Shown: piece after piece, positions 1 to 64,000 of the stretch
Numbering within the stretch: position 1 is the first letter of the stretch
Layout: every line of letters starts with the position of its first letter
Assembly (NCBI GenBank): GCA_035934535.1
Contig: DASYXS010000005.1
Location: 6,707-70,706 of the forward strand
DNA from: a bacterium
GTDB lineage: Bacteria; Sysuimicrobiota; Sysuimicrobiia; Sysuimicrobiales; Segetimicrobiaceae
DNA: 64,000 bases
Direction: 5' to 3'
The notes under the pieces: model-generated
Database searches by the model: none
The model's input: the letters and a program-made list of their open reading frames with translations, nothing else
What the model was told of the DNA's origin: nothing
Program-made: the position numbers and the translations under genes

Positions 1-116
1 GGCGGCTACGGGCCGCCGGAGGAGCGTCCCGCGGAGTTGCGGCGGGCTGATCGCGTGAACGGGTACGTGACCCCGGCTGCGCGGGGCGGGGCGGCCGACA
101 GGGAGGGGGACGAGGC

Positions 117-905
117 GTGAGGCTCCGGGATCGTGTGGCGGTCGTCACCGGCGCGGCCAAGGGGATGGGTGATGCGATCTGCGAGGCGCTGGCCCGCGAG
201 GGCGCGTCCGTCGTTGCCGCCGCGCGTGACGCGGGGGCGCTCGAAGCCCTCGTGGCGCGGCTTGCGCGCGCGGAGGGGGCGCGGCCGCGGCACCTGGCCG
301 TTCCCACCGACGTGACGCGGGAGGACGAGGTGGCCGCCCTCGCGGACCGGACGCGCAAGGAGTTCGGACGCGCGGACATCCTCGTCAACGCCGCGGGGAC
401 GATCGGCCCGATCGAAACGCCGTTGCACAAGATCGCGCCGGAGGAGTGGGACCGGGTCCTCGCCGTCAATCTGCGCGGGGTGTTTCTGTGCTGCCGCGCG
501 TTCGTGCCGTCGATGATCGAGCAGAAGTACGGCAAGATCATCAACATCGCCGGCACCTCGGGCCTCCGCGGCTACCGCTACCGCGCCGCGTACTCGTCCT
601 CGAAGTGGGCGGTCCGCGGGCTCACGCGTACGCTGGCCCTGGAAGTGGGCCCGTACAACATCAACGTGAATGCGATCTTCCCGGGTGTGGTCGAGGGCGA
701 CCGCATGCAGACGATCATCGCGGAGAAGGCGAGGGTGCGGGGTACGTCGCCAAAGGCCGTCTTCGACGAATACGTCTCGGAGATGGCGATGCGCCGGTTC
801 ACGGACGAGACCGACATCGCCAACGCCGTGGTGTTCCTCGCCTCGGACGAAAGCAGGCAGATCGCCGGCCACGAGATCGTGGTCGACGGCGGGTGGGACG
901 TCTAG
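117..905 (+). CDS. SDR family short-chain dehydrogenase/reductase
   Basis: GTG start; N-terminal TGAAKGMG Rossmann motif; YSSSK catalytic Tyr-x3-Lys; 262 aa. Confidence 0.85.
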   Translation: MRLRDRVAVVTGAAKGMGDAICEALAREGASVVAAARDAGALEALVARLARAEGARPRHLAVPTDVTREDEVAALADRTRKEFGRADILVNAAGTIGPIETPLHKIAPEEWDRVLAVNLRGVFLCCRAFVPSMIEQKYGKIINIAGTSGLRGYRYRAAYSSSKWAVRGLTRTLALEVGPYNINVNAIFPGVVEGDRMQTIIAEKARVRGTSPKAVFDEYVSEMAMRRFTDETDIANAVVFLASDESRQIAGHEIVVDGGWDV

Positions 906-907
906 CG

Positions 908-1789
908 ATGCCCGCATCACCGTTCGACTATCACGCACCCGCGACCGTGGCCGAAGCGCTCTCGACGCTCGGCGCGCTCGGGGAGGACGCGAAGGTCCTC
1001 GCCGGCGGACAGAGCCTCGTGCCGCTGCTCACCCTGCGGCTCGTGCGTCCCGCCGCGGTCGTGGACATCCACGGACTGGACGAGCTGCGCGGCGTCCGCT
1101 TCGACGGCAATACGCTCGAGCTCGGCGCGCTCGTCCGGCACCGCGCGCTCGAGCTCGGCGAAGGGCCGCTCGGGGCGTGTCCGCTGCTCCAGGAAGCGGC
1201 CGCGTTGATCGGCAACGTGCGCGTCCGCGCGATGGGGACGATCGGCGGCAGCCTGGCGCACGCGGATCCGGCCGCCGAGCTGCCCGCGGTCATCCGCGCG
1301 CTCGACGGCGTCCTCGTCGCGCGCGGGCCGGCGGGAGAACGGACGATTCCGGCGGCGGAGTTCTTCACAGGCCTGCTCTCGACGTCGCTCCGGCCGGGCG
1401 AGCTGCTCGTGGCGGTCCGGCTGCCGCTCCCGGCCGGCCGCGTGGGCTACGCGGTCGAGGAGTTCACCCGGCGCGCCGGGGACTTCGCGATCGTGGCCGT
1501 CATGGCCGCGGTCGAACTGGACGGCGCGGGGCGCACCTCGCGCGTCCGCGTCGCGATCGCCGGCGCGGGCCCGGCGCCGGTCCGGCTGGCCGGCGTCGAG
1601 CGGGCGCTCGCCGGGGTCGAGCCCTCGGAGCAGGCGTTCCGGCAGGCCGTCGCCGATCAGCGATTGGAGATCGAGCCCGACGACGACGTGCACGCCTCGG
1701 CCGATTACCGCCGGCATCTCACCCGCGTGCTGACCGCGCGGGCGTTGGTCCGCGCCGCCGCGCGCGCGGCGAAGGGAGCGGGGGCATGA
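908..1789 (+). CDS. Molybdopterin dehydrogenase FAD-binding (medium, CoxM-like) subunit
   Basis: ORF-track protein MPASPFDYH...; CoxM/XdhB-like FAD-binding fold motifs (AGGQSL, GTIGGSLAHADPAAE); stop overlaps next start (ATGA). Confidence 0.85.
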   Translation: MPASPFDYHAPATVAEALSTLGALGEDAKVLAGGQSLVPLLTLRLVRPAAVVDIHGLDELRGVRFDGNTLELGALVRHRALELGEGPLGACPLLQEAAALIGNVRVRAMGTIGGSLAHADPAAELPAVIRALDGVLVARGPAGERTIPAAEFFTGLLSTSLRPGELLVAVRLPLPAGRVGYAVEEFTRRAGDFAIVAVMAAVELDGAGRTSRVRVAIAGAGPAPVRLAGVERALAGVEPSEQAFRQAVADQRLEIEPDDDVHASADYRRHLTRVLTARALVRAAARAAKGAGA

Positions 1790-2325
1790 CGGAGCTGACC
1801 ATCGCCTTCACGTTGAACGGGGAGCGGCGCGAGGTCCGCGCCGCGGCGCACGAGACCCTGCTCACCCTGTTGCGGGACGGTCTCGGCGCGACGGAGGTCA
1901 AGGACGGCTGCGGGGAAGGCGTCTGCGGCACCTGCACGGTTCTGCTCGACGGCGAACCGGTGAGCAGCTGCCTGCTGCTCGCGGCCCGCGCCGCCGGGCG
2001 CAGGGTGACCACCGTGCGCGGTCTCGCGCCGGTGGACTCGCCGGCCACCATGAAATCACAGCCGGTCGGAAGCCTGAGCCCGCTGCAGCAGGCGTTCGTG
2101 ACCCACGGCGCGGCGCAGTGCGGATTCTGCACGCCGGGGATGCTCCTCACCGCGCACGCGTTCTTGCAGCAGCACCCGCGGCCGACGCGCGACGACATCC
2201 GCCGGGCGATCTCCGGGAACCTCTGCCGGTGCACCGGCTACGCCAAGATCATCGACGCGATCGAAGCCGCATCGGCCGGCGATGCGGCGCCGGCCGGCTC
2301 CGCGGGCGGCCGCCATGAAGGGTAG
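1786..2325 (+). CDS. Molybdenum hydroxylase (2Fe-2S)-binding small subunit (CoxS-like)
   Basis: Cys clusters CGEGVCGTCTV and QCGFCTPG...CRCTGY; contains one copy of the ~45 bp intragenic repeat (extra ~10 aa SPATMKSQPV between the two Fe-S domains). Confidence 0.85.
   Translation: MTELTIAFTLNGERREVRAAAHETLLTLLRDGLGATEVKDGCGEGVCGTCTVLLDGEPVSSCLLLAARAAGRRVTTVRGLAPVDSPATMKSQPVGSLSPLQQAFVTHGAAQCGFCTPGMLLTAHAFLQQHPRPTRDDIRRAISGNLCRCTGYAKIIDAIEAASAGDAAPAGSAGGRHEG
2023..2070 (+). repeat. Intragenic ~45 bp repeat, copy 1 (core ATGAAAT 2050-2056) inside the CoxS-like gene
   Basis: cgcgccggtGGACTCGCCGGCCACCATGAAATCACAGCCGGtcgg; translated in-frame as VDSPATMKSQPVG. Confidence 0.55.
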
Positions 2326-2330
2326 GCGCC

Positions 2331-4682
2331 GTGGCTGAGCCCCGGGTCCGCGAGGGCTCGGTCGCGGTCCTTCCCGCCGAGCAGCTCCGCGTCGTCGGGC
2401 GCCCGATCCCGCGCCACGACGCGCGCGACAAGGTTCAGGCGGTGACGCTCTACGCCGCCGACTGGCGGATGCCCGGCATGCTGCACGGCGCGGTGCTGCG
2501 CGCGGTGTACCCGTCCGCGCGGATCCGGCGCCTCGACACCGCGCGCGCGGCCGCGCTCCCGGGCGTCGCCGCGGTGCTGACGGCCCGCGACGTGCCGCAC
2601 AACACGTTGTGGACGGACGTGCCCGGTCAGACGAGCCAGGTCGGCGCGCTGCGCGCACGGCTGCAGGTTCTTGCCGAGCGCGTGGTCCGGTACCAGGGCG
2701 AGCCGGTGGCGCTCGTCGCCGCGGAGACGCCGGAGGCGGCGCAGCAGGCGCTCGAGGCGATCGAGGTCGAGTACGAACCTACGGCCGGCGTCTTCGACCC
2801 GGCGGAGGCGCTCCTCCCGGGCGCCGCGCGCGTGCACGAGGAAGGCAATCTGCTCGCGCGGTGGCACGTGCAGTGCGGTGACGCGGACGCGGCGCTCGCG
2901 CGGGCCGACGTCGTCGTCGAGCACACCTATCGCTGTCAGTTCGTCGACCACGCGTATCTCGAGCCCGAGTGCGGCGTGGCGTGGGTCGAGGCCGACGGCG
3001 TCGTCACGATCCGCGTCGCCACGCAGGTGATCGAGCACTTCCGCGACGTCGCCGACGTCCTGGGGCTGCCCCACAACCGGGTGCGCGTCATCGGCACGTA
3101 CGTCGGCGGCGGGTTTGGCGGCAAAGAGGACGTGACGGTCGAGGTCTTCCTCGGCCTGCTCGCGTCGCGGACGCGGCGGCCCGTCCGCATGATCTGGTCC
3201 CGCCAGGAGTCGCTGCTGGCCCGTCCCAAGCGCCATCCGTTCCGGCTCCACTACACGACCGGGGCGTCGCGCGACGGCGCGCTTGTGGCGCAGAAGGTCG
3301 AGCTGCTGGCGGACTCGGGCGCCTACGCCTATCTCAGCGCGCTCGTGCTGATGTACGCGACCGTCACCGCGGCCGGTCCGTACCGCATCCCGAACGCGAC
3401 GATCGACGCGCGCGTCGTCTACACGAACAACCCGCCGACGAGCGCGATGCGGGGCTTCGGCGGCATGCAGATGGTGCTCGGCTATGAGTCGCAGATGGAC
3501 GCGCTCGCGCGCCGTCTGGAGCTGGACCCCGTCGCGATCCGCGTCCGCAACGCGCTGCACAAGGGAGACCGGCTGCCGGTCGGCCAGGAACTCGAGACGC
3601 ACGTCGGGGTGGCGGAGGCGGCGCAGCGCGCCTGGGCCGCGCTTGGGCCCCGCCGCGCCCCGTCGGCGCCCCACCACCGCGCCGGGCGCGGGCTGGCCTG
3701 CAACATCCAGCCGTACGGACGGATCGTCTGGCTCCACGACTGGGCGAGCGCGTGGGTCGGGTTCGAGATGGACGGGACCCTGGTCGTCCGTACCGGCGTG
3801 CCCGATGTCGGCGGCGGCCAGGCGTCGTCGCTGTGCCAGATCGCGGCCGAGGTCCTCGGCGTCGAGCCGGAACGCGTCGCCGTGCACATCGGCGACAGCG
3901 CGCTCACGCCGCTCGCCGGCACGACGACCGCGACCCGCCAGCTCTACATGTCGGGAAACGCCGTGCTGCAGGCGGCGGCCGGCCTGCGGGCGCAGGTCCT
4001 GCCCGTCGCCGCGCAGATGCTGGAGACGCCGCCCGACCGGGTGACGCTCCGCGACGGCGGGGCGGCCGGCGCGTCGGGCCGGCGCCTCGAGTGGGCCGCC
4101 GTGCTGCGAGAATGCGCGCGACTCGGCGTCTCGCGCAACTACCTCGGAGTGTATCACGCTCCGGCGGGGGACCCGGTCGACCTCGATCGCGGGGGCGGGC
4201 GCATTTTTCCCGACTACACGTTCGGCGCGCACGCCGTGGAAGTGGAGGTCGATACCGAGACCGGCGCCGTCGCCGTCGTGCGGCACGTGGCCTGCCACGA
4301 CGTCGGACGCGCCATCAATCCCCAGAGCGTCGAGGGCCAGATTCAGGGCGGCGCGGTGATGGGACTCGGCTACGGCCTCATGGAGGAGGTCGTCGTGGAC
4401 CGCGGCGTCAACCTGTCCACCAACCTCGCCAGCTACCTGATCCCGACCTCGCTCGACGTCCCGGACGTGGAGCCGCTCGTGCTGGAATCGCGCGAGGGCA
4501 AAGGGCCGTTCGGCGCGCGCGGCATCGGCGAGCCGCCCATCGGGCCGCCCGCCGCCGCGATCGCGAACGCCGTCGAAGACGCCGTCGGCGTCCGCATCAC
4601 CGAACTGCCGATCACGCCGGAGCGGGTGGCGCGGGCGCTGGGGTTGCTGCGGCCGGAGGCCGGTCCGCCCCCGGCCCGCTAG
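2331..4682 (+). CDS. Xanthine dehydrogenase family molybdopterin-binding large subunit (CoxL-like, non-CODH)
   Basis: 783 aa; active-site loop SAMRGFGGMQ typical of the XDH/aldehyde oxidase family (not AYXCSFR or AYRGAGR of CO dehydrogenases). Confidence 0.85.
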   Translation: MAEPRVREGSVAVLPAEQLRVVGRPIPRHDARDKVQAVTLYAADWRMPGMLHGAVLRAVYPSARIRRLDTARAAALPGVAAVLTARDVPHNTLWTDVPGQTSQVGALRARLQVLAERVVRYQGEPVALVAAETPEAAQQALEAIEVEYEPTAGVFDPAEALLPGAARVHEEGNLLARWHVQCGDADAALARADVVVEHTYRCQFVDHAYLEPECGVAWVEADGVVTIRVATQVIEHFRDVADVLGLPHNRVRVIGTYVGGGFGGKEDVTVEVFLGLLASRTRRPVRMIWSRQESLLARPKRHPFRLHYTTGASRDGALVAQKVELLADSGAYAYLSALVLMYATVTAAGPYRIPNATIDARVVYTNNPPTSAMRGFGGMQMVLGYESQMDALARRLELDPVAIRVRNALHKGDRLPVGQELETHVGVAEAAQRAWAALGPRRAPSAPHHRAGRGLACNIQPYGRIVWLHDWASAWVGFEMDGTLVVRTGVPDVGGGQASSLCQIAAEVLGVEPERVAVHIGDSALTPLAGTTTATRQLYMSGNAVLQAAAGLRAQVLPVAAQMLETPPDRVTLRDGGAAGASGRRLEWAAVLRECARLGVSRNYLGVYHAPAGDPVDLDRGGGRIFPDYTFGAHAVEVEVDTETGAVAVVRHVACHDVGRAINPQSVEGQIQGGAVMGLGYGLMEEVVVDRGVNLSTNLASYLIPTSLDVPDVEPLVLESREGKGPFGARGIGEPPIGPPAAAIANAVEDAVGVRITELPITPERVARALGLLRPEAGPPPAR

Positions 4683-4683
4683 G

Positions 4684-5358
4684 CTAGAATCGCGCCTTGA
4701 CCGACGACTGAACCGGCGCGCCCTTGCCGGCCGGCTCCACCTCGTAGACCACGACCTGGAGCTTCGTGGGCTTGAAGGCGTTGCAGGGGTTGCGTTCTTG
4801 GGGACAGTTCGAGACCGCGACCAGCAGGTCGAGATTCGCGCGCAGGTCGAGGTAGTCGCCGGGCTTCGACTTGGGTTCCTGGATCCCGGTGCGGCCGTCG
4901 GCGGCCACCGGTACGTTCATGAAAACGTTGAAGGAGTAGGGGATCTCGGCGAGCGGGATGCCGTAGGGCCGGAGCGCTCGTTCGAAGTTGTTGCGGCAGT
5001 TGGGCGTGCCGCGCACGCCGTAGCGAAACGCGTTCGTCTGTTCGCTGCAGGACCCGGCGATGAGGTCGTGCGTGCCGCAGGTGTCCGCGGTGATGGTCAT
5101 GAGCTGGGTCGCTTTGGTGGAGTACAGGTGATGGCCCGTGGTGAGAAACAGGGTACCGTTCAGCGACTGCGTGTTCTCGGGGGAGAGTTTGTCGGTGTAG
5201 TCGTTGAGGTTGAAGCAGATGAAATCGGCCACCTGCTGGCCCTCGACGTCCACGATGCGGCAGATCTGGCCCGCCTTGATTGTGAATGCCGTGCCGCCGC
5301 GGGGCGGAATCGTCTCCTCCCAGGCCAGCAGCGACGGGCTGATTCCGGGATGTTCCAT
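4684..5358 (-). CDS. DUF1989 family protein (urea-carboxylase-associated / carboxyguanidine deiminase CgdAB-like)
   Basis: 224 aa from MEHPGISPSL...; ATG at 5358 confirmed on complement (CAT 5356-5358); family hallmarks (TITADTCGTHDL, CRNNF, FMNVPV, GDYLDLRA, SNCPQ). Confidence 0.75.
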   Translation of the reverse strand: MEHPGISPSLLAWEETIPPRGGTAFTIKAGQICRIVDVEGQQVADFICFNLNDYTDKLSPENTQSLNGTLFLTTGHHLYSTKATQLMTITADTCGTHDLIAGSCSEQTNAFRYGVRGTPNCRNNFERALRPYGIPLAEIPYSFNVFMNVPVAADGRTGIQEPKSKPGDYLDLRANLDLLVAVSNCPQERNPCNAFKPTKLQVVVYEVEPAGKGAPVQSSVKARF

Positions 5359-5565
5359 GCGTGCCACCTCCGAGAACGCCTGAATTCGGCCGTGCGCCGG
5401 GCGCCGCCGGCCCGAAACCATGGGCCGCCGTTTTGCGTAGACGGGAAAGCGCCATGCCCGGTCCATCCGACTTCTGGTGGGGAGGATTTGCAACCTGCCT
5501 ACGGGAAACCGGGGGGCGCGCGGCGCAGTTCGTGCGCCGAACACCGTGGGGAGGGGTGGACGAGC

Positions 5566-6690
5566 ATGCGGAACAGGTTTGCGATCGGCTTGTTGCTCGT
5601 GTTCCTGATGTCCGTCATGGTTCCCGGCGCCGGCGCTCAAGCGGGCACGATCAAGATCGGCGTCCCGGTCCCGCTGTCCGGCGGGACCGCCAAGATGGGC
5701 ACCGACATCGTGCAGGCGGCAACGATGGCGGCGGACGAGCAGAACGCGAAGGGCGGCGTCCTCGGGCGCAAGCTCGAGATCGTCTCGTTCGACGACGCGT
5801 GTGACGCCCAGCAGGCCGTGACGGCGGCGCACAAGCTCGTCGACGCCGGCGTGGCCGCGGTGGCGGGCGGCTACTGCTCGTCGGCGGCGATTCCGGCGAG
5901 CGCCGTGTACCACGACGCGGGGGTCGCGTTCGTGGCGGACGCGTCCAGCAACCCCAAGCTCACGGACCAGGGGTTCGAGAACGTGTTCCGCGTCATCGGC
6001 CGTGACGACCAGCAGGGCCCCTACGCGGCCGGCTTCATGACCAAGGACCTGCACGCGAAGAAGGTCGCGATCATCCACGACAACACGCTGTACGCGAAGG
6101 GGTTGGCCACGGCGACCCAGGACGCGCTCAAGAAGATGATGGGCGTCCAGGTCGTCTTCTTCGACGCGATTACGCCGGGCGAGAAGGACTTCTCCGCGGC
6201 GCTGACCAAGGTCAAGAGCCTCAAGCCGGACGTCACCTACTTCACCGGCTACTATCCCGAGGGCGGCCTCATCTGCAAGCAGTTCAAGGACCTGGGCGTC
6301 TCCGGGAAGCTGATGGCGGGCGACGCCAACAACGATCCGACGTTCATCAAGGAGTGCGGCGCCGCGTCCACCGGAGTCTACGTCACGTCGACCCCGCTGC
6401 CACAGGATCAGGCGACCGCCAAGTCGTTCATCTCCCGGTACACGGGCCGGTGGAAGCAGGATCCGGGACCATACTCGGCGCTCGAGTACGACTCCGTCGG
6501 CGTGGTGATCAACGCGATCCAGCGCGCGAAGAGCGCGGACCGGGCGGCGATCATCAAGGCCCTTCATGCGACCAACGCCTACTCGGGCGCGACCGGCAAG
6601 ATCACCTTCGATCAGAAGGGCGACCGGAAGCAGGTGCTCTACATCACCTACCTCATCAAGGGCGACAAGTTCGTGCCCACCGGAATGTGA
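5566..6690 (+). CDS. Branched-chain amino acid/amide ABC transporter substrate-binding protein (LivK/LivJ family)
   Basis: ATG 5566 preceded by GGGAGGGGTGGA RBS; signal peptide MRNRFAIGLLLVFLMSVMVPGAGAQA; type I PBP fold. Confidence 0.85.
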   Translation: MRNRFAIGLLLVFLMSVMVPGAGAQAGTIKIGVPVPLSGGTAKMGTDIVQAATMAADEQNAKGGVLGRKLEIVSFDDACDAQQAVTAAHKLVDAGVAAVAGGYCSSAAIPASAVYHDAGVAFVADASSNPKLTDQGFENVFRVIGRDDQQGPYAAGFMTKDLHAKKVAIIHDNTLYAKGLATATQDALKKMMGVQVVFFDAITPGEKDFSAALTKVKSLKPDVTYFTGYYPEGGLICKQFKDLGVSGKLMAGDANNDPTFIKECGAASTGVYVTSTPLPQDQATAKSFISRYTGRWKQDPGPYSALEYDSVGVVINAIQRAKSADRAAIIKALHATNAYSGATGKITFDQKGDRKQVLYITYLIKGDKFVPTGM

Positions 6691-6707
6691 GGTCTTCGTA
6701 GTGCTGC

Positions 6708-6740
6708 GGGGCCGCCCCGAGCACGGGGGCGGCCCCGTTT
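6708..6740 (+). terminator. GC-rich stem-loop (11 bp perfect stem GGGGCCGCCCC/GGGGCGGCCCC, loop GAGCAC) followed by GTTT, between SBP and permease genes
   Basis: Read directly from sequence 6708-6740; weak T-tract, so more likely an intra-operon attenuator/mRNA-stabilising hairpin than a strong terminator. Confidence 0.4.
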
Positions 6741-6781
6741 GCGCTCCCGGCCCGCGCGAAGCGGGACCATCCTCCTAGTCC

Positions 6782-7681
6782 ATGGAGATCGCCCTCCAGC
6801 AGCTGGTCAACGGGCTGACGGTCGGGGCGTTCTACGCCCTGATCGCGCTCGGCTACACCATGGTGTACGGCATCATCCGCCTGATCAACTTTGCGCACGG
6901 GGACGTGTACGCGGTCGGCGCGTTCCTCGGACTCTCGACGTACGGGCTTTTGGCGATCCTGCATGTCGACAACCCGATCCTGACCACGCTGCTGGCGCTT
7001 GTTGTCTCCATGGGTTTCACCGGACTGCTCGGGACGCTGCTCTACCGGGTCGCCTACCGCCCGCTGCTGCACGCGCGCCTGTCGATCCTGATCTCGGCGA
7101 TCGGCGGGTCGCTGACGCTGGAGTACGGCCTGCTGCTCATCTACAGCCCGTCGTTCCTCGTCTACCCGCACCTCTTCGGCCGCTCCGGGCCGGCGTTTGC
7201 CGGCGTCACGGTTTCCTGGCTGCAGGTCCTCATCTTCGTGTCGAGCATCGTGTTGATGGCGGCGCTGTACCTCATGGTGAACCGCACGAAGACCGGGATG
7301 GCGATGCGCGCGCTCGCGATCAACCAGGACGCCGCGCGCCTGATGGGCATCGACGTCAACCGGGTGATCAGCTTCACGTTCTTTCTGGGGTCGGCGCTGG
7401 CGTCGTTCGCGGGCGTGCTGACGGGCCTGTACTACTCGCAGGTCTCGTTCCTCATGGGCTTTCTGATCGGCCTGAAGGCGTTTACCGCGGCCGTGCTCGG
7501 CGGCGTCGGCAACATTCCGGGCGCCGTCGTCGGCGGCTTCGTCCTCGGCATCCTTGAGAGTCTCGCCGCGGGATACTACTCCAGCCGCTGGAAAGACGTG
7601 GTGGCGTTCGCGGTCCTGATTATCGTGCTGGTGGTGCGGCCGCGCGGCCTCCTCGGCGAACGCGTGGTCGAGCGGATGTGA
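6782..7681 (+). CDS. Branched-chain amino acid ABC transporter permease (LivH-like)
   Basis: 299 aa polytopic membrane protein, LivH family signature region. Confidence 0.85.
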   Translation: MEIALQQLVNGLTVGAFYALIALGYTMVYGIIRLINFAHGDVYAVGAFLGLSTYGLLAILHVDNPILTTLLALVVSMGFTGLLGTLLYRVAYRPLLHARLSILISAIGGSLTLEYGLLLIYSPSFLVYPHLFGRSGPAFAGVTVSWLQVLIFVSSIVLMAALYLMVNRTKTGMAMRALAINQDAARLMGIDVNRVISFTFFLGSALASFAGVLTGLYYSQVSFLMGFLIGLKAFTAAVLGGVGNIPGAVVGGFVLGILESLAAGYYSSRWKDVVAFAVLIIVLVVRPRGLLGERVVERM

Positions 7682-8715
7682 AGGCCGGTCCCGGCGCCCT
7701 GCGCCCGCTGCTTCCGACCGCCCTGGCCGTCGTGGCCGTGCTGGCGGCGATCGCGCTGCCGGTGTTCGGCTCGTCCTACCTGATCGACGTCGGGACTCTC
7801 GTCCTGGTCTACGTCATGCTCGGGCTCGGCCTCAACATCGTGGTCGGGTTCGCCGGCCTGCTCGACCTCGGCTACGCGGCGTTCTTCGCGATCGGGGCCT
7901 ACACGACGGCGTACTTCATGGTCAACAGCCATATGTCGTTCTGGCTGACCCTCCCGATCGCCGCCTGCTTTACCGCCGTGTCCGGCGTCATCATCGGCGC
8001 GCCGACGCTCAGGATGCGCAGCGACTACCTGGCGATCGTGACCCTCGGCTTCGGCGAGATCGTCCGCATCGCCGCGACGAACTTCGCATTTACCGGCGGA
8101 CCCGAGGGCATTTACGACATGCCCCACGCGACGATCGGCTCGCTCGTCCTTCGAACCCCGGCCGCGCTGTACTTCCTCGGCATCGCGTTTGCCCTGGTGG
8201 TGCTCGTGGGCAGCTACAATTTGTCGCGGTCGCGGCTCGGGCGGGCGTGGCTCGCGATCCGCGAGGACGAGGCCGCGGCCCAGGCGGCCGGGATTCACCC
8301 CGTGTACTTCAAGCTGCTGGCCTACGTCCTCGGCGCGATCTTTGCCGGCGCGGCCGGCTCGTTCTTCGCCGTGAAGCTCACGGCGATCAACCCGTCGAGC
8401 TTCACGTTCATTCAATCGGTGACCATTCTGATGGTGATCATCCTGGGCGGCCGGGGCAGCCTGCCGGGCGTGATCGTCGGGGCGGCCGTGATCGTCGTTC
8501 TGCCCGAGGTGCTGCGCGCGTTCGACCAGATCCGAATGCTGACATTCGGCATCGGCCTCATCGTCATGATGCTGCTGCGGCCGCAGGGGTTGTGGCCGAG
8601 CCGGTACGGCCGGATCGAGGCGCGGGAGGTCGCGCTCTCGGAGGCCGAAGCGGCGGCCGGCGTCGCCGCGGGCGCGTCCGCGGCCGATTCCGCGGCGCCC
8701 GGAGGGTCGTCGTGA
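7678..8715 (+). CDS. Branched-chain amino acid ABC transporter permease (LivM-like)
   Basis: GTG start overlapping upstream stop; 345 aa polytopic membrane protein. Confidence 0.8.
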   Translation: MKAGPGALRPLLPTALAVVAVLAAIALPVFGSSYLIDVGTLVLVYVMLGLGLNIVVGFAGLLDLGYAAFFAIGAYTTAYFMVNSHMSFWLTLPIAACFTAVSGVIIGAPTLRMRSDYLAIVTLGFGEIVRIAATNFAFTGGPEGIYDMPHATIGSLVLRTPAALYFLGIAFALVVLVGSYNLSRSRLGRAWLAIREDEAAAQAAGIHPVYFKLLAYVLGAIFAGAAGSFFAVKLTAINPSSFTFIQSVTILMVIILGGRGSLPGVIVGAAVIVVLPEVLRAFDQIRMLTFGIGLIVMMLLRPQGLWPSRYGRIEAREVALSEAEAAAGVAAGASAADSAAPGGSS

Positions 8716-9515
8716 CCGCCGCGCGCCAGCCCGCGGCCGTCGGGACGGGCGCCGTTTTGGGCGTGGACCATCTCACGATGCGTTTCGGCGGCCTCGTCGC
8801 CGTCTCCGACGTGTCGTTTACCGTCCGCCCGCGCGAGATCCTCAGCATCATCGGTCCGAACGGCGCCGGGAAGACGACGGTGTTCAACTGTATTACGGGG
8901 TTCCTGCGTCCCACGGCCGGCCGGATCACGTTCGAAGGCAAGGACCTCACCGGGCTGCGCCCCGATCTCGTGGTCAGGCACGGGATCGCGCGCACGTTCC
9001 AGATGATCCGTCTGTTTCCCGATCTCGGCGTGGACGAGAACGTGATGATCGGTCTCCACGGCCGGATCCGCGCCGGCACGCTGGACTCGCTGCTGCACAC
9101 GCCGCTCCACCGGCGCGAGGAGGCCTGGGTGCGCGAGGAGACGCGCCGGTGGCTCGCGTTCGTCGGGTTGGAGGCCCGCGCCGACCGGCTGGCGCGCGAA
9201 CTCGCGTACGGCAACCAGCGGCGCCTCGAGATCGCGCGGGCGCTCGCGACCGGGCCGCGCCTCTTGATTCTCGACGAGCCGGCGAGCGGCATGAACCCCG
9301 CGGAAAAGGCGGGGCTCGTCCAGCTGGTCGACCGGATTCGCGACTCCGGCGTGACGGTGCTGCTGATCGAGCATGACATGAGCGTCGTGATGGGGATCAG
9401 CGATCGGATCATCGTGCTGGATCACGGCGTGCAGATCGCCGAGGGTGTCCCGGACGAGATCCAGCGCGATCCGAAGGTGATCGAGGCGTACCTCGGCCGG
9501 GAGGACGGCGAGTGA
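8712..9515 (+). CDS. ABC transporter ATP-binding protein (LivG-like)
   Basis: GTGA start/stop overlap at 8712; Walker A GPNGAGKTT, signature YGNQRRLEIA, Walker B LLILDEP. Confidence 0.85.
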   Translation: MTAARQPAAVGTGAVLGVDHLTMRFGGLVAVSDVSFTVRPREILSIIGPNGAGKTTVFNCITGFLRPTAGRITFEGKDLTGLRPDLVVRHGIARTFQMIRLFPDLGVDENVMIGLHGRIRAGTLDSLLHTPLHRREEAWVREETRRWLAFVGLEARADRLARELAYGNQRRLEIARALATGPRLLILDEPASGMNPAEKAGLVQLVDRIRDSGVTVLLIEHDMSVVMGISDRIIVLDHGVQIAEGVPDEIQRDPKVIEAYLGREDGE

Positions 9516-10234
9516 GCCTTCTCCAGGTCCGGGACCTCGTCACCGCGTACGGCAGCATCGAAGCGCTGCACGGGCCGTCGTTCCACGTGGACGAGGGGGA
9601 GATCGTGGCGCTGCTCGGCGCCAACGGCGCGGGAAAGACGACCGCGCTGCGGACCATCTCGGGGCTGCTCCGTCCCCGGTCGGGCGAAGTGCACTTCGCC
9701 GGCCGGCGGATCGACACCCAGCCCGCGCACGAGATCGTGCGGGCGGGCCTGACGCAGGTGCCGGAGGGCCGGTGGATCTTCTCGCTGATGACCGTCGAGG
9801 AAAACCTGCGATTGGGCGCTTTTATCGAGCCGGGCGTCCCGCGCGCCGGACTCGACCGCGTCTTCGCGCTGTTCCCGCGCCTCGCCGAGCGGCGCACGCA
9901 GCTGGCCGGCACGCTGTCCGGCGGGGAGCAGCAGATGCTGGCCATGGCGCGCGCGCTCATGACCAAGCCCCGTCTGCTCCTGCTCGACGAGCCGTCGATG
10001 GGGCTCGCGCCCGTGCTGGTCCGGCTGATCTTCGAAAAGATCGCGGAGATCAACCGCGAAGGGACGACCGTCTTGCTCGTGGAGCAGAATGCCAATGCCG
10101 CCCTCCGCCTCGCGAAGCGCGCGTACGTGCTGGAAAACGGCCGCGTGGCGCTCGAGGGACCGGCGGCGGACCTGGCGCGCAACGAAGCGGTCCGCCGCGC
10201 CTACCTCGGCATAGGCGCCGGCGGCCGCGACTGA
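9512..10234 (+). CDS. ABC transporter ATP-binding protein (LivF-like)
   Basis: Walker A GANGAGKTT, LSGGEQQMLAMARAL, LLLLDEP. Confidence 0.85.
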   Translation: MSLLQVRDLVTAYGSIEALHGPSFHVDEGEIVALLGANGAGKTTALRTISGLLRPRSGEVHFAGRRIDTQPAHEIVRAGLTQVPEGRWIFSLMTVEENLRLGAFIEPGVPRAGLDRVFALFPRLAERRTQLAGTLSGGEQQMLAMARALMTKPRLLLLDEPSMGLAPVLVRLIFEKIAEINREGTTVLLVEQNANAALRLAKRAYVLENGRVALEGPAADLARNEAVRRAYLGIGAGGRD

Positions 10235-10248
10235 TCCCGGAGGCCCCG

Positions 10249-11091
10249 ATGCCCGAACCCCCCGCACTGTACGATCGCGGTCCCGGCACGCCGCTCGACG
10301 TCGACCGCGAGTTCTACGGGCGGCTGGCCCGCGAGGTGATCAGGCGGACGCTCGTCGAGCGGTTCGTCATTCCGATCCGGTCGGGCCGGGCGTGGACGGT
10401 GCCGGCCGGCCACCTGTGCCGCATGATCTGCGTCGACGGCCCACAGGTCGGCGACTTCAACGCCTGGAACCTGCATAATCCGCGCGAGCGGTTCTGGGCG
10501 TCCCGCACCCGGCAGCTCCACGGGACGCACGTGACGGCGTTCGACCGGCTGTGGTCGTGCCTACCGTACCTGCGCCCGATGCTGACGATCACCGCGGACA
10601 CCATCAACTACGGGTTCGACGAGGACGGGGCCGGCTGCCACGACCTGCTGGGCACGCGCTGCGATCCGTACGTGCACAAGATGCTGAACGGCGAGGAGTT
10701 CGACCTGACGTGCCACTCCAACCTGACCCGCGCCGTCGCGCCGTACCATCTCACGGAGCTCGACGTCCACGACGTCCTCAACGTATTCATGGTCACCGGC
10801 CTGCGGAAGGACGGCCGCTATTTCGCGAAGGCGTGCCCCGCGAAGAAGGGCGACCACTTCGAGTTTTTCGCCGAGATGGACCTGCTGTGCGCGCTCTCGA
10901 CCTGCCCCGGCGGCGACATCTCCAAGCCGATCTTCGGTCCGCATCGCGCCGATCCGCTCTCCGTCTGCCGCCCCCTCGCGGTGGAAGTCTACCGGCCCGC
11001 GCCGGTGCTGCTCGAGGGCTGGGCGCCGCGCCCGCCCGCGGACTACCGGGGAGGGCACGGGCTGCGTTCACCCGAATCGACCGGACGCTAG
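10249..11091 (+). CDS. DUF1989 family protein (second paralog; carboxyguanidine deiminase-like)
   Basis: ATG 10249 after GGAGG RBS; 280 aa; paralog of 4684-5358 (TITADT..GCHDLL, CHSNL, FMVTG, GDHFEF, STCPGGD). Confidence 0.75.
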   Translation: MPEPPALYDRGPGTPLDVDREFYGRLAREVIRRTLVERFVIPIRSGRAWTVPAGHLCRMICVDGPQVGDFNAWNLHNPRERFWASRTRQLHGTHVTAFDRLWSCLPYLRPMLTITADTINYGFDEDGAGCHDLLGTRCDPYVHKMLNGEEFDLTCHSNLTRAVAPYHLTELDVHDVLNVFMVTGLRKDGRYFAKACPAKKGDHFEFFAEMDLLCALSTCPGGDISKPIFGPHRADPLSVCRPLAVEVYRPAPVLLEGWAPRPPADYRGGHGLRSPESTGR

Positions 11092-11153
11092 AGGAGTGCG
11101 GGAACCAAAACGGAAATGCCGACCAATCCGTTACCCGGCGCTCGGAGGTCAGT

Positions 11154-12023
11154 ATGGCCCGCCGCAGGACGCGCTTCGGCATCTGCACGGATCAGAACCT
11201 GCCTTGGCCCACGCTCGTCGAACGCTGGCAGTACGTCGAGCGCCTCGGCTTCGACAGCGTCTGGGACTGCGACCACCTGAACCAGCCGAGCAACCCAACA
11301 GGACCGTACTACGAGGGATGGACGCTGCTTGCCGCCCTGGCGGCGCGCACGGAGCGGATCCGCGTCGGCGTCCTCGTGAGCTGCAACACGTTCCGGCACC
11401 CCGGCCTGCTGGCCCAAGAGGCGGTCACCGTCGACCACATATCGAACGGCCGCCTCGAGCTGGGCTTCGGAGCCGGATGGTTCGTCCCCGAGCATCAGCG
11501 GTTCGGCATTCCCTTTCCGCCGAGCGGTGAGCTGGTCGTGCGCTTCCGTGAGGCGGTAGAGGTGCTCGACAGCCTCTTGCGCAACGAGGCGACGACCTTC
11601 GCCGGCAAATACTATCAGCTTCAGGGCGCCTCTGTGCGGCCGCGGCCCGTGCAGAAGCCACGCCCGCCGCTCACGCTCGGGGCCCACGGACCGCGAATGC
11701 TTCGGATCTGCGCCGAGTACGCGGACGCCTGGAACTCGTTCGGTACCGTGGAGGAGATTCGTGAGCGCAACCGGATTCTGGACGAGCAGTGCGCGGCAAT
11801 CGGGCGGGATCCCCAGACGATCTGGCGGTCGTTTTACGGATGGGCGAGCCAGATGGCGAGTCAAGGACTGCCCGATCCATGGTCGAGCGCGTCCGCGTTC
11901 CAGGACATCGTTGGGCGGTACAGCGCGGCCGGGATCAACGAGTTTATCATCGATCAGCCGCGCCCGGAGCAGTTCGCGGTTCTTGAGCGGGTCGCGACCG
12001 ACGTGATTCCCGAGCTGCGCTAG
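11154..12023 (+). CDS. LLM class (luciferase-like) flavin/F420-dependent oxidoreductase
   Basis: ATG 11154 after GGAGGT RBS; 289 aa; LLM fold motifs (LGFDSVWDCDHL, RLELGFGAGW). Confidence 0.75.
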   Translation: MARRRTRFGICTDQNLPWPTLVERWQYVERLGFDSVWDCDHLNQPSNPTGPYYEGWTLLAALAARTERIRVGVLVSCNTFRHPGLLAQEAVTVDHISNGRLELGFGAGWFVPEHQRFGIPFPPSGELVVRFREAVEVLDSLLRNEATTFAGKYYQLQGASVRPRPVQKPRPPLTLGAHGPRMLRICAEYADAWNSFGTVEEIRERNRILDEQCAAIGRDPQTIWRSFYGWASQMASQGLPDPWSSASAFQDIVGRYSAAGINEFIIDQPRPEQFAVLERVATDVIPELR

Positions 12024-12050
12024 GCGAAGATCCGAAGCGATCCTCGTCTC

Positions 12051-13094
12051 GTGGCAACCGACGACACACGCACGGAGCCACCCGCGGCGGCCGTCCCGCC
12101 CCGCGGAGCCGGGGTCCCGTCCGATCTCGCACCGGCGGACCTCGAGCGTCTCTACTACTACATGATGCTCCAGCGGCTCGCCGAGGAGCGGGTCGTGAAG
12201 CTCTATCAGACGGGCCAGATCGTCGGCGCCTGCTTCACCGGTTGGGGCCACGAGGCGATCGCCGTCGGCGCCGCCGCCGCGCTCGGTCCGGACGACGTCG
12301 CGGCGACCCTGCACCGCGACCTCGGCGCGCGGCTCGTGCTGGGGATGCCGCTCGGCTACTACTTCGCGAACTTCCTCGGACGGTCGGGCTCGCCCACCCG
12401 CGGCCGTGAAGGTAACCTGCACATCGGCGGCCTCGGGCCGCGCATCCTGCTGCACACCGATTTCATCGGCGGGAACGTCCCGATCGCGGCGGGCGCCGCG
12501 CTCGGCTTCAGCGTCCGCCAAGAGCCGCGCGTCGCGCTGGCCAACTTCGGCGAGGGCACGCTCGCGACGGGCGAGTTCCACGAGGCGGTCAACATGGCGG
12601 CGGTGCTGCGGCTGCCGCTCGTGCTCGTCTGCTGGAACAACCAGTTCGCGCTCTCCACGCCGCTCGCGCGCGAGATCGTGGGGCCGCTCGACGCGCGGAT
12701 GGCCGGGTACGGCATCCACGCGTGCTCCGTCGACGGCAACGACGTGCTCGCGGTGTACCGCGCGGCGCGCGAGGCGGTGGACCGCGCCCGGGCCGGCGGC
12801 GGGCCGTCGTTCGTCGAGGGCCGCACCATGAGGGTGCGGGGACATTCCGAGGCGGACGACGCCTCCTACGTGCCGCGCGCCATGATCGAAGAGGGCCGCC
12901 GCGCGGATCCGGTGGAGCGCTTTGCCCGGGATCTTGTCGACACGGGGGCCGTGACCGCCTTCCGCCTCGACGAGCTGCGCGCGCAGGCGCTCGCGGAAGT
13001 GGACGAGGCGCAGGCGTGGGCGGAAGCGACGCCGCCGCCCGACCCGGCGGAGCTCGAGCACGGCGTGTACTGTGAGGCGACGCCGTGGCCGTAA
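12051..13094 (+). CDS. Thiamine-diphosphate-dependent 2-oxoacid/acetoin dehydrogenase E1 component alpha subunit
   Basis: TPP motif GEG-x26-NN (NFGEGTLATGE...CWNNQFA); 347 aa. Confidence 0.8.
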   Translation: MATDDTRTEPPAAAVPPRGAGVPSDLAPADLERLYYYMMLQRLAEERVVKLYQTGQIVGACFTGWGHEAIAVGAAAALGPDDVAATLHRDLGARLVLGMPLGYYFANFLGRSGSPTRGREGNLHIGGLGPRILLHTDFIGGNVPIAAGAALGFSVRQEPRVALANFGEGTLATGEFHEAVNMAAVLRLPLVLVCWNNQFALSTPLAREIVGPLDARMAGYGIHACSVDGNDVLAVYRAAREAVDRARAGGGPSFVEGRTMRVRGHSEADDASYVPRAMIEEGRRADPVERFARDLVDTGAVTAFRLDELRAQALAEVDEAQAWAEATPPPDPAELEHGVYCEATPWP

Positions 13095-14059
13095 TGACCT
13101 ACATCGAGGCGATCGCGGACGGCCTGCGCCAGGCGATGCGCGCCGACGCATCCGTGATCCTGTTCGGCGAGGACGTGGGCGCGTACGGCGGCGCGTTCAA
13201 GCTGAGCAAGGGGTTCATCGAGGAGTTTGGCGCGTCGCGCGTCATCGATACGCCGATCTGCGAGGCGGCGATCGTCGGAACGGCGGTGGGGGCGGCGCTC
13301 GTCGGGCTGCGGCCCGTCGTCGAGATGCAATTCGCCGACTTCATCTCGAACGCGTTCACGCAGATGGTCAACGTGGCCGCCACCTCCGCGTACCGGGCGG
13401 GCGGCTGCGTGCCGATGGTGGTGCGGGCGCCGTGCGGCGCCGGCACCCACGGCGGGCCGTTCCACTCCCAGTCGATCGAAGGCTACTTCTTCCATACGCC
13501 GGGGCTCAAGATCGTGATGCCGTCCACGCCCGCCGACGCGAAGGGCCTCATCCTCGGGGCGATCGCGGACCCGAACCCCGTCCTGTACCTGGAGCACAAG
13601 GCGCTGTACCGGTCGCAGCGCGGTCACGTCGAGGACGGCCTCGCCATCGAACCGCTCGGCCGCGCCGCGGTGCGGCGGCCCGGACGCGATCTCACGGTGC
13701 TGACCTACGGGATGATGGCGCACCGGAGCCTCGAGGCCGCGGAGCGCGCCGCCGCGGACGGGATCGAGGCCGAGGTGATCGACCTGCGTACGCTCCTGCC
13801 GCTTGACCTCGACACGATCACGGAGTCGGCGGCGCGGACGAGCCGCGTCCTCATCGTGCACGAGGACCGGCTGCGGGGCGGGATCGGCGCGGAGATCGCC
13901 GCGCATCTCGGCGAGCATCTGTTCACGTCGCTCGACGCGCCGGTCTCGCGGATCGGCGCGCCGGACACGCCGGTCCCGTACGCCCCGCCGCTCGAGACGG
14001 CCTATCTCCCGAGCGTGGACCGGATCTGCGAGGGAATCACGCGCCTCGCGCGCTGGTGA
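13094..14059 (+). CDS. 2-oxoacid dehydrogenase E1 component beta subunit (transketolase-like)
   Basis: ATG 13094 overlapping alpha stop (TAATG); alternative GTG 13085; E1-beta conserved core; no E2/E3 gene follows. Confidence 0.8.
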   Translation: MTYIEAIADGLRQAMRADASVILFGEDVGAYGGAFKLSKGFIEEFGASRVIDTPICEAAIVGTAVGAALVGLRPVVEMQFADFISNAFTQMVNVAATSAYRAGGCVPMVVRAPCGAGTHGGPFHSQSIEGYFFHTPGLKIVMPSTPADAKGLILGAIADPNPVLYLEHKALYRSQRGHVEDGLAIEPLGRAAVRRPGRDLTVLTYGMMAHRSLEAAERAAADGIEAEVIDLRTLLPLDLDTITESAARTSRVLIVHEDRLRGGIGAEIAAHLGEHLFTSLDAPVSRIGAPDTPVPYAPPLETAYLPSVDRICEGITRLARW

Positions 14060-14084
14060 TTCCTTCCATCCACCGGGTCCGGCG

Positions 14085-14128
14085 CAGCCGGGGGAGGATC
14101 TTGACAGGATAAAACAACTGTATCAAAC
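14085..14128 (+). promoter_or_regulatory. AT-rich island with TTGACA hexamer upstream of the TetR-efflux operon (putative promoter/operator)
   Basis: cTTGACAggataaaacaactgtatcaaaccc is strikingly AT-rich for this 70% GC window, ~40 nt upstream of the TetR start. Confidence 0.3.
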
Positions 14129-14130
14129 CC

Positions 14131-14826
14131 ATGTTTGAGATGAAGGGCTCGGTTCCTCGTGCCAAAGCCTCCCGGGCGCCCGCGCCGTCCCGGCCCGGTC
14201 CCGACGATACCCGCGACAAACTGCTCAAGGCCGCCGAGGAGATCTTCGCGGAGCGCGGCTTCCAGGCCGCGACCGTGCGCGAGATCTGCCTGCGCGCCGG
14301 AGCGAACGTCGCCGCGATCAACTACCACTTCGGGGACAAACTCAGCCTGTATACCGAGGTGCTGAAGAAATTTGCCCGCACCCTCGACGTCGAGGGGAGC
14401 GTGGCCGGTCAAACGATGCCGCCCGAGGATCTTCTGCGCGCGATCATCCGCCTGCGGCTTCGCGCCGTCTTTTCCTCGGACCACCCGGACTGGTTGTTTC
14501 GGGTGATGGCGCACGAGTGGGCGCAGCCGACCCCCGCGATGGATCGCGTGCTCAACGGAACCATGCGGCCGCTGTACGACCGTTTCCGGCAGATCGTGGG
14601 GACGATCATCGGCCGGCCGCCGGACGATGAGAAGACGCGGCTCTGCGTCCACAGCATCATCGGCCAGGCCCTCCACTACGTGCAGGGGCGGCCTGTGCTT
14701 GCGCGGCTGTGGCCGGATCTTACGATGACCCCGCAGCAGGTGGACCGGATCGCCGACCATATCGCGGATTTCTCGCTGGCGTACCTGCAGCGGTGCACGC
14801 CGGAGCGCCGGCGGACGCGGGCATGA
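14131..14826 (+). CDS. TetR/AcrR family transcriptional regulator
   Basis: N-terminal HTH (LLKAAEEIFAERGFQAATVREICLRAGANVAAINYHFGDK); first gene of the efflux operon, as E. coli ybiH/cecR. Confidence 0.85.
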   Translation: MFEMKGSVPRAKASRAPAPSRPGPDDTRDKLLKAAEEIFAERGFQAATVREICLRAGANVAAINYHFGDKLSLYTEVLKKFARTLDVEGSVAGQTMPPEDLLRAIIRLRLRAVFSSDHPDWLFRVMAHEWAQPTPAMDRVLNGTMRPLYDRFRQIVGTIIGRPPDDEKTRLCVHSIIGQALHYVQGRPVLARLWPDLTMTPQQVDRIADHIADFSLAYLQRCTPERRRTRA

Positions 14827-16070
14827 GCACACCGCAGGCGCCGGCGGCAGGCGGCGGAACGCGCGGCACGGCCCGCGGCCGTCCGAAGTTTCTGCCGCTT
14901 ATCATCGTCCTCGTGCTTGTGGCGGCGGCGGTGTGGGCGTGGCGCACCTTCTTCACCGCGCCTTCGGTGCCGGACGGCATCGTGACCCTCAGCGGCCGGA
15001 TCGAAGGCGACGATTCCGCAATCGCCCCCAAGGTCGCCGGAAAGATTCTCGAGATCCGCGTTCGCGAAGGCGACACCGTGGGGACCGGCGACGTGCTGGC
15101 CGTCCTCGACGACAGTCAGATCCACGCCCAGGAAGATCAGGCACGGGCGGCGCTCGCGACCGCGAAGGCGCAGGAACAGGCGGCGCGCGACCAGATCGCG
15201 GTGTTGGAGCAGCAACTGGAGCAGAACCGGCTGCAGACCGCCCAGGCAAGCACCGACGCGGAGGGGCGGGTCCGGCAGGCGCAGGCCGACTTGGCGGCGG
15301 CCGAGGCGAACCTCGCGCAGCAGCAGGCCGCCTACCAGAATGCGGTGTTCAATCGGGACGCCTACACGCGCCTCTCCCAGCAGGGAGCCGTATCCGAGCA
15401 GCAGCGCGTCCAGGCGGTGACGGCGGCGGAGCAGCAGGCGGCCGTGGTCACCGCCGCGAGGCGGCAGGTCGACGCGGCGCGGGGCGCGCTTACCGCGGCG
15501 GAAGCCAACCTGACCAATCCCGCCATTCGGAGCGCGGCGACGGCACAGGTGCAGCGGCAGATCGTGCAGCAGCAGGCGATGATCGGCAGCGCGAACGCCC
15601 AGGTCGCGCAGGCCCTCGGAAAACTCGCCGAGGCGGAAGCCAACCGGCGCGATCTCGTGATCCGGGCGCCGTTCGGCGGAACGGTGATCACCCGCGCGGC
15701 GGAACCCGGCGAAGTCGTGACAGCGGGCACGGCGATCGTGACTCTCCTCAATCTGGACCAGGTCTACCTCCGGGGATTCATTCCCGAGGGCTCGATCGGG
15801 AACGTCAAGATCGGTCAGCGCGCGCACGTATACCTCGATTCCAATCCCAACCGGCCGATCGACGCGTTCGTCCTGCGGATCGACCCGGAGGCCGCGTTCA
15901 CGCCTGAGAACACCTATTTCCGCGAGGATCGCGTCAAGCAGGTGGTCGGCGTCAAGCTGCGGCTCACCGGCGCCTTCGGATACGCGAAGCCGGGCATGCC
16001 GGCCGACGGCGAGATCCTGGTCCGGGGCACGGAGTGGCCGAAGGGCTGGAAAGGCTGGCACAGTCAGTGA
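14823..16070 (+). CDS. HlyD family secretion protein / efflux periplasmic adaptor
   Basis: ATGA overlap with the TetR stop; N-terminal TM then long Ala/Gln-rich coiled coil and C-terminal beta-barrel (YbhG-like). Confidence 0.8.
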   Translation: MSTPQAPAAGGGTRGTARGRPKFLPLIIVLVLVAAAVWAWRTFFTAPSVPDGIVTLSGRIEGDDSAIAPKVAGKILEIRVREGDTVGTGDVLAVLDDSQIHAQEDQARAALATAKAQEQAARDQIAVLEQQLEQNRLQTAQASTDAEGRVRQAQADLAAAEANLAQQQAAYQNAVFNRDAYTRLSQQGAVSEQQRVQAVTAAEQQAAVVTAARRQVDAARGALTAAEANLTNPAIRSAATAQVQRQIVQQQAMIGSANAQVAQALGKLAEAEANRRDLVIRAPFGGTVITRAAEPGEVVTAGTAIVTLLNLDQVYLRGFIPEGSIGNVKIGQRAHVYLDSNPNRPIDAFVLRIDPEAAFTPENTYFREDRVKQVVGVKLRLTGAFGYAKPGMPADGEILVRGTEWPKGWKGWHSQ

Positions 16071-18061
16071 CGGCCGCCGGCCCGCCCGCGGCGCCCGACG
16101 AGCCCCCGGGGTCCACGCCGGTGGATTCCGCGATCCGCGTTCGGGAGCTCTGGAAGCGGTACGGCCCGCTCGACGCGGTCCGCGGCATCACGCTTGACGT
16201 GCGCGAGGGCGAGATCTTCGGTCTGATCGGCCCGGACGGCGCGGGCAAGACCTCGACGTTCCAGATCCTTGCCGGCGTCATGGAGGCGACGAGCGGCACG
16301 GCCGAGGTGTTCGGCCGCCCGGCGCGGGCCGCGCGCGCCGCCACAGGCTACCTCACCCAGGCCTTCAGCCTGTATCCCGACCTGACCGTCGACGAGAACA
16401 TCCGCTACGTCGCGGATCTCCGGCGCGTGCGCGCGGACGCCGCCGCGGAACGCGGCCGCCGGTACCTCCGCAGCTTCGGCATGGACCGGTTCGCGAACCG
16501 CCCGGCGGGCCAGTTGAGCGGGGGCATGAAGCAGAAGCTCTCGCTGGCCTGTGCGCTGGTGCCGGAGCCCCGCGTCCTGCTCCTGGACGAGCCGACCACC
16601 GGCGTGGATCCGGTGTCGCGGCGAGAATTTTGGGATGCGCTCGCCCACCTCGCCGCCGGCGGCCTGACGATCCTCGTGGCCACGCCGTATCTCGACGAGG
16701 CGGAACGCTGCGGCCGGGTCGCGCTGATGCACCAGGGCGAACTGCTGGATATGGGGACCCCGGCGGCACTGCGGGCTCGCCTGCGGGCGCGGCGGCTCGA
16801 GGTTCGCACCGCCGACCTCCGCGAGGCGGAACGCGCCCTCTCCGAACTGAGCGGGTCCGGCCGGACGATCCTCGACGTCCAGCGGTTCGGCGACCGCCTC
16901 GACGTGCTGACGCCGGAGCCCGGCGAGGCCGAACGCCTGCTCCGCGACGCGCTGCGCGCCGAGGGCCGGGCGGTCCAGGACGTGCGCGCCGATGCGCCGA
17001 CCCTCGAGAACACCGTTGTCGCGACCCTGCGCCGGCTCGGGCAGGAGCCGCACGCGGCGCCCTTCCCCGCCCGGCGCGACCACCGCGATCTGCGGGGGCA
17101 GACGGCGATCGGCGCGGTCCATCTGACGAAGCGGTTCGGCGCCTTCACCGCGGTCGACGGCGTGCATTTCGACATCCGGCACGGAGAAGTGTACGGGCTT
17201 CTCGGCGCCAACGGCGCCGGCAAGACGACGACGATCAAGATGCTGTGCGGCCTCCTGGAGCCGACCGCGGGAGAGGTGCGGCTCGCCGGCGAGCGCGGCC
17301 CGGTGCGCTCGGCGCGCGTGCGGCGCCGCGTGGGTTACATGTCGCAGAAGTTTTCACTCTACAACGACCTGACGATCGAGCAGAACCTCGACTTCTTCGC
17401 CGGCGTCTACGGCGTGCCGCCGGAGGAACGCGAAGAAAAGCGGCGGTGGGTCCTCGCGTTCTCGGGCCTCGAAGGCCGGGAACGGCAGATCACCGGCAGC
17501 CTGCCCGGCGGGTGGAAGCAGCGCGTGGCGTTCGGCGCCGCGATCATGCACGAGCCGAGCGTGCTGTTCCTCGACGAGCCGACCTCCGGCGTCGACCCGC
17601 TCGCGCGCCGCAGCTTCTGGACCATGATCAACCGGCTTGCCGATGCCGGAGCGGCGGTCCTCGTCACCACTCATTACCTCGAAGAAGCCGAACAGTGCAA
17701 CCGCGTCGGTTTCATGGCCGCGGGCGAGCTCGTCGCGGAGGGCGCGCCCGGCGAGATCAAGCGCCGGGAGATGGCCGGGCGGCACCTCATTGAAGTCCAG
17801 GTGGACCGTCCGCAGGCCGCCGTGGATCTGCTGAAGGGGGAGACCGACGCCTGGCGGATCTCGCTCTTCGGGGATCGGCTGCACGTCATCACGGACGGAG
17901 ACCCGGACCGCGCGATGCGCAGGCTCACGGATGCGCTGCGCGGCCACGGTGTGGGCGTCGTCTCGGCCCTGGAGGGGCGGTTCTCCCTGGAGGACGTGTT
18001 TCTCAGCGTGGTGGAGCGCGCGCGGGAGGAAGGCGCCGTCGTCGCGGACGAGGGGGCGTGA
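16067..18061 (+). CDS. Fused tandem ABC transporter ATP-binding protein (two ATPase domains; YbhF-like)
   Basis: Two Walker A (GPDGAGKTS; GANGAGKTT), two signature motifs (LSGGMKQK; LPGGWKQR), two Walker B; start set at GTG 16067 (GTGA overlap), alternative in-frame ATG 16034. Confidence 0.8.
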   Translation: MTAAGPPAAPDEPPGSTPVDSAIRVRELWKRYGPLDAVRGITLDVREGEIFGLIGPDGAGKTSTFQILAGVMEATSGTAEVFGRPARAARAATGYLTQAFSLYPDLTVDENIRYVADLRRVRADAAAERGRRYLRSFGMDRFANRPAGQLSGGMKQKLSLACALVPEPRVLLLDEPTTGVDPVSRREFWDALAHLAAGGLTILVATPYLDEAERCGRVALMHQGELLDMGTPAALRARLRARRLEVRTADLREAERALSELSGSGRTILDVQRFGDRLDVLTPEPGEAERLLRDALRAEGRAVQDVRADAPTLENTVVATLRRLGQEPHAAPFPARRDHRDLRGQTAIGAVHLTKRFGAFTAVDGVHFDIRHGEVYGLLGANGAGKTTTIKMLCGLLEPTAGEVRLAGERGPVRSARVRRRVGYMSQKFSLYNDLTIEQNLDFFAGVYGVPPEEREEKRRWVLAFSGLEGRERQITGSLPGGWKQRVAFGAAIMHEPSVLFLDEPTSGVDPLARRSFWTMINRLADAGAAVLVTTHYLEEAEQCNRVGFMAAGELVAEGAPGEIKRREMAGRHLIEVQVDRPQAAVDLLKGETDAWRISLFGDRLHVITDGDPDRAMRRLTDALRGHGVGVVSALEGRFSLEDVFLSVVERAREEGAVVADEGA

Positions 18062-18064
18062 GCA

Positions 18065-19171
18065 ATGGGGCGGACGCTGGCCCAGGCGCGCAAAGAGCTG
18101 ACGCAGCTCGTCCGCGACCGCCTGTCGCTCGTCCTGGCCCTGGCGCTGCCGGTCGGCCTGCTGCTCCTGCTGGGCCGGGCCTTCTCGCTCTCCGTCGCCG
18201 ACGTCCCGATCGTCGTCCAGGATCTCGACGCGTCCACGGCTTCGCAGGGTCTCATCGATGCGTTTCGCGCGTCCCGCACGTTTCACGTCGTATCGTGGCC
18301 ACCCGACCGCCAACCGGATCAGGCGCTCGCCTCGAACGCCGCCCGGGCGGCGCTGATCATCCCGCCGCATTTCGGGCGCGACGTCGCCCGCGGCGTCCCG
18401 TCGCCCGTTCAACTCCAGGCAGATGGGACGGACGCCAACACCGCCAAGCTGGTATCCGGGGACGCCGCCGAGGTCGTGGCGGCCTACAACGCACGCACCG
18501 CCGGGGCCGGCCATCCTGCCCCGGTCCAGGCGGCGATCCGCCTGTGGTACAACCCCGGTGAGTCGCCCCAGAAGTTTTACGGACCCGGAATCTTTGTCAT
18601 GGCGGTGTCCATCTTCCCGGCCCTGCTGGCCACGCTCGCCATGGCGAAAGAGGGCGAGCAGCAAACGATCCTCCAGGTATACGTGTCGAGCGTCTCGGCG
18701 TCGGAGTTCCTGCTCGGGAAGATTCTCGCGTTCATGGCCGTGGCGCTCGCCGAGACGGTCATCCTGGTCGGGCTGCTGGTGACCACGTTCGGCGTCGGCT
18801 TCGCCGGCGATCCGACGCCGTTCCTCGCCGCCACGGTCCTCTACGCGTTCTGCGTAGCCGCGTTCGGCACGATGGTGGGGGCGGCGATCCCCAACCAGGC
18901 CGCCGCGATGCAGGCCGTGGCCTTCGGCGGCTTCCTCCTCGTGCTGCTCCTGTCGGGGCTCCTGTTCCCAATCGCGAACATCCCCGCCGGCCTGCGCTGG
19001 ATCAGCAACGTTGTGTGGGGCCGATACTACATCGAGGTCGTCCGCGACGCGCTCCTGCAGGGCGGCGGGTGGGCCGCGATGTGGGACAAAGTGCTGATCA
19101 TCGGCGCGATCGGGGCGGTCTTCTACGCGGCGGCGTGGCGGACGATGCGCCGGATGCAGGTCCGCGCGTGA
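18065..19171 (+). CDS. ABC-2 type transporter permease
   Basis: 368 aa, N-terminal TM, large extracytoplasmic loop, then 5 TM segments (YbhS/YbhR-like). Confidence 0.8.
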   Translation: MGRTLAQARKELTQLVRDRLSLVLALALPVGLLLLLGRAFSLSVADVPIVVQDLDASTASQGLIDAFRASRTFHVVSWPPDRQPDQALASNAARAALIIPPHFGRDVARGVPSPVQLQADGTDANTAKLVSGDAAEVVAAYNARTAGAGHPAPVQAAIRLWYNPGESPQKFYGPGIFVMAVSIFPALLATLAMAKEGEQQTILQVYVSSVSASEFLLGKILAFMAVALAETVILVGLLVTTFGVGFAGDPTPFLAATVLYAFCVAAFGTMVGAAIPNQAAAMQAVAFGGFLLVLLLSGLLFPIANIPAGLRWISNVVWGRYYIEVVRDALLQGGGWAAMWDKVLIIGAIGAVFYAAAWRTMRRMQVRA

Positions 19172-20337
19172 CCGCGCCGCTGCGCGCGCTCCGCTCCGGC
19201 CGCCTGCGGGCGCTTGCGGGGAAGGAGTTCCGGCAGATCTTCCGGGACCGGCGCCTGGTGCTCTCGCTCACCGTTGCGCCCGTCGTGCAGCTCCTGCTGT
19301 TCGGATCGGTGCTGAACGCCAACGTGTCGAACGTGAGCCTGGGCGTCGTAGACGAGAGCCGGACGCCCGAAAGCCGGGAATTGGTAGCCGATCTGACCCA
19401 AAGCCAGGCCTTCCGCCTGGGCGGCTATTACGTCTCGGCCGGCCGCCTCGGAGACGCGCTCGGCCGGGGCGCGGTCGACGCCGGCGTCGTGATCCCGTAC
19501 GACTTTGCCCGGGATCTTGTCCGGGGCCGCCCGGCGACGGTGCAATTTCTGTTGAACGCGACGAACGTGAACACCGCCCAGATCAGCCGAGCGTACGCGC
19601 AGGGCGTGATCCAGGCCTACGATGCCGGGCTCGCCGCGCAAGGACTGCACGCGGCCTTCACGCAGATCGCCGCCACGCCGGTGAGCGGCCGGGGGACGAT
19701 CCAACTGGATCCGGCCTTCCTGTTCAATCCCGCCCTCGAGAGTTCGTGGTTTGTCACGACCGGCATCTTCGGAATGCTGATGATCCTCAACGGCACGATC
19801 ATTTCATCCACCGTGATGCTGCGGGAGCGCGAGTTCGGCACGATCGAACAGCTCCTGATGTCGCCGGCGAGCACCGCCGAGATCATGCTCGCCAAGTTCG
19901 TGCCCGTGAGTCTCCTGCTGTCCGCGATGGCGCTCGGCGCGCTCGGGCTGATGCGCCTCGCGTTCGGCGTCCCCGTCCACGGAAGCCTCGTCGTGGTCCT
20001 CGGCGGCGCGGTGCTGTGCCTTCTGGCGGGCGTCGGCCTCGGGACCATGCTCGCGACGTTCACCCAGTCGGCCGCGCAGGCGTTCCTGATGGTGTTGTTC
20101 ATCAATCCGCCGCTGGTGTCGCTGTCCGGGGCGCTCATGCCGGTGGAGGCGATGCCGAAATGGCTGCAGCCGCTGACCGTGCTGAACCCGATCTATCACT
20201 TTGCCCGGATCGCCCGCGGAGCCCTGATCAAAGGCGCCGGCTTTGAGGCCCTCTGGCCCAACTTTCTCGCGTTGCTCGCCTTCACGACGGCGCTCGTCGC
20301 GCTGAGCGTCTGGCGATTCCGCCGCCAGTTGGGGTGA
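19168..20337 (+). CDS. ABC-2 type transporter permease (second)
   Basis: GTGA overlap start at 19168; paralogous topology to the preceding permease. Confidence 0.75.
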   Translation: MTAPLRALRSGRLRALAGKEFRQIFRDRRLVLSLTVAPVVQLLLFGSVLNANVSNVSLGVVDESRTPESRELVADLTQSQAFRLGGYYVSAGRLGDALGRGAVDAGVVIPYDFARDLVRGRPATVQFLLNATNVNTAQISRAYAQGVIQAYDAGLAAQGLHAAFTQIAATPVSGRGTIQLDPAFLFNPALESSWFVTTGIFGMLMILNGTIISSTVMLREREFGTIEQLLMSPASTAEIMLAKFVPVSLLLSAMALGALGLMRLAFGVPVHGSLVVVLGGAVLCLLAGVGLGTMLATFTQSAAQAFLMVLFINPPLVSLSGALMPVEAMPKWLQPLTVLNPIYHFARIARGALIKGAGFEALWPNFLALLAFTTALVALSVWRFRRQLG

Positions 20338-20346
20338 TCGTGACGT

Positions 20347-20619
20347 CTATTTGTAGAAGTACGGGTCGAGGACGCTGACCTGGGTGATGTGATCGACGGG
20401 GAGACCGTTCGCCTGCGCGGCGCGCCGGATGGCGTCCGGGTTCGGTCCATCGTAGATGCAGTACGTCTTGGTCTTGTCCGTGCTCACGTACGAGTGAACC
20501 CAGGTGACGCCTTCGACGCCGTTCTTGCCGACCACGTTCAAGCACGCCTGCGCGCCCTCATCCGTCATAGGGATCTGCAGGCCGCCGGGAAATGTCCGCT
20601 CCACCATGTACCGGGGCAT
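20347..20619 (-). CDS. Small DUF4242-like protein (SCO4226-like alpha/beta protein)
   Basis: 90 aa beginning MPRYMVERTF, recalled as a DUF4242 hallmark; last gene of the minus-strand operon, RBS GGAGGTGA upstream. Confidence 0.45.
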   Translation of the reverse strand: MPRYMVERTFPGGLQIPMTDEGAQACLNVVGKNGVEGVTWVHSYVSTDKTKTYCIYDGPNPDAIRRAAQANGLPVDHITQVSVLDPYFYK

Positions 20620-20697
20620 TTCTCGTCACCTCCGTTGCCGAAGTACGCGCAGATTCTCGCTTGGATTCGTGCGGCCCTTCCGATCTTTTGAGATCTC

Positions 20698-21462
20698 TTA
20701 CAGGAAGATCCGGGCCGGATCGAGGCCGCGCAGCAGCGTCAGTTCGTGCTCGGTCGGGCCCTCGAGCCGCGGGACCTCCGCCGCCGTTTCCAACTTGAAG
20801 CCCGTCTGCTCCTGCACCTGATCGCGCTCCACGCCGGGCTGCAGCGCGACGAGCCGCATCCGCCCGGACGCGGGGTCGAAGTCCATCAGCGCGAGGTCGG
20901 TCACGACCGCGGTCACGCGCCCGAACGGGAGGCCCGCCCCGCGCCGGCCGCCGTCGCCGTCGATCTGCCCCGGGCTGGTCACGAAATCCAGCCGTTCCAC
21001 GAACCGCCGTCGTTCGTGCCGCGTGACGATCATGATCTCCCGGCACAGACACGCGATGTCGCAGGCGCCGCCGCTCCCGGGGAGGCGCACTTTCGGGCGC
21101 TCCACCGGTCCGATCACGCTCGTGTTGATGTTGCCGTAGGGGTCGATCTGCGCTCCGCCGAGGAAGCCGTAATCGAAGTACCCGCGCTGCGCGTAGAGGA
21201 AGATCTGCGTGATCGGCGGCAGCGCGACGGCCCGGCGCGCGCCGCGCATCTCATTCGTCGAGATCGGCAGGCGTCCGGGCTGCACCTCCAGGCCGATCGC
21301 GCCGCCTTCAACGACGATGGTCAGGCCGGGGGCGTGGGTCACGCGGGCGAGCGCGGACGCGAGCAGGGGGGTGCCCACTCCGGCAAACACCACTTTCCCG
21401 TCGGCCAGCAGCCGGCTTGCCGAGACCGCCAGCAGCTCGGACGGGGTGTAGCTCACGTTCAT
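20698..21462 (-). CDS. CoA-transferase subunit B (3-oxoacid/glutaconate CoA-transferase family)
   Basis: 254 aa; family I CoA-transferase beta subunit (core around SENG-like region ...PISTNEMRG). Confidence 0.75.
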   Translation of the reverse strand: MNVSYTPSELLAVSASRLLADGKVVFAGVGTPLLASALARVTHAPGLTIVVEGGAIGLEVQPGRLPISTNEMRGARRAVALPPITQIFLYAQRGYFDYGFLGGAQIDPYGNINTSVIGPVERPKVRLPGSGGACDIACLCREIMIVTRHERRRFVERLDFVTSPGQIDGDGGRRGAGLPFGRVTAVVTDLALMDFDPASGRMRLVALQPGVERDQVQEQTGFKLETAAEVPRLEGPTEHELTLLRGLDPARIFL

Positions 21463-22442
21463 CCGCCGGTCAACTCCCGCGCTACCCGGCGCCGTTCGAG
21501 CATCCGCGCCACGCCGAACTTGTCGAAGTACGCCTCGGCCGTCTCGGGGCCGTACACGTACTCATCGAGATAGGCCCGGGCGCCGGCGACGCCGTCCGTC
21601 GCGACGCGCTTGGCGTAGGCGTCGATGTGCTCGAGATCCACGTCGTACACGCCGTACACCTCGTGCGGATACGCGCCGTAGGGGGCTTCCACGACGGCGT
21701 CCACGGCGAAGAACGGGATGACCGTCCGGTCCGCGGTGCGCCGGATCTGGTCCGGCTCGACGATCTCCTCGGCGCTGAGCACGACGGTCTGCGCGGCCGC
21801 CGCGATGTCCGCGTCCATGTGCGGGTAGCCGTCGATCTGCGCGTTGCCGAAGGGATCGGCACGGTGGACGTGGATCAGCGCGACGTCCGGAAAGAGCGCC
21901 GGCACGAGGCACACCTGCTCGCCCGTGAACGGGCACGCCATCGTCCTGGCGCCGGTGGTGCGCAGGAGGTCGGAGCCGAGCATCGAGAGGGTGGGGAGGA
22001 AGGGCACCCCCATCGCGCCGGCGTGGTAGCGCAGGCCGATCGCAAGGTGGCTCCATTCGTCGAAGCGGGCCTGCCCGCCTTCGACGAACTCGCGGACGAT
22101 GCGGGACAGTCCCCACGGCAGCCCGATCCCGACCCAGCTCGTGACGATTTCGCGGCTGGCGCCCGCGGCCAGGAACAGCTCCGCCTCGTAGCACATCAGG
22201 CTGCGGGACAGCACGACGTCGCGCCGGCGCTGCCGCAGCACCTCGCGCAGCAAGAGCGTCGGGGTCCGCGAGTAGAGGCAGCCGCCGATCGCGATGTGGT
22301 CGCCGTCGCGGACGAGCGCGGCCGCCTCCGCGAGAGACGTCCGCTTGTCGCGCGGCGCCCGTGACTTCGCTTCGAGCCGGCGGCGGGCGTCCACGAACGT
22401 CGCGGGAGGCCGGCCGCCCGCCGGGGTGTCCGGGTTAGGCAC
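21459..22442 (-). CDS. CoA-transferase subunit A
   Basis: 327 aa; glutaconate/3-oxoadipate CoA-transferase alpha-type; overlaps subunit B start. Confidence 0.75.
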   Translation of the reverse strand: MPNPDTPAGGRPPATFVDARRRLEAKSRAPRDKRTSLAEAAALVRDGDHIAIGGCLYSRTPTLLLREVLRQRRRDVVLSRSLMCYEAELFLAAGASREIVTSWVGIGLPWGLSRIVREFVEGGQARFDEWSHLAIGLRYHAGAMGVPFLPTLSMLGSDLLRTTGARTMACPFTGEQVCLVPALFPDVALIHVHRADPFGNAQIDGYPHMDADIAAAAQTVVLSAEEIVEPDQIRRTADRTVIPFFAVDAVVEAPYGAYPHEVYGVYDVDLEHIDAYAKRVATDGVAGARAYLDEYVYGPETAEAYFDKFGVARMLERRRVARELTGG

Positions 22443-23403
22443 GCACCCGCCTCGCGCCGGGGCGCAGCCGGGGCAGGACGTCGTGCGCGATCGCCTCGAG
22501 CTGCTCCGGGCGGTACTCGTGCGGAATGAGGACGATGTGCTCCTCCCCTGCCGCGAGATGCGCCGCGAGCTGCTCCGCGCACTGCTCGGGCGTCCCCCGG
22601 ATCGAGCTCTCCGGCGTCGACTCGCTCCACGGCGCGACGTCGAAGTACCGGCCGACGAAGTCCTTGATGCCGCGGTCCGCCTCTTCGTACGAGGCCGCGA
22701 CGCAGATCGGCAGCTGGCTCACGTTGCGCAGCTCCGCGGGGTTGCGTCCCTGTTCCTCGGCGAAGCCGCGGATCTTCGCCCACGTGGCGCGAAACGTCTC
22801 GGCCGTGTAGAAGTAGGTCAGCCAGCCGTCGCCGTACCGCGCAACGCGCCGGAGCACCCGGTCGACGTAGCCGCCGATGAACAGCGGCGGGTACGGCCGC
22901 TGGACGGGCTTGGGCAGCATCACCGCCTGGTTAAAGACGTAGTTGTCGACCGAACCATTGACGCCGTCCTCTGTCCACAGCCGCCGCAAGATCTCGAGGT
23001 TCTTGACGAAGATCCGCCCCCGCTCCGCGAACGGGATGCCGCAGGCCTGAAACTCACGCTCGTACCAGCCCGCGGCGAGGCCCAGCGTCAGACGTCCTTT
23101 CGAGATCTGATCCAGGCTCGCCAGCTCCTTCGCCAGGATGACGGGGTTTCGCAGCGGCAGCACGAGGACCCCGATGCCGAGCCGCAGCCGCTGGGTTCTT
23201 GCCGCGATCGCGGTGAGGGTCGCGAGCGACTCGAGAAACGGGAACGCCCGCCGGGTGCCGAGCAGAATGTGGTCCCACGCCCACGCGGAGGCGAAGCCGA
23301 GCGATTCCGCCGTCGCCGCGTAGGCGAGGATCTTGTCGATGCTCGGCTCCGCGGTCGCGGGCGTGAAGTTCTCCAGCGCGACCCCGAATAGCGGTTCCCG
23401 CAT
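22435..23403 (-). CDS. LLM class flavin-dependent oxidoreductase (second paralog)
   Basis: 322 aa from MREPLFGVAL...; ATG at 23403 confirmed (CAT 23401-23403); RLTLGLAAGW motif. Confidence 0.75.
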   Translation of the reverse strand: MREPLFGVALENFTPATAEPSIDKILAYAATAESLGFASAWAWDHILLGTRRAFPFLESLATLTAIAARTQRLRLGIGVLVLPLRNPVILAKELASLDQISKGRLTLGLAAGWYEREFQACGIPFAERGRIFVKNLEILRRLWTEDGVNGSVDNYVFNQAVMLPKPVQRPYPPLFIGGYVDRVLRRVARYGDGWLTYFYTAETFRATWAKIRGFAEEQGRNPAELRNVSQLPICVAASYEEADRGIKDFVGRYFDVAPWSESTPESSIRGTPEQCAEQLAAHLAAGEEHIVLIPHEYRPEQLEAIAHDVLPRLRPGARRVRA

Positions 23404-25736
23404 CAGCGTCTCCCTTCGGCCTTCCCGTCCGGGCGGCGGTCCGCCGCAGGTCGGCGGGCATCGAGCGCGCGGACGACCCGCTCCGGCGTCATCGGCAGCT
23501 CCGTCAGGCGCACGCCCACGGCGTTGTGGATCGCGCTCGCGATCGCGGCCGGCGGCGGGCCGGTGGGCGGTTCGCCGATCCCGCGCGCCTGAAACGGGCC
23601 TTTGCCTTCGCCGGACTGGACGATCACGGCCTGCACGTCCGGCAGATCGAGCGATGTCGGGATCAGGTACCCGGCAAACAACGTGCTGAGGTTGTTGCCG
23701 TTCTCGACCACGACCTCCTCCGTGAGTGCCTGGCCGATTCCCATGACGGTGCCGCCCTGGATCTGGCCCTCGACGCTCTGGGGATTGATCGCCTGGCCGA
23801 CATCGTGGCACGCCGCGTACTGGAGCAGGCGGACCGCGCCGGTGTCCGTGTCCACTTCGACCTCCGCGGCGTGGCAGCCGTACGTGAAGTCCGGGAAGGT
23901 GCGTCCCTGGCCGGTCGCCAGGTCCACCGGCGGCGCCTGTTCCGCGTGAAAGGTGGCGAGGAGCGCGGCGAGGACGCCCCGGCGGCCGCACTCGGCGACC
24001 ATCCGGGCGAGGGAAATGCGCCGTTCCGGGCTGCCGGCGATCCCGACGTGATCGGCGGCAAACTCCAAGTCGCCTTCCGCGGCTTCGAGCAGTGAGGCGG
24101 CGACGGGGGCCACCTGCTCGCGCAGTTCGCGCGCGCCGCGGAGGACCGCGTTGCCGGACATGTACAATTGGCGCGTCGCGAACGTGCCGCCTGAGAGCGG
24201 CGTGAGGGCGCTGTCGCCGACATGCACGGTGATCCGATCGAGCGATACGCCGAGCACCTCCGACGCGATTTGGGCCAGCGAGGCCGCCTGGCCGCCGCCG
24301 AGGTCGGGCACGCCGGAGCGGATCACGAGCGAGCCGTCGGATTCGAAGCCGAGCCACGCGCCGGCGCGGTCTCTAAACCAGACCGTCCGGCCGTAGGGCT
24401 GGATGTTGCAGGCAAACCCGCGGCCGACCCTGGCCGACGGGCCCGACGGCCGGCTGCGCTCGCCGAGCGCGGTGGTGGCGCGCCGCACGAGTTCGGGCAG
24501 CGCGACATGGGTCTCGACGGACTCGCCGGTCGGGAGGCGGTCGCCCTTCGCGAGGAAGTTGCGCGCCCGGATCTCCTCCGGGGCGAGGCCCAGCCGCTCG
24601 GCGAGAGCGTCCATCTGCGACTCGTAGGCGAACGTGACCTGCATCGCGCCGAACCCGCGCATCGCGCTCGACGGGACGTTGTTGGTGAAGACCGCCCGGG
24701 CGTCGATGGCGACGTTCGGAATCTTGTACGGGCCGGCGCCGGTGACAAGCGCCGCGAACAGCACCCGCGGGCTGAGCAGCGGGTAGGGGCCGGCGTCGGC
24801 GACGAGCGAGATTTCCTGCGCGACGAGGCGGCCGTCGCGGGTGGCCCCCGTTTTGTACCGCATCGTGAACGGATGCCGCTTTGGGCGGGCCAACAGCGAG
24901 TCGTAGCGGCTCCACACCATGCGCACCGGCCGTCCCGTCTTCCACGCCAGCAGCGCGAGGTACGGCTCGACGGTCATGTCCTCTTTGCCGCCGAACCCGC
25001 CGCCGAGAAACGGCGTGACGACGCGGACGCGATTGTGCGGCACGCCGAGCATCTCCGCGATCTCCCGGAAGTGTTCGATGACCTGCGACGACGCCCGGAC
25101 GTTGACCACGTCTTGCGCGTCGATCCAGGCGACGCCGGCCTCCGGTTCGAGGTAGGCATGGTCCACGCGCTGGGTGCGGTACGTCTCGTCGACCACGGCG
25201 TCCGCGCGCCGGAACCCCTCGGCGACGTCGCCGCGCCGCAGCGTCCAGTGGACGAGCACGTTGTCCCGGCCGTCGTGAACGCGCGGCGCATCGGGAGCCA
25301 GGGCGCGCTCGGCGTCGAACAACCCCGGCAGCGGCTCGTACTCGATCTCGATCGCTTCGAGCGCTGCCTGCGCCCGCTCCGCGGAATCCGCCGCCACGAG
25401 CGCCATCGGTTCGCCCTGATAGCACACCCGCCCGGCGGCGAGGACCGGCGTGGCGAACCGGATCAGGCCGATGCCGGTCGGGTCTTCCTCGACGGCGTTG
25501 TGGGGCACATCGGCGGCGGTCAGCACCGCCGCGACGCCCGGGATCGCCCGGGCCCGGGCGACGTCGAGCCGGCGAATCCGCGCCGACGCGTGGAGGGAGC
25601 GAAGGACCGCCCCGGCGAGCATGCCCGGCAGCGCCCAGTCCGCCGCGTAGCGGGTGGTTCCGCGGATCTTATCGACCGCGTCGAAGCGGGGCTGCGGTCT
25701 GCCGACGACCCGGTACTCTACGCGCCGGCTATCCAC
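23403..25736 (-). CDS. Xanthine dehydrogenase family molybdopterin-binding large subunit (orphan; no adjacent FAD/FeS subunits)
   Basis: Paralog of 2331-4682 (VVGRP...YAADW, SSAMRGFGAMQ); start placed at GTG 25736 (MDSRRVEYRVVGRP), which overlaps the upstream PxpA-like gene by 19 nt; start uncertain. Confidence 0.75.
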   Translation of the reverse strand: MDSRRVEYRVVGRPQPRFDAVDKIRGTTRYAADWALPGMLAGAVLRSLHASARIRRLDVARARAIPGVAAVLTAADVPHNAVEEDPTGIGLIRFATPVLAAGRVCYQGEPMALVAADSAERAQAALEAIEIEYEPLPGLFDAERALAPDAPRVHDGRDNVLVHWTLRRGDVAEGFRRADAVVDETYRTQRVDHAYLEPEAGVAWIDAQDVVNVRASSQVIEHFREIAEMLGVPHNRVRVVTPFLGGGFGGKEDMTVEPYLALLAWKTGRPVRMVWSRYDSLLARPKRHPFTMRYKTGATRDGRLVAQEISLVADAGPYPLLSPRVLFAALVTGAGPYKIPNVAIDARAVFTNNVPSSAMRGFGAMQVTFAYESQMDALAERLGLAPEEIRARNFLAKGDRLPTGESVETHVALPELVRRATTALGERSRPSGPSARVGRGFACNIQPYGRTVWFRDRAGAWLGFESDGSLVIRSGVPDLGGGQAASLAQIASEVLGVSLDRITVHVGDSALTPLSGGTFATRQLYMSGNAVLRGARELREQVAPVAASLLEAAEGDLEFAADHVGIAGSPERRISLARMVAECGRRGVLAALLATFHAEQAPPVDLATGQGRTFPDFTYGCHAAEVEVDTDTGAVRLLQYAACHDVGQAINPQSVEGQIQGGTVMGIGQALTEEVVVENGNNLSTLFAGYLIPTSLDLPDVQAVIVQSGEGKGPFQARGIGEPPTGPPPAAIASAIHNAVGVRLTELPMTPERVVRALDARRPAADRRPDGKAEGRR

Positions 25737-26506
25737 GTCCCGAGCGCCGCGACCTCGACGCCCGCCCCCTCGAGCAAGCCACGGAGGCTCCGCACCGCGG
25801 CGCGCGAGGGCGCGTGATCGCCGTGGAGGCAGATCGTGTCCACCTGGACCTCCACGGGCGTGCCGTCCACGGCGGGAATCCGTCCGTCCCGCACCGCGCC
25901 GACGGCCCGGCGGCACATCTCGTCCGGATCCATCAGCATCGCGTCGGGCCGGCGCCGGCTGGCCAGCGTGCCGTCCGGCATATAGGCCCGGTCCAGGAAG
26001 AACTCCCGCGCCACCCGAAGGCCGGCGGCCCGGACCTGGGCGGCGAGCCGCGAATGCGGCGTCGCGACGACGGCGAGGTGCGGATCGATGCGTTTGACCG
26101 CGGCGGCGATTGCGCCCGCGGTCCCCTCGTCCACCTCGGCCACGTTGTAGAGGGCGCCGTGCGGCTTCACGTGCTGGAGCCGCCCCCCGAGGGCTTCGAC
26201 CATGCCGCGCACCGCCGCCACCTGGTAGAGCACGAGATCATCGACTTCCTGCGGCGCGAGATCCATCTTGTGCCGGCCGAACCCGATGAGGTCCTGATAG
26301 CCGGGATGCGCGCCGATCGCCACGTGGTGGCGCCGCAGCAGCTCGACCGTCTTGCGGATCGTCGCCGGATCGCTGGCGTGAAAGCCGCACGCGATGTGCG
26401 CCGAGGTGAGGTACGGCGCGATCTCCTCGTCCTGCCCCATGGGCCACCGGCCCAGGGATTCCCCCATGTCCGCGGAGATGTCCACGCGCCGCGACGCCGC
26501 TGCCAT
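25718..26506 (-). CDS. 5-oxoprolinase subunit A / LamB-YcsF family lactam hydrolase (PxpA-like)
   Basis: 262 aa; LamB/YcsF family conserved regions (ISADMGES..., AHIACGFHASD, ICLHGD); no pxpB/pxpC nearby. Confidence 0.8.
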   Translation of the reverse strand: MAAASRRVDISADMGESLGRWPMGQDEEIAPYLTSAHIACGFHASDPATIRKTVELLRRHHVAIGAHPGYQDLIGFGRHKMDLAPQEVDDLVLYQVAAVRGMVEALGGRLQHVKPHGALYNVAEVDEGTAGAIAAAVKRIDPHLAVVATPHSRLAAQVRAAGLRVAREFFLDRAYMPDGTLASRRRPDAMLMDPDEMCRRAVGAVRDGRIPAVDGTPVEVQVDTICLHGDHAPSRAAVRSLRGLLEGAGVEVAALGTWIAGA

Positions 26507-26646
26507 CGACGGGCCTCCTTCTCCTGGCGAAGATCTGCCGATGTAGGACCAGAGCCGACGGGCCCACTAATTCGGTTCCGCGATCGATGAGCCCTCTCCG
26601 GGCGTCCCGGCAGGGCGCGTGCGCGCGCGGTCAGAACCCTAGGAGC

Positions 26647-27681
26647 ATGGATTGGGAACGGCGTCGGCGTCCGGTGGACAGCGTGCTCGATACCGCGGGG
26701 CTCACCCCGCTCGTCAGGCTGCAGCGGGTCACCGGCCCGGCGTCTGCGGCGGTGTTGGCCAAGCTGGAGTTTTTCGGGCCGAGCGGGAGCGTCAAGGATC
26801 GCATCCTCCCGTACCTCGTCGCGGAGGCGGAGCGGCGGGGTGAGCTGCGAGCGGGCATGATCGTGATCGAGGGGACGACCGGTAATACGGGGATCGCCAC
26901 CGCGATGGTCGGCGCGGCGAAGGGCTACCGGGTCATCATCGTGATGCCGGCGGGCATGAGCCGGGAGCGGCAGGACGTGATTCGCGCCTACGGCGCCGAG
27001 CTGGTACTGACACCCGGCGGGGAGAGCGACGTCGACCTCGTCCTCGACAAGGTCCGCGCGCTCAAGGCCGAGCACGGGGCGAACATCTGGGAGGTCGGAC
27101 AGTTCACCAACGTCGACAACGTGCGCGCGCATATGCAGACGACGGGCCCGGAGATCTGGGAGCAGACGGAGGGACGGGTCGACGCCTTCGTCGCGGCGCA
27201 GGGGACCGGCGGCACGCTGACCGGCGTGAGCGCGTACCTCAAAGCCAAACGCCCCGATGTGCTGTGCTTTGCGGTCGAGCCGGCCGAATGCGCGATCCTC
27301 GCGGGGCGCGGGTGGGGGCCGCATCGGATCGAGGGGATCGGGGACGGGTTCATCCCGGAGGTGCTCGACTTGAAGTGGGTGGACGGCGTCGTGACCGTGT
27401 CCTCGGACGACGCGATCGCGATGGCCCGCCGGCTGGCGCGTGAGGAGGGCATCTTCTGCGGCATCTCCTCGGGATGCAACGTCGCGGCGTGCCTGAAGCT
27501 CAGCCGGCGCTACCCGCGCCTTGGGACGATTGTGACGATGATCAACGACAACGGGCTGCGCTACCTGACGACGGAACTGTGCGGCGCGGCGCCCGATCTC
27601 ACGGTGCCGGACCGCGACCACGCGCCGCGGCCGGACGACGCGCGCCGGCTCGCCGGCAAGCCGCTCACGGTCGTCGAATAG
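26647..27681 (+). CDS. Cysteine synthase family PLP-dependent enzyme (CysK/CysM-like) with C-terminal tail
   Basis: ATG 26647 (MDWERRRR..., RBS AGGAGC); PLP Lys motif SVKDR, GTTGNTG loop, GISSG; ~35 aa C-terminal extension. Confidence 0.8.
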   Translation: MDWERRRRPVDSVLDTAGLTPLVRLQRVTGPASAAVLAKLEFFGPSGSVKDRILPYLVAEAERRGELRAGMIVIEGTTGNTGIATAMVGAAKGYRVIIVMPAGMSRERQDVIRAYGAELVLTPGGESDVDLVLDKVRALKAEHGANIWEVGQFTNVDNVRAHMQTTGPEIWEQTEGRVDAFVAAQGTGGTLTGVSAYLKAKRPDVLCFAVEPAECAILAGRGWGPHRIEGIGDGFIPEVLDLKWVDGVVTVSSDDAIAMARRLAREEGIFCGISSGCNVAACLKLSRRYPRLGTIVTMINDNGLRYLTTELCGAAPDLTVPDRDHAPRPDDARRLAGKPLTVVE

Positions 27682-27716
27682 CCGTCGGGCGCGGCGGATG
27701 CAGGCGGAGGCGGGCG

Positions 27717-28121
27717 CTACCGGTTCCGCTCGGCTTCGCGCACGGTGTTGAGCGCCGCCTGCGCTTCCCCCTCGACGATCGCCCAGTCACCGGCCGAGGC
27801 GATATCGTGGTTCGCGTGCTGCGTCACCTCGTAGATTCGCGCAAGCGCGGACTTGACGCGTTCGACTTCCTCCGCCGCCAGCCGCAGCGCCGAGGCGCCG
27901 CCGTCCTCGGACCGGATCGCGCTGAGCGCCCGGAGGGCGTCCCGATAGGCGCGTCGCGCCGCGAGCTCGGCGCCGGCTGCGGGTCGGCTCCGCCGTCGCG
28001 TCCCGCGCCGTGGCTTCGCCACCGCCTTTTTCCGCGCGGCCGCAATTCGCGCGCTGGATCGATCGATCCGCTTCTGGAGATAGAGCCGCACCGCGTCCAC
28101 CCCGCCGGGTATCCTCTTCAT
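27717..28121 (-). CDS. Hypothetical basic protein
   Basis: 134 aa, strong GC3 bias consistent with coding, Arg/Lys-rich N-terminal half and helical C-terminal half; no family recognised; the opposite-strand ORF is Arg-rich noise. Confidence 0.45.
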   Translation of the reverse strand: MKRIPGGVDAVRLYLQKRIDRSSARIAAARKKAVAKPRRGTRRRSRPAAGAELAARRAYRDALRALSAIRSEDGGASALRLAAEEVERVKSALARIYEVTQHANHDIASAGDWAIVEGEAQAALNTVREAERNR

Positions 28122-28178
28122 CGCACCCTCCTGTGATGTCGCGTTGATCCCGGCGCGGGACCGCGCCGCGGTTTCAGG

Positions 28179-28880
28179 TCAGGCCCGTACATGCTCCACC
28201 AGCCCGGCGAGATCGCGCACGATCACGTCCGGCGCAGGTCCTAATCGCTCCCGCGGCGCGCCGGCCCGGTTGACCCAGGCAGCCCGTAGGCCGAAGGCCT
28301 TTGCTCCCGCGGCGTCCCAGGCGTTTGACGAGACGAACAGGATCGCCGAGCGGGCGAGCCCGAGCCGGCGCTCGGCGAGCGCGTACACGGCGGGGACCGG
28401 CTTGTAGGTCCGTACCTCGTCGACGCTGAGAACGTGCGCAAACGATTGGCGGAGCTCCGCCGACCGCAGCGCGCGCTCCAGCATGGACGGGCTGCCGTTG
28501 GACAGCACGGCGAGCGTCTTCGGCGCCAGGCGCGCGAGCGCGGCGGGCACCTCGGGATACGCGCGCAGCGTCAGCCAGCCCTCCAGCATCCGCCGGCGCG
28601 CGTCGGGTTCGACGGCGAGGCCCAGCCGCTCGAGCGTGTAATCGAGGGAGGCGGCCGTGACGGCCCAAAAGTCGTCGTACCGGTCCATCGCGGCGCGCAG
28701 CCAGGTGTACTCGAGCTGCTTCTGCCGCCACGCCGTCACGACGGCCTCTGAGCCGGCGGTCTCGGCGGCGCCCCCTTCGGGGACTGGCCCACCGGATGCG
28801 CGGGCGTCGCAGAGGCGGTCGAGGGAGCGCACGTCGAGGAGCGTGCCGTAGAGGTCGAAGACCAACGCCTCGACGGTCAT
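28179..28880 (-). CDS. Haloacid dehalogenase type II / HAD superfamily hydrolase
   Basis: HAD motif I FDLYGTL at N-terminus; 233 aa; L-2-haloacid dehalogenase-like. Confidence 0.75.
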   Translation of the reverse strand: MTVEALVFDLYGTLLDVRSLDRLCDARASGGPVPEGGAAETAGSEAVVTAWRQKQLEYTWLRAAMDRYDDFWAVTAASLDYTLERLGLAVEPDARRRMLEGWLTLRAYPEVPAALARLAPKTLAVLSNGSPSMLERALRSAELRQSFAHVLSVDEVRTYKPVPAVYALAERRLGLARSAILFVSSNAWDAAGAKAFGLRAAWVNRAGAPRERLGPAPDVIVRDLAGLVEHVRA

Positions 28881-29638
28881 TCCGGCACGGTCACGCCGCG
28901 CACGCGATGCGCCTCGATGAGGCGGGCGACGAGGCCCGACGCTTTCGCGCCTTCTACGAACTCACGCAGGAACGCGGCGCCCGCGCCGGCCGATCCCCGG
29001 CCGGCAACCATGAAATTAGAACCGCCGCGTCCGCGCGGGGTGCCGATCGACTGCTGCACGCCCGTCACCCGGCCGTCCAGCACGCGCGACCCCGGCAGCG
29101 CGTCGGCCGCGGCGACGAGGCGCGGCTTGAGGCAGGCCAGCGCGTCGAGCTTCGCCTCCACGAACAGTGTGACCGACGCCTCGATGCCTTCGGCGCGCAC
29201 GAGCGCCGCGTGCTCGAGGGTGCGGCTGAGGAAGAGATCGTACGCGCTCTTGGCGGAGACCGCGATGCGCACGCCGTCCCGGTCCACGTCCGCGAGCGTC
29301 CGGATCGGCGAGCCCGCCGGCACGAGGTACGTGACGGGAATCTCGAGATAGGCGGGGCTGAACGCGATTTCCGCGGCGCGTTGCGGTTCGTTGCCGAGGA
29401 ACGCGATGTCCCAGCGGTTGTCGCCGGCGCCGTCCGCCAGGGGACCGGCCTGGGGATACCGCACGAATTCCAAGGGCACGCCGAGGCGGCGTCCGATCTC
29501 GCGCGCGAGATCGGGTGCGACGCCGCGCGGCTCGCCGGTCGGGCCGTCGGGCAGCACGAGTAAAGAATTTCCGTAGTTCAGGCCGGCGCGCAGGACGCCC
29601 GACGGCGCAAGCGCCGCCCGGACCTCACGGATGCCCAA
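28877..29638 (-). CDS. Family 3 solute-binding-like protein without signal peptide (PBP2 fold)
   Basis: 253 aa; SBP_bac_3-type regions (LRAGLNYGNSLL, DIAFLGNEPQRA); no N-terminal signal peptide; carries an antisense copy of the intragenic repeat (GGSNFMVAGRG). Confidence 0.65.
   Translation of the reverse strand: MGIREVRAALAPSGVLRAGLNYGNSLLVLPDGPTGEPRGVAPDLAREIGRRLGVPLEFVRYPQAGPLADGAGDNRWDIAFLGNEPQRAAEIAFSPAYLEIPVTYLVPAGSPIRTLADVDRDGVRIAVSAKSAYDLFLSRTLEHAALVRAEGIEASVTLFVEAKLDALACLKPRLVAAADALPGSRVLDGRVTGVQQSIGTPRGRGGSNFMVAGRGSAGAGAAFLREFVEGAKASGLVARLIEAHRVRGVTVPE
28982..29032 (+). repeat. Intragenic ~45 bp repeat, copy 2 (core ATGAAAT 29010-29016), antisense inside the SBP_bac_3-like gene
   Basis: cgcgccggccgatccccGGCCGGCAACCATGAAATTAGAACCGCCGcg; host gene on opposite strand reads GGSNFMVAGRG. 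Confidence 0.5.
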
Positions 29639-30401
29639 TGTAGTCCATCCGGCCGCCGTCGACGGTGAGGATCTGCGCCGTCACGAATCCCGACTCGGGG
29701 GCGGCAAGAAACGCGACCGCGTGCGCGACGTCGTCGGGCGCGCCAACGCGGCCGACCATCGCGCGGTCGCTGAGCCGCTTGACGGTGTCGCGTAGCTCCT
29801 GCTCGCTGCGCTCGGCCTTCACCATGTCGGTGATGATGAAGCCGGGGGCCACGGCGTTGACGGTGATCCCGTGCGGCCCGAGCTCCATCGCGAACCGCCG
29901 CGTCAGCAGCGACACCGCGGCTTTCGTGGCCGCGTAGAACGAGGCGCCGGGCAGGGTCGTGCCGTTGGCCGCCGCCGAACTGATGTTGACGATGCGGCCG
30001 TAGCGCCGTTCCTTCATCGCCGGGACCACCGCGCGCGTGACGTGGATGAGCCCGTCGACGTTGGTGCGCCGCATCTGCTCGAACCGCGCCGGATCGAAGT
30101 CCTCGAGCGTCGCGCGGGCGGACATGCCGGCGTTGTTCACCAGCACCGACACCGGTCCGAGCTCCGCGACGGTCCGGCCCACCATCGCCGCGACCTCCCC
30201 GGCATCGCCGACGTCCGCGCGGACGGCGATCGCGCGCCCGCCGGCGCCGCGGATCTCCTCCACGACGGTCCGCGCCGCATCGGCGCGGTCGCGGTAGTTG
30301 ACGCAGACCGACGCGCCGTGGCGCGCCAGCCGGACCGCGATCGCTCTGCCGAGACCGCGGGAGGCTCCGGTGACAAGCGCGACCTGCCCGCTCCAACTCA
30401 T
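29625..30401 (-). CDS. SDR family oxidoreductase (FabG-like)
   Basis: 258 aa from MSWSGQVALVTGASRGLG; ATG at 30401 confirmed (CAT 30399-30401); NNAG, YAATK motifs. Confidence 0.85.
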   Translation of the reverse strand: MSWSGQVALVTGASRGLGRAIAVRLARHGASVCVNYRDRADAARTVVEEIRGAGGRAIAVRADVGDAGEVAAMVGRTVAELGPVSVLVNNAGMSARATLEDFDPARFEQMRRTNVDGLIHVTRAVVPAMKERRYGRIVNISSAAANGTTLPGASFYAATKAAVSLLTRRFAMELGPHGITVNAVAPGFIITDMVKAERSEQELRDTVKRLSDRAMVGRVGAPDDVAHAVAFLAAPESGFVTAQILTVDGGRMDYIGHP

Positions 30402-30454
30402 GGGACTCAGGATATTCGGCCGCGCGCCGGGATCGCCTGCCGGCGCCGCGCGGA

Positions 30455-30876
30455 TCAACGTGCCGCGAGCCGGTCGAGCCGCGTTCGAACGCGCGCCTTC
30501 CAGCCGTCCGGGAGCGCCGGCACCTGCGCCGCGCGGACGAGCAGGTCCCCCTCGACCGCCGCGTCTCCGCACAACCGGGTCATGTCCGCGACCGTGACAC
30601 CGTGCCGGTCGCGCTCGATCAGATGTTGACCGCGTCCTCCCGCGTCCACTCCGCGGTGAGGTTCTCGCCGAACATGCCCCGCGGCAGCGTCAGCTCCGGA
30701 AACTCGCCGCGCCAGAACGCGTCGTGGTCCACGGGGTACACGTACACGGCCTTGTTCGGCCCTCCGTGGACGGTCAGGTCGGCCTGCCGGTGTCCGTCCA
30801 GGGTGAGGGCGCGCAGCCGCACCGGCCCGTCGACGGCCTGCTTGAAGATCCCGGTCGAAACGCGCCGGCCCCCGCG
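30455..30876 (-). pseudogene. MOSC-domain (YiiM-like) gene remnant: 5'-truncated, with internal deletion and frameshift
   Basis: Frame 1 reads ...RRVSTGIFKQAVDGPVRLRALTLDGHRQADLTVHGGPNKAVYVYP...GMFGENLTAEW... with no start codon after an upstream TAA, and stops at EDAVNI; a 3-alpha-like C-terminus (VTVADMTRL...LPDGW) continues in another frame; the ~60 aa MOSC barrel core is missing. Confidence 0.55.
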
Positions 30877-30893
30877 TTACGCCTGTAACAAAA

Positions 30894-30960
30894 TCGGCAC
30901 TCGCGAGACTCATCCTGTAGACAGAATGAAGATGGTTACATCGAGAATGGAGGAGAGACA
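30894..30960 (+). promoter_or_regulatory. AT-rich leader/promoter region upstream of the ECF sigma gene
   Basis: tgtaacaaaatcggcactcgcgagactcatcctgtagacagaatgaagatggttacatcgagaatggaggagagaca is unusually AT-rich; GGAGGAG RBS before ATG 30961. Confidence 0.25.
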
Positions 30961-31599
30961 ATGAACTCGTTCGGCAAGGCGTTTGGAGCGTTCGTACTGG
31001 CAGGGGCGTTGGTGGCGACGGGTACCTGGGCGTTCGCGTCCGCGGCCGGGCGGCCGCCCGATCCGGACGCGCAGGCCGTCGGGCGGCTGCGCGACGGGGA
31101 CGAGGCGGCGTTTCATACCTGGGTCGGCGTGCTGCAGGGCATCGGCCGGTTCGAGCAGCGCAGCTCGCTCAAGACCTGGATCTTTACGATCCTCATGAAC
31201 CGAGTGCGGACCCAGGCGCAGCGCGAGGGCCGCAGCCTTCCTTTCTCCGCCCTCGAGGACCCGGCGGGCGGCGCCGAATCCTCGCTGCCGGCGGACAGAT
31301 TTCTCCCGGCCGATCACGCGAAATGGCCGCATCACTGGGCCGCGCCGCCGAAGGAGTGAGGCGGCTCTCCCGAGGACCGGCTGTTCTCGGCGGAGGCCCG
31401 GGCGGAGATTCAGCGCGCCATCGATGCGCTGCCGCCGGGCCAGCGCGAAGTGATTACGCTCTGCGACGTCGAGGGTTGGTCGGCGGAAGAGGCATGCGCG
31501 CTGCTGCGGATCACGCCCGGCAATCAGCGGGTGCTGCTCCACCGCGCCAGGTCGAAAGTCCGGCTCGCGCTGGAGCGCTATTTCGAGGAGGTCGACTGA
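30961..31599 (+). pseudogene. ECF-type RNA polymerase sigma factor interrupted by an in-frame TGA (31357-31359), with an atypical N-terminal region
   Basis: Region 2-like segment (GDEAAFHTWV...RSSLKTWIFTILMNRVRTQAQREGR), linker ...WPHHWAAPPKE*GGSPEDRLF, then intact region 4 (QREVITLCDVEGWSAEEACALLRITPGNQRVLLHRARSKVRLALE) in the same frame; TGA is one substitution from TGG (Trp); region 2.1/2.2 looks shortened and the N-terminus is hydrophobic. Confidence 0.5.
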
Positions 31600-31856
31600 T
31601 GGCGGCCCCAAACGAGATGAGCTGGCGGGAACTGGTGGAGGTGGTCACCGACTATCTGGAGGCCACGCTGCCGGCGGGGGACCGCCGACGATTCGAGGAG
31701 CATCTCGCGGAATGCCCGCCCTGCCGGGTGTATCTTGCGCAGATGCGCCACACGATCGGCGCGCTCGGCAGACTGCCGCGTGAATCGATCTCCGACGACG
31801 CCAAACGCGGTCTCCTCGACGTATTTCGCGACTGGAAGAAGCGCCCGCCGACGTAA
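31599..31856 (+). CDS. Anti-sigma factor, zinc-finger (zf-HC2) type
   Basis: TGATG overlap with the sigma gene stop; 85 aa with HLAECPPCRVYL (H-x3-C-x2-C) motif. Confidence 0.7.
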   Translation: MAAPNEMSWRELVEVVTDYLEATLPAGDRRRFEEHLAECPPCRVYLAQMRHTIGALGRLPRESISDDAKRGLLDVFRDWKKRPPT

Positions 31857-31910
31857 CCGCGCTCTCCTGGAGGACCGCGCCCGCGCGGCTGCGAACACCC
31901 GATCCTGCCC

Positions 31911-32894
31911 ATGCCCGAGCCGCGCATCTATCTCACCCAGCCGATTCCCGACGGGGCGCTGGCGCGCCTGCGCGGCCTTGGGCCGGTCGAGATGTACGAC
32001 GACCCGCTCACGATCGCGCCCCGCGACCGGCTGCTGGCCGGCGTGCGCGAGGCCGACATCCTCTTCTGTCTCCTCCACGACCGCATCGACGCGGACGTGT
32101 TGGCCGCGGGAGAGCGGCTGCGGCTCGTCGCCTGCATGGCGATCATTCCCGCGAACATCGATCTGGCCGCGGCGACCGGGCGCGGGATTCCTGTCACGGT
32201 CATCCCCCCGCTCGTCACCGAAGCCACCGCCGACGTGAACATGGCGCTGCTGCTCGCCGTGGCGCGGCGGATCGTCGAGGGCGACCGGCTGCTGCGCGCC
32301 GGCGTCTTTCCCGGCTCGCAATCGATGCATCTCGTCGGCGGCACGGTGCACGGCAAGACGCTCGGCATCGTCGGGCTCGGCGCGATCGGCCGGGAGGTGG
32401 CGAAGCGCGGGCGGGGCTTCGGGATGCGCGTGCTGTACGTGAAGCGCCGGCGCCTGCCGGACGCGGAGGAGGGCGCGCTCGGCGTGGAGTGGGCGCCGCT
32501 CGACGCCCTGCTGCGGGAGGCGGATTTCGTGTCGGTGAACGCGCTCTTCACTCCCGAGACGCGGCACCTCATCGGCGAGCGCGAACTCGGCCTCATGAAG
32601 CCGACGGCGTACATCGTCAATACCTCGCGCGGCCCGCTCATCGATGAAGCGGCGCTGGCGCGGGCCCTGCGGGAGCGCCGGATCGCCGGCGCCGGCCTCG
32701 ACGTGTACGAGGACGAGCCGCGGGTCACCCCGGAGTTGATCGGTTTGCCGAACGTGGTGCTGACGCCGCACGTCGGCAGCGCCGACCGCGAGACCCGCGA
32801 GCGGATCGCCGGGGTCGTCGTCGACAACATCGAGGCGTGGCTGCGCGGAGACCGCCCGCCGAACGTCGCCAACCCCGAGGTCTACGCGCGGTGA
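31911..32894 (+). CDS. D-isomer-specific 2-hydroxyacid dehydrogenase (glyoxylate/hydroxypyruvate reductase-like)
   Basis: NAD-binding GIVGLGAIGREVAKR, catalytic R/E/H arrangement (NTSRG, TPHVGS); 327 aa. Confidence 0.85.
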   Translation: MPEPRIYLTQPIPDGALARLRGLGPVEMYDDPLTIAPRDRLLAGVREADILFCLLHDRIDADVLAAGERLRLVACMAIIPANIDLAAATGRGIPVTVIPPLVTEATADVNMALLLAVARRIVEGDRLLRAGVFPGSQSMHLVGGTVHGKTLGIVGLGAIGREVAKRGRGFGMRVLYVKRRRLPDAEEGALGVEWAPLDALLREADFVSVNALFTPETRHLIGERELGLMKPTAYIVNTSRGPLIDEAALARALRERRIAGAGLDVYEDEPRVTPELIGLPNVVLTPHVGSADRETRERIAGVVVDNIEAWLRGDRPPNVANPEVYAR

Positions 32895-32931
32895 GCGCGC
32901 GCCGGCGCCGGCGGCCGGGCGAGGTGGGCGC

Positions 32932-34629
32932 ATGCTGACGGTCAAAGAGGCGCTGGAGCTCGACGTGCTGCGCGACGTGAAGATCGTGGCCGGCAGTGAG
33001 GGGCTCGACCGGCAGATTCGCTGGTGCCACATCATCGACAACCCCGAGATCGTCCGCTGGATCCAGGGAGGCGAGCTGCTGCTCACGACCGGCTACGGCT
33101 GGCCGGAGATGGAGCAGACGAGCCGCCGCACGATCCGGGCGCTCAACGGCAAGCGGTTGGCCGCGATTCTCTTCGATCCCGGGCCGTTCCTCGGCGAGAT
33201 TCCGGCCAACGTCGTCGACGAGGCGGGGCGCCTCGAGCTGCCGGTGCTCGTCGCGCCGCGGAAGCTGCGGTTCGCCGACGTGACCGAGGCGGTCGGACGC
33301 GAGCTGATCCGGCGGCAGTACGCGATCATCGAGCGCGCCGACCGGTATCACCGTCAGATCACCGCCGCGGCGGTGGAGGCACGCGACCTCAACGACATCG
33401 CGCGCACCGTCTGCGGCCTGACGCGCCGGTCCGTCGCCATCGAAGACGCGGAGTTCCGGCCGCTCGCGCGGGCGGACTCGCCCGCAACGATGAAATTGCA
33501 GCGGGCCGAACACGGCGACGGCGCGGGAACCCCGTCGGCGGCGGCCGGCCCGGCCGCGGGCGTTCCGCCGTTCCCGCACGACGGCCCGGAGTGGCGGGCG
33601 CTGCGCGAACGGCTGCGGGGCGCCGACGGCGCCGTGCGGCAGGACGGCCGCGTGGCGTGCGCGATCAGGGCCGGCAGCGAGCTGCTCGGCTACCTGTGGA
33701 TCCTCGAGGGCCAGGCGCCGCTCGGCGATCTCGAGCTGCGGGTGGCCGAGCACGGCTCGATGGTCGCGGCGCTGCACATCCTGCGCCAGCGCTCGCAGGC
33801 CGCCGTTGAGGCGAGAATCGGCCACACCGTCGTCGACGCGCTGATCCGCGGCGACGTGCCGGCGGAAGATCTGATCGAGCGGTCGCGGCTCCTCGGCTTC
33901 GACCCGGACGGCGATTATGTCGTCATGATGGTCTCGCTCATGGACCGCGCCGCCCGAGGCCGCAAGTGGCCGCTGACCAGCCGCGACGAGTATGATCGGC
34001 GCGAGCACGCCGCGCAGGTGCTGCGGCGCCTCTTGGGACAGGACCGGCTGCCGATCCTGTGCACGTACTCGCTCAACCGGATCATCTGTCTTCTGTCGGT
34101 GAATCGCATGCCGGATGCGCCCGAGTGGCCGCGCCGGTTCGCGCGCCGGCTGCACGAGCATCTGGCCGGTGCGGACGGTGTGCCGCCCGTGCTGGTGACG
34201 TTTGGGACGGCACACGCCGGGCTGGCCGGCGTGTCCAAGGGCTACTGGGAAGCCGACCGGGCGCTCGCCCTGGCCAAGGATGCCGACCGCATCTTGTTCT
34301 TCGAGGATCTCACACTCGCCCATCTCCTGGCGCAGATCTCGGACACGACCTCGCTGCAGGCGATGTACGCGCGGACGCTCGGACCGGTGCTCGCCGGCCC
34401 GAGGGGCCGCGTGCTGAGAGAAACCCTCTGGGCGCTCGTCGACGCCGGGTTCAACAGGGAGACGGCGGCCGCGGCGCTCGGCATCCACCGCAACACGATG
34501 CGCGGACGGCTGGAGCGGGTGCAGGCGCTGCTCTGCCGGCCGCTCGGCGACCCCACCGTTCGCCGCGACCTCGCAGTGATCAAGGAGATCGAGCAGTTGT
34601 TGGTCCCCGAATCACGCCCGACGATCTGA
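32932..34629 (+). CDS. PucR family transcriptional regulator
   Basis: 565 aa; PucR N-terminal ligand-binding domain and C-terminal HTH (ETAAAALGIHRNTMRGRLERV); contains one copy of the intragenic repeat (ADSPATMKLQRAE). Confidence 0.75.
   Translation: MLTVKEALELDVLRDVKIVAGSEGLDRQIRWCHIIDNPEIVRWIQGGELLLTTGYGWPEMEQTSRRTIRALNGKRLAAILFDPGPFLGEIPANVVDEAGRLELPVLVAPRKLRFADVTEAVGRELIRRQYAIIERADRYHRQITAAAVEARDLNDIARTVCGLTRRSVAIEDAEFRPLARADSPATMKLQRAEHGDGAGTPSAAAGPAAGVPPFPHDGPEWRALRERLRGADGAVRQDGRVACAIRAGSELLGYLWILEGQAPLGDLELRVAEHGSMVAALHILRQRSQAAVEARIGHTVVDALIRGDVPAEDLIERSRLLGFDPDGDYVVMMVSLMDRAARGRKWPLTSRDEYDRREHAAQVLRRLLGQDRLPILCTYSLNRIICLLSVNRMPDAPEWPRRFARRLHEHLAGADGVPPVLVTFGTAHAGLAGVSKGYWEADRALALAKDADRILFFEDLTLAHLLAQISDTTSLQAMYARTLGPVLAGPRGRVLRETLWALVDAGFNRETAAAALGIHRNTMRGRLERVQALLCRPLGDPTVRRDLAVIKEIEQLLVPESRPTI
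33463..33510 (+). repeat. Intragenic ~45 bp repeat, copy 3 (core ATGAAAT 33490-33496) inside the PucR regulator gene
   Basis: ctcgcgcgggcGGACTCGCCCGCAACGATGAAATTGCAGCGGGccgaa; about 76% identical to copy 1 over ~50 nt; translated ADSPATMKLQRAE. Confidence 0.55.
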
Positions 34630-34716
34630 GTCCCGTCGGCGCCCGGCGCTGTGCTCGACGCACAGATCGGACACGGCCGATAGTGCGCCCAGCACCTTGA
34701 ATCGACGATCCAGCCC

Positions 34717-35898
34717 GTGGCATGCTGCAAGGAACAGATCCTGTCCTCGGTCGGTGACATTGTGCGAAACGCCCGGCAGCTCGCCGCGAGGTTCGAGCCG
34801 GTGGGACATCTCGCGTTGCCCGGTGGGGGGCAGATTGTCGTCGACGGCGCCTACGCGTACGTGGGGCACATGGCGCCGCCGCACGGCACCTCCATCCTCG
34901 ACGTGGCCGATCCGGCCAAACCCCGGGTGCTCGCGCAGTTGACGGTCCCGGATGATATTCACTCGCATAAGGTGCGGGTGGCGGGCGACGTCATGTTCGT
35001 GAACTACGAGCGGTACCCCGAGGGCGATCTCAGCCGCGCGCCCGACGTAGGCCTCAAGATTTTCGATATCGCGGACCGCCGCCGGCCGTGGGAGATCGCG
35101 TTCTTCCGCACCGCCGGCCGCGGCGTCCACCGCTTCGACCTCCAGGGCACGCACGCGTTCCTGTCCACGGAATGGCCGGGATTCCGGTCCAACATTCTCC
35201 TGATCGTGAATTTCGGGGATCCCGCGCGTCCCGCGGTCACAGGACAGTGGTCGTTCGCGGGGCAGGAGGCCGCGGCGTCCCCGGAGCCGCTGCCGGTCGA
35301 TCATTGGATGCATCTCGCGCTCGCGCGCGGGAACCGCGTGTACGCCGCGTGCGGCCACGCCGGCGTCATGATCGTCGACATCTCTGACCTCAGCCGGCCG
35401 CGCACCGTAAGTGCCATCGCCTGGGATCCGCCGTACACCAACCCGACGCATACCTTTCTGCCCGTGCCGCACCTCATCCGCAACCGCCGCTTCGCCATCG
35501 TGACGGACGAGGACGTCGCCGACGACGTGCTGGAAGACCCGCCCGCGTTCATGTGGATGCTCGACATCACGGAGGAGACGCGGCCCGTGCCGGTGGCGAC
35601 ATACCAGGTCGAGCCCGACGGGCTCGTGGTGCCCGGGCAGCGGTTCGGCGCGCATCAGCCCTGGGAGCACATCCGCGAGGACAACGTCGTGTTCCTCGCC
35701 TGGTTCAGCGGCGGCGTCCGCGCGGTCGACATCTCCGATCCGTACCGCCCGCGCGAGGTGGCGGCGTACGTGCCGCCGGCGGGCCGCGGCCGGCCGGCCG
35801 CGCAGACCAACGACATCTTCGTCGACCGGCGGGGGTTCGTGTACGCCATCGACCGGTACGAAGGCCTGAGCGTGCTCGAGTTTCGACGCAGCGATTAA
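34717..35898 (+). CDS. LVIVD-repeat beta-propeller protein
   Basis: Repeated LVIVD-like blades (GQIVVDGAYAYVGH, AGVMIVDISDLSRP, VRAVDISDPYRP, GFVYAIDRYEGLSVLEF); GTG start at 34717 is uncertain. Confidence 0.6.
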   Translation: MACCKEQILSSVGDIVRNARQLAARFEPVGHLALPGGGQIVVDGAYAYVGHMAPPHGTSILDVADPAKPRVLAQLTVPDDIHSHKVRVAGDVMFVNYERYPEGDLSRAPDVGLKIFDIADRRRPWEIAFFRTAGRGVHRFDLQGTHAFLSTEWPGFRSNILLIVNFGDPARPAVTGQWSFAGQEAAASPEPLPVDHWMHLALARGNRVYAACGHAGVMIVDISDLSRPRTVSAIAWDPPYTNPTHTFLPVPHLIRNRRFAIVTDEDVADDVLEDPPAFMWMLDITEETRPVPVATYQVEPDGLVVPGQRFGAHQPWEHIREDNVVFLAWFSGGVRAVDISDPYRPREVAAYVPPAGRGRPAAQTNDIFVDRRGFVYAIDRYEGLSVLEFRRSD

Positions 35899-35951
35899 GA
35901 GAGGCGACCGGCAAGGGCCTTGCATTCAACGCGTGATGAGGAGGGGAGCCG

Positions 35952-37262
35952 ATGATGCGGTGCGGCCGTCTTGTGGTTGGAGTCATCGCGGTCTTGGCGA
36001 TCTGTCTAGGAACGGGACTGCCCCGCGGGGCCGGTGTGCCCGCGGCCACGGCCGCGGCCGGCTGGATGCTGCCGGCCGGTCCGATCACGATCGGTGAATG
36101 GGACGGCGGTGACGGCACCAAGTCGCATCTGCTGATGGACCTGATCGCCCAGTACGAGAAGATGCATCCGAACATCAAGATCCAGTTCGAGACGGACGTG
36201 AAATCGCTGACCGTCGCCGCGGCCGTCGCGGCCGGCACGGCGCCCGTGATTTTCGAAGCCCCGGACTCCGTCCTGCCAAAGTATATCGCCGCCGGGGCGC
36301 TCGAGCCGCTGCCGCCCGCGGCCTGGGGAAAGCCGAACGTGGACGGCGTGCTCACGCTCTACCTGCCGCACGTCCTCGACGGCTTCATGGCCGGCCACAC
36401 ACTGTACGCGGTGCCGGACCAGATGAACGCGCACAGCCTTTGGATCAACAACCGGCTCTTCCGCGAAGCGGGCCTGGACCCGGTGAAGGACGCGCCCAAG
36501 ACGTGGGCCGACGTCGCCCGGCTGAATGCGAAGCTCACAAAGAAGCAGGGGGACAGGATCACGCAGAAGGGCTTTGAGTTTCGCTACATCTGCGACGACG
36601 GGCACTGGGAAGCGCAGCTGTTCCAGGCCCTGGTGTACCAGGCCGGTGGGCAGGTCCTTCAGGACGGCAGGCCGGTGTTTAACGGTCCCGCGGGCATCGA
36701 GGCGCTCAACACGTGGAAGAGCCTCGTCACAGCACCCCAGGTGACGCAAAACACCTGCTCTTCGCCGTACCAGGACTTTGCCGTGGAGCAGGATGCGATG
36801 ACCTTCGCCGGGCCCAACGGCGGACCCGTGTTCGAACAGGTCAATCCTAAAATGAAGGGCAACATGACCGTCGTCCCGCTTCCGCAGATCCGGCCGGACC
36901 ACCCCGTGACTCTCATCTACTCGTTCAACTGGACCGTGAACGCGCGGGCGTCGGCGGCGCAGAAGCGCGTGGCCTGGGATCTCATTCACTTCTTCAGCAC
37001 GCAGCCGACGCTGTGGTGGACGAGAATCGGGTTCCTGCAGGGCGCCGAGGGATGGTACAAGACCCCGGAAGCGCAGCGGACGCCGTTCTTGAACGTATTC
37101 AACCACGATCTGTCGGTGGGCCGGCCGGTGCCGCGAACCACCCACTATCCCGAACTGCAGGCCACGCTGAAGCGAATGATGGATCGGGTGATCTTGAACA
37201 ACGCCGATCCGAAGCAGGCCCTGGATCAGGCCGCCGACGAGTACACGCGGGCGGCCCGGTGA
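35952..37262 (+). CDS. ABC transporter substrate-binding protein (CUT1/extracellular solute-binding family 1)
   Basis: Signal peptide/lipobox-like N-terminus (MMRCGRLVVGVIAVLAICLGTG); 436 aa; paralog of 41146-42453. Confidence 0.8.
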   Translation: MMRCGRLVVGVIAVLAICLGTGLPRGAGVPAATAAAGWMLPAGPITIGEWDGGDGTKSHLLMDLIAQYEKMHPNIKIQFETDVKSLTVAAAVAAGTAPVIFEAPDSVLPKYIAAGALEPLPPAAWGKPNVDGVLTLYLPHVLDGFMAGHTLYAVPDQMNAHSLWINNRLFREAGLDPVKDAPKTWADVARLNAKLTKKQGDRITQKGFEFRYICDDGHWEAQLFQALVYQAGGQVLQDGRPVFNGPAGIEALNTWKSLVTAPQVTQNTCSSPYQDFAVEQDAMTFAGPNGGPVFEQVNPKMKGNMTVVPLPQIRPDHPVTLIYSFNWTVNARASAAQKRVAWDLIHFFSTQPTLWWTRIGFLQGAEGWYKTPEAQRTPFLNVFNHDLSVGRPVPRTTHYPELQATLKRMMDRVILNNADPKQALDQAADEYTRAAR

Positions 37263-37272
37263 CCCACAGAGG

Positions 37273-38298
37273 ATGACGCCCCGAACGATCGACGTCCATT
37301 TCCACGTCGTGCCGCCGGAGTTCTACGAGGCGGTGCGGCGCGGCCAATTCCGCGAGTTCGTGGAGATCGAGCGGCGCGGGGGCGTGGAGCGTATGGTGTA
37401 CCATGCGCCTCCCGGCGTGGTGCTGGAACCCGACAACGAGATCGACACGCGGTGCTCCGACGCCCGCCTGATGCTCGAAGGCCTCGACCGGCGGGAGCTG
37501 GACGCCGCGGCGATCGGCCCGTCGCCGGGCCAGTTCTACTACTGGGCCGATCCCGAGCTCGCCGAGCAGATCGCCCGCGTGATCAACGACGGCATCGCCG
37601 CGCTGGCCAGGGCGCACCCGGACCGGATGTTCCCCATGGGCTCGCTGCCGATGCAGGATGGTGAACGGGCCGCGCGCGAGCTCGAGCGCGCCGTCACGCG
37701 GCTCGGCCTGTGCGCGTTCGAGATCTGCACGCACATCAACGGGACGGACCTCGACGATCCGCGGTTCGCGCCGGTGTTCGCGGCGGCGGCGCGGCACGGG
37801 ACGCCGATCTTCCTGCACCCGCAGAACTGGGGCGAGATGCGGCGCCTCAAGGACTACCACCTCTGGAACCTGGCAGGCTTTCCGTTTGAGACCGGCCTCG
37901 CGGCGGCGCGCCTGATCGCCGGCGGCGTCTTCGAGCGCAACCCGGAGCTCAAGATCGTCCTCGCGCACGGCGGCGGCTACTTTCCGTATCAGATCGGCCG
38001 CCTCGACCACGGCTACAAGGTGCGCGCGGAGCTGCACGACCGGCTGCCGAAGCCGCCGAGCGCCTACCTCGGCGGCATCTACTGCGACACCCTCACCCAC
38101 AACACGACGGCGCTCCGGTTTCTGGTAGAGCGCATGGGCGACGACCACGTCGTGATCGGCACGGACTACCCGTTCGACATGGGAGACGAGACGCCGGTCG
38201 AGAGCGTGCGCGCGTGCCGGCTCGGACCGGAGCGGGAAGCCAACGTGCTGGGACGCAATCTGGCGCGCCTGCTGCGGGCGGGGCCGGCGGCGCGGTGA
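37273..38298 (+). CDS. Amidohydrolase_2 family metal-dependent hydrolase/decarboxylase (ACMSD-like)
   Basis: HxH at N-terminus (IDVHFHVVPPEF), conserved His/Asp ligands (HPQNW..., LAHGGGYFPY, GTDYPFDMGDE); embedded inside the ABC transporter operon. Confidence 0.8.
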   Translation: MTPRTIDVHFHVVPPEFYEAVRRGQFREFVEIERRGGVERMVYHAPPGVVLEPDNEIDTRCSDARLMLEGLDRRELDAAAIGPSPGQFYYWADPELAEQIARVINDGIAALARAHPDRMFPMGSLPMQDGERAARELERAVTRLGLCAFEICTHINGTDLDDPRFAPVFAAAARHGTPIFLHPQNWGEMRRLKDYHLWNLAGFPFETGLAAARLIAGGVFERNPELKIVLAHGGGYFPYQIGRLDHGYKVRAELHDRLPKPPSAYLGGIYCDTLTHNTTALRFLVERMGDDHVVIGTDYPFDMGDETPVESVRACRLGPEREANVLGRNLARLLRAGPAAR

Positions 38299-39254
38299 TC
38301 GACGCGGGGACGTCTCCGCCCGTGGGGGGCCGGTCGGCCGGCCTGCCGGCTCGGGCCGGGCGCGGCGCCCGCCGGTCGTGGCTGCGGTCCGCGGAAGCGC
38401 GGCACCAGGCGTGGGGGTATCTGTTCCTCGCGCCGATGTTCCTGCTGCTCGTCGTCTTCAAGTTCATTCCGATGATTCAGGCCTTCTACCTGAGCTTCAC
38501 GAACTACGATCTCCTGAGTCCGCCGAAGTTCGTGGGCCTACGGAACTACGTGGCGCTGCTCGGCGACCCGCTCTTCCATCAATCGGTCGACGTCACCCTC
38601 TACTACGTCTTCGGCACCTGCGTGTTCATCTGGTTTCTGTCGCTCGCGATGGCGCTCGTGTTCAACGCCCCGCTGCCCGGCCGGAACATCCTGCGGACGG
38701 TGTACTTTCTGCCGGCGATCGTGCCCGTCGTCGTCTACGCGGTGATCTGGCTGTTCTTGTTCCATCCGTACGGCCTGCTGAACGTCGCGCTCCAAACGAT
38801 CGGCCTCCGGCCGGTGCAGTGGCTCTCGGATACCCGCGCGGTGATGCCCGGGTTCATCCTCGCGGCGCTGTGGCGCTTCGTCCCATACTTCATGATCATC
38901 TACCTCGCCGGGCTGCAGAACATCCCGAACGAGTACTACGAGGCGGCGGCGATCGACGGGGCGGCGGGCGCGCAGGCCTTCCGGTATGTGACGCTGCCGC
39001 TGCTGCGGCCGACGATCCTGCTCGTGGTCGTCATCTCGCTCATCTTGATGTCCAAGGTCTTCACGAACGTGCTGATCATCACCGGCGGCGGGCCGGACGG
39101 CGCGACGCGCGTGCTGTCGCTGTTCATCTACCAGACCGGGTTCCAATTTTTCAAGATGGGCCTCGCCAGCGCCGCGTCGATATTCCTCCTGCTCGGCACG
39201 ATGACGTTTACGCTCCTGCAGCTGCGCTTCTTCCGGGACGATGCCCGTGGATAG
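38295..39254 (+). CDS. Carbohydrate-type ABC transporter permease (MalF/UgpA-like)
   Basis: GTG 38295 in GTGA overlap with upstream stop (ORF extends in-frame from 38214); 6-TM permease with EAA loop. Confidence 0.75.
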   Translation: MIDAGTSPPVGGRSAGLPARAGRGARRSWLRSAEARHQAWGYLFLAPMFLLLVVFKFIPMIQAFYLSFTNYDLLSPPKFVGLRNYVALLGDPLFHQSVDVTLYYVFGTCVFIWFLSLAMALVFNAPLPGRNILRTVYFLPAIVPVVVYAVIWLFLFHPYGLLNVALQTIGLRPVQWLSDTRAVMPGFILAALWRFVPYFMIIYLAGLQNIPNEYYEAAAIDGAAGAQAFRYVTLPLLRPTILLVVVISLILMSKVFTNVLIITGGGPDGATRVLSLFIYQTGFQFFKMGLASAASIFLLLGTMTFTLLQLRFFRDDARG

Positions 39255-40074
39255 GCGCCAGAGCGCGCTCTACTGGGCCGGCGTCCTGCTGGTCGCGGCC
39301 TGGGGCTTCGTCCAGCTGCTGCCGATTCTCTGGATGGTCTCGACGTCGCTCAAGCCGCTCCGAACGGTCTTCGCCCTTCCGATTCAGTGGATCCCGCGGC
39401 CGCCGGAATGGGCGAACTATCCTGAGGCCTGGGGCCAGTTCCCGTTCGCGCGGTACTTTGCCAACAGCTTCATCGTCTCGCTGTCGGTCACGGTGCTGAA
39501 CGTCGTGCTCGCCGGCATGGCGGGGTACAGTCTCGCGAAGTACCGCTACTTCGGCCAGCGGGCGCTCTTTATCGCCGTGTTGAGCACCTTGATGCTGCCG
39601 CTCGAGGTGCTGATGGTGCCGACGTTCATCATCGTCAAGAACTTCGGCTGGCTCAACACCTACCAGGGGCTCATCGTCCCGGTGGTCGCGGATGCGTTTG
39701 GGATCTTCCTCATGCGGCAGTACATGCTGAGCCTGCCGGACTCGCTGGTCGAGGCCGCCCGCATCGACGGCGCGGGCGAGCTCGGCACCTACTTCCGGAT
39801 CGTGGTGCCGCTCACGTGGCCGGCGGTCCTGACCCTCGCGATCTTCACCTGGCGCGAGACCTGGGACGCGTTCGTGTGGCCGTTCATCATCATCACCGAC
39901 GACCGGCTCCGGACGATCCCGATCGGCCTGCAGCGCTTTCAGGAGGAGTACGTCACGACCTACAACTCGGTCATGGCCATTTCGACGATTGCCATGATCC
40001 CGATGGTGCTGCTGTTTTTCTTCTTCCAGCGCGCGTTCATTCGCGGTATTGCGCTGTCCGGCCTCAAGGAATGA
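39241..40074 (+). CDS. Carbohydrate-type ABC transporter permease (MalG/UgpE-like)
   Basis: 277 aa; EAA motif region (EAARIDGAGELGTYFRIVVPL). Confidence 0.8.
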   Translation: MPVDRRQSALYWAGVLLVAAWGFVQLLPILWMVSTSLKPLRTVFALPIQWIPRPPEWANYPEAWGQFPFARYFANSFIVSLSVTVLNVVLAGMAGYSLAKYRYFGQRALFIAVLSTLMLPLEVLMVPTFIIVKNFGWLNTYQGLIVPVVADAFGIFLMRQYMLSLPDSLVEAARIDGAGELGTYFRIVVPLTWPAVLTLAIFTWRETWDAFVWPFIIITDDRLRTIPIGLQRFQEEYVTTYNSVMAISTIAMIPMVLLFFFFQRAFIRGIALSGLKE

Positions 40075-41153
40075 CGTCTCGCGAGGCCCAGGAGGCCGCC
40101 GTGGCGGCGGAAGTCCCGCGCAAGACGAGAGAGGTGCCGGCGATGCGACCCAGCGATCTTCCGAGCGCGACCCAGAGCCCGCGCTTCTCGGGCATCCGGA
40201 CGTTCATGCGGCTGCCCTGGGCCGCGGACCTGCGGGAGGCCGGCGTGCAGGTCGCCATCATGGGCATCCCGTTCGACACCGCGGCGAGCTTCCGGACGGG
40301 GGCGCGCTTCGGGCCGTCGGCGATCCGCGACATCTCCGTGCTGCTGCGCCCGTCCAACCAGTTCCACCGGATCAACGCGCTCGACGCGCTGCGCGTCGTC
40401 GACCGCGGCGACGTCGCGGTCGTGCCCGGCGACATCGCGCGGACCTACGCGAACATCGAAGAGGAGTGGGCGCGGTGCGCCGCCGCGGGGGTCGTGCCGA
40501 TCGGCCTCGGCGGTGACCACTCCGTCACGCTCGGGGAACTGCGCGCGCTGGCCCGGCGGGACGGGCCGCTCGCGCTCGTCCAGTTCGACTCGCACACCGA
40601 CACCTGGGACAACTACTGGGGGGTGCGCTATACGCACGGGACCGGGTTCCGGCGGGCGTGCGAAGAGGGCCTCATCGAGACGGCCCGCTCGATCCAGGTC
40701 GGGCTGCGGGGCAGCGAGTACGCCCCGGGCGACCTCGACGAGAACCGGCGGCTGGGCTTCGAGGTGCTGCTGGCGCCGGATCTGCTGACGATGTCGCCGA
40801 TCGAGGTGGCGGCGGCGATCCGGCGGCGTGTGGGCGCGGGGCCCGCGTTTCTCAGCTTCGATATCGACTTTTTCGACCCGGCGTTCGCGCCCGGCACCGG
40901 CACGCCGGAAGCCGGGGGGCCCACCAGCGCCTTCGGGCTGCAGGTCGTGCGCCATCTCGCCGGCATTCCGTTTGTCGGGTACGACGTCGTGGAGGTGCTG
41001 CCGGCGCACGATTCCGCCGCGATCACGGCGCTGCTGGCGGCCACGGTCGTCTTCGAGTTTCTCGCGTTGATCGCGCTGTCGAGATCGGGCGCGCGGACAG
41101 AAGCGGCGGTACAGGCGCCCATAGCCACCGCGGGAGGTGACGGACATGAGTAA
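40071..41153 (+). CDS. Arginase/agmatinase family ureohydrolase (agmatinase/guanidino-acid hydrolase-like)
   Basis: ATGA overlap start (MTSREAQEA...); Mn-binding motifs GGDHS, DSHTDTW, SFDIDFFDPAFAPGTGTPE; 360 aa. Confidence 0.8.
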   Translation: MTSREAQEAAVAAEVPRKTREVPAMRPSDLPSATQSPRFSGIRTFMRLPWAADLREAGVQVAIMGIPFDTAASFRTGARFGPSAIRDISVLLRPSNQFHRINALDALRVVDRGDVAVVPGDIARTYANIEEEWARCAAAGVVPIGLGGDHSVTLGELRALARRDGPLALVQFDSHTDTWDNYWGVRYTHGTGFRRACEEGLIETARSIQVGLRGSEYAPGDLDENRRLGFEVLLAPDLLTMSPIEVAAAIRRRVGAGPAFLSFDIDFFDPAFAPGTGTPEAGGPTSAFGLQVVRHLAGIPFVGYDVVEVLPAHDSAAITALLAATVVFEFLALIALSRSGARTEAAVQAPIATAGGDGHE

Positions 41154-42453
41154 TCGATTCGGACGCCGCGAACTGCTTCGGGCCGGCGGCGCGGCGGCGG
41201 CGATGGCGGTGGGCGGACTGCTGCCCGCCGGCGCCGGTGCCGCGGATTGGGTGCTGCCGCGGCATCCGGTTACCATCACTTACTGGGACTCCGTCGAAAA
41301 CGTCAAGAACGAATTGATGGTGAAGACCCTGATCCCTGAGTACACGCGCCTGCACCGGAACGTCACGATCAAGTACGAGCCGGTCCCGGATCTGCAGTCC
41401 AAGCTCCTCGTCGCCCTCAGCACCGGGACCGCGGCGGACGTCTTCTCGACCTCGGACTGGTTTCTCCCGAAGTTCTTCGAAGCCCGGGTGCTGGATCCGC
41501 TGCCGCCCGCGGCGTGGGGCCAGAGCAGCGTCTCCGGCGTGCTCCGCACGTATCTGCCGCACATGCTGGACGCGCAGACGGACGGCGGCCGGCTCTACGC
41601 GGTGCCGGCACAGGAGAATGCGCACAGCCTGTTCATCAACAACCGGCTGTTCCGCGAGGCGGGGCTGGATCCGGTGAACGATGCGCCCAAGACCTGGATC
41701 GACGTGGCCCGCCTGAACAAGATCCTGACCAAGCGGCAGGGGGACCAGCTCGTCCAAAAAGGCTGGGAGATGCGCTACATCAACGACGACGGCCATTGGC
41801 AGGCGCAGATGTTTCAGATCCTGCTGTACCAGGCCGGCGGCGAGATGACCCGCGACGGGCGGCCGGTGTTCAACAGCGACGCGGGCGTGCGGGCGCTCAC
41901 GGTGTGGAAGAGCGTGACGATCGATCCGCGGATCACGCACAACACGGGCGGATCGCCGTACCAGGACTTCGCGGTCGAACAGGACGCCATGACGTTCGCC
42001 GGGCCCAACGCCGGCGCATCGATCGAGAAGATCAACCCCAAGATGGCGGGCAACTACACGGTCGCGCCGCTGCCCCAGATCCGCGCCGGCAGCCCGGCGA
42101 CGATCGTGTACTCGTTCAATTGGGCCGTGAACGCCAAAGCCCCGGAGGAGCAGCGCCGCGTGGCGTGGGACTTCGTGCACTTCGTCAGCACCCGGCCGGC
42201 GCTCTTCATGGCGACGGCCCGGTATCTGCAGCCGGTGAAGGGCTGGTACGATACGCCGGCGGCCCGGCAGGTGCCGTTCCTCGGCGTGTTCGTTCACGAT
42301 TTGTCGATCGGCCGGCCGCTGGCGCGGTCGACGCACTATCCTGAGCTGCAGTCCTCGATCGTCCGGATGATCGAGCGTGTGATCCTCAACAACGCGGACG
42401 CCAAGCAGGCACTCGATCAGGCGGCCGCAGAGTACGCGGCGGCGTCACGGTAG
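41146..42453 (+). CDS. ABC transporter substrate-binding protein (CUT1 family) with Tat-like signal
   Basis: ATG 41146 after GGAGGTG RBS (MSNRFGRRELLRAGGAAAAMAVGG); long conserved blocks with 35952-37262 (NAHSL[WF]INNRLFREAGLDPV, KTW.DVARLN). Confidence 0.8.
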   Translation: MSNRFGRRELLRAGGAAAAMAVGGLLPAGAGAADWVLPRHPVTITYWDSVENVKNELMVKTLIPEYTRLHRNVTIKYEPVPDLQSKLLVALSTGTAADVFSTSDWFLPKFFEARVLDPLPPAAWGQSSVSGVLRTYLPHMLDAQTDGGRLYAVPAQENAHSLFINNRLFREAGLDPVNDAPKTWIDVARLNKILTKRQGDQLVQKGWEMRYINDDGHWQAQMFQILLYQAGGEMTRDGRPVFNSDAGVRALTVWKSVTIDPRITHNTGGSPYQDFAVEQDAMTFAGPNAGASIEKINPKMAGNYTVAPLPQIRAGSPATIVYSFNWAVNAKAPEEQRRVAWDFVHFVSTRPALFMATARYLQPVKGWYDTPAARQVPFLGVFVHDLSIGRPLARSTHYPELQSSIVRMIERVILNNADAKQALDQAAAEYAAASR

Positions 42454-42484
42454 GAGGACATGGCATGCCGCGCGGGAGCCGCAA

Positions 42485-43648
42485 CTATCCGTCCGGGCCG
42501 GTGGGAGGGGACGACATCCGCGGACCGATCGCCAGGGCCGCGGCGCCGAGGGGCAGCGCCAGGAGGAACGGCGCTGTGAGGCTGAAGCGCGCCACCGAAG
42601 CGCCCAGGAGCGGGCCGGCGAACAGCCCGATGTCGATCGCGCTGTTGTACACGCTCATGGCAGCCGTATAGTGATCCGGAGGGACGCGATGGGTCATGAG
42701 CATCGCGAACGTGACGGGCATGATGCCCCAGGCCGTGCCGTAGACGGCTCCCGCGGCGAGCAGCGGTGCCGCGCCGTGAAGCAGGGGAAGGGCGAGTTCC
42801 GTGCCGGCCATCCCGACGATGGCGCCGAGCATCAACCACCGGCCGTGCTCTCGGGCGACGAGCCGGCCGGTGGGGATCTGCATCACCGCGTACATGCCGC
42901 CTTGAATCGCGAAGATCCACCCGATGAACAGGACGGAGACGCCCTGCCGCGACACGTAGAGCGGCATGAAGGTCGTCCAGATTCCCGCCAGGCTGTAGCA
43001 CAGTAGAATGGCAACGCCGAGGCGTGCCACCGATGCCGTCGAGAGAAAGGCCGTGAAGTCGCGGAAGGACGCCCGGCCCGGGGTGGGGCGGGGCATGGGC
43101 CAGCCGGCCATCATGGGAATCGCCGCGAGGCTGAAGAGCGCCCCCAGCGCGAAGGGCGCGCCCTCGCCGGAATGCGCCGCTGCGAATCCGCCGATTGCGG
43201 GACCGAGCAGGGCGGCGAACGACGTGCACAGCCAGAAGACGCCAAAGGCCCGTCCGCGTCCCTCGGGCGTTGTGGAGTCGGCGACGGTCGCGTGGAGTGG
43301 CGGTACGAGCACGCCTCTCGCGGCGCCGACCGCCGCGAGGGCGGCCGCTACGAGCGGGCGGGCGTGGCCGATCGCGGCGACGCCGAGGCACAGCGCGTTC
43401 GCGCCGAAGGCGCCGAGCAACTGCCAGCGTCTCCCGATCGCCGCGGCGATCACGCCTGCCTGGAGCTCCACGAGCCCCATGGTGAGGCTGAAGACCCCCA
43501 CCACCAGCCCGATTTCGGCCAGACTGAACCCGAGATGGGCGAGATGCAGCGAAAGAATGGGCACGACCACTTGCCAGGACGCGCTTGCGCAGAATCCGGC
43601 GCCGCCCAGCACGAGGCTCGGCGCGCGACGCCGAGATGCCGTCTTCAT
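42485..43648 (-). CDS. MFS transporter
   Basis: 387 aa, 12 predicted TM segments, MFS-type G-x3-D/R-x-G-R-R loop (AIGRRWQLLG). Confidence 0.75.
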   Translation of the reverse strand: MKTASRRRAPSLVLGGAGFCASASWQVVVPILSLHLAHLGFSLAEIGLVVGVFSLTMGLVELQAGVIAAAIGRRWQLLGAFGANALCLGVAAIGHARPLVAAALAAVGAARGVLVPPLHATVADSTTPEGRGRAFGVFWLCTSFAALLGPAIGGFAAAHSGEGAPFALGALFSLAAIPMMAGWPMPRPTPGRASFRDFTAFLSTASVARLGVAILLCYSLAGIWTTFMPLYVSRQGVSVLFIGWIFAIQGGMYAVMQIPTGRLVAREHGRWLMLGAIVGMAGTELALPLLHGAAPLLAAGAVYGTAWGIMPVTFAMLMTHRVPPDHYTAAMSVYNSAIDIGLFAGPLLGASVARFSLTAPFLLALPLGAAALAIGPRMSSPPTGPDG

Positions 43649-43741
43649 GCTGACGTGTCGATTTCACCCGGCGCCTGACCGTTTCCTAGGTTGCGGCGGG
43701 GCGTGTACCGCGAATGCCAAATCAGCCGTGGAGGTGGGTGG

Positions 43742-44755
43742 GTGAGACCGACCGTGTTCGTCAGCCAGCCGATTCCCGAGCCGGGTCTCGAGATTCTGCG
43801 CGAGGTCGCGGAGGTCACGGTGTTTCCGCGCACCGACCGCAACATGACCGAGGAGGAATGGATCGTCGCCGCCGGCCGCTCCGACTACCTCTTCGTCATG
43901 GGCGGAAACATCATCACCGGCAACGTGATCAAGGCCAACCCCAAGCTGAAGGGCATTTTCATCGTGCACCGCCGGCTGCCCCAGAACCCCGCGATCGACC
44001 TCGAGACGGCGCGCGCGCTCGGCGTGCCGGTCGTTTTTCAAGCCCCGTGGGAGCCGATCTACGACCACATCGCGGATGCCACCGCCGACCTCACCGTGGC
44101 GATGCTGCTCGGCCTCGCCTACCGGATGGTCGACGCCGACCGCTATACCCGCTCCGGCCGCCCGCTGCAGGAGCACACGATGGCACTCATGGGGCCGGGC
44201 GTCGTCGGAAAGACCGTCGGCTTGTTCGGCCTCGGCATCGTGGCGAAGAAGATGGTCCCGCGCCTCCGGCCGTTCAAGGTCGACCTGCTCTATACGAAGC
44301 GTACCCGCCTCAAGCCCGAGGAGGAGCGCGCGATGGGCCTCGCCTGGGTCGCGGACAAGGACGAGCTGCTCCGGCGCAGCGATTTCTTCTGCCTCGAAGT
44401 CGACTACAACCCGCACAACCACAAGATCATCGGGGAACGGGAATTCGCGCTGATGAAGCCGACGGCGTACTTCATCAATACGGCGCGCGGCCGCCTCGTC
44501 GACGAGCCGGCGCTGGTGCGGGCGCTGCAGAACCACACGATCGCCGGCGCCGGATTGGACGTCTTCTGGCACGAGCCGCCGGGGTCGCCGGAGATGGCGC
44601 CGAGTCCGGAGTTCTTCACGATGGAGAACGTCATCCTCGCGCCTCACAACGGCGGGGCCACCTGGCTCGCCCGCGGCGAGCTGGCGAAAGGGACGGCGCG
44701 GCAGATCGTCGCGCTGATCGAGGGCAGGCGTCCGGACGGCTTGGTGCTGGACTAG
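43742..44755 (+). CDS. D-2-hydroxyacid dehydrogenase family NAD-binding oxidoreductase
   Basis: GTG 43742 after GGAGGTGG RBS (VRPTVFVSQPIP...); GLFGLGIVAKK NAD motif, NTARG, APHNGG; paralog of 31911-32894. Confidence 0.75.
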   Translation: MRPTVFVSQPIPEPGLEILREVAEVTVFPRTDRNMTEEEWIVAAGRSDYLFVMGGNIITGNVIKANPKLKGIFIVHRRLPQNPAIDLETARALGVPVVFQAPWEPIYDHIADATADLTVAMLLGLAYRMVDADRYTRSGRPLQEHTMALMGPGVVGKTVGLFGLGIVAKKMVPRLRPFKVDLLYTKRTRLKPEEERAMGLAWVADKDELLRRSDFFCLEVDYNPHNHKIIGEREFALMKPTAYFINTARGRLVDEPALVRALQNHTIAGAGLDVFWHEPPGSPEMAPSPEFFTMENVILAPHNGGATWLARGELAKGTARQIVALIEGRRPDGLVLD

Positions 44756-44771
44756 CGCTGTGCGTGCTCAG

Positions 44772-45782
44772 ATGACGCCGCGATCAATCGACGTCCATTT
44801 CCACGTGGTGCCGCCCGGCTTTGTCGACGCGGTCCGGCGCGGGGCGTTCGTGGAGACCGTCGAGTTCGAACGCGGCGGCGGCGCGGACCGGATGGTGTAC
44901 CATGCCCCGCCGGACGTCGTGCTCGAGCCGGGCACGACGCTGCCGCCGCACCTGTACGACGAGCGGCTGATCTTGGACGCGCTCGACCGGCGCGGGCTGG
45001 ACGCGGCCGCGCTCGGCCCGTCGCCCGAGGAGTTCTACTACTGGGCGCCGCCGGCGGTCGGCGCCCGCATCGCGGCGATCCAAAACGACGGCATGGCCGA
45101 GCTGGTGCGCGCGCACCCGGACCGGTTCGTCGGCCTCGCCACGCTGCCGATGCAGGATCCCGACCGGGCCGCCGCCGAGCTGGACCGCGCGGTCACGGAG
45201 CTGGGGCTGCGGGGCGCGGAAATCTGCACCCACATCAACGGCCGCGATCTCGATCATCCGAGCCTCCGGCCGGTGTACGCGGCGGCGGAGCGGCTCGGCG
45301 TGCCGCTGTTTCTGCATCCGCAGAACTGGGGCGACATGCGGCGGTTTCACGACTACGCGCTGTGGAACCTCGCCGGCTTTCCGTTGGAGACGGCGCTCGC
45401 GGCGTCCCACCTGATTATGGGCGGCGTCTTCGAGCAGTTTCCGAATCTCCGCGTCATCCTGGCGCACGGCGGCGGGTACCTGCCGTACCAGGTCGGCCGG
45501 CTCGACCACGGCTACGCCGCGCGGCGCGAGGTACACGAACGGCTGCCCCGCCGTCCCAGCGATTACCTCGCAAACTTCTATTTCGACAGCCTGACGCACA
45601 GCGCGCTGTCCCTGCGGTTTCTGCTGGACCGCATGGGCGACGGCCACGTCGTGCTCGGCAGCGACTATCCGTTCAACATGGGAGACGAGCGGCCGGTGGA
45701 CACCGTGCGGGCGCTCGGGCTCCCGCCGGACGTCGAAGCCAAAGTACTGGCGAAAAACCTCACGGGATTGCTCGGCCTATGA
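44772..45782 (+). CDS. Amidohydrolase_2 family hydrolase (second paralog)
   Basis: MTPRSIDVHFHVVPPGF... closely parallels 37273-38298 along its length; ORF extends in-frame from 44760. Confidence 0.8.
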   Translation: MTPRSIDVHFHVVPPGFVDAVRRGAFVETVEFERGGGADRMVYHAPPDVVLEPGTTLPPHLYDERLILDALDRRGLDAAALGPSPEEFYYWAPPAVGARIAAIQNDGMAELVRAHPDRFVGLATLPMQDPDRAAAELDRAVTELGLRGAEICTHINGRDLDHPSLRPVYAAAERLGVPLFLHPQNWGDMRRFHDYALWNLAGFPLETALAASHLIMGGVFEQFPNLRVILAHGGGYLPYQVGRLDHGYAARREVHERLPRRPSDYLANFYFDSLTHSALSLRFLLDRMGDGHVVLGSDYPFNMGDERPVDTVRALGLPPDVEAKVLAKNLTGLLGL

Positions 45783-45804
45783 TCACGGCAACGGGGGTGT
45801 CGGC

Positions 45805-47112
45805 ATGCTGAGATCCATGCGCGTCCGGTTGGCCGTTCTGGTGGTCCTCGCGCTTCCCGCCTCGCTCGCGGCGGGCGGCGGGATCGCCGCGAATTCCGCT
45901 CCGTCGGGCTTCCCGACGGGGTCGCTCACGCTCACGATGTTCGGCAGCGATGAAGCGCCGGGGTTCCACATCGAAGAAGGTCTGATCGCCGAGTGGCAGA
46001 AGCTGCATCCGAACGTGACCGTGCAGGCGGCGCAAACGCCGCTCGGCCCGGGGTTCCAGAAGCTGTCGACGCAGCTGCCGACCGGCGGCGGGCCGACCGT
46101 GTTCGCCGTCTTCGAGCCCTGGATCGAAGGGTTCGTGCCGTACATGAGCCCGGCGATCCCGGCGGCATTCGGCAAGGAGAGCATGCGGCAGATCTACGAT
46201 CTCTACCTGCCGAATACGCTCCAGGCCCAGAGCCGCGGCGGGGCGATCTTCTGCCTCCCGAACTCCGCCCCGTCCTGGAGCCTGCTCATCAACCGGCCGA
46301 AGTTCCTGGCCGCCGGGCTCAAGCTCCCGCAGGACGTCCCCCACACGTGGGCTCAGGTCGCGGCCCTGCAGAAGAAGCTGACCAAGTATGAGGCCAACGG
46401 CCAGCTCGCGCAGCGCGGCTTCGGCGTCCGCTACACCGCCGGCCCGCAGTGGTACGCGATGCTGTTCGTGGCGTCGGTCGAGTCGCAGGGCGCCCGCGTG
46501 CTGGACCGGGACGGCAGCCCGCTCTTGACCTCGCCGGCGGCCGCGAAGGCGATGCAGATCTTCCAGGAGACCGCCGTCGCCCCGACGATCACGAAGGACG
46601 TGCAGACGTCGCCTTATCAGGACTTCGCCGACGGGCTCGACGTGATGTCGTACGGCGGGGCGAACGCCGTAAGCTTCGCGATCCGGCTCAATCCGGACCT
46701 GAAGGGGAACGTCTACATCGCCCAGCTGCCGAGCATCTCGGGTCAGCCCGGCGGTTCGCCGAAGTACTCGTTCGACTACTGCGTCAACAAGAACGCGTCC
46801 GCCGCCGAGCAGTTCGCGGCGTGGAGCCTGATCGACTACATCACAGCTCACGGCGTCACCCGCTTCGTCAACACCGGAAGCTTCACACCGCGCAAGATCG
46901 TCTTCGAGGCGCCCGAGGTCAAGGCCACGCCCTTCATCGACGTGTTCATGAACGAGCTGATCCACGCCCAGCCGCTGCCGCAGACCACGCACTGGGGCCA
47001 GCTGCAGGGCGCAATTCAAAACGGCGTGCAGAAGGTCGTGTTCAAGAACGTGGCCGTTCCGCAGGCGCTCCAGGAAATGCAGCAAGAATACCTGCAGGCG
47101 ATCGGCAAGTAA
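45805..47112 (+). CDS. ABC transporter substrate-binding protein (family 1), tandem copy 1
   Basis: Signal peptide MLRSMRVRLAVLVVLALPASLAAGG; 435 aa. Confidence 0.8.
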   Translation: MLRSMRVRLAVLVVLALPASLAAGGGIAANSAPSGFPTGSLTLTMFGSDEAPGFHIEEGLIAEWQKLHPNVTVQAAQTPLGPGFQKLSTQLPTGGGPTVFAVFEPWIEGFVPYMSPAIPAAFGKESMRQIYDLYLPNTLQAQSRGGAIFCLPNSAPSWSLLINRPKFLAAGLKLPQDVPHTWAQVAALQKKLTKYEANGQLAQRGFGVRYTAGPQWYAMLFVASVESQGARVLDRDGSPLLTSPAAAKAMQIFQETAVAPTITKDVQTSPYQDFADGLDVMSYGGANAVSFAIRLNPDLKGNVYIAQLPSISGQPGGSPKYSFDYCVNKNASAAEQFAAWSLIDYITAHGVTRFVNTGSFTPRKIVFEAPEVKATPFIDVFMNELIHAQPLPQTTHWGQLQGAIQNGVQKVVFKNVAVPQALQEMQQEYLQAIGK

Positions 47113-47121
47113 CCCGCGGAG

Positions 47122-48435
47122 GTGGAACAGATGCCTAGATCGTCGCTGGTGCGGTTCGCGGCCCTGCTGGCGCTCGTCCCGGCCGCCCTGCTCGCGGTGG
47201 GCGGCATCGCCGCGAATTCGGCGCCGCCGGCATTTCCGTCCGGCAGCATTACGATCACGATGTTCGGCAGCGACGAAGAGCCGCAGTTCAAGGTCGAAGA
47301 AGACTTGATCGCCGGCTGGCAGAAGCTGCATCCGAACGTCACCGTGCAGGCGCAGCAGGCCCCGCTTGGGCCGGCGTTCCAGAAACTGTCGACGCAGCTG
47401 CCCACCGGCGGCGGGCCGACGATTTTCTCGGTCTTCGAACCGTGGATCGAGGGATTCTCCCCCTACATGGCGTCGGCGAATCCGGCCGCGTTCGGCAAGG
47501 AGAGCATGCGGCAGATCTACGATCTCTACCTGCCGCACTCGCTCGATGCGCAGAGCCGGGGCGGGGCGATCTACTGCCTGCCGAGCGCCGCGCCGTCGTG
47601 GAGCCTGCTCATCAACCGGCCGAAGTTCACCGCGGCCGGCCTCCGGATACCCCAGGATCTCCCGCACACCTGGGCGCAGGTCGCGGCCCTGCAGAAGAAG
47701 CTCACGAAGTATGACGCGAACGGCCAGCTCGTGCAGCGCGGCTTCGGCGTCCGGTATACCGCGGGGCCGCAGTGGTACGCGATGCTGTTCGTCGCGTCGA
47801 TCGAGTCGCAGGGGGCGTCGGTGCTCGACCGAGACGGCAATCCGCTCCTCACCTCACCCGCCGCCGCCAACGCGATGCGGATCTTCCAGGAAACCGCGGT
47901 CGCGCCGACGATCACGAAGGACGTGCAGACGTCGCCGTACCAAGATTTCGCCGACGGCCTCGACGTGATGTCCTACGGCGGCGTGAACGCGATGAGCTTC
48001 GCCATCCGCCTCAACCCCGATCTCAAAGGCAATATCTACGTGGCGCAGCTGCCGAGCCTCTCCGGTCAGGTCGGCGGGTCGCCGAAGTACTCGTTCGACT
48101 ACTGCGTCAACAAGAACGCGTCCGCCGACGAGCAGTTCGCGGCGTGGAGCCTCGTCGACTACTTGACGAATCATGGCAACCTCTTGTTTACGAAGACCGG
48201 CGCCGTGCAGCCGCGCAAGAACTTCTTCGATTCTGCCGAGGTCAAGGCCACGCCCTTCATCAACGTGTTCAGGAACGAGCTCACCCGCGCCCAGGCGCTG
48301 CCGCAGACGAAGCACTGGGGCCAGCTGCAGGGCGCGATCCAGAATGGCGTGCAGAAAGTGGTCTTCAAGCAGGAGGCCATTCCGCAGGCGCTCCAGGAGA
48401 TGCAACAAGAGTACCTGCAGGCGATCGGCAAGTAG
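47122..48435 (+). CDS. ABC transporter substrate-binding protein (family 1), tandem copy 2
   Basis: 437 aa; near-identical to the preceding gene over most of its length (long shared blocks such as ...PLGP.FQKLSTQLPTGGGPT...). Confidence 0.8.
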   Translation: MEQMPRSSLVRFAALLALVPAALLAVGGIAANSAPPAFPSGSITITMFGSDEEPQFKVEEDLIAGWQKLHPNVTVQAQQAPLGPAFQKLSTQLPTGGGPTIFSVFEPWIEGFSPYMASANPAAFGKESMRQIYDLYLPHSLDAQSRGGAIYCLPSAAPSWSLLINRPKFTAAGLRIPQDLPHTWAQVAALQKKLTKYDANGQLVQRGFGVRYTAGPQWYAMLFVASIESQGASVLDRDGNPLLTSPAAANAMRIFQETAVAPTITKDVQTSPYQDFADGLDVMSYGGVNAMSFAIRLNPDLKGNIYVAQLPSLSGQVGGSPKYSFDYCVNKNASADEQFAAWSLVDYLTNHGNLLFTKTGAVQPRKNFFDSAEVKATPFINVFRNELTRAQALPQTKHWGQLQGAIQNGVQKVVFKQEAIPQALQEMQQEYLQAIGK

Positions 48436-48456
48436 GCGGATCGGCCCCCGCCGTTC

Positions 48457-49446
48457 ATGAGCAGCGGAGAAAGCGCGCGCGACGCCGTCGCATCTCGACG
48501 GCTAGTCCCGCGCCGGCGGGGCCCCGCCGTTGACGCGGCGTGGCCGGAGGAGCGCCTTCTGACCAGAGTGCGCCGGCGGTGGTTTGGTCCCACCCAGCCG
48601 TGGTGGGGTTTCGTCTTCACCCTGCCCATCCTCGTCCTGCTTGTGGGCTTCAAGTTCTGGCCGATGGCCTATGCCGCGGGGCTGAGCCTCACCAACGCGA
48701 GCCTCACGGAACGGGCCTGGCGCTTCGTCGGCGTCCACAACTACGCGCGGCTGGCCCGGGACACCACGTTCGTCGGGGCGCTCGCGACGACCGGCCGTTA
48801 TGTCGGCGCGACCATCGCGCTGTCGATGATCATCGGCCTCGGCCTCGCGGTGCTGCTGAACCAGAAGATCCCGGCGCGGGGCCTCTTTCGCACGCTGATC
48901 TTCCTTCCGGCCGTCGTGCCGATCGTCGTCGCGCCGATCCTGTGGCAGTTTCTCTTCAACCCGTACGGCCTGGTCAACGACGCGCTCAAGGCGCTCGGAC
49001 TGCACCCGGTGAACTGGCTGCTCTCGTCCCAGGGCGCGGTGGAAGCCCTCGTGGTGGCGACGGCCTGGCGGCTGACCCCGCTGTGCATGGTCATCTACCT
49101 GGCCGGACTGCAGTCGATCCCGGCGGAGTTGTACGAGGCCGCGAAGGTCGACGGCGCCGGCGCCCCGCGGCGATTCCGGTCGATCACGCTGCCCATGCTC
49201 AAGCCGACGTTTCTGGTCGTGCTCGTGTTCGCGATCACGTTGACGGTCCAAAACTTCGTGCTCGCCCTCGTCATGACGGGCGGAGGTCCCGACAACGCCA
49301 GCACCACGCTGTCGTTATTCGTCTACCAGACTGGCTTCCTGGGCTTCCAAATGGGCTATGCGTCCGCGGCCGCCATTGTGATGCTGCTGATCATTGTCGC
49401 CTTTACGATGCTGAGCCTCCGCGCGCTCAGGACCGAGGAGGGATGA
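48457..49446 (+). CDS. ABC transporter permease (MalF-like)
   Basis: 329 aa; TM core from WWGFVFTLPILVLLVGF; N-terminal ~45 aa may be over-extended (alternative GTG near 48571). Confidence 0.7.
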   Translation: MSSGESARDAVASRRLVPRRRGPAVDAAWPEERLLTRVRRRWFGPTQPWWGFVFTLPILVLLVGFKFWPMAYAAGLSLTNASLTERAWRFVGVHNYARLARDTTFVGALATTGRYVGATIALSMIIGLGLAVLLNQKIPARGLFRTLIFLPAVVPIVVAPILWQFLFNPYGLVNDALKALGLHPVNWLLSSQGAVEALVVATAWRLTPLCMVIYLAGLQSIPAELYEAAKVDGAGAPRRFRSITLPMLKPTFLVVLVFAITLTVQNFVLALVMTGGGPDNASTTLSLFVYQTGFLGFQMGYASAAAIVMLLIIVAFTMLSLRALRTEEG

Positions 49447-49450
49447 GCCG

Positions 49451-50323
49451 ATGAGCCTCGCGACCGCGGCCGTCCGCCATTCGCGGCGGGGGGCCGTCCG
49501 GGTACGGGAGCACGCCGTGACGATCGCGCTGCTGCTGCTGCTCACCGGCGTGACCGTCGTCTTTCTCATGCCGATCTTTTGGATGGTCTCGACGTCGCTG
49601 AAAACCAACCGGCACGTGTTTGACCTGCCGATCCAATGGTTTCCGCACCCGGCGCTGTGGAGCAACTACCCGGCCGCATACACGACCGTCCGCTTCACCC
49701 GCTACTTCGTGAACAGCGCCATCGTCACGGGCAGCGTCACCGTCCTGAACGTGCTGCTCTCGGCGCTCGCGGGGTACGGTCTCGCGAAGTACCGCTTCCT
49801 CGGCCGGCACGTCCTGCTGGTCCTCATCCTCGCCACCCTGATGCTGCCGCTCGAGGTGGTCATGGTGCCGCTCTACCTGACGGTGCAGCGCCTGGGGTGG
49901 CTCAACAGCTACCAGGGCATGATCGTCCCCGTCGCCGCGAACGCCCTCGGCGTGCTGATGATGCGGCAGTACTTCCTGTCGCTGCCCGACGACCTGATCG
50001 CCGCGGCGCGCATCGACGGCGCGGGCCACGTCAGCACCTTCCTCCGTATCGCCGTCCCGCTGGCCTGGCCGGCGCTGCTCACGGTCGCGATCCTGATCTT
50101 CCAGTCGACCTGGGACGACTTCGTCTGGCCGTTTCTCATCATCAGCAACACGTCGAAGGCGACCGTTCCGCTCGCCGTGCAGACGTTTCAGTCCGCCGAG
50201 ACGTCGAACTTCCCCATGCTGATGGCCGTGTCGTCGATCGCCTCGGTGCCGCTCACGCTGCTCTTCTTCGTGTTCCAACGTCAGATCATCGCCGGCGTCG
50301 CGACGACGGGGATGCGCCACTGA
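49451..50323 (+). CDS. ABC transporter permease (MalG-like)
   Basis: 290 aa; EAA region AARIDGAGHVSTFLRIAVPL; paralog of 39241-40074. Confidence 0.8.
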   Translation: MSLATAAVRHSRRGAVRVREHAVTIALLLLLTGVTVVFLMPIFWMVSTSLKTNRHVFDLPIQWFPHPALWSNYPAAYTTVRFTRYFVNSAIVTGSVTVLNVLLSALAGYGLAKYRFLGRHVLLVLILATLMLPLEVVMVPLYLTVQRLGWLNSYQGMIVPVAANALGVLMMRQYFLSLPDDLIAAARIDGAGHVSTFLRIAVPLAWPALLTVAILIFQSTWDDFVWPFLIISNTSKATVPLAVQTFQSAETSNFPMLMAVSSIASVPLTLLFFVFQRQIIAGVATTGMRH

Positions 50324-50336
50324 TGCTCCCGCACCC

Positions 50337-51029
50337 ATGCTGAGGCACACGGCGCTCTTTCTCCACCGGGACACGATCAGCGAGGACCAGAAGCTCGCGA
50401 TGCTGCGGGGTCTTGCCTTTCTGCGGATGGAGTGCGCGGGAGTGCGCGCCGGCGACTACGGCGAGGACCTGTTCGGCGGCTCGCGCCCGCTGCTCGCGGT
50501 GCCGCCGTGGAAGCGCACGCCGCGCTGGCGCGCGCGCCGGGAGGGCCCGCCGTGCAACTACGACGTCGCGCTCCACCTCGACTTCGACGACGAGGCGGCG
50601 CTCGCGCGGTATCGCGACGACGAACACCACCGGGCCGTCGCGCGCCGGAACGCCGCGGTCAACGTCCCGGACCTCACCGCGCGCATCGACTGGCGGTACG
50701 ACGGGAACCCGCTGATCCGCCGCGGCCTCGTCCGCCATACGGCGATGTTCGTCTGGACCGCCGAGGCGGACGCCGCCGCGCGCTCGCGGGCCCTCGCCGC
50801 GGCCCGGACACTGGCCGACGCTCCGGGCGTCGTGTCGGCCGTCAGGGGTCAGATCGCGGGCGGCCCCGCGGCCAACGTCGATTGGATCCTGGACGTGCAG
50901 ACGCAGGACCCGCCGGCGGCGCGCGGCCTGGTGGAGGGCCCGCGGTACGCCGAAGCGATGGGCATTATCGCGCCGGCGACAAAACACGAATGGACCGCGC
51001 GGGTCACGCACGTGATGCGGGGGTATTAG
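50337..51029 (+). CDS. Tandem double Dabb (stress-responsive dimeric alpha+beta barrel) domain protein
   Basis: Two Dabb-like halves (…VALHLDFDDEAALARYRDDEHHRAV… and …VDWILDVQTQDP…YAEAMGI…); 230 aa. Confidence 0.6.
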   Translation: MLRHTALFLHRDTISEDQKLAMLRGLAFLRMECAGVRAGDYGEDLFGGSRPLLAVPPWKRTPRWRARREGPPCNYDVALHLDFDDEAALARYRDDEHHRAVARRNAAVNVPDLTARIDWRYDGNPLIRRGLVRHTAMFVWTAEADAAARSRALAAARTLADAPGVVSAVRGQIAGGPAANVDWILDVQTQDPPAARGLVEGPRYAEAMGIIAPATKHEWTARVTHVMRGY

Positions 51030-51033
51030 GCCG

Positions 51034-51714
51034 ATGACGATCTCACCCCACTTGCGTGGGACTAGCCTGCGGGATGCGCAGGCGTCGCCGGTCCTGCGGC
51101 GCGTCGTCCTCTGGCGCTGGAACGAGCGCGCGACGCCGGAGCAGCGGCTCCGGGCAAAGGAGGGCCTCGCCTACGTCAGTTACGCGAGTCCCGTGCATGG
51201 CATCGACTTCGGCGAAGATATCGGCTTGACAGACGGCAACTACGATCTCGTGCTTCTCCGGGATCACGGGAACAGAGCGTCCTGGGACGAGTACACTGTC
51301 GACCCGCACCACTACCGCGTCGGCGGCTTCATCGACACGATCACGCACGAAGAGGTCACGGCCAGGGCCGACTACCTTTACAAGGGCCAGGCGTCGGTCC
51401 GGGGCCGGGTGCGCCATCTCGGGCTCTACGTCTGGCGCGAGGGAATCGACGAACCGAGGAAGCGGGACGCGCGGCGCGCGCTCGCCGCCTTGCGCGCCGA
51501 ATGCGACGCCATTTATGCGCTGGAGGTCGCCGACGATTTGGGGTGGGCGAAGATGGGCCGGGCCGATCTCGTGCTCGAGGCGCACTTCGCGGACGAAAGC
51601 GGCGCCGCGGCGTTTCTGGCGCACCCCGCGTACCGCGAGGCCGCGGAACTGCTGGCCGGGTTTACACGCGTCGACCGAACCGCCCTAATCCAGCACCGGA
51701 TGAAGACCGGGTGA
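51034..51714 (+). CDS. Tandem double Dabb domain protein (divergent paralog)
   Basis: 226 aa; same two-half architecture (…YDLVLLRDHGNRASWDEYTVDPHHY… / …ADLVLEAHFADESGAAAFLAHPAYREA…). Confidence 0.55.
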   Translation: MTISPHLRGTSLRDAQASPVLRRVVLWRWNERATPEQRLRAKEGLAYVSYASPVHGIDFGEDIGLTDGNYDLVLLRDHGNRASWDEYTVDPHHYRVGGFIDTITHEEVTARADYLYKGQASVRGRVRHLGLYVWREGIDEPRKRDARRALAALRAECDAIYALEVADDLGWAKMGRADLVLEAHFADESGAAAFLAHPAYREAAELLAGFTRVDRTALIQHRMKTG

Positions 51715-51719
51715 GCCGG

Positions 51720-52412
51720 CTACGGCCCCCGCATGATGTGCGAGAGGCGTGCCGTCCACTCGTACTTCGTCGCGGCGGCGACCGCGTCCATCGCCTGGGC
51801 GTAGTGCGGGCCCGCCAGCAGCCGCTCCGCCGCGGCGCGATCCGGCACCTGCACGTCCATGATCCAGTCGTAGTCGCTGACCAGCTGGCCGGCGTTGTGG
51901 CCCAGCGCGACCGCCTCCACGCCCGGCGCGCCGCCGAGGGCGCGGACGGCCTCGAGCGCCCGCTGCTTCCCCTGCTCCGGCACGCCGTCGGCCCAGACGA
52001 ACATCGCCACGTGCGTGACGTGTCCGCGCCGGGTCGGCGTCTCGCCGTCGAAGTACCAATCCACCCGCGCCGTGAGTTCGTCCCAGGACACCGCCCCGTT
52101 GAAGACCGAGCCGGCCTTGTGGGCGGGGTGGGGGCTGTACTGCCGGTACGCGTCCCAGTCGTCGAAGTCGAGGTGGAGCGCCACGTCGTAGTCGGCCGGG
52201 GGACCGTCGGTGCCGCGCCGCCAGACGGGCGCCGCCTCGAACGGCGGCGGGTCATCGAACCGCCGGGAGCCCCCGAAGAGATCGTCGCCGTAGTCGCCCG
52301 ACCGCACCATCGGGCACTCCATGCGGAGGTAGGCCAGGCCTTCCAGCATCTCCATCTGCAACGCCGGTGTGGTGGTATCGCGCAGCCGCCAGATCACGGA
52401 GTGACGCAGCAT
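51720..52412 (-). CDS. Tandem double Dabb domain protein (close paralog of 50337-51029, opposite strand)
   Basis: 230 aa from MLRHSVIWRL... (ATG 52412 confirmed, CAT 52410-52412); long conserved blocks with 50337-51029 (MLRH..., LAYLRMEC..GDYGDDLFGGS, YDVALHLDFDD). Confidence 0.65.
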   Translation of the reverse strand: MLRHSVIWRLRDTTTPALQMEMLEGLAYLRMECPMVRSGDYGDDLFGGSRRFDDPPPFEAAPVWRRGTDGPPADYDVALHLDFDDWDAYRQYSPHPAHKAGSVFNGAVSWDELTARVDWYFDGETPTRRGHVTHVAMFVWADGVPEQGKQRALEAVRALGGAPGVEAVALGHNAGQLVSDYDWIMDVQVPDRAAAERLLAGPHYAQAMDAVAAATKYEWTARLSHIMRGP

Positions 52413-52545
52413 GACCGTGTTATTTCTCGCCGACGGGCGGCGCGGCCTGCGTGCATGCTGAGTTGCCCGGCGTGAAGTCGGCGGGCGGGTAGGGGACCGG
52501 TAGTTATCGAAGGGAAAGTTCGCACGATACGGGGAGGGGAGCCAC

Positions 52546-53541
52546 GTGTCACTCGGATGGGGCATCATCGGAACCGGCGGCTTCGCCGGCAGCGCCACCG
52601 CACCGGCGATCAAGGCGCTGGGCGCACAGGGCTCGCTGGTCGCCGCGGTCAGCCGCGACCGCGGCCGCGCCGACGCGTTCGCGGCGCAGCACGGGGCCCG
52701 GCGGGCGTATACGGACTACGCGGACCTGCTGCGTGACCGCGACGTCGACATCGTCTACATCTCCACCCCGAACGCGCAGCACGCGGAGCAGGCCCTCGCG
52801 GCCGCGCGCGCCGGCAAGCACGTCCTCTGCGAGAAGCCGCTCGCGCTGTCGGCCGGCGACGCGCGGCGCATGGTCGACGCGTTCGAGGCGGCGGGTCTGA
52901 AGCTCGGGACGCACTTCCAGACCCGCCATCACACCGCGTTCGTCGAGACGAAGCGCCTGCTGGATCAGCGCGCGATCGGGGATGTGATCCTCGTGCAGAT
53001 CGAGGTCAGCTCCGGCGCGAATCCCTTCCGCTCGTGGCGCGCCGACCCGCAGCTCGCCGGATTGGGCTCGATCAACAACATCGCGGTGCACCCCTTCGAC
53101 CTGCTGCGCTACCTGCTCGGCTCGGAGGTCCGCGAGGTGACGGCCGTGACCGACGTGGGCCCTTCGACGGAGCTTGAACACATGGTCCTCGCGCTGCTGC
53201 GGTTTCAGAACGGCACCCTGGCCTACGTCAACGCGAACCAGAAGGTCCCGAATTTTCAGCCCGACATCGACATCTACGGCACCGCGGGACGCATCGTCGG
53301 CATCGACTGCACCCGGCCGTTCCGCCTCGGAGAGCTGCGCGTCCTGACCGCGTCCGGCGAGCAGGTCGCCAAATATTCCAGCAATGACGCGGTCGTGCGG
53401 TCGATCGCGGCCTTCAACGACGCGGTCGCGCACAATCGCGAGCCGAACGCGTCCGGGCTGGACGGCCTGCGCAGCGTGCAGCTGACCGACGCCGTGATCC
53501 GATCGGCGCGCGAGGGACGCCTGGTCGAGGTCGCGTATTGA
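52546..53541 (+). CDS. Gfo/Idh/MocA family NAD(P)-dependent oxidoreductase
   Basis: GTG start after GGGGAGGGGAGCCAC; N-terminal GIIGTGGFAG Rossmann motif, EKP motif (VLCEKPLAL). Confidence 0.85.
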   Translation: MSLGWGIIGTGGFAGSATAPAIKALGAQGSLVAAVSRDRGRADAFAAQHGARRAYTDYADLLRDRDVDIVYISTPNAQHAEQALAAARAGKHVLCEKPLALSAGDARRMVDAFEAAGLKLGTHFQTRHHTAFVETKRLLDQRAIGDVILVQIEVSSGANPFRSWRADPQLAGLGSINNIAVHPFDLLRYLLGSEVREVTAVTDVGPSTELEHMVLALLRFQNGTLAYVNANQKVPNFQPDIDIYGTAGRIVGIDCTRPFRLGELRVLTASGEQVAKYSSNDAVVRSIAAFNDAVAHNREPNASGLDGLRSVQLTDAVIRSAREGRLVEVAY

Positions 53542-53588
53542 CCTGGTCGCGCGGCGCGGGGGCCGCGGACTACGAGGCGCGCGTCGAT

Positions 53589-54755
53589 ATGGCGCGCCTC
53601 CGCGCCGGGCGGATCGAGCGCGCGCGGCAGGCGATCGCCGCGGCGGACCTCGACGCCGTGCTCGTCTGGAAGGAAGAGAACGTCCGCTACCTCACGAGCC
53701 TGCGGCCGCAGATCATCGCCGGCAAGAACGGCGTGCTGAACGGCGCGCTCTGCACCCGCGACGGGACGACCGCGCTCCTCGTTTCCGGCGGAGACCGCGA
53801 TCGCGCCGAGGCCACGATGCCGTGGGTGGGCGACTGGGAGACGATTCCGATCCTCGAAGAGCCCGGTCTCATCCGCCACGCCGCCTCGGAGATCATCCCG
53901 GGCCTGCTGCGCCGCCGAGGGCTCCGCGGCGCGCGCGTCGGCATCGACCTGGCGAGCAAGCTGCTGATGGACGCGTTGGCGGAGACGTGCCCCGACATCC
54001 GCTGGATAGACGGCGACGCGGCGATGCAGGCGGCCCGGCGCATCAAGACGGCGGAGGAGCTGGCGGTGATCGAGGAGGCGACGGCGATCGCCGAGGCCGT
54101 TACGGCGACCGCGGCCGCCGCCGTCCGCGAAGGGGTGCGGGAGTGCGAGGTCGCCGGCGAGGCGCTGCGCACGCTCCACCGGCTCGGCGGCGAATACCCG
54201 CACGTGACGACGCCGTTCGTGGCGAGCGGCGAGCGGATGTCGCCGCCGACGCGGCTCGCGACCGACAAGCTGATCCGCGAGGGCGACCTCGTCTTCATCG
54301 ACATCGGCGCGATGTGGAACGGCTATTTCGGCGACATCGGCCGGACGGTGGTCTGCGGGGAGCCGTCGCCCGACCAGCGGCGGATCTACCGCGCGGTATG
54401 GGACGGCCTGCAGGCGGGTATTGCGGCGATGCGTCCCGGCGCGACGAACGCCGAGGTGACCATGGTGATCCGCGACCGCGCGGCGTCGCACGGCCTCGGC
54501 GGGCGCTTCCTCAGCCTGTTCATCGGCCACGGGATCGGGTGCGGCTCGAACGAGCCGCCCTACATCGGCGAAGCGTTTCCCGGCGCCGAGACCGTCACCC
54601 TCGAGGCCGGGATGGTGTTCGCCGTCGAGCCGCTGATCTGGCTTCCGGACGTGCCGGGAGGCGGAGGCGTCCGGCTGGAAGACATGGTGGCCGTGACGCC
54701 GGCCGGGGCGCGCCGGATCTCGCGAAGTCCGTACTGCGCCGCGCTGCTCGCCTAG
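53589..54755 (+). CDS. M24 family metallohydrolase with creatinase/prolidase N-terminal domain
   Basis: Pita-bread fold metal ligands (DIGAMWNGYFGDIGRT, GHGIGCGSNEPP, LEAGMVFAVEP); ATG 53589 chosen, ORF extends in-frame to TTG 53538 overlapping the upstream stop. Confidence 0.75.
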   Translation: MARLRAGRIERARQAIAAADLDAVLVWKEENVRYLTSLRPQIIAGKNGVLNGALCTRDGTTALLVSGGDRDRAEATMPWVGDWETIPILEEPGLIRHAASEIIPGLLRRRGLRGARVGIDLASKLLMDALAETCPDIRWIDGDAAMQAARRIKTAEELAVIEEATAIAEAVTATAAAAVREGVRECEVAGEALRTLHRLGGEYPHVTTPFVASGERMSPPTRLATDKLIREGDLVFIDIGAMWNGYFGDIGRTVVCGEPSPDQRRIYRAVWDGLQAGIAAMRPGATNAEVTMVIRDRAASHGLGGRFLSLFIGHGIGCGSNEPPYIGEAFPGAETVTLEAGMVFAVEPLIWLPDVPGGGGVRLEDMVAVTPAGARRISRSPYCAALLA

Positions 54756-54865
54756 CGGCCGCGGAGTTCCCGCCCGGCACGGACGGCCTCGGTGCACAGA
54801 GTCGCAGACGCCATGCAGCAGATGCGCCGGGGTGACCGGCGCGAACGCGAAGGGGGGCCATATCG

Positions 54866-56122
54866 ATGACGTACCACCCGTTTATCGCCGGGCAGCACGA
54901 GCTCCAGCCCCGGCGGGTCTTCAGCACGTCCGGCACGGACTGGCAGGGCCGCGTCAACTTCGACCGGCTGCGCGGCGAGCGGCTGGCGCGCGCGCGCGCG
55001 ATGATGGACAAGCACGACCTCGGCGCGCTCATCCTGTTCGTCGGGGAAAACGTCCGCTACGTGACCGGCGTGTACCAGGGCAACTGGAAGAACAACATCT
55101 TCATCCGCTACGCGGTGCTCCCGCGCGGCAAGGACCCGGTGCTGTTCGAGACGGTCGGCAGCGACCTGGTCTGCGCGCAGATGGACGCGCCGTGGCTCAC
55201 TGAGGTCCGGCCCGCGATCACGTGGAAGTGGTCCGAGGGCGCGGAGGGCGAGATGGCCGCGCGGATGGCCGGGTCGATCGCGGACGTGCTGCGCGAGTCC
55301 GGCGTGCACAAGGAGAAGATCGGCATCGACATCATGGACATGGTCGCCTACCAGTCGCTGACGAAAGAGGGGCTCAACATCACGAACGGCTGGCCGGCGA
55401 TGTCGCAGGCGCGGGTGATCAAGACCCAGGACGAGCTGGAGTGCCACAAGATCGCCGCGGCCCACGGCGACGCCGCGATGTACATGGCGAAGCACGACTG
55501 GGCCAAGCCCGGCGTGCGCGAGGCCGAGGTCTGCGCGAAGGTCAACGAATACCTGTACCGCAGCGGCTTCGACTTCGTCTACGATATCATCGTCGCCTCG
55601 GGCGGCAACACCAGCCCCTACCGCCGCTGGCACACCGACAAGATCATCCGCCAGGGCGACCTCATGATCATCGACATCAACGCGGTCGGCCCGGGCGGGT
55701 ACTTCATCGACTTCGTCCGGTGCTGGAAAGTCGCATCGAAGCCGACCCAGAAGGAGAAGGACCTCTACAAGGAATGCTACGATTCGCTCTACGCGGCGAT
55801 CGGCGCGGTCCGCGCCGGGGCCACCTCCGCGGACGTCGCGAAGCACTTCCCCGTCTACGACGACGACAAGTACGGCAGCGTCTCGCTGCAGCAGTTCGCG
55901 CACAGCATCGGGCTCAGCCTGTACGAGGGGATGTGGATCTCCCGCGCGTACTCGCTCAAGTATCCCGCGGAGCTCAAGAAGAACATGTACTTCGCGATCG
56001 AGACGTTTGCGGGACATCCCGGCCTCGAGCAGACCGTCCGTCTCGAGGAGAACATCGTCGTGACCGACACCGGCCACGAGCGCTTCACCCTCTGCGAGCA
56101 CGCCGACGACATGATGGCCTAG
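54866..56122 (+). CDS. M24 family metallohydrolase (second, divergent creatinase/Xaa-Pro-peptidase-like paralog)
   Basis: 418 aa; creatinase_N-like domain then M24 core (DLMIIDINAVGPGGYFIDFVRCW, HSIGLSLYEGMWI, MYFAIETFAG). Confidence 0.75.
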   Translation: MTYHPFIAGQHELQPRRVFSTSGTDWQGRVNFDRLRGERLARARAMMDKHDLGALILFVGENVRYVTGVYQGNWKNNIFIRYAVLPRGKDPVLFETVGSDLVCAQMDAPWLTEVRPAITWKWSEGAEGEMAARMAGSIADVLRESGVHKEKIGIDIMDMVAYQSLTKEGLNITNGWPAMSQARVIKTQDELECHKIAAAHGDAAMYMAKHDWAKPGVREAEVCAKVNEYLYRSGFDFVYDIIVASGGNTSPYRRWHTDKIIRQGDLMIIDINAVGPGGYFIDFVRCWKVASKPTQKEKDLYKECYDSLYAAIGAVRAGATSADVAKHFPVYDDDKYGSVSLQQFAHSIGLSLYEGMWISRAYSLKYPAELKKNMYFAIETFAGHPGLEQTVRLEENIVVTDTGHERFTLCEHADDMMA

Positions 56123-56141
56123 GGGACCGGGCCGGCGCCGC

Positions 56142-57125
56142 ATGATCGTCGACGTTCACAGCCACGTCTTTCCGGAGCGGTTCCTGGCCGCCCTCGACCG
56201 GGCGGGCGCCCGGTTCGGCGCCAAGGTGGAGACGCGCGGCGGCGAGCGAATCGTCTGGAGCAGCCCGCGCCAGCGCTCCGCGATCGGGCCGGTGTTCTGG
56301 GACGTCGCGGAGCGCCTCGCCGCGCTCGACCGCTGGGGCATCGCGGTGCAGGCACTGTCGCTCTCTCCGCCGATGCTGTACTGGGCGCCGCCGGACGTCG
56401 GAGGCGAGCTGGCCGCGGTGTTCAACGACGAGATCGCCGCGATCAGCCGCGCGCACCCCCGGCGGTTCCTTGCCTTCGCGACGCTGCCGCTCCAAGACGT
56501 CGGCGCGGCGGTCGCGGAGGCGGAGCGGGCCGCCCGCGCCGGCTGCCGGGCGCTGTACGTCGGCACGAACGTCAACGGCCGCTACCTCGACGACCCGTCG
56601 TTTGAGCCGCTGTGGGAATGCGCGGTGCGGCACGGCCTGCCGGTGTTCACCCATCCGCTCAACAACGCCGGGGAGGAGCGCATGGGGGAGTGGCACCTCG
56701 GCAACTCCGTCGGCAATCCGAACGAGACCACGCTCGCCGCCGCGCGCCTGATCATGGCCGGCGTGCTCGACCGGCACCCCGATCTCGAGATCGTCCTCGC
56801 GCACGGCGCAGGCTCGCTGCCGTTTCTCCTGGGACGGCTCGACCACACCTACGCGGTGCGCCCGGAGGTCCAGGGTGCGCTCCGCCGGCCGCCGTCGGCG
56901 TATCTTCCGCGGTTCTACGCCGACACGATCACGCACGGCGACCGCGCCCTCGCGTTCCTGATCGGGGCGGCCGGGGCGGACCGGGTGCTGCTCGGCACCG
57001 ATCTGCCGTACGACATGGCGGACGTCGATCCGGCGGGGCGCCTCAGGCGGCTCGATCTGCCGCCGGCGGAGACCGCGGCGATCGAAGCCGGGAACGCGGC
57101 CCGGCTCCTCGGGCTCGAGCTCTAA
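56142..57125 (+). CDS. Amidohydrolase_2 family hydrolase (third paralog)
   Basis: MIVDVHSHVFPERF (HxH), FTHPLN, LAHGAGSLPF, GTDLPYDMAD; 327 aa. Confidence 0.8.
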   Translation: MIVDVHSHVFPERFLAALDRAGARFGAKVETRGGERIVWSSPRQRSAIGPVFWDVAERLAALDRWGIAVQALSLSPPMLYWAPPDVGGELAAVFNDEIAAISRAHPRRFLAFATLPLQDVGAAVAEAERAARAGCRALYVGTNVNGRYLDDPSFEPLWECAVRHGLPVFTHPLNNAGEERMGEWHLGNSVGNPNETTLAAARLIMAGVLDRHPDLEIVLAHGAGSLPFLLGRLDHTYAVRPEVQGALRRPPSAYLPRFYADTITHGDRALAFLIGAAGADRVLLGTDLPYDMADVDPAGRLRRLDLPPAETAAIEAGNAARLLGLEL

Positions 57126-57136
57126 AGGCCGCGGCC

Positions 57137-57997
57137 GTGGGCGCGTCGTTCTACCTGCAGCAGGCTCTCAACGGTCTCTCATTCGGCGCGCTCTTGTTCC
57201 TGCTCGCGAGCGGGCTCACGCTCATCTTCGGGCTGATGCGCGTGGCCAACATCGCGCACGGCTCCTACTACCTGCTCGGCGCGTACGTCGGGCTGTCGGT
57301 GATGCGCTGGACGTCGGTGTTTCCGCTGGCGATTCTCGCCGGCGGGGCCGCGGTCGCCCTCATCGGCATCGTGATGCAGCGGTGGTTCCTGGCGCGGTTC
57401 CATCAGCAAACGCTTCCTCAAGTCCTGCTCACGATGGGTTTCGCGTTCTTCTTTTCCGACCAGGCGCTGCTGCTGTGGGGCGGCGACCCGCAGAGCATCC
57501 CGGTCCCGAGGGTGCTCGCCGGCACCCTGGTCATCGGGCCCGTGTACTTTCCGGCCTACCGCCTGTTCGTGATCGCGGTGGGGCTTTGCGTCTTTGTGGG
57601 ATTGTGGCTCCTGCTCGAGCGCACGCGTCTCGGCGCGACCGTACGGGCGGCCGTCGACGACGCCGAGATGGCGCGCGGCCTCGGCATCAACGTCGGGCGG
57701 GTGATGACCGGCGTGTTCGCGCTCGGCGCGTTTCTCGCCGCCGCGGGCGGGGTGATGGGCGGCGCGTTCCTCTCGATCTACCCGGGCGCCGATTTCGATG
57801 TGCTGCCGCTGACCTTCGTCGTCGTGATCATGGGCGGGCTCGGGAGTCTCAAGGGCGCGCTGGTCGGCAGCCTCCTTGTCGGACTGCTCGACAATTTCGG
57901 CAAAGCGATGTTCCCTGAGCTGTCCTACTTCACGCTCTTCGCGCCGATGGCGTTGATCCTGGCCGTGCGGCCGACGGGCCTCTTCGGCAGGGCGTAG
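57137..57997 (+). CDS. Branched-chain amino acid-type ABC transporter permease (LivH-like), second system
   Basis: GTG 57137 (VGASFYLQQALNGLSFGALLFLLASGLTLIFG...); the long upstream in-frame extension from 56612 is non-coding-like. Confidence 0.75.
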   Translation: MGASFYLQQALNGLSFGALLFLLASGLTLIFGLMRVANIAHGSYYLLGAYVGLSVMRWTSVFPLAILAGGAAVALIGIVMQRWFLARFHQQTLPQVLLTMGFAFFFSDQALLLWGGDPQSIPVPRVLAGTLVIGPVYFPAYRLFVIAVGLCVFVGLWLLLERTRLGATVRAAVDDAEMARGLGINVGRVMTGVFALGAFLAAAGGVMGGAFLSIYPGADFDVLPLTFVVVIMGGLGSLKGALVGSLLVGLLDNFGKAMFPELSYFTLFAPMALILAVRPTGLFGRA

Positions 57998-57999
57998 GC

Positions 58000-59001
58000 G
58001 TGCGCCGCGGGACCTTCAGCGGTCTCGCCGCCGTCTCGGTCATCGTCGCGGCTCTGTGCGCGCTGCCGGTGGTCGCGCCGACCTACTATCTGCACCTGCT
58101 CACGCTCACGTTCTGCTACGGGATCATGGCGATGAGTCTCGATCTTCTCGTCGGCTACACGGGACTCGGGTCGCTCGGTCATGCGGCGTATTTCGGCGTC
58201 GCCGGCTACGTGGTCGGGGTGCTGGCCACGACGCTCGGCTGGGGGTTCTGGCCGGCCGCGGCGGCGGACGTGCTCGCCGCCGCGGGCACCGCGGCGCTGT
58301 TCGGCCTGCTGGCGATCCGCGCGACCGGCCCGTATTTCTTGATCATCACACTCGCGTTGGGCCAGATCATCTGGGGACTGGCCTACCGGTGGGTGTCGGT
58401 AACCGGGGGCGACAACGGACTTCGCGGGATCGCGCGGCCGGTGCTGGCCGCCGGACTCAGCCTCGTCCGGATCCAGTCCTTTTACTATTTCGCGATGGCG
58501 GTGACGCTGTTCGCCGCCGCCTCGATGTACCTCGTCGTGACGTCGCCGTTCGGCCTCACGCTGCGCGGGATCCGCGAGAGCGAGTCCCGCATGCGGGTCC
58601 TCGGCTACAACGTGTTCTTGCACAAGTACCTCGTCTTCATCCTCGCCGGCGCGTTCTGCGGTGTGGCCGGCGTGCTGTACGCCTACTACAACGGCTTCGT
58701 CTCGCCCGCGGACGTGCACCTCATCGCGTCTGCGAACGCGCTGCTCATGGTGATCCTTGGAGGGAGCGGGACCCTCTTTGGTGCCCTCGTCGGCTCCGCG
58801 CTGCTCGTTTTTCTCCAAAACCTGCTGAGCGGCATCACGCAGCGCTGGCTGACGATCCTCGGCGCGATCCTCGTTCTGGCCGTGATGTACGCGCCGCAAG
58901 GGGTGGTCGGCGCCGCGCGGACGCTGCTCCTTCGCCGTCCGGCAGGAGGCCGCGGACGCGGGACCCAGGTCCCGGCCGTCGAACACTCGGAAACCACCTA
59001 G
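58000..59001 (+). CDS. Branched-chain amino acid-type ABC transporter permease (LivM-like), second system
   Basis: GTG start; 333 aa polytopic permease. Confidence 0.75.
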   Translation: MRRGTFSGLAAVSVIVAALCALPVVAPTYYLHLLTLTFCYGIMAMSLDLLVGYTGLGSLGHAAYFGVAGYVVGVLATTLGWGFWPAAAADVLAAAGTAALFGLLAIRATGPYFLIITLALGQIIWGLAYRWVSVTGGDNGLRGIARPVLAAGLSLVRIQSFYYFAMAVTLFAAASMYLVVTSPFGLTLRGIRESESRMRVLGYNVFLHKYLVFILAGAFCGVAGVLYAYYNGFVSPADVHLIASANALLMVILGGSGTLFGALVGSALLVFLQNLLSGITQRWLTILGAILVLAVMYAPQGVVGAARTLLLRRPAGGRGRGTQVPAVEHSETT

Positions 59002-59016
59002 AGTCGCTGCACGGAG

Positions 59017-60309
59017 GTGAGCGGATTGGCCCAACACCGGATCACGCGGCGGACCCTGGTCAAGGGCGGCCTCGCGCTCGGCGGCGTCACGGCTGCCCGG
59101 GCGCTCGCCCGTCTGCGCCCGGTCGTCTACGCGCAGCCGTCGCCCGCGTTCGGCATCGGCTTCATCGCCGACATTACGGGGACGGTCGCGCCGAGCGGCC
59201 GCGACATGCTCGACGGCTTCCAGATGTACCTGTCTGAGAAGAACTCGATGCTCGGCGGGAAGCAGGTTCAGCTGATCGTGGAGGACGCGGGCGGCGTGCC
59301 GGCCAACGCGCTCACGAAGGCGCGCAAACTGATCGAGCAGGACCGCGTCCAGCTGCTCACCGCGCCGCTGCTGGCCTCCGAGGCGTACGCCGTCCGCGAC
59401 TACGTCGCCGAGCGGGGGACGCCCATGATCTTCATGGTCGCCTCCGCGGACGACCTCACGCAGCGGAAGGGCGCGCCCAATTTCGTGCGCACCGGGTGGT
59501 CGAGCAGCCAGCCCTCGCATCCTTTCGGCGAGTACGCGGCGACAGAGCTCAAATACAAGAGGATCGCGACGATCGGCAGCGACTACGCGTTCGGCTACGA
59601 GGTCGTCGGCGGATTCCAGAAGACGTTCGAACTGCAGGGCGGGCAGATCGTGCAGAAGATCTGGGCGCCGCTCGGCACCCCGGACTACAGCCCGTACGTC
59701 ACGCAGCTCCGCCGCGACGTCGACGCGGTGTACGCCATTCCCGTCGGCGTCGACGTGATCCGCTTCGCCAAGGCGTACCGGCAGTACGGCCTGAAGGACA
59801 AGATCCCCCTCATCGGCGGCGCGCTTCTCGCCGATGAGAGCCTGCTCCGCGGCATGGGAGCGCCGGAAGACGCGACCGGCATCATCACCTGCCTGCACTG
59901 GGCCGCGGGCCTGACCACGCTCGCCGCGAGGAAGTTCGTCGACGCGTACAACGCCAAGTACAAGAAGGACCCCTCGTACTACGCGGAGACGAACTACACC
60001 GGCGGCATGTGGATCGACACGGCCGTGCAGCGCATCGACGGGAAGGTGGACGATCGCGCCGCGTTCCTGCGTTCGATGCTCGCGGTGCAGCTGCCGAACG
60101 CGCCGCGCGGCCCGATCCGGCTCGACAGTTATCATAATCCCATCGAGAACGAGTACGTGCGGAAGGTCGAGTATCGGAACGGACGCCTCGTCAACACCGT
60201 GATCCACACCTTCCACAACGTCTCGCAGTTCTGGACGTTCGCGCCCGCCGAGTTCCTGAAGCAGCCGGTGTACGACCGCAACTATCCGCCCTGCCGGTAC
60301 TGCGGCTAG
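59017..60309 (+). CDS. Type I PBP ABC transporter substrate-binding protein (LivK/amide-urea family) with Tat signal
   Basis: RITRRTLVKGGLALGGVTAARALA twin-arginine-like leader; start GTG 59017 or TTG 59026 after GGAGGTGAGCGGA; 430 aa. Confidence 0.75.
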   Translation: MSGLAQHRITRRTLVKGGLALGGVTAARALARLRPVVYAQPSPAFGIGFIADITGTVAPSGRDMLDGFQMYLSEKNSMLGGKQVQLIVEDAGGVPANALTKARKLIEQDRVQLLTAPLLASEAYAVRDYVAERGTPMIFMVASADDLTQRKGAPNFVRTGWSSSQPSHPFGEYAATELKYKRIATIGSDYAFGYEVVGGFQKTFELQGGQIVQKIWAPLGTPDYSPYVTQLRRDVDAVYAIPVGVDVIRFAKAYRQYGLKDKIPLIGGALLADESLLRGMGAPEDATGIITCLHWAAGLTTLAARKFVDAYNAKYKKDPSYYAETNYTGGMWIDTAVQRIDGKVDDRAAFLRSMLAVQLPNAPRGPIRLDSYHNPIENEYVRKVEYRNGRLVNTVIHTFHNVSQFWTFAPAEFLKQPVYDRNYPPCRYCG

Positions 60310-60329
60310 GCGGAGCCGTCGGCCGGCCG

Positions 60330-61100
60330 GTGGTGGGTCACGCCGTCCTGGAGCTCGAGCGGATCTGCCGCCGCTTCGGCGGCCTCGAGGCGATCCGGGA
60401 CGTCACCATGTCCGTGCCGGAAGGATCGCGGCGGGCGATCATCGGCCCGAACGGCGCCGGCAAGACGACGCTGTTCAACATCATCACCGGCGAGCTCGCC
60501 GCCTCGTCGGGGCGCCTGCGGTTCTTCGGCCGGGACGTGACGGGTCTGCCCGCCCACGCGCGGGCCGCGCTGGGACTCGGCCGCACGTTCCAGATCACCA
60601 ACCTCTTCGGTCCGCTCACCGTGGAGGACAATATGCTCCTCGCGGTGCAGGCGCTGTCGCCCTCCAAGTACGCGATGCTGCGGCCGCTGCGGCGGGACCG
60701 GGCGGTGCTCGACCGCGCCCGGGCGCTGCTCGAGCCGGCGGGCCTCTGGCAGAAGCGCGACGCCGAGGTCCACGTGCTCTCCTACGGCGAGCAGCGGCAA
60801 TTGGAGGTCCTGCTGGCGCTGGCCGGACGTCCGCGCCTGCTGCTGCTGGACGAGCCGGCGGCCGGGCTCTCGCCGGGCGAGCGCCGGGAGATGGCGCAGT
60901 TCATCAAAGGCCTGGACCCGGGGCTGACCCTGCTGCTCATCGAGCACGACATGGACGTCGCGTTCGAGATCGTCGACGCGATTACGGTGCTGCACTTCGG
61001 CTGCGTCGTGGCGGAGGGCACGAAGGAAGCGGTCCGCGCCGACCGGTCCGTGCAGGAGATCTATCTCGGCACCGAAGCGGCCGGGCAGGAGACCCACTAG
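60330..61100 (+). CDS. ABC transporter ATP-binding protein (LivG-like), second system
   Basis: Walker A GPNGAGKTT, YGEQRQLEV, LLLLDEP. Confidence 0.8.
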   Translation: MVGHAVLELERICRRFGGLEAIRDVTMSVPEGSRRAIIGPNGAGKTTLFNIITGELAASSGRLRFFGRDVTGLPAHARAALGLGRTFQITNLFGPLTVEDNMLLAVQALSPSKYAMLRPLRRDRAVLDRARALLEPAGLWQKRDAEVHVLSYGEQRQLEVLLALAGRPRLLLLDEPAAGLSPGERREMAQFIKGLDPGLTLLLIEHDMDVAFEIVDAITVLHFGCVVAEGTKEAVRADRSVQEIYLGTEAAGQETH

Positions 61101-61850
61101 ATGGCCGTGCTCGCGGTCGACGACATCCACACCTACTACGGCGATTCGCACGTGCTGCAGGGGGTGAGCCTCGAGGTGCGGCCGGGCGCCGTGACGGCGC
61201 TCCTCGGCCGCAACGGCATGGGCAAGACGACGCTCATCCGGTCGGTCGTCGGGTTTGCGCGGCCGCGGCGGGGCCGCGTGGTGTTCGACGGGCGGGACAT
61301 CACCCGGGTACCGAGCCACGAGATCGCGCGGGCCGGGATCGGCCTTGTCCCGCAGGGCCGCCGCATCTTTCCGTCGCTCACCGTGCACGAGAACCTGACC
61401 GTGGCGGCGCGCAGTGGGAACGGTCCCGGCCGGCCTGCGACCGGCCACCGTGAAATCAACGCCGCCGGCGGCACGCCGTGGTCGATCGAGCGGGTCCTCG
61501 GGCTGTTTCCGCGCCTCGGCGATCGCGCCGCGCACCGCGGCAACATGCTCTCCGGCGGAGAGCAGCAGATGCTCGCGATCGGCCGCGCACTCATGACGAA
61601 TCCGCGCCTGCTGCTGATGGACGAGCCGTCCGAAGGCCTCGCGCCGCTGCTGGTCCGGAATCTCGGCGACGCGATCGTCCGCCTCCGCGAGGAAGGGTTG
61701 AGCATCCTGCTCGTGGAGCAGAACCTGCCGATGGCCCTCCGGGTCGCCGGCGACGTGTACGTGCTCAGCAAAGGCCACGTGGTCTATCACGGCGCGCCGG
61801 CGGACCTCGCCGCCGATACGGCCGTCACGCACCGGTACCTGGGGGTCTAG
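61101..61850 (+). CDS. ABC transporter ATP-binding protein (LivF-like), second system
   Basis: Walker A GRNGMGKTT, LSGGEQQMLAIGRAL, LLLMDEP; carries a ~15 aa insertion (…NGPGRPATGHREINAAGG…) coinciding with a copy of the intragenic repeat. Confidence 0.8.
   Translation: MAVLAVDDIHTYYGDSHVLQGVSLEVRPGAVTALLGRNGMGKTTLIRSVVGFARPRRGRVVFDGRDITRVPSHEIARAGIGLVPQGRRIFPSLTVHENLTVAARSGNGPGRPATGHREINAAGGTPWSIERVLGLFPRLGDRAAHRGNMLSGGEQQMLAIGRALMTNPRLLLMDEPSEGLAPLLVRNLGDAIVRLREEGLSILLVEQNLPMALRVAGDVYVLSKGHVVYHGAPADLAADTAVTHRYLGV
61420..61470 (+). repeat. Intragenic ~45 bp repeat, copy 4 (core GTGAAAT 61450-61456) inside the LivF-like gene
   Basis: ggtcccGGCCGGCctgcgaCCGGCCACCGTGAAATCAACGCCGCCGGcgg; read in a different frame from copies 1 and 3 (GRPATGHREINAAGG). 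Confidence 0.5.
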
Positions 61851-61852
61851 CG

Positions 61853-62632
61853 ATGGCCGAGATTGTTGACCGCCGTCCGTTCGTCGACGCGATCCGCGCG
61901 CAGCTACGCCTCGATCCCGCGAAAATCGCCGTGCTCGCGGTGGACGTGCACCGCGGGCACCTCGATCCCGAGGTGGCCACGATGCCGGTGTCGGCCGGCG
62001 ACGCGCGGCGGGTGCGCGCCGCGGTGGCGCGCCTGCTCGGCGGCGCGCGGGAGGCCGCCGTGCCGGTCGTCTACGTGCTGCTGACGTACCGCCGTACCAC
62101 CCCGCCGGGGCTCGAGAGCATGGTCAACCCGTTCTGGAAGGCGGTCGAGGCCGCGCGCGAGTCGATGACGCCGGGACGGCGCAGCACGATCGTCCACCAC
62201 AACCAGGAAGGCTCGGTGCAGACGGAGCTGCCGCCCGAGCTCGCGGCCCAGCCCGGCGACTACGTGATCCGCAGTAAGAAGCGGCTCAGCGCGTTCTACG
62301 GCACCGATCTGGAGACCCTGCTGCGGGCGCTCGGGACGGAGACCGTGGTGATCTGCGGCATCAACACCAACACCTGCGTGCTCTGCACGGCGTTCGACGC
62401 CTTCAACCGCGATCTGCGCGTCGTCGTCGCCGCGGACGGGGTCGCGAGCATGTACGGCGACGACCTGCACGTGCTCGGCCTGGAAAACGTCCGGCGCTGC
62501 CTCGGCTGGGTGCTGCCGGTCGAGGAGATCCTGGCGCAGTTCGGCGGCGCGGCCGCTTCGCCCGCGCGTGCGTCGCCCCGCTTGCGCGGGACTAGGCGGC
62601 GGCATGCGCCGCCGTCGCAGCGCGCCCGGTGA
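61853..62632 (+). CDS. Isochorismatase-family cysteine hydrolase (N-carbamoylsarcosine amidase/ureidoacrylate amidohydrolase-like)
   Basis: IAVLAVDVHRGHLDPE, CGINTNTCVLCTAFDAFN (catalytic Cys region); ~55 aa non-conserved C-terminal tail overlapping the next gene. Confidence 0.7.
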   Translation: MAEIVDRRPFVDAIRAQLRLDPAKIAVLAVDVHRGHLDPEVATMPVSAGDARRVRAAVARLLGGAREAAVPVVYVLLTYRRTTPPGLESMVNPFWKAVEAARESMTPGRRSTIVHHNQEGSVQTELPPELAAQPGDYVIRSKKRLSAFYGTDLETLLRALGTETVVICGINTNTCVLCTAFDAFNRDLRVVVAADGVASMYGDDLHVLGLENVRRCLGWVLPVEEILAQFGGAAASPARASPRLRGTRRRHAPPSQRAR

Positions 62633-63660
62633 AAGCGCAGCTCCTCGACGCCTGGGGGGGACCGCTCCGGTACGGCGAGCACCGGGATCCGGCCGCCGGG
62701 CCGGGCGAGGTGTTGATCGCGGTCCGCGCCTGCGGTGTGGGGTTGACCGTCGTGAACTACATGGGCGGGCGGCTCGGCCGCCCCGAGTCCCTTCCGCGGG
62801 TGCCGGGACACGAATTTACCGGCGTGGTCGTCGAGACGGGGCCGGGCGTGACCGGCCTGCGGCCGGGGGACCGCGTGATGAGCTACTTCTACCTTACGTG
62901 CGGCCGCTGCGACTGGTGCCGGTCGGGGCGGGAATCGCTCTGCCGGAACCACGGCGGCTACGTGGGCGTGCACCGGGACGGCGGCTACGCCGAACTCGTC
63001 GCGCTGCCCGAGGCCAACGTGCTGCCGCTCCCGGACGGCGTCCCGTTCGTCGGCGGCACGGTGATCCCGGACGCGGTCGCGACTCCGTACCACGTGTGCG
63101 CGTCGCGCGCGGGCGTCCGGGTCGGGGATCGTGTGCTCGTGATCGGCGCCGCGGGCGGCGTCGGCATCCATATGGTGCAGACGGCGCGTTTGTTCGGCGG
63201 GCGCGTCGTGGCGGTGGATCTCGACGACGCGAAATTGGAGCACTGCCGGCGCTTCGGCGCGGACACGGCGGTGAACATCACGGCGCCGGACGCGCACGAC
63301 CAGGCGCGCGCGGCGTTGGACGGCGGCGCCACGGTGGCGATCGATCTCGTCGGCAGCCGCGAGACCCTCGCGTGGGCCTTTCGACTGCTCGGCCCGGGCG
63401 CCCGGATGGTCATGCTGACGACGTTCGAAGGAGCCGGCCTCGACGTGGTGTCGCGCGAGATGGTGATGGGCGAATTGACCCTGCTCGGATCGCGCTACTG
63501 CTCCCGGGCGGAGGTGCTCGCCGCGGCCCGGCTGGTCCGCGACGGACACATCACGCCGGTCGTCTCCGAGGTGCGGCCGCTCGCGGAGGTCGAAGATCTT
63601 CACGGCCGGCTGCGCGCCCGTTCGCTGCTCGGGCGCGGCGCGGTGGAAATCAAAGCGTAG
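62629..63660 (+). CDS. Zinc-binding alcohol dehydrogenase family (MDR) oxidoreductase
   Basis: GTG start; GHEFTGVV, structural Zn Cys cluster (CGRCDWCRSGRESLC), Rossmann GAAGGVG. Confidence 0.8.
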   Translation: MKAQLLDAWGGPLRYGEHRDPAAGPGEVLIAVRACGVGLTVVNYMGGRLGRPESLPRVPGHEFTGVVVETGPGVTGLRPGDRVMSYFYLTCGRCDWCRSGRESLCRNHGGYVGVHRDGGYAELVALPEANVLPLPDGVPFVGGTVIPDAVATPYHVCASRAGVRVGDRVLVIGAAGGVGIHMVQTARLFGGRVVAVDLDDAKLEHCRRFGADTAVNITAPDAHDQARAALDGGATVAIDLVGSRETLAWAFRLLGPGARMVMLTTFEGAGLDVVSREMVMGELTLLGSRYCSRAEVLAAARLVRDGHITPVVSEVRPLAEVEDLHGRLRARSLLGRGAVEIKA

Positions 63661-63674
63661 GCGGGAGAGCGCGC

Positions 63675-64000
63675 ATGCGGGCGATGGCGGTCACACAATA
63701 CGGCGCGCCGCTGCGGCCGCTGGATCTGCCGCGGCCGGCGCCCGGGCCGGGACAGGTGCTGGTGCGGGTCCTCGGCTGCGGCGTCTGCCGGTCGGACCTC
63801 AAGATCGCCGACGGCGCGATGCCGTTCTCGGCCGTGCTTCCGCTGCCGCATGTCCCCGGGCATGAGATCGCCGGCGAGATCGTCGAGTTTGGGCCCTCCG
63901 AAGACGGTGGAACGCCCGGGGCCGGAAGCGCCGTACCGGGCCGCACCGCCCTCCGGGCCGGCGATCGCGTCGTCGTCTACAACTACTGGGGCTGCCGGAC
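63675..64000 (+). CDS. Zinc-binding alcohol dehydrogenase family protein (3'-truncated by window end)
   Basis: ATG 63675 after GGGAGAG; GCGVCRSDL and GHEIAGEIV motifs; continues beyond 64000. Confidence 0.7.
   Translation, partial: MRAMAVTQYGAPLRPLDLPRPAPGPGQVLVRVLGCGVCRSDLKIADGAMPFSAVLPLPHVPGHEIAGEIVEFGPSEDGGTPGAGSAVPGRTALRAGDRVVVYNYWGCR

Follow-up and report, generated by a model that had tools for sequence, protein, structure and literature searches.

Four short DNA segments, lying in-frame inside four unrelated protein-coding genes of the window (the whole stretch of 64,000 nucleotides analysed here), are copies of a real repeat family, and on balance they are best explained as lineage-specific, miniature, non-autonomous insertion elements of a REP-like kind. 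All four loci (Table 1) carried the features that the earlier note had described, with (A/G)TGAAAT starting at positions 2050, 29010, 33490 and 61450, in 4/4 cases on the forward strand. The core CSGC-MRCS-RTGAAAT-Y was common to the four copies and was reproduced by no shuffle of the window. When the 19-mer of copy 1 was searched with up to three mismatches, copies 2 and 4 were matched, against 0.01 matches expected in the window. The 16-nt degenerate core CSGCMRCSRTGAAATY, a pattern derived from the copies themselves, occurred at exactly four loci of the window and in 0 of 100 shuffles. Copies 1 and 3 shared 38 identities over 48–49 nt without gaps (79% as 38/48, where ~76% had been given before), and copies 2 and 4 shared 32 of 49, also ungapped. 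Random pairs of 49 nt from the window shared 14.2 ± 3.5 identities, with a maximum of 30 in 20,000 pairs. An nhmmer profile search of the 64-kb window found no fifth copy.

TGAAAT occurred nine times in the window against 5.2 expected and was not enriched by itself; the significance of the repeat stems from its flanks. ATGAAAT, which the earlier note had put at well under one occurrence per 64 kb, is in fact expected about 1.1 times; six were observed, three of them (5219, 12460 and 19801) judged unrelated to the repeat family, as was a triple-box match at 9698-9748. The four window copies have equal positions modulo 40, which was taken as a coincidence. An artefact behind this spacing was ruled out by independent ENA scaffolds and by diverged orthologous copies in other samples. 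The CoxS-like and LivF-like proteins were identical on two ENA forest-soil scaffolds, whose DNA was 99.8–99.9% identical to the window, and both were present as well on an NCBI third-party MAG contig. The nearest named relative for LivF was Candidatus Segetimicrobium genomatis (Candidatus Sysuimicrobiota), at 76% identity.

Table 1. Repeat copies, their host genes and associated features in the window.
Feature	Coordinates	Strand	Remark
Host gene 1, CoxS/CutS-family (2Fe-2S)-binding small subunit	1786..2325	+	
Box1 of copy 1, hexamer GCCGGT	2028..2033	+	Single in empty site; recurs at 2061-2066
Copy 1, 33-nt insert in CoxS-like gene	2034..2066	+	33 extra nt relative to empty ortholog L202
Host gene 2, SBP_bac_3 periplasmic binding protein	28877..29638	-	
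Copy 2, antisense to SBP_bac_3 gene	28985..29029	+	Orthologs without insert
Host gene 3, PucR-family regulator	32932..34629	+	
Box1 of copy 3, hexamer GCGGGC	33468..33473	+	Recurs at 33501-33506
Copy 3, 33-nt insert in PucR inter-domain linker	33474..33506	+	Empty orthologs 94% identical
Possible left-end remnant of element, PBP/LivG intergenic spacer	60318..60336	-	..ACCGGCCGGCCGAC..; weak assignment, under nhmmer threshold
Host gene 4, LivF-type ABC ATPase, second LivF-like gene of the window	61101..61850	+	
Copy 4, 45-nt insert in second LivF-like gene	61424..61468	+	Empty ortholog L205

The consensus order of the unit is box1, spacer, box2, AT-rich core (CACCATGAAATCA) and box3, the boxes being GCCGGC-like. 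The spacer, sGACyTsCs, is 5–9 nt long (21 nt in one subfamily), and the core, (C/A)AC(C/G)RTGAAAT(C/T)A, is followed by 2–6 nt up to box3. Inserts measure 33–48 nt, and units with their 6-bp terminal boxes 39–57 nt. Copy 1 reads GGACTC, GCCGGC (box2), CACCATGAAATCACA (core) and GCCGGT (box3), with the peptide ..VDSPATMKSQP..; copy 3 reads GGACTC, GCCCGC, AACGATGAAATTGCA and GCGGGC, with the peptide DSPATMKLQRA. The layout of copy 2 is GCCGGC, CGATCCCCG, GCCGGC, AACCATGAAATTAGAACC and GCCGCG, and its net insert relative to the orthologs, 28990-29025 (36 nt), gives the peptide GGSNFMVAGRGS. Copy 4 has its boxes at 61429-34, 61440-45 and 61464-69 and the core CACCGTGAAATCAACGCC, and encodes PGRPATGHREINAAG in a frame shifted by one base from that of copies 1 and 3. 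Degenerate cores also exist (TGAGAT, TGTAAT); as the core served as the anchor of the searches, part of its invariance reflects ascertainment.

Box1 and box2 are predicted to pair in a GC-only hairpin with a stem of 7–8 bp and a loop of 4–5 nt: 7 bp and 4 nt in copy 1, 8 bp and 5 nt in copy 2 (z = -3.9), and a perfect 7-bp stem in copy 3 (z = -2.9). On folding as single-stranded DNA, 6 of 11 units gave z between -2.4 and -3.9. The background probability in the window for a stem of at least 7 bp whose end falls at one set position is 1.4%, and three of the four copies had such a stem at that position, which places the hairpin potential, proposed earlier as a check, above background. Compensatory changes accompany the stem. 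The internal box of copy 3, GCCCGC, is the exact reverse complement of its box1, GCGGGC, and is compensatory relative to copy 1; in the PucR subfamily the pair GCCGGY/GCCGGC became GCGGGC/GCCCGC, a box2/box3 variant that recurs at the isochorismatase site. At the ADH site, GCCGGCCG/CGGCCGGC became GCCGGCGG/CCGCCGGC. The motif 3′ of the hairpin is mostly CACC, with the variants AACC, CGCC, AACG and GACC, and CGTC once, while (C/G)TG stands on the 5′ side.

The host itself supplies box1 of copies 1 and 3: the hexamer is single in the empty site and recurs as box3, so that a 6-nt direct repeat brackets the insert and the element contains the complement of that repeat. Besides its complementarity to box2, the flanking hexamer matches box3 in sequence, at 5/6 positions in copy 1 and 6/6 in copy 3, these being the two informative sites. 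The CoxS and PucR targets are themselves alike (CTCGCGCSGGY^CGR, 12/15 identical; a caret marks the junction), and no clean target duplication was definable for the SBP and LivF copies. Since the 6-nt repeat and the box covariation rest on two similar targets, homology-driven copying fits them equally.

Comparison with orthologs, for which the earlier note had proposed looking for empty sites and mapping the extra residues, showed empty sites for all four hosts. Orthologs 87–95% identical lacked the inserts (33, 36, 33 and 45 nt for copies 1–4), and the extra residues coincided exactly with the repeat: 11 aa in CoxS, 12 aa in SBP, 11 aa in PucR and 15 aa in LivF. The extra length reported before in CoxS and LivF was thus borne out, with the figure of 15 aa for LivF standing and that of about 10 aa for CoxS corrected to 11. 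Thirteen CoxS orthologs (78–90% identity) lacked the 11 aa and read RGLA-PVGSL, where the window reads RGLA-PVDSPATMKSQ-PVGSL; the only filled sites were those of the window and its closest relative, which has a 16-aa version. Filled forms at this site are +33 or +48 nt, the empty-site DNA in L202 is GCGCCGGT^CGGAAG, and CoxS homologs in the PDB show an 11-aa gap at the insert position. SBP orthologs in L207, L210 and L213 are 240 aa long without the 12 aa, the window being +36 nt. At the PucR site, LARA^E stands in the empty orthologs P0245, P0246 and P0248 (94% identity), and the DNA in L207 is CTCGCGCGGGC^CGAGGG; filled forms are +33, +48 or +96 nt, the last consisting of two tandem 48-nt copies in one relative. 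The empty LivF ortholog in L205 reads AACGG^CAGCACGCCGTGG (protein NG^STPW), and filled forms are +45 nt (window) and +39 nt (a second relative). In L203 the whole unit is inverted at the same place, yielding the peptide GGSNFTAAG. The LivF segment is absent from PDB 1JI0 (13-aa gap) and from the window's LivF at 9512-10234 (15 aa of gaps). All eight measured insert lengths were multiples of three.

In a neighbour-joining tree of PucR from which the linker was left out, the filled state formed one clade, and nested in it were three precisely empty lineages that match the outgroup LARAE. Either the insert was gained once and then precisely lost several times, or this one site gained it repeatedly; the pattern of presence and absence could also come from recombination among strains. 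The LivF, PucR and ADH sites were hypervariable in length among orthologs, and some GC-only or G/A/P-rich segments found there may be decayed copies. A 15-nt duplication was present in L201 and L210.

On each strand, two of the three frames of the consensus unit are open, and intragenic copies used all four of these (PATMK, GHxEI, NFMVAG and ISS); the stop-containing frame was encountered only at a C-terminus. The use of four frames, together with insert lengths in multiples of three, indicates a DNA element filtered by selection rather than a protein motif. The same conclusion, that the repeat is one of DNA and not of protein, had been drawn previously from the different frames and orientations, and it was upheld. 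In the AlphaFold (AF2) model of LivF, mean pLDDT was 86.7 and only residues 108-123, which are the insert, fell below 50. That the insert is the sole disordered segment of a confident model agrees with the proposal that such sequences are tolerated in surface loops. The CoxS model was poor overall, with the insert within the unstructured, low-confidence inter-domain linker (residues 71-94). In PucR the copy is part of the linker that joins the Pfam domains, and in SBP it is close to the C-terminus.

The family appears to be lineage-specific and has entered many unrelated genic and intergenic sites in both orientations. Twelve sites in the ~190 kb of lineage DNA fetched around the orthologs carried about 16 copies, and no copy was found in ~600 kb of unrelated soil loci with LivF homologs, a control of metagenome loci whose LivF homologs were 44–59% identical among the matches listed. 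Further genic sites in relatives were an ADH gene and the C-termini of a permease, an isochorismatase and a hydantoinase; in the hydantoinase (L202) the element's TAA terminates the protein early. Intergenic copies numbered three in the relatives, a tandem dimer among them, and 8 of the 12 sites were inside coding sequence. The statement that every copy lies in a coding sequence therefore holds for the window but not for the relatives, in which intergenic and gene-end copies occur. Both dimers seen (L214, L205) were direct tandems, a tandem dimer in L205 being located at the position that matches the possible remnant of Table 1, and an element in L205 creates a spurious LivG start codon. Copies in the syntenic loci of relatives were in both orientations, with no sign of strand bias. 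A contig pattern scan with CCGGCMRCCRTGAAATYA gave single chance matches across all phyla among the matches listed, and profile re-scoring of those listed matches revealed no true family member. Viral contigs had no match to the 19-mer, Rfam at gathering thresholds gave no family anywhere in the window, and the Pfam lists of the window and the fetched related loci contained no transposase, RAYT or reverse transcriptase.

The copies might also have spread without any transposase, by template switching or by short-patch ectopic gene conversion primed by microhomology at GCCGG-type hexamers, with loss by slippage. We regard such an origin as less likely, though as a serious competitor. The hexamers concerned are abundant in a genome of 70% GC, the junctions of copies 1 and 3 fall exactly at 6-nt repeats that belong to the element too, and the two targets, besides their similarity to each other, share CTCGC with the 5′ part of the element. 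The 15-nt GGAC..GGAC long form, the tandems and the partial remnants are typical slippage products, and no locus examined contained a transposase. However, some sites have little flank homology (AACGG^CAG in LivF, GGAGG^CCG in the permease), and both orientations were found at one site. The AT-rich core and the hairpin are moreover conserved, the latter with compensatory changes, which suggests recognition by a protein over passive copying. The motif might also be a selected nucleic-acid signal, either a protein-binding site or an mRNA hairpin tuning stability or translation, in place of selfish DNA: TGAAAT is invariant within a context of 70% GC, the hairpin is kept, and REPs have been credited with such roles (PMC3733652). 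This explanation is nonetheless improbable. Close relatives do well without the element at every site, it takes either orientation with respect to the host gene, the hosts have no function in common and Rfam gave no match, while the invariance of the core is in part the ascertainment effect described above, the two degenerate cores being exceptions to it.

We consider it just as improbable that a larger transposon, located outside the sampled DNA, left the copies behind as solo ends or excision footprints. The unit does end in inverted GCCGGC boxes resembling short terminal inverted repeats, spacers vary from 5 to 21 nt, truncated forms exist, and the inspected lineage DNA amounts to only ~190 kb. 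Against this, no longer version was present at the 12 sites, in the window or in the loci, and conserved footprints of 30–45 nt at many sites, tandems included, correspond to no known outcome of excision. A last reading, which ascribes the similarity to a protein-level motif such as DSPATMK, to codon usage or to chance, could draw on the shared reading frame of copies 1 and 3 and on their common peptide DSPATMK(S/L)Q. Copies 2 and 4 and those of the relatives, however, are in three other frames or orientations or are intergenic, and shuffles never reproduce the pattern. Against a DNA-level repeat, the earlier note would have counted one and the same peptide in distant taxa that lack nucleotide similarity; distant orthologs were found to have neither insert nor peptide. 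The data on frame and orientation refute this reading.

Three narrower ideas were also rejected. GCCGGCCACCA resembles a tRNA acceptor end with CCA, and chance matches in L011 and L032 were real tRNA 3′ ends; the tRNA-like idea was dropped because CCA is not conserved (ACGA, ACCG, GCGG) and there is no T-arm. For an IHF site (WATCAANNNNTTR), only the ATCAA half was present, and only in some copies. A spliced mini-intron was discarded, as 8/8 inserts were multiples of three and stop-free, which is expected if they are translated.

Among known systems, the closest are REPs, hairpins of 21–65 nt with an adjacent unpaired guide tetranucleotide that are handled as single-stranded DNA by RAYTs (PMC6006769). 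Genic REPs have been recorded for a number of species, foremost Opitutus terrae and, as RPE-4/6, Rickettsia (PMC3733652). The size range of the family is similar, and its stem of 7–8 bp and loop of 4–5 nt match the geometry of CGTC-type REPs, which have a stem of 8–9 bp and a loop of 4–5 nt. Also alike are the short unpaired motif beside the stem, the dispersed, apparently species-specific distribution, patchy among relatives, and the occasional genic copies that add linker or loop residues. The CCGSSCC(n3,4)GGSSCGG targets of Thermomicrobium roseum offer a similar GC-rich palindromic context (Di Nocera et al. 2013, PMC3733652; Quentin et al. 2018, PMC6006769). The family nevertheless fails strict REP membership. 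Its tag is CACC/GGTG-like and not the GT[AG]G or CGTC of REPs, GGTG being close yet unequal; its stems are GC-only, without the A/T first pairs of CGTC REPs; and it has a conserved AT-rich tail of 13–18 nt and a third box. REPs are mostly extragenic, lying downstream of genes, and often form head-to-head or tail-to-tail dimers, whereas 8/12 sites of the family are genic and its dimers are direct. REPs also have a cognate RAYT, often REP-flanked, and none was present in the family's fetched loci.

The earlier note had likened the repeat to Rickettsia RPEs while noting its shorter length, and both points held: the copies are in-frame in unrelated genes and measure 33–48 nt, against ~100–150 bp. 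RPE-1-type elements encode a conserved peptide, as far as later papers relay the original reports (Ogata et al. 2000, 2002 via PMC10969869, PMC3733652). By those relayed descriptions, RPEs are likewise selfish palindromes that lie in-frame in unrelated functional genes at fold-compatible positions; they differ in belonging to AT-rich obligate intracellular bacteria, where the family uses four frames in a free-living soil lineage of 70% GC. There is no evident sequence relationship between the two. The 'peel-and-paste' transposition of IS200/IS605 (PMC6006769) also involves a hairpin element with an internal complement to the flanking target, a target-like 3′ end and precise empty sites. In the family, by contrast, the putative guide and target, seen at two sites, are 6 nt long, pair by Watson-Crick rules and form the hairpin stem itself, and there are neither separate left- and right-end hairpins nor an encoded TnpA. 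The resemblance is one of inferred function. Elements of that type also leave no target duplication and are biased in orientation relative to replication, whereas the family's copies were all on the forward strand in the window and in both orientations at syntenic loci of relatives. Bacterial MITEs are 70–300 bp long, with TIRs of 15–30 bp and defined TSDs (PMC10969869). Like the family, they are non-autonomous, have inverted terminal boxes and occasionally occur as in-frame genic copies; the family is 2–6 times smaller, with boxes of 6 bp and a clear 6-nt flanking repeat in copies 1 and 3 only. The cyanobacterial small dispersed repeats SDR4-6, reportedly described by Elhai et al. in Genome Res. 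in 2008, are said to be 21–27 nt long. They too are mobile-looking repeats well below 100 nt, patchy among close relatives and both genic and intergenic, but they differ in phylum, sequence and architecture, a distinction drawn by description only. Intragenic REPs and Rickettsia RPEs have already been described, and the present family is a variant and not a new category.

As REP-like insertion elements, the units would spread as hairpins of single-stranded DNA, with an HUH/tyrosine transposase (RAYT or IS200-IS605 type) acting on them in trans. Integration would take place beside a hexamer (RCCGGY or GCGGGC) complementary to the internal box and identical to the 3′ box, which would account for the flanking 6-nt repeat and for the way it covaries with the internal box. 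Genic insertions would persist only if their length is a multiple of three, their frame is open and they fall in a flexible loop, linker or terminus; the apparent in-frame property would then arise because only tolerated insertions persist. Precise loss may come about through excision or through slippage from one 6-nt repeat to the other. A further proposal, which we hold to be unlikely, is that of a minimal self-guiding element, in which box2 picks the site by pairing with the target and the target becomes the other half of the stem. In that event, a one-base change in box2 (GCCGGC to GCCCGC) would retarget the element from GCCGGY to GCGGGC, and the family would be the smallest known guide-programmed mobile DNA and provide a steady supply of loop and linker sequence for the proteins of an uncultured phylum. 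Should pairing of guide and target underlie the box covariation, hairpin-directed insertion could be studied or engineered with an unusually small substrate, the 33-nt unit.

The elements call for caution in annotation, as they cause spurious starts (LivG, L205), premature stops (hydantoinase, L202) and 'novel' peptides. Their polymorphisms in presence or absence, length and orientation may be usable as strain markers in soil metagenomes. Intragenic colonisation by selfish DNA is best known from Rickettsia. In the present case, a high-GC lineage of free-living soil bacteria, probably Candidatus Sysuimicrobiota, would appear to have had its coding sequence colonised at scale by REP-sized selfish DNA, which would give the short indels and hypervariable loops that are frequent between orthologs a concrete mechanism.

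Element copy number differed at the PucR site, and element length at both the PucR and CoxS sites. In the PucR linker of one ortholog (P0253, L214:4064-4164), the 48-nt element occurred twice in tandem, ADRPAPDSPATMKLQR ADRLAPDSPATMKLQL, indicating that copy number is variable at a single site. A 33-nt form was present at both the CoxS and PucR sites of the window genome, whereas relatives carried the 48-nt form at both (loci L201, L210 and L214). The longer form has 15 additional nt (GGACCGCCYRSCGGC), which look as though the first 15 nt of the element had been partly duplicated; the difference between the forms at the two sites may reflect parallel deletion or concerted change. Orientation also varied. 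In a 91% identical ortholog of the second LivF-like protein (P0123, L203:892-943), the entire element was inverted within the same loop as that at window positions 61424-61468. Either the element inserted there independently, in reverse orientation, or a resident copy was inverted in situ between its palindromic GCCGGC ends.

The called N-terminal extensions of P0123 and six further LivF orthologs (P0126, P0130, P0131, P0134, P0137 and P0148; alignment A3, columns 1-33) contained a repeated peptide, (M)REPVPSDAGPSRG. The extensions probably result from in-frame reading of upstream DNA and possibly represent another short repeat.

Copies in relatives were also found at gene ends and in a spacer. 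At L202:335-383, the element supplies a TAA stop to the C-terminus of hydantoinase B and lies between two genes, parting them, while the same two genes overlap in the window lineage. The matching place in the window (73-102) holds a GC-only segment of similar length. At L205:1421-1493, the PBP/LivG spacer holds a tandem dimer of the element, and the LivG start set by the gene caller is the element's ATG, on the reverse strand. Its window counterpart (60310-60336) retains only a possible GCCGGCCGAC fragment.

The sequences of the four window copies were confirmed by independent public assemblies. The first base of (A/G)TGAAAT in these copies (2050, 29010, 33490 and 61450) was congruent to 10 modulo 40 in four of four cases; the probability of this common position by chance is ~1.6e-5, and no biological cause was apparent.

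Separately, several paralogous gene blocks occur at 36000-50500. They are 72-88% identical at the DNA level across 300 nt or more, suggesting that transporter and amidohydrolase operons were duplicated, either in tandem or segmentally. A match to the triple-box pattern GCCGGC..RCCSGC..GCSGGY in the first LivF gene (9698-9748) lacked the AT-rich core and was judged a chance occurrence in GC-rich coding DNA.

Examples of paralogous block pairs within window positions 36000-50500
Feature	First block	Second block
Paralogous block pair	45856-46155	47179-47478
Paralogous block pair	37585-37884	45084-45383

Among orthologs with 81-98% identity, loop length was hypervariable at the LivF site (61410-61480; A3), in the PucR linker (alignment A4) and at the ADH site near 63929-63950, and G/A/P-rich segments filled the loops at all three. 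Some of these segments may be decayed elements; if so, the element family would be a source of loop evolution.

Follow-up and report, generated by a model that had tools for sequence, protein, structure and literature searches.

A complete livKHMGF importer of an uncultured soil bacterium lies between two DUF1989 genes outside the carboxyguanidine deiminase clade

In a 64-kb stretch of DNA (the window) from an uncultured soil bacterium, two intact DUF1989 genes lie on either side of a complete livKHMGF importer. Their products, DUF1989-A and DUF1989-B, belong to two subfamilies that are separate from carboxyguanidine deiminase. We propose, and give about an even chance to, the following explanation, which rests on analogy: A and B would be two independent Zn(Cys)3 enzymes that cleave C-N bonds of an imported nitrogen-rich compound independently of a carboxylase, within a shuffled catabolic island. 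The gene calls are backed by a GC3 frame plot and by the translations, and the coordinates of the locus in a first-pass annotation proved exact. The features are as follows.

117-905, plus strand: SDR (Pfam), convergent on DUF1989-A
893-1789, 1786-2325 and 2331-4682, plus strand: xanthine-dehydrogenase-family CoxM/S/L-like genes (Pfam), convergent on DUF1989-A
4684-5358, minus strand: DUF1989-A, 224 aa, ATG start, GGAGG ribosome-binding site
5359-5565, no strand: divergent intergenic region DUF1989-A/livK, with a conserved motif and a hairpin/inverted repeat
5566-6690, plus strand: livK, LivK/LivJ-type periplasmic substrate-binding protein (SBP); Peripla_BP_6, 210 bits; Sec signal peptide
6782-7681, plus strand: livH permease; BPD_transp_2, 160 bits (Pfam); best NCBIfam match LivH
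7678-8715, plus strand: livM permease; BPD_transp_2, 147 bits (Pfam); best NCBIfam match LivM
8712-9515, plus strand: livG ATPase; ABC_tran and BCA_ABC_TP_C; best NCBIfam match LivG
9512-10234, plus strand: livF ATPase; ABC_tran and BCA_ABC_TP_C; best NCBIfam match LivF
10249-11091, plus strand: DUF1989-B, 280 aa, own GGAGG ribosome-binding site, 14 nt past livF
11154-12023, plus strand: F420-type luciferase-like (LLM) oxidoreductase; Bac_luciferase, 178 bits; TIGR03560
12051-13094, plus strand: TPP-dependent E1 alpha
13085-14059, plus strand: TPP-dependent E1 beta (Pfam domains of the E1 pair: E1_dh, Transket_pyr, Transketolase_C)
20698-22442, minus strand: CoA-transferase A/B (this and the following features by Pfam and NCBIfam)
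22435-23403, minus strand: second F420 LLM
23403-25736, minus strand: second xanthine-dehydrogenase-type Mo subunit
25718-26506, minus strand: PxpA/LamB
26587-27681, plus strand: CysK-like PLP enzyme

Both DUF1989 proteins cover the full PF09347 profile (Pfam; 193.6 bits for A and 183.6 bits for B, against a cut-off of 27), which confirms the family membership called in the first pass; they are 33.5% identical to each other. The zinc ligands C285, C301 and C365 of the TMAO demethylase Tdm (TDM), whose roles are taken from PMC13619132 and PMC12560246, are kept in A, B, CgdB, 3DI4 and 3ORU, as are D220 and the HD motif; CgdA lacks all three cysteines and the Asp. Since A and B both keep the three-cysteine site that CgdA lacks, we predict two catalytic-type enzymes, not a catalytic/degenerate pair.

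CgdAB, or UAAP1/UAAP2, is described as carboxyguanidine deiminase (Schneider et al. 2020, as cited in PMC11410670 and PMC12623156), and CgdA is termed an inactive cognate in PMC11271267. The label “carboxyguanidine-deiminase family” given in the first pass is right about the shared Pfam family but does not extend to Cgd itself. Neither protein reaches the NCBIfam equivalog cut-offs (284.7 bits for TIGR03424 and 205.95 bits for TIGR03425): A scores 188.8 and 133.5 bits and B scores 49.5 and 36.5 bits, whereas canonical controls pass (329.5 and 336 bits for CgdB, 302.5 bits for CgdA). In a neighbor-joining tree, CgdA and CgdB group together (81% support), the A clade and the clade of B with 3DI4 each have 100% support, and A and B fall outside Cgd. 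We rejected the assignment of either protein to CgdA or CgdB on the basis of these scores and this placement.

DUF1989-A is a CgdB-like but non-Cgd paralogue of predicted catalytic type; it has the Zn(Cys)3 site of CgdB and the D220 equivalent, as well as the DTCGxHD, NxFMNVP and CPQ motifs. DUF1989-B is 51% identical to PDB entry 3DI4 over 254 aa (E = 5e-72) and is thereby placed in the 3DI4/SPO0365-type subfamily, also of predicted catalytic type. The two have in common an insertion (Y-G-[IF]-D-x-x-G) before the HD motif, a C-terminal tail (W-x-P...Y-[RKD]-[GR]-x-H-G) and the zinc cysteines; the zinc site of 3DI4 is stated in PMC12560246. This subfamily contains more than 8000 homologues of B at 59-67% identity across phyla, Proteobacteria included. 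3DI4 is an uncharacterised structural-genomics protein, to which the present locus adds a conserved importer and E1 context. The first pass called the genes solo; solo DUF1989 genes are not unusual and exist in the thousands, including two solved structures of uncharacterised function and the TMAO demethylase.

The importer proteins have the LivJ/H/M/G/F models as their top NCBIfam matches. The closest solved structure to the SBP is E. coli LS-BP (1USG, E = 3e-64). By analogy with LivJ/LS-BP structures, S79, T102, Y202 and E226 would contact the backbone of the ligand, and W18 and L77 would line the side-chain pocket. The former are kept (T102 as Ser, E226 as Asp), and the latter differ (W18 to Met, L77 to Tyr), so that the SBP is predicted to keep LivJ-type alpha-amino-acid backbone contacts. 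From livK to the E1 beta gene, all genes lie on one strand, neighbours overlap by 4 nt or are 14-91 nt apart, and there is no terminator-like site in any gap. They most likely form one predicted transcription unit, livKHMGF-B-(oxidoreductase)-E1alpha-E1beta, with DUF1989-B as its sixth gene. The oxidoreductase position (11154-12023) is a variable slot, occupied by an LLM here and by an SDR or a DAO-GCV_T dehydrogenase in relatives. The LLM was called a flavin oxidoreductase in the first pass; the LLM assignment stands, and we correct the type to F420 (TIGR03560, NCBIfam, 229.9 bits against a cut-off of 231.4). The E1 subunits are orphans, as had been noted, with no E2 partner in the window.

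In 10 of 11 related metagenome contigs (those with an SBP at least 76% identical) and in loci L003-L010, the gene after livF is DUF1989-B, which keeps this place in relatives at 77-95% identity. The E1 pair is kept 3' of B in relatives (synteny in L003-L010, L106-L125 and L132). An orthologous livKHMGF-B module is found on a plasmid of Paraburkholderia sprentiae (identities of 57% for LivK, 58% for H, 58% for M, 60% for G, 60% for F and 65% for B), where a ferritin-like protein gene precedes B. Homologues of B in Klebsiella and P. largidicola lie 3' of polar-amino-acid ABC genes with GntR, and in L063 the gene is divergent from non-orthologous liv genes and has a 3ORU/3SIY-type paralogue directly 3'. 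This conserved synteny backs the functional link between B and the importer put forward in the first pass. The link is recurrent but not universal, since most of the sampled genomic B-clade loci (Dehalococcoidia) have no importer near; what most often adjoins B there is an NAD-epimerase-like gene (38 of about 76 loci). Conversely, importer and E1 can operate without B, because a close relative (L129) has lost B and kept liv, LLM and E1, and distant SBP orthologues (51-66% identity; L132, L135) have SDR and E1 without DUF1989. Synteny within the close lineage may also reflect shared descent instead of selection.

DUF1989-A and livK are divergent; the stop codons of A and of the convergent coxL-like gene are 1 nt apart. 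The recurring partners of the A clade are CoxMSL (xanthine-dehydrogenase-type), LLM, CysK-like and PxpA genes. The association with CoxMSL-like genes recurs in L094, L095, L063, L106-110 and L122; for the set in the window the best NCBIfam model is PucD (554 bits against a cut-off of 784). The genes at 20698-27681 correspond in relatives to an operon headed by DUF1989-A, with the order DUFA-PALP-LamB-CoxMSL2-LLM2-CoAT in L003, L114, L115, L119 and L120. A is missing beside liv in L009/L010 and L123-125, and one MAG (L093) carries it alone on another contig. Its placement beside liv is lineage-specific, and the bracketing of the importer described in the first pass is not a conserved design.

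A statement of the first pass that holds for all 64 kb is that biotin carboxylase, allophanate hydrolase and a ykkC-type riboswitch are not found nearby. In the window, tblastn with Pantoea urea carboxylase, PxpBC/AHS protein and amidase queries gave no matches, Pfam scans of roughly 50 of the called genes found no biotin carboxylase, Amidase or AHS domains, and Rfam at gathering thresholds gave zero matches. An Rfam E-value search of the livK leader returned no credible match and no guanidine riboswitch. Across some 130 related loci of DUF1989-A or -B, no full-length urea/guanidine carboxylase lies within 8-10 kb; the sole partial exception is the presence of split BC/AHS carboxylase-like genes near a Klebsiella homologue of B.

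Our proposal starts from the gene identities, the intact metal sites, the placement outside Cgd, the absence of a carboxylase from the window and the conserved synteny; from these we infer a reaction type, an order of steps and a substrate class. A and B would sit in a catabolic island of about 25 kb, the genes of which relatives carry in shuffled order. The Liv system would take up an amino-acid-like, nitrogen-rich compound, and DUF1989-B would cleave a C-N bond of this compound, or of an early intermediate, in a zinc-assisted and carboxylase-independent reaction. The likeliest chemistry, by analogy with CgdB, would be hydrolytic: a guanidino or (cyclic) amidino group would be deiminated to a ureido or amide group plus NH3. 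A, too, plausibly shares its reaction type, deimination at C(=NH), with CgdB. The carbon skeleton could then pass to the neighbouring oxidoreductase and TPP-dependent E1. DUF1989-A would act without a CgdA partner and belong with the divergent set (CysK-like, PxpA, two xanthine-dehydrogenase-type hydroxylases, F420 LLM and CoA-transferase), whose composition suggests that an N-heterocyclic or ureide-type moiety is broken down. Since neither subfamily has a member of known activity, the chemistry is drawn by analogy from deimination and TMAO demethylation, two DUF1989 reactions that differ greatly. That the substrate is an amidine, guanidine or ureido compound is no more than hinted at by carbamoylase, amidase, lactamase and EutA-like neighbours. 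In 7 Dehalococcoidia loci the gene directly 5' of B encodes an amidase, Chloroflexia and Nitrolancea loci have B flanked by M20 hydrolases, and on a Klebsiella plasmid a hydantoinase/carbamoylase-family M20 enzyme adjoins a 3ORU-like DUF1989; we count these as consistent with a deiminase-then-amidase logic.

It is highly improbable that A and B are simply a diverged CgdA/CgdB pair whose guanidine/urea carboxylase and allophanate hydrolase partners lie elsewhere in the genome. The Pfam family is shared, A is 38-43% identical to canonical CgdB, databases label homologues “urea carboxylase-associated,” and the absence of a carboxylase covers the window, with the genome extending beyond it. Against this, the equivalog scores and the tree separate both proteins from Cgd, both have a full zinc site, which in the Cgd heteromer is present in the catalytic CgdB and missing from CgdA, they are encoded on opposite strands in different transcription units and are found apart in other genomes, the related loci have no full-length carboxylase, and the riboswitch searches found none of guanidine type. 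The transporter also differs: in Pantoea L088, the one canonical Cgd operon examined, the ABC importer has three genes, and its SBP is labelled a putative urea-binding protein. A looser reading, which we consider unlikely, is that liv imports branched-chain or other proteinogenic amino acids for an E1-dependent 2-oxoacid pathway, with the DUF1989 genes as passengers. The similarity of the SBP to LivJ/LS-BP, the loci with importer or E1 and no DUF1989, the independent relocation of A and the differing gene order of relatives would all fit. Yet B keeps its place 14 nt past livF among close relatives, the six-gene module recurs on a beta-proteobacterial plasmid, B is also the last gene of unrelated amino-acid ABC systems, and the pocket residues of the SBP are unlike those of LivJ/LS-BP.

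Tdm (PDB 9Q59/9Q5L/9Q5A; PMC13619132) raises a different option, which we regard as quite unlikely: B, A or both could be non-hydrolytic lyases that split an N-oxide, N-hydroxy or N-methyl hemiaminal-type substrate into amine and aldehyde, the latter being handled by the adjacent SDR, LLM or a THF-dependent dehydrogenase. Tdm is likewise carboxylase-independent, its DUF1989 core (9Q59) is the best solved-structure match of A (E = 5e-25), and D220 and the zinc triad are common to all three. The gene after B in L003, L119 and L115 encodes an 813-aa DAO-FAO_M-GCV_T protein, GCV_T being the THF domain fused to DUF1989 in Tdm; an SDR/epimerase-type NAD enzyme is encoded directly 3' of B in L009/L010/L123-125 and adjoins B in the 38 Dehalococcoidia loci, and the ferritin-like protein of P. 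sprentiae is possibly an N-oxygenase. However, the substrate contacts F327 and D367 of TDM are Met and Gln in A and Met and Gly in B, A is closer to CgdB than to Tdm in the contact region (CPQ, NxFMNVP), and the TMAO demethylase model gives 130 (A) and 34 (B) bits against a cut-off of 1100. Tdm is a three-domain fusion of about 790 aa, unlike the single-domain A and B, the GCV_T neighbour is limited to one sub-lineage, and hydrolysis is a better fit for the amidase and carbamoylase neighbours.

Our proposal of two independent zinc enzymes has a parallel in the 3ORU/3SIY-type homologue of the Klebsiella plasmid, a solo catalytic-type DUF1989 that lies 3' of an amino-acid ABC importer without a carboxylase; that type forms its own clade (100% bootstrap) and shares only 30% identity with A or B. 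The interpretation offered in the first pass is partly supported, and its interest is moderate because solo DUF1989 genes are common. The subfamily of DUF1989-B, very widespread, with a solved structure and repeatedly beside amino-acid importers, is a reasonable lead for enzyme discovery and not a surprise.

The spacer between DUF1989-A and livK has a folding z-score of only -2.0. It carries a GGCGCA-N5-TGCGCC hairpin/inverted repeat at 5522-5538 and, at 5481-5495, the motif GGAGGATTTGCAACC, which motif searches and an alignment with 17 related loci found to be conserved.

At a GC content of about 70%, ORF lists from the window are rich in artefacts, and we therefore fixed the genes by a GC3 frame plot and by their translations. 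The coordinates of the first-pass annotation proved exact, and its central observation, two DUF1989 genes around a complete Liv importer with no carboxylase nearby, was confirmed by Pfam, tblastn and Rfam searches of the 64-kb window. The genes of the locus are listed here.

Genes of the DUF1989 locus, with window coordinates and strand
4684-5358, minus: DUF1989-A, 224 aa (GC3 frame plot and translation)
5566-6690, plus: livK, gene of the importer's binding protein (SBP)
6782-7681, plus: livH, importer permease gene
7678-8715, plus: livM, importer permease gene
8712-9515, plus: livG, importer ATPase gene
9512-10234, plus: livF, importer ATPase gene
10249-11091, plus: DUF1989-B, 280 aa (GC3 frame plot and translation)
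11154-12023, plus: F420-type luciferase-like oxidoreductase (LLM), the gene after DUF1989-B
12051-13094, plus: E1 alpha, TPP-dependent subunit
13085-14059, plus: E1 beta, TPP-dependent subunit

From livK to E1 beta all genes lie on the same strand, where neighbours overlap by 4 nt or stand 14-91 nt apart, and DUF1989-B (hereafter B) follows tightly behind the importer in the same orientation. DUF1989-A (hereafter A) converges on a coxL-like gene that ends at 4682; the stop codon of A occupies 4684-4686 on the minus strand, leaving one nucleotide between the two stop codons and no space for a terminator.

Both proteins belong to DUF1989, since they match PF09347 over its full length and far above the gathering score of 27: A with 193.6 bits over profile positions 1-168 and B with 183.6 bits over positions 2-168, of 168. 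The closer link to the carboxyguanidine deiminases CgdA and CgdB, which the first-pass annotation had implied in its label for the genes, did not hold, because both proteins fall below the respective cut-offs and outside the Cgd clade. The CgdB model (UAAP2, TIGR03424) ranks first among NCBIfam models for both, with 188.8 bits for A and 49.5 for B, under the equivalog cut-off of 284.7. Relatives score similarly (189.7-194.8 in the A clade, 55 for a Paraburkholderia member of the B clade), and the positive controls, canonical CgdB genes adjoining urea carboxylase on Pantoea and Novosphingobium replicons, reach 329.5 and 336.0. For the CgdA model (UAAP1, TIGR03425, cut-off 205.95) the scores are 133.5 for A and 36.5 for B, with 302.5 bits for the Pantoea CgdA control. 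In a neighbor-joining tree of 29 sequences (201 columns, 100 bootstraps) that includes two Cgd pairs only, CgdA and CgdB group together (81% support), and two further clades, that of A and that of B with 3DI4, lie outside this group at 100% support each. This Cgd clade agrees with PMC11410670, which defines CgdAB as all descendants of the ancestor shared by CgdA and CgdB in the PF09347 tree. Against the TMAO demethylase (Tdm) model NF053776, A scores 129.6 and B 33.7 bits, with a cut-off of 1100, and both are single-domain proteins, unlike that enzyme with its DUF1989-like, DUF1989 and GCV_T architecture. Judged by profiles, architecture and tree, A and B belong neither to Cgd nor to Tdm. The closest matches of A are CgdB, at 38-43% identity, and the core of TMAO demethylase (9Q59, E = 5e-25). 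B is, by alignment, a member of the 3DI4/SPO0365-type subfamily of DUF1989, and A is not; this subfamily has no curated model, and our criteria were the relationship to PDB 3DI4 (E = 5e-72, 51% identity) and the insertion before the HD motif and C-terminal tail that B and 3DI4 have in common.

The active sites set the two proteins further apart from a Cgd pair. Cryo-EM of Paracoccus Tdm revealed a 3Cys:Zn site (C285, C301 and C365) with D220, F327 and D367 around the substrate (PMC13619132), and the same zinc cysteines are carried by 3DI4, 3ORU and 3SIY (PMC12560246). In our alignment, the three cysteines, the equivalent of D220 and the HD motif are kept in A, B, CgdB, 3DI4 and 3ORU. CgdA lacks all three cysteines and the Asp, which fits its description as an inactive cognate (PMC11271267). 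With residue roles as in PMC13619132, the retention of the cysteines and of the D220 equivalent marks both A and B as predicted catalytic-type Zn-site enzymes; they are not a CgdA/CgdB-style pair. The presence of two non-Cgd paralogues that are both predicted to be catalytic-type is new. Around the zinc site, both proteins have Met at the position of Tdm F327; at that of D367, A shares Gln with CgdB and B has Gly. A heteromer of A and B resembling CgdA/CgdB was rejected: the catalytic site is present in both, they occupy separate transcription units, and other genomes carry them separately.

Within the 64-kb window, tblastn gave no match to urea or guanidine carboxylase, AHS/PxpBC protein or amidase, Pfam scans of ~50 of the called genes found no carboxylase, allophanate hydrolase or amidase domain, and no Rfam family reached its gathering threshold. 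The window thus does not hold an operon of the guanidine carboxylase pathway, as carboxylase, allophanate hydrolase and guanidine riboswitch are all absent from it. Among the 143 loci compared, a urea-carboxylase-like gene was confined to the two canonical Cgd loci, and the Klebsiella copy of B has split BC/AHS genes at a distance of a few kb. Because databases already show an abundance of solo DUF1989 genes, the missing carboxylase will hardly surprise a specialist. We rejected a structured RNA or riboswitch in the livK leader, where an Rfam search by E-value yielded just a spurious snoRNA (E = 0.63); the folding z-score of the leader is -2.0. A consensus sigma-70 search, for which a genome of 70% GC is an uninformative background, found no promoter-like site. 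Terminator-like sites were not above shuffles at this GC content, and none lies in the gaps from livK to E1 beta. The leader motif GGAGGATTTGCAACC (5481-5495) is mostly kept in most of 17 related loci. A perfect inverted repeat, GGCGCA-N5-TGCGCC (5522-5538), has invariant arms and a variable loop in the closest relatives. It is a candidate operator or attenuator hairpin; the pattern by itself is no rarer than chance (39 of 100 shuffles).

The importer has the full composition of a HAAT (LivKHMGF) system in one operon: a Peripla_BP_6-type SBP, two BPD_transp_2 permeases and two ATPases with the C-terminal BCA motif. None of the five proteins reaches its E. coli equivalog or subfamily cut-off, and the matches therefore do not establish specificity for Leu, Ile or Val. 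The SBP is nearest to E. coli LS-BP/LivJ (1USG, E = 3e-64). Aligned with 1USG, it keeps S79, T102 (Ser here), Y202 and E226 (Asp here), which we take to be the contacts to the alpha-amino and alpha-carboxylate groups of the ligand, and in the pocket W18 is replaced by Met and L77 by Tyr. If these contact roles are right, the cargo would resemble an alpha-amino acid but carry a side chain different from that of Leu.

Soil MAGs filed as "Bacillati bacterium ANGP1," as "Bacillota bacterium" (Centralia) or simply as "bacterium" are the nearest public relatives. We scanned metagenome contigs with the SBP as query and counted loci with an SBP at least 76% identical and sufficient downstream DNA; B directly follows livF in 10 of these 11 loci. 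The exception (L129, Ga0207416_1001526, SBP 92% identical) has livF, 84 nt and then the LLM (12965-14640). This locus has lost B and retains A, the liv genes, the LLM and E1. In 15 of 18 loci with an SBP at least 76% identical, A is the divergent gene upstream of livK. It is absent from this position in Centralia-type loci (L009/L010, L123-125), and an 81%-identical A stands alone on a separate contig, in unrelated context, in one Centralia-type MAG (L093). In five loci (L003, L114, L115, L119 and L120) A is the first gene of a divergent operon, followed by a CysK-like PLP enzyme, PxpA, CoxMS, a second xanthine-dehydrogenase-type subunit, an F420 LLM and a CoA-transferase; counterparts of these genes lie at 20.7-27.7 kb of the window. 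The slot after B is variable: it holds the LLM in the window, an SDR in L009/L010/L123-125 and a DAO-FAO_M-GCV_T dehydrogenase in L003/L119, and in L115 an additional catalytic-type DUF1989 sits between B and that dehydrogenase. E1 alpha and beta are kept in all loci despite this variation. The locus is a persistent set of about 20 catabolic genes in shuffled order. The third DUF1989 of L115 (14512-15114) comes right after B, is 46% identical to A and has the three Zn cysteines; another with these cysteines, 3ORU-like, stands right after B in L063 (~10825-11418). Runs of catalytic-type DUF1989 paralogues therefore recur.

Beyond this lineage, homologues at E <= 1e-10 number at least 7999 for B and 2089 for A. 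With clustering at 90%, the B subfamily comprises over 8000 homologues, and its identity between phyla is 59-67%; such conservation suggests a common small-molecule substrate. Plasmid pl1 of Paraburkholderia sprentiae WSM5005 carries, in order, a EutA-like racemase-family gene, livK, livH, livM/G, livF, a ferritin-like gene, B and DadA, with Liv proteins 57-60% and B 65% identical to those of the window. Since livKHMGF-B is orthologous there, the six-gene module has moved between phyla as a unit, and its cross-phylum recurrence is new. Of the DUF1989, Liv and LLM association put forward in the first-pass annotation, the synteny of B with the importer stands in these loci and on the P. sprentiae plasmid, but the link is not universal, and the LLM is only one occupant of the slot after B. 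The genome loci sampled for B are mostly from Dehalococcoidia, and those have no importer. On Klebsiella/Enterobacter IncF plasmids and in P. largidicola, B comes last, after a polar-amino-acid ABC importer and a GntR regulator, and in the Methylomirabilota MAG L063 it is divergent from non-orthologous liv genes. SBP orthologues at 51-66% identity occur on metagenome contigs without any DUF1989. The commonest neighbour in the subfamily is a gene of the NAD-dependent epimerase/dehydratase family (~276 aa), within three genes of B in 38 of about 76 genome loci (L011-L082) and mostly immediately downstream on the same strand (e.g., L015:10001-11725). An amidase lies immediately upstream of B in seven Dehalococcoidia loci, and M20 hydrolases flank it in Chloroflexia and Nitrolancea. 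On the Klebsiella pneumoniae plasmid pKP0155-1 (L087, 9001-18816), B adjoins a biotin/lipoyl protein, and PxpA, a DUF1445-type "hydro-lyase," an AHS-type "urea amidolyase family" protein and a biotin carboxylase lie within a few kb; this split urea-carboxylase-like system, with an IS1 element between, makes it the sole B locus with carboxylase-like genes near. A-clade genes elsewhere close a CoxMSL-DUF2848-cupin-LLM-A operon (L094), lie beside liv and a CoxL-type gene (L095-97, A protein named Rokuibacteriota at NCBI) or have a glutamine-synthetase-like gene on one side and UbiD on the other, in the vicinity of AllG and the same CysK-like gene (L098-100).

What could such a locus do? We propose that the Liv importer would take up an amino-acid-like N-rich compound, that B would break a C-N bond without preceding ATP-dependent carboxylation and that the oxidoreductase and the E2-less TPP E1 would then break down the skeleton, with A working in a neighbouring heterocycle- or ureide-type pathway. 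Functionally this would most resemble the CgdB step without its carboxylase, although neither protein is a Cgd. The main rival is a Tdm-like lyase chemistry yielding an aldehyde, which would account for the neighbouring SDR, LLM and GCV_T enzymes. Hydrolytic deimination, converting a guanidino or cyclic amidino group to a ureido or amide group plus NH3, seems to us the better candidate because it is by analogy the chemistry of the nearest characterised relative, because A retains CgdB pocket motifs, and because DUF1989 genes repeatedly have neighbours of the amidase-signature or carbamoylase/M20 type, to which the ureido or amide product would pass. The context hints at guanidino amino acids, lactams and cyclic amidines or guanidines (ectoine-like compounds, creatinine, glycocyamidines, guanidinohydantoin) as candidate substrates. 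HydAB and a DAO-GCV_T enzyme in L003 prompted the pathway from creatinine through N-methylhydantoin to sarcosine, which we did not adopt: HydAB and DMGDH-like genes were not found in the window, HydAB lies within 10 kb of B in just ~11 of 80 genome loci, and HydA is closest to a caprolactamase model, below its cut-off. Creatinine is retained solely as one candidate substrate class. Nor did we adopt a link to 5-oxoproline and the gamma-glutamyl cycle, whose neighbours (Pcp in Azospirillum, PxpA, GGT in Dehalococcoidia) are recurrent but heterogeneous and come with no background control.

To our knowledge, the large DUF1989 family has just two assigned activities, carboxyguanidine deiminase and TMAO demethylase, and we know of no function assigned to the B subfamily, although its crystal structure (3DI4) was solved years ago. 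A full-text literature search found no functional study of either subfamily. A scheme joining a third, 3DI4-type DUF1989 reaction, a homomeric deiminase A and a widespread route of guanidine- or amidine-N mobilisation is tentative and, as a whole, rather unlikely. In this scheme, dedicated amino-acid ABC importers would supply an amino-acid derivative with a guanidino or cyclic-amidine group, which B would deiminate or ring-open without carboxylase or ATP; the substrate of A would be stable, and the hosts would be soil and ocean Chloroflexota (including SAR202-cluster MAGs), Methylomirabilota and Proteobacteria. We are similarly doubtful that a genuinely new and widespread reaction of organic-nitrogen metabolism is hidden in the B subfamily. 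Were its enzyme an ATP-independent guanidino/amidino deiminase, it would add a route for organic-nitrogen mineralisation. The label "urea carboxylase-associated" is unsafe for such genes and misleads nitrogen-cycle inference from metagenomes, and guanidine use predicted from PF09347 matches alone would give false positives. A specific binding protein, conserved as the partner of the enzyme, offers a direct experimental handle on the ligand.

Further genes of the window are listed here.

Other features of the window
2331-4682 and 23403-25736: PucD-like Mo subunits, 62% identical to one another
14131-20337: efflux-type cassette (CecR/TetR-type regulator, HlyD-family adaptor, double-ATPase ABC protein, two ABC-2 permeases)
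32932-34629: PucR-family regulator (purine catabolism type)
35.9-50.3 kb: block of sugar-type SBP, permease and Amidohydro_2 genes
50337-52412, two plus and one minus: three successive Dabb (stress-responsive A/B barrel) genes, after that block
53538-54755 and 54866-56122: creatinase/prolidase-type M24 proteins
56142-57125: Amidohydro_2 protein, before the second Liv-type importer
57137-61850: second, diverged Liv-type importer (livH/M-like 57137-59001, SBP 59017-60309, ATPases 60330-61850)

The efflux-type cassette sits between E1 beta and CoA-transferase genes. It looks like an insertion, since CoA-transferase genes lie at most ~1.3 kb downstream of E1 beta in three related loci (L006, L107 and L110). 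The PucR-family regulator shares its region with the two Mo subunits, which are of the xanthine-dehydrogenase family. Relatives of creatinase and ectoine hydrolase act on amidino or cyclic amidine compounds; the M24 pair, the Amidohydro_2 protein and the second Liv-type importer together span 53538-61850.

Follow-up and report, generated by a model that had tools for sequence, protein, structure and literature searches.

The anaerobic nicotinate pathway of Eubacterium barkeri runs from Mo hydroxylation by nicotinate dehydrogenase (NdhFSLM) through ring reduction to cyclic amide hydrolysis. 4-Hydroxybenzoyl-CoA reductase (HcrABC) and 2-furoyl-CoA dehydrogenase (HmfABC) are XDH-family Mo enzymes that act on CoA thioesters, in settings where an aromatic acid is activated with CoA. 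The two-subunit glutaconate CoA-transferase GctAB of Acidaminococcus fermentans shares its family with the ring hydrolase IpdAB and the decarboxylase AibAB. The 2,8-dioxopurine pathway combines a Mo hydroxylase, ring reduction, and a cyclic amidohydrolase, with a hydantoinase opening the five-membered ring of a ureido-substituted hydantoin, and ends with a fold-type II PLP ammonia-lyase (diaminopropionate ammonia-lyase, YgeX) that yields pyruvate (10.1101/2025.04.24.650524). PxpA, thought to be the decyclizing subunit of prokaryotic 5-oxoprolinase (PxpABC), normally requires PxpB/PxpC and ATP (PMC13274462), and eukaryotic-type 5-oxoprolinase converts 2-oxothiazolidine-4-carboxylate to cysteine (PMC6257297).

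We analyzed a 64,000-nucleotide stretch of bacterial DNA (the window) in which relatives of these enzymes lie together. The gene cluster is real, conserved, and uncharacterized. A literature search returned no published description of it or of a matching pathway, in agreement with the original prediction that the combination fits no described route. We see an even chance that the cluster is an operon for breaking down a heteroaromatic carboxylic acid, in which the Mo enzyme would work with CoxS/CoxM supplied in trans.

Layout and conservation of the cluster

All six predicted ORFs are present on the minus strand with their expected domains, as judged by ORF reading and profile matches (see table). 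The prediction that they form one coupled unit held, as a single ribosome-binding site lies upstream of genes whose overlapping or abutting junctions can be read from the sequence. These junctions include the two singled out beforehand: the stop codon of the Mo large subunit overlaps the LLM start at 23405-23401 (TGATG), and CtA and CtB share 4 nt (ATGA, 21459-21462). The start codons of two of the six genes needed small corrections. For the large subunit, the longest ORF (from 25916) reaches too far upstream, with homology starting near residue 60-70. Translation from the in-frame GTG at 25736 yields a protein of 777 aa and leaves 19 nt shared with pxpA, including the pxpA stop codon (25718-25720). 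CtA would overlap LLM by 8 nt with a start at GTG 22442, the other candidate start being an in-frame GTG at 22394. The pxpA ATG is preceded by the ribosome-binding site AGGAGAAGGAGG, and DUF4242 by a 78-nt gap containing a GGAGG ribosome-binding site. A convergent ABC-2 permease gene (end at 20337) and the divergent CysK-like gene bound the block.

Features of the cluster and of related genes in the window
Feature	Position	Strand	Basis
PxpA/LamB-YcsF family lactam decyclase, no PxpB/PxpC beside it	25718..26506	-	PF03746 (9e-88); NF003814
Mo hydroxylase large subunit, orphan, 777 aa	23403..25736	-	Ald_Xan_dh_C + MoCoBD_1 + MoCoBD_2
F420-class luciferase-like oxidoreductase (LLM), 322 aa, proposed ring reductase	22435..23403	-	PF00296, TIGR03619
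Glutaconate-type (class I) CoA-transferase subunit A (CtA)	21459..22442	-	PF01144 (CoA_trans)
Glutaconate-type CoA-transferase subunit B (CtB)	20698..21462	-	PF01144 (CoA_trans); catalytic glutamate
DUF4242/SCO4226-like small protein, genus-level accessory	20347..20619	-	PF14026
CysK-like fold-type II PLP enzyme, divergent here	26587..27681	+	TIGR01139
CoxM-type FAD subunit, neighboring SDR-CoxMSL operon, candidate trans partner	908..1789	+	PF00941 + PF03450
CoxS-type double [2Fe-2S] subunit, best candidate trans partner	1807..2325	+	PF00111 + PF01799
Paralogous Mo hydroxylase large subunit	2331..4682	+	62% identical to orphan
PucR-family regulator, possible (not shown) regulator of cluster	32764..34629	+	PucR + GGDEF_2 + HTH_30

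CtA orthologues occur in all five genomes of the genus, in 14 of 22 in the family, and in none of 38 genomes from other families of the order. The full family order is CysK-like PLP enzyme (PALP)-PxpA-CoxM-CoxS-L-LLM-CtA-CtB, against which the cluster here reads as a trimmed copy of a family-conserved one. A sister version is found at 21 Actinomycetota loci (Mycolicibacterium, Streptomyces, Pseudonocardia), where NCS1 permeases are also encoded and 11 of the 21 clusters have PucR-family regulators next to them. Loci drawn from related genomes cannot be counted as independent. The DUF4242 protein, which matches PF14026 (86.9 bits, cut-off 28.5) and reaches just 26.4 bits against NF033706 (cut-off 125), is encoded downstream of CtB only in loci of the window's genus, among the loci compared.

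The CysK-like gene, which did not appear in the original prediction's gene list, is a more constant cluster member than PxpA or DUF4242. In all 12 family loci whose sequence extends to that side it lies next to the cluster, and in seven of these, including L081, L104, and L106, it shares the cluster's direction. Its product scores just over the TIGR01139 cut-off (353 bits versus 350.95), and solved CysK aligns with it at the SVKDR, TTGNTG, GTGGT, and GISSG motifs. It may instead be a plain cysteine synthase that stays close by for unrelated reasons. The PLP enzyme is swapped between lineages: CysK-like in the window's family, it belongs to the diaminopropionate ammonia-lyase family at 15 of the 21 Actinomycetota loci (NF006058, 347.9 bits, cut-off 276).

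The ring hydrolase also differs between clusters, being PxpA alone, PxpABC, DUF6282, or none. PxpA here exceeds the NF003814 cut-off (314.5 bits versus 226), scores under all PxpA equivalog cut-offs, and shares just 46% identity with the other PxpA of the genome. Unlike in PxpABC, PxpA is solitary here and across the window's family (orthologues at 10 of 17 loci), inside a proposed catabolic operon; the genome's PxpB/PxpC copies are on contig C5 only, with none in the cluster. The Actinomycetota version, like 5-oxoprolinase, can have the three together: PxpA and PxpB occur at eight of 21 loci, with PxpC in seven of the eight, and DUF6282 at 10 of 21, never together with PxpA and PxpB.

The LLM protein had been taken for a flavin monooxygenase, but it falls in the F420 class (TIGR03619, 203.8 bits, cut-off 166.9) and is most likely a ring reductase. 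The genome encodes cofE and cofH, both over their cut-offs. No npdG above cut-off turned up in the genome, which is 93% complete; npdG adjoins the cluster at five Actinomycetota loci.

CtA and CtB, two subunits of matching size, have GctA (1poi_A; 8e-39, 137 bits) and GctB (1poi_B; 1e-45, 159.5 bits) as their best solved relatives. E52 of CtB, in VVEGG, aligns with the catalytic glutamate in IIVESG of GctB, a position held by N or S in the decarboxylase AibB. The retained catalytic residue argues that CtA/CtB is a true transferase. The match to GctAB is nonetheless moderate, and the cluster context is unrelated to glutamate fermentation.

A proposed route and its competitors

The cluster most likely degrades a ring-shaped nitrogen- or sulfur-containing acid. 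We infer the following steps and their order from family membership and gene neighborhood. First, CtA/CtB would convert the acid to its CoA thioester, probably taking the CoA from a downstream thioester of the same pathway; in contrast to the HcrABC and HmfABC systems, CoA would come from a GctAB-type transferase rather than a ligase. Second, the Mo hydroxylase would add an oxo group, with oxygen from water, to the ring carbon beside the heteroatom, giving a lactam or cyclic (thio)carbamate. Third, the F420H2-dependent LLM would reduce the activated ring C=C, so that hydroxylation and reduction together would be close to redox-neutral. PxpA would then open the ring amide, and the CysK-like enzyme would handle a beta-substituted alanine or released sulfide. 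The CoA-transferase could instead come last in the pathway, with a dicarboxylate product as its substrate. If true, the scheme would represent a variant of Mo-hydroxylase catabolism that hydroxylates, reduces, hydrolyzes, and eliminates.

The swapping of hydrolase and PLP enzyme between clusters points to the chemistry. At low confidence, we tentatively favor five-membered azole-4-carboxylates as the substrate class; their 2-oxo-azolidine-4-carboxylate intermediate resembles 5-oxoproline. The proposed steps resemble those of the 2,8-dioxopurine pathway, and the Actinomycetota sister clusters add a YgeX-family enzyme, PucR regulators, and NCS1 permeases to the likeness. However, that pathway lacks a CoA-transferase, LLM, and PxpA, while the window cluster has a CysK-like enzyme in place of YgeX. 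No SsnA, YgfK, or YgeW homologues were seen in the cluster loci.

We consider it unlikely that the cluster specifies a pyridine-carboxylate (nicotinate-like) route modeled on E. barkeri. In such a route, hydroxylation would give a 6-hydroxy acid that undergoes F420H2-dependent reduction to a tetrahydro-6-oxo acid, PxpA or DUF6282 would open the ring as enamidase does, and CtA/CtB would in the end activate a glutarate-type dicarboxylate product. Among solved proteins, nicotinate dehydrogenase comes closest to the large subunit (NdhL, 326 bits, 3.5e-96; NdhM, 198 bits, 3.6e-57; 524 bits together), the logic of hydroxylase, ring reductase, and cyclic amidohydrolase is the same, and homologues of glutaconate CoA-transferase act on C5 dicarboxylates. 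Yet the identity to NdhL across the N-terminal 415 residues is moderate, judged by eye, and the large subunit is one fused chain, without FAD and Fe-S subunits of its own, where E. barkeri has separate L and M chains. An F420-class LLM takes the place of the reductase and PxpA that of the hydrolase, a CoA-transferase and a PLP enzyme have been added, and none of the downstream E. barkeri nicotinate fermentation genes were seen in the loci. Moreover, the route leaves no role for the fold-type II PLP enzyme, a constant member that is either CysK-like or a diaminopropionate ammonia-lyase.

Equally doubtful is a Trudgill-type route, with thiophene-, pyrrole-, or furan-2-carboxylate as the five-membered substrate. 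Here the Mo enzyme would hydroxylate the CoA ester at C5, PxpA would open the (thio)lactone or lactam, a C5 dicarboxyl-CoA would return CoA through the GctAB-like transferase, and CysK would trap released sulfide. The second-best solved relative, and the best single-chain match, is HcrA, the alpha subunit of the CoA-ester-specific 4-hydroxybenzoyl-CoA reductase (373 bits, 3.7e-110). A GctAB-type transferase would suit a 2-oxoglutaryl or glutamyl-type CoA donor, CysK is near-canonical, and pyrrole-2-carboxylate would give 5-oxoproline, fitting PxpABC in the Actinomycetota version. However, the large subunit scores far under the TIGR03194 cut-off (510.7 bits versus 994.55), and the diaminopropionate ammonia-lyase of most Actinomycetota clusters would go unexplained. 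Nor are the furoate and thiophene routes as described known to need a ring reductase.

The orphan large subunit and its candidate partners

The large subunit contains three XDH-family domains and scores under every NCBIfam equivalog cut-off. The original prediction named, as an outcome that would refute it, a firm grouping of the large subunit with an enzyme whose operon structure accounts for all neighbors. Phylogenetic placement gave half of this outcome: the protein falls with 100% support in a firm clade whose operon explains all neighbors, although the clade is itself uncharacterized. All other members lie in LLM-CtA-CtB-...-CoxM-CoxS-L clusters except L031, whose contig begins inside the large-subunit gene. 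The subunit is truly orphan, as predicted, with no CoxM or CoxS gene adjoining it at the locus. This state is a secondary loss, since relatives encode CoxM-CoxS between pxpA and the large subunit; the pair was lost at least twice independently in the family.

That the large subunit is an inactive leftover, with only PALP, LLM, and CtA/CtB (with or without PxpA) forming the working unit, is quite improbable. Besides the missing CoxM/CoxS, this reading draws on some metagenomic contigs that have CtA-CtB-LLM, with or without PALP, and no Mo enzyme. The orphan nevertheless remains under purifying selection, with a within-genus dN/dS of 0.13-0.19, equal to that of its neighbors. Its 777-codon frame is unbroken in at least eight genomes lacking CoxM/CoxS, and translational coupling is kept on both sides. 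Support for hydroxylase competence comes from its GGFGGKE, RGFG, and GIGEPP motifs and from a catalytic Glu that matches the HcrA residue in the alignment. About as improbable is that the subunit functions independently of CoxS/CoxM, handing its electrons to a different partner such as the adjacent F420/LLM couple: its coupling to LLM and further LLM-L pairs without CoxM/CoxS (one on contig C10 of this genome, one in L008) are consistent with this, but the ancestral cluster contains CoxM/CoxS, a close CoxS paralogue is linked nearby, and we know of no XDH-family hydroxylase that functions without a [2Fe-2S] subunit.

The large subunit probably works instead with the CoxS/CoxM of the paralogous operon. 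Borrowing from 908-2325, as originally presumed, is the best-supported partner hypothesis, resting on CoxS identity and the dN/dS of the orphan. The plus strand carries this complete SDR-CoxM-CoxS-CoxL operon at 117-4682, about 19 kb from the orphan large-subunit gene, and in six relatives such an operon is linked to the cluster at 13-24 kb. Its CoxS is 63-69% identical to the cluster CoxS of relatives, compared with at most 53% for the genome's six other CoxS genes, making it the genome's closest relative of the lost subunit, and all eight cluster cysteines are conserved. CoxM alone does not favor the window copy, which shares 49-51% identity with the lost cluster CoxM and ties with a copy on contig C16. 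Six large-subunit genes in this genome lack partners, a number that also fits the electron-transfer alternative above, and the genome may therefore encode a general partner. The paralogous large subunit falls in the neighboring clade, together with SDR-CoxMSL operons of Rokubacteria and Methylomirabilota.

Organization of the cluster and its predicted proteins

Reading of the ORFs together with a domain search recovered all six minus-strand genes that the original prediction had named, each with its stated domain: pxpA, a Mo hydroxylase large subunit, an LLM-family oxidoreductase, the two CoA-transferase subunits CtA and CtB, and a DUF4242 protein. The gene junctions, read from the sequence, also agreed with the earlier description, as a TGATG stop/start is present at 23405-23401 and the CtA and CtB genes overlap by 4 nt. 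A strong ribosome-binding site lies 5′ of pxpA, and the DUF4242 gene is preceded by a 78-nt spacer carrying its own GGAGG. For the large subunit, the longest ORF (from 25916) reaches too far upstream; homology favors the GTG at 25736, so that the protein has 777 residues and its gene overlaps pxpA by 19 nt. A scan of 20000-27000 showed neither a sigma-70-like site nor a minus-strand terminator; hits were no more numerous than in shuffled sequence, so the scan says little for a genome of 70% GC. The G+C content of the window is ~70%, and the genome is metagenome-assembled (3.64 Mb, 93% complete), with the window on its contig C122.

Features of the window and their coordinates
Feature	Position	Orientation	Remark
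SDR-CoxM-CoxS-CoxL operon	117-4682	plus strand	complete, in the same window
CoxM gene	908-1789		FAD subunit
CoxS gene	1807-2325		[2Fe-2S] subunit
Repeat within CoxS gene	2023-2070		~45 bp
TetR-HlyD-ABC2 efflux operon	14113-20337	convergent	one boundary of the cluster
Six-gene cluster	20347-26506	minus strand	
Large-subunit gene	23403-25736	minus strand	
PLP-enzyme gene	26587	divergent	other boundary of the cluster
D-2-hydroxyacid dehydrogenase gene	31857-32894		overlaps the start of the PucR-family gene
PucR-family regulator gene	32764-34629		start overlapped by the dehydrogenase gene; ~6 kb from pxpA

The efflux operon lies between the DUF4242 gene and E1 alpha/beta genes. On a same-genus contig (P0020), the E1 genes directly follow DUF4242, so the operon was either inserted in the lineage of the window or lost in the other.

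The large subunit contains Ald_Xan_dh_C (1.6e-24), MoCoBD_1 (4.1e-81), and MoCoBD_2 (4e-72) domains, all above the Pfam cutoffs. Its motifs GGFGGKE, AMRGFG, and GIGEPP align with those of NdhL, and the GIGEPP glutamate aligns with that of HcrA; we take the roles of the active-site residues to be those of E802, R880, and E1261 of bovine XO. The protein scored below the cutoff of all 13 curated equivalog models examined, which included nicotinate dehydrogenase, xanthine dehydrogenase, and 4-hydroxybenzoyl-CoA reductase types (pucD, 540.8 versus 783.65; 4hydrxCoA_A, 510.7 versus 994.55; XdhA, 480.6 versus 780). Among solved structures, the top single chain was 4-hydroxybenzoyl-CoA reductase alpha (373 bits), while the nicotinate dehydrogenase of E. 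barkeri, whose large subunit is split, matched better in sum (NdhL, 326 bits; NdhM, 198 bits). HcrA was dropped as the nearest relative because the summed NdhL and NdhM matches score higher.

The LLM protein had been called a flavin monooxygenase. Instead, it exceeded the cutoff of the F420-class model TIGR03619 (203.8 versus 166.9), and the genome encodes cofE (251.5 bits) and cofH (463.9 bits), both above their cutoffs. Since the Actinomycetota versions of the cluster contain NpdG, an NADPH:F420 reductase, in five loci, we argue that the LLM protein is probably an F420H2-dependent reductase.

PF01144 was detected in both CtA and CtB, as in a two-subunit class I CoA-transferase. In the alignment, E52 of CtB corresponds to the glutamate of the GctB motif IIVESG, a catalytic residue that the decarboxylase AibB lacks. 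The nearest match to CtA and CtB was glutaconate CoA-transferase (1poi; 8e-39 and 1e-45), the evidence on glutaconate or 2-hydroxyglutarate as substrate being homology. The pxpA product scored above the cutoff of the subfamily model NF003814 (314.5 versus 226) and missed the PxpA equivalog models (e.g., NF003813, 258.1 versus 392). The divergent PLP gene passed TIGR01139 marginally (353 versus 350.95), and its PLP-lysine, Asn-loop, and phosphate-loop motifs align with 2egu; its product is predicted to be a near-canonical O-acetylserine sulfhydrylase, CysK. The DUF4242 protein matched the broad PF14026 alone, falling short of the SCO4226 nickel-binding equivalog NF033706 (26.4 versus 125).

Loss of CoxM and CoxS and the partner of the large subunit

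We collected relatives of the large subunit at one genome per species (80 loci), mapped the proteins of the window onto them, and built a tree. The orphan fell in a fully supported clade of 21 rows. Except for L031, whose contig begins within the large-subunit gene, the rest of this clade consisted of LLM-CtA-CtB-...-CoxM-CoxS-L clusters of Actinomycetota (Mycolicibacterium, Streptomyces, Pseudonocardia, Tamaricihabitans, and Solirubrobacterales), where L is the large subunit. To find nearer relatives, we used the protein collection and the whole genomes available for the family to which the window belongs. CtA orthologues were present in all five genus genomes and 14 of 22 family genomes, and in none of the 38 from the remaining order.

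As predicted, the large subunit has no adjacent CoxS or CoxM: none lies within the operon, and the nearest are at 908-2325. Several family loci (L081, L104, and L106) have the order PALP-PxpA-CoxM-CoxS-L-LLM-CtA-CtB on one strand, PALP being the CysK-like PLP enzyme, while the whole genus of the window and loci L105 and L109 have PALP-PxpA-L-LLM-CtA-CtB. Comparison of these orders places the deletion of CoxM-CoxS exactly between pxpA and L. Thus, gene order indicates that the cluster was formerly complete and that CoxM-CoxS was lost secondarily. A careful tree and a second, labelled tree gave at least two independent losses.

Compared with four same-genus orthologues, all of which lack CoxM/CoxS, the large subunit had a dN/dS of 0.13-0.19, indistinguishable from those of PxpA, LLM, CtA, and CtB. 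Therefore, the orphan large subunit is maintained by selection. A dN/dS of 2.67 for PALP against L100 was disregarded as an alignment artefact.

In the comparison of possible partners, the cluster CoxS and CoxM of relatives stood in for the lost genes. The CoxS of the window was 63-69% identical to the relatives' cluster CoxS, while the six other CoxS of the genome reached at most 53%, and it keeps 8 of 8 cluster cysteines. Its intragenic repeat falls in the linker that joins the two [2Fe-2S] domains and varies in length. The CoxM of the window was ~50% identical to the relatives' cluster CoxM and tied with a copy on contig C16. In six relatives, both with and without the cluster CoxM/CoxS, the SDR-CoxMSL operon is likewise linked, at 13-24 kb from the cluster. 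The large subunit of this operon is the nearest paralogue of the orphan in the genome (62%). Because of the CoxS identity, the linkage, the paralogy, and the intact cysteines, borrowing of this CoxS/CoxM pair, as originally proposed, is the best-supported reading; with the CoxM tie on the other side, we infer that the orphan may use it.

The genome has 15 XDH-family large-subunit genes, six CoxM, and seven CoxS, and six of the 15 large-subunit genes lack an adjacent partner. Partnerless or other large-subunit genes were noted on contigs C171, C9, C78, C90, and C10. Immediately before the partnerless gene C10:20115-22466 is an LLM gene (C10:19077-20060), a pairing of L with LLM that recalls the one in the window. 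The repeated loss of dedicated CoxM/CoxS from a cluster whose large subunit is still selected is a natural experiment on the sharing of electron-transfer subunits among paralogous Mo hydroxylases, and so bears on how to interpret orphan coxL-like genes, of which genomes contain many.

Variation of the cluster across loci

We compiled a presence/absence table of 38 loci, the counts from which include related genomes that are non-independent samples. The Mo enzyme, LLM, and CtA/CtB formed the constant core together with a PLP enzyme of fold type II. What varied was the ring hydrolase. In Actinomycetota it was either PxpA with PxpB (eight loci, seven of which also had detectable PxpC) or DUF6282 (10 loci), with no locus containing both; in the window's family it was a solo PxpA (10 loci) or absent. 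The PLP enzyme of Actinomycetota belonged to the diaminopropionate ammonia-lyase family, above the cutoff, in 15 of 21 loci and was CysK-like in all 12 covered loci of the window's family. Liv-type ABC importers recurrently adjoin the family versions. Actinomycetota versions also contain NCS1 permeases, XdhC, and adjoining PucR regulators; a PucR-family gene is present in the window as well.

Individual loci showed further arrangements. On a more distant contig (L113:249-12719), a partnerless large subunit stands immediately after a Liv-type ABC importer and ahead of PALP-CtA-CtB-LLM and a lone PxpB-like (CT_C_D) gene, with neither PxpA nor PxpC. One Actinomycetes MAG carries two paralogous large subunits ~25 kb apart on the same contig (L002 and L008), one in a full CtA-CtB-DUF6282-racemase-like-CoxM-CoxS-L cluster and the other directly preceded by LLM, with CoxM/CoxS not adjacent. 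At L081:11738-13754, the cluster runs on into genes for an aldolase of the DHDPS family and a protein of the enolase superfamily (MR_MLE), flanked by two peptide-type ABC importers.

A candidate pathway for heteroaromatic carboxylates

Taken together, the core, the interchangeable hydrolase, the PLP enzyme, NpdG, and the importers suggest a pathway for which we infer both step order and substrate. A heteroaromatic carboxylate would be taken up, hydroxylated beside the ring heteroatom by the Mo enzyme, and activated with CoA; ring reduction and amide hydrolysis would follow, with the end product then processed by beta-elimination or beta-replacement chemistry.

Azole-4-carboxylates are our favored guess for the substrate, a tentative one and more likely wrong than right. 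The guess draws on precedents for diaminopropionate ammonia-lyase and 5-oxoprolinase. The former is established as the terminal enzyme of the 2,8-dioxopurine pathway, where it acts after a hydantoinase has opened a ureido-substituted hydantoin at its five-membered ring (10.1101/2025.04.24.650524). The eukaryotic-type 5-oxoprolinase converts 2-oxothiazolidine-4-carboxylate to cysteine (PMC6257297), and 2-imidazolidone-4-carboxylate inhibits 5-oxoprolinase (10.1101/325530).

A fuller version, improbable as a whole, is a so far undescribed route for thiazole- or imidazole-4-carboxylate that would need no oxygen and be nearly redox-neutral, with a single CoxS/CoxM pair serving two paralogous large subunits; such sharing would have arisen at least twice. 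The Mo enzyme would oxidize C2, with electrons returning via F420 to LLM, which would saturate the ring of the CoA ester. The resulting 2-oxo-azolidine-4-carboxylate, a 5-oxoproline look-alike, would be opened by PxpA alone, or by PxpABC or DUF6282 in other lineages. The CysK-like enzyme (S ring) or diaminopropionate ammonia-lyase (N ring) would complete conversion to pyruvate. A nicotinate-like substrate and a five-ring 2-carboxy substrate are both live rivals to azole-4-carboxylates. The isonicotinate-citrazyl-CoA route of Mycobacterium sp. INA1 was set aside since it leaves the PLP enzyme unexplained.

In line with the original prediction, we found no paper on this gene combination. Literature searches on Mo hydroxylase with CoA-transferase and LLM/F420, on DUF6282, and on thiophene, furoyl-CoA, or pyrrole-2-carboxylate returned nothing on the cluster, and those on citrazinate or isonicotinate returned chemistry papers only. 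Mo-hydroxylase-initiated heterocycle catabolism is already known as a kind of system; the enzyme set and an orphan large subunit still under selection set this cluster apart as a new variation on it. Mo hydroxylase gene clusters are common in soil bacteria, the majority without a known substrate. As this one is found in cultured strains of Mycolicibacterium, Streptomyces, Pseudonocardia, and Tamaricihabitans, its pathway should be solvable by ordinary genetics and growth tests. A solution would bring a ring-reduction step new to F420 biochemistry and a new role for PxpA acting solo.

5-Oxoprolinase PxpABC is a three-subunit, ATP-dependent enzyme (PMC13274462). The window and all 17 family loci lack both PxpB and PxpC, and so the three-subunit set. 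In the window's own genome, PxpB and PxpC are encoded on contig C5 only, as a pair (C5:3536-5008) without an adjacent PxpA, while a second PxpA, 46% identical to that of the window, is encoded at C51:5491-6252 with no PxpB/PxpC beside it. Thus, this genome has its canonical 5-oxoprolinase genes at scattered sites.
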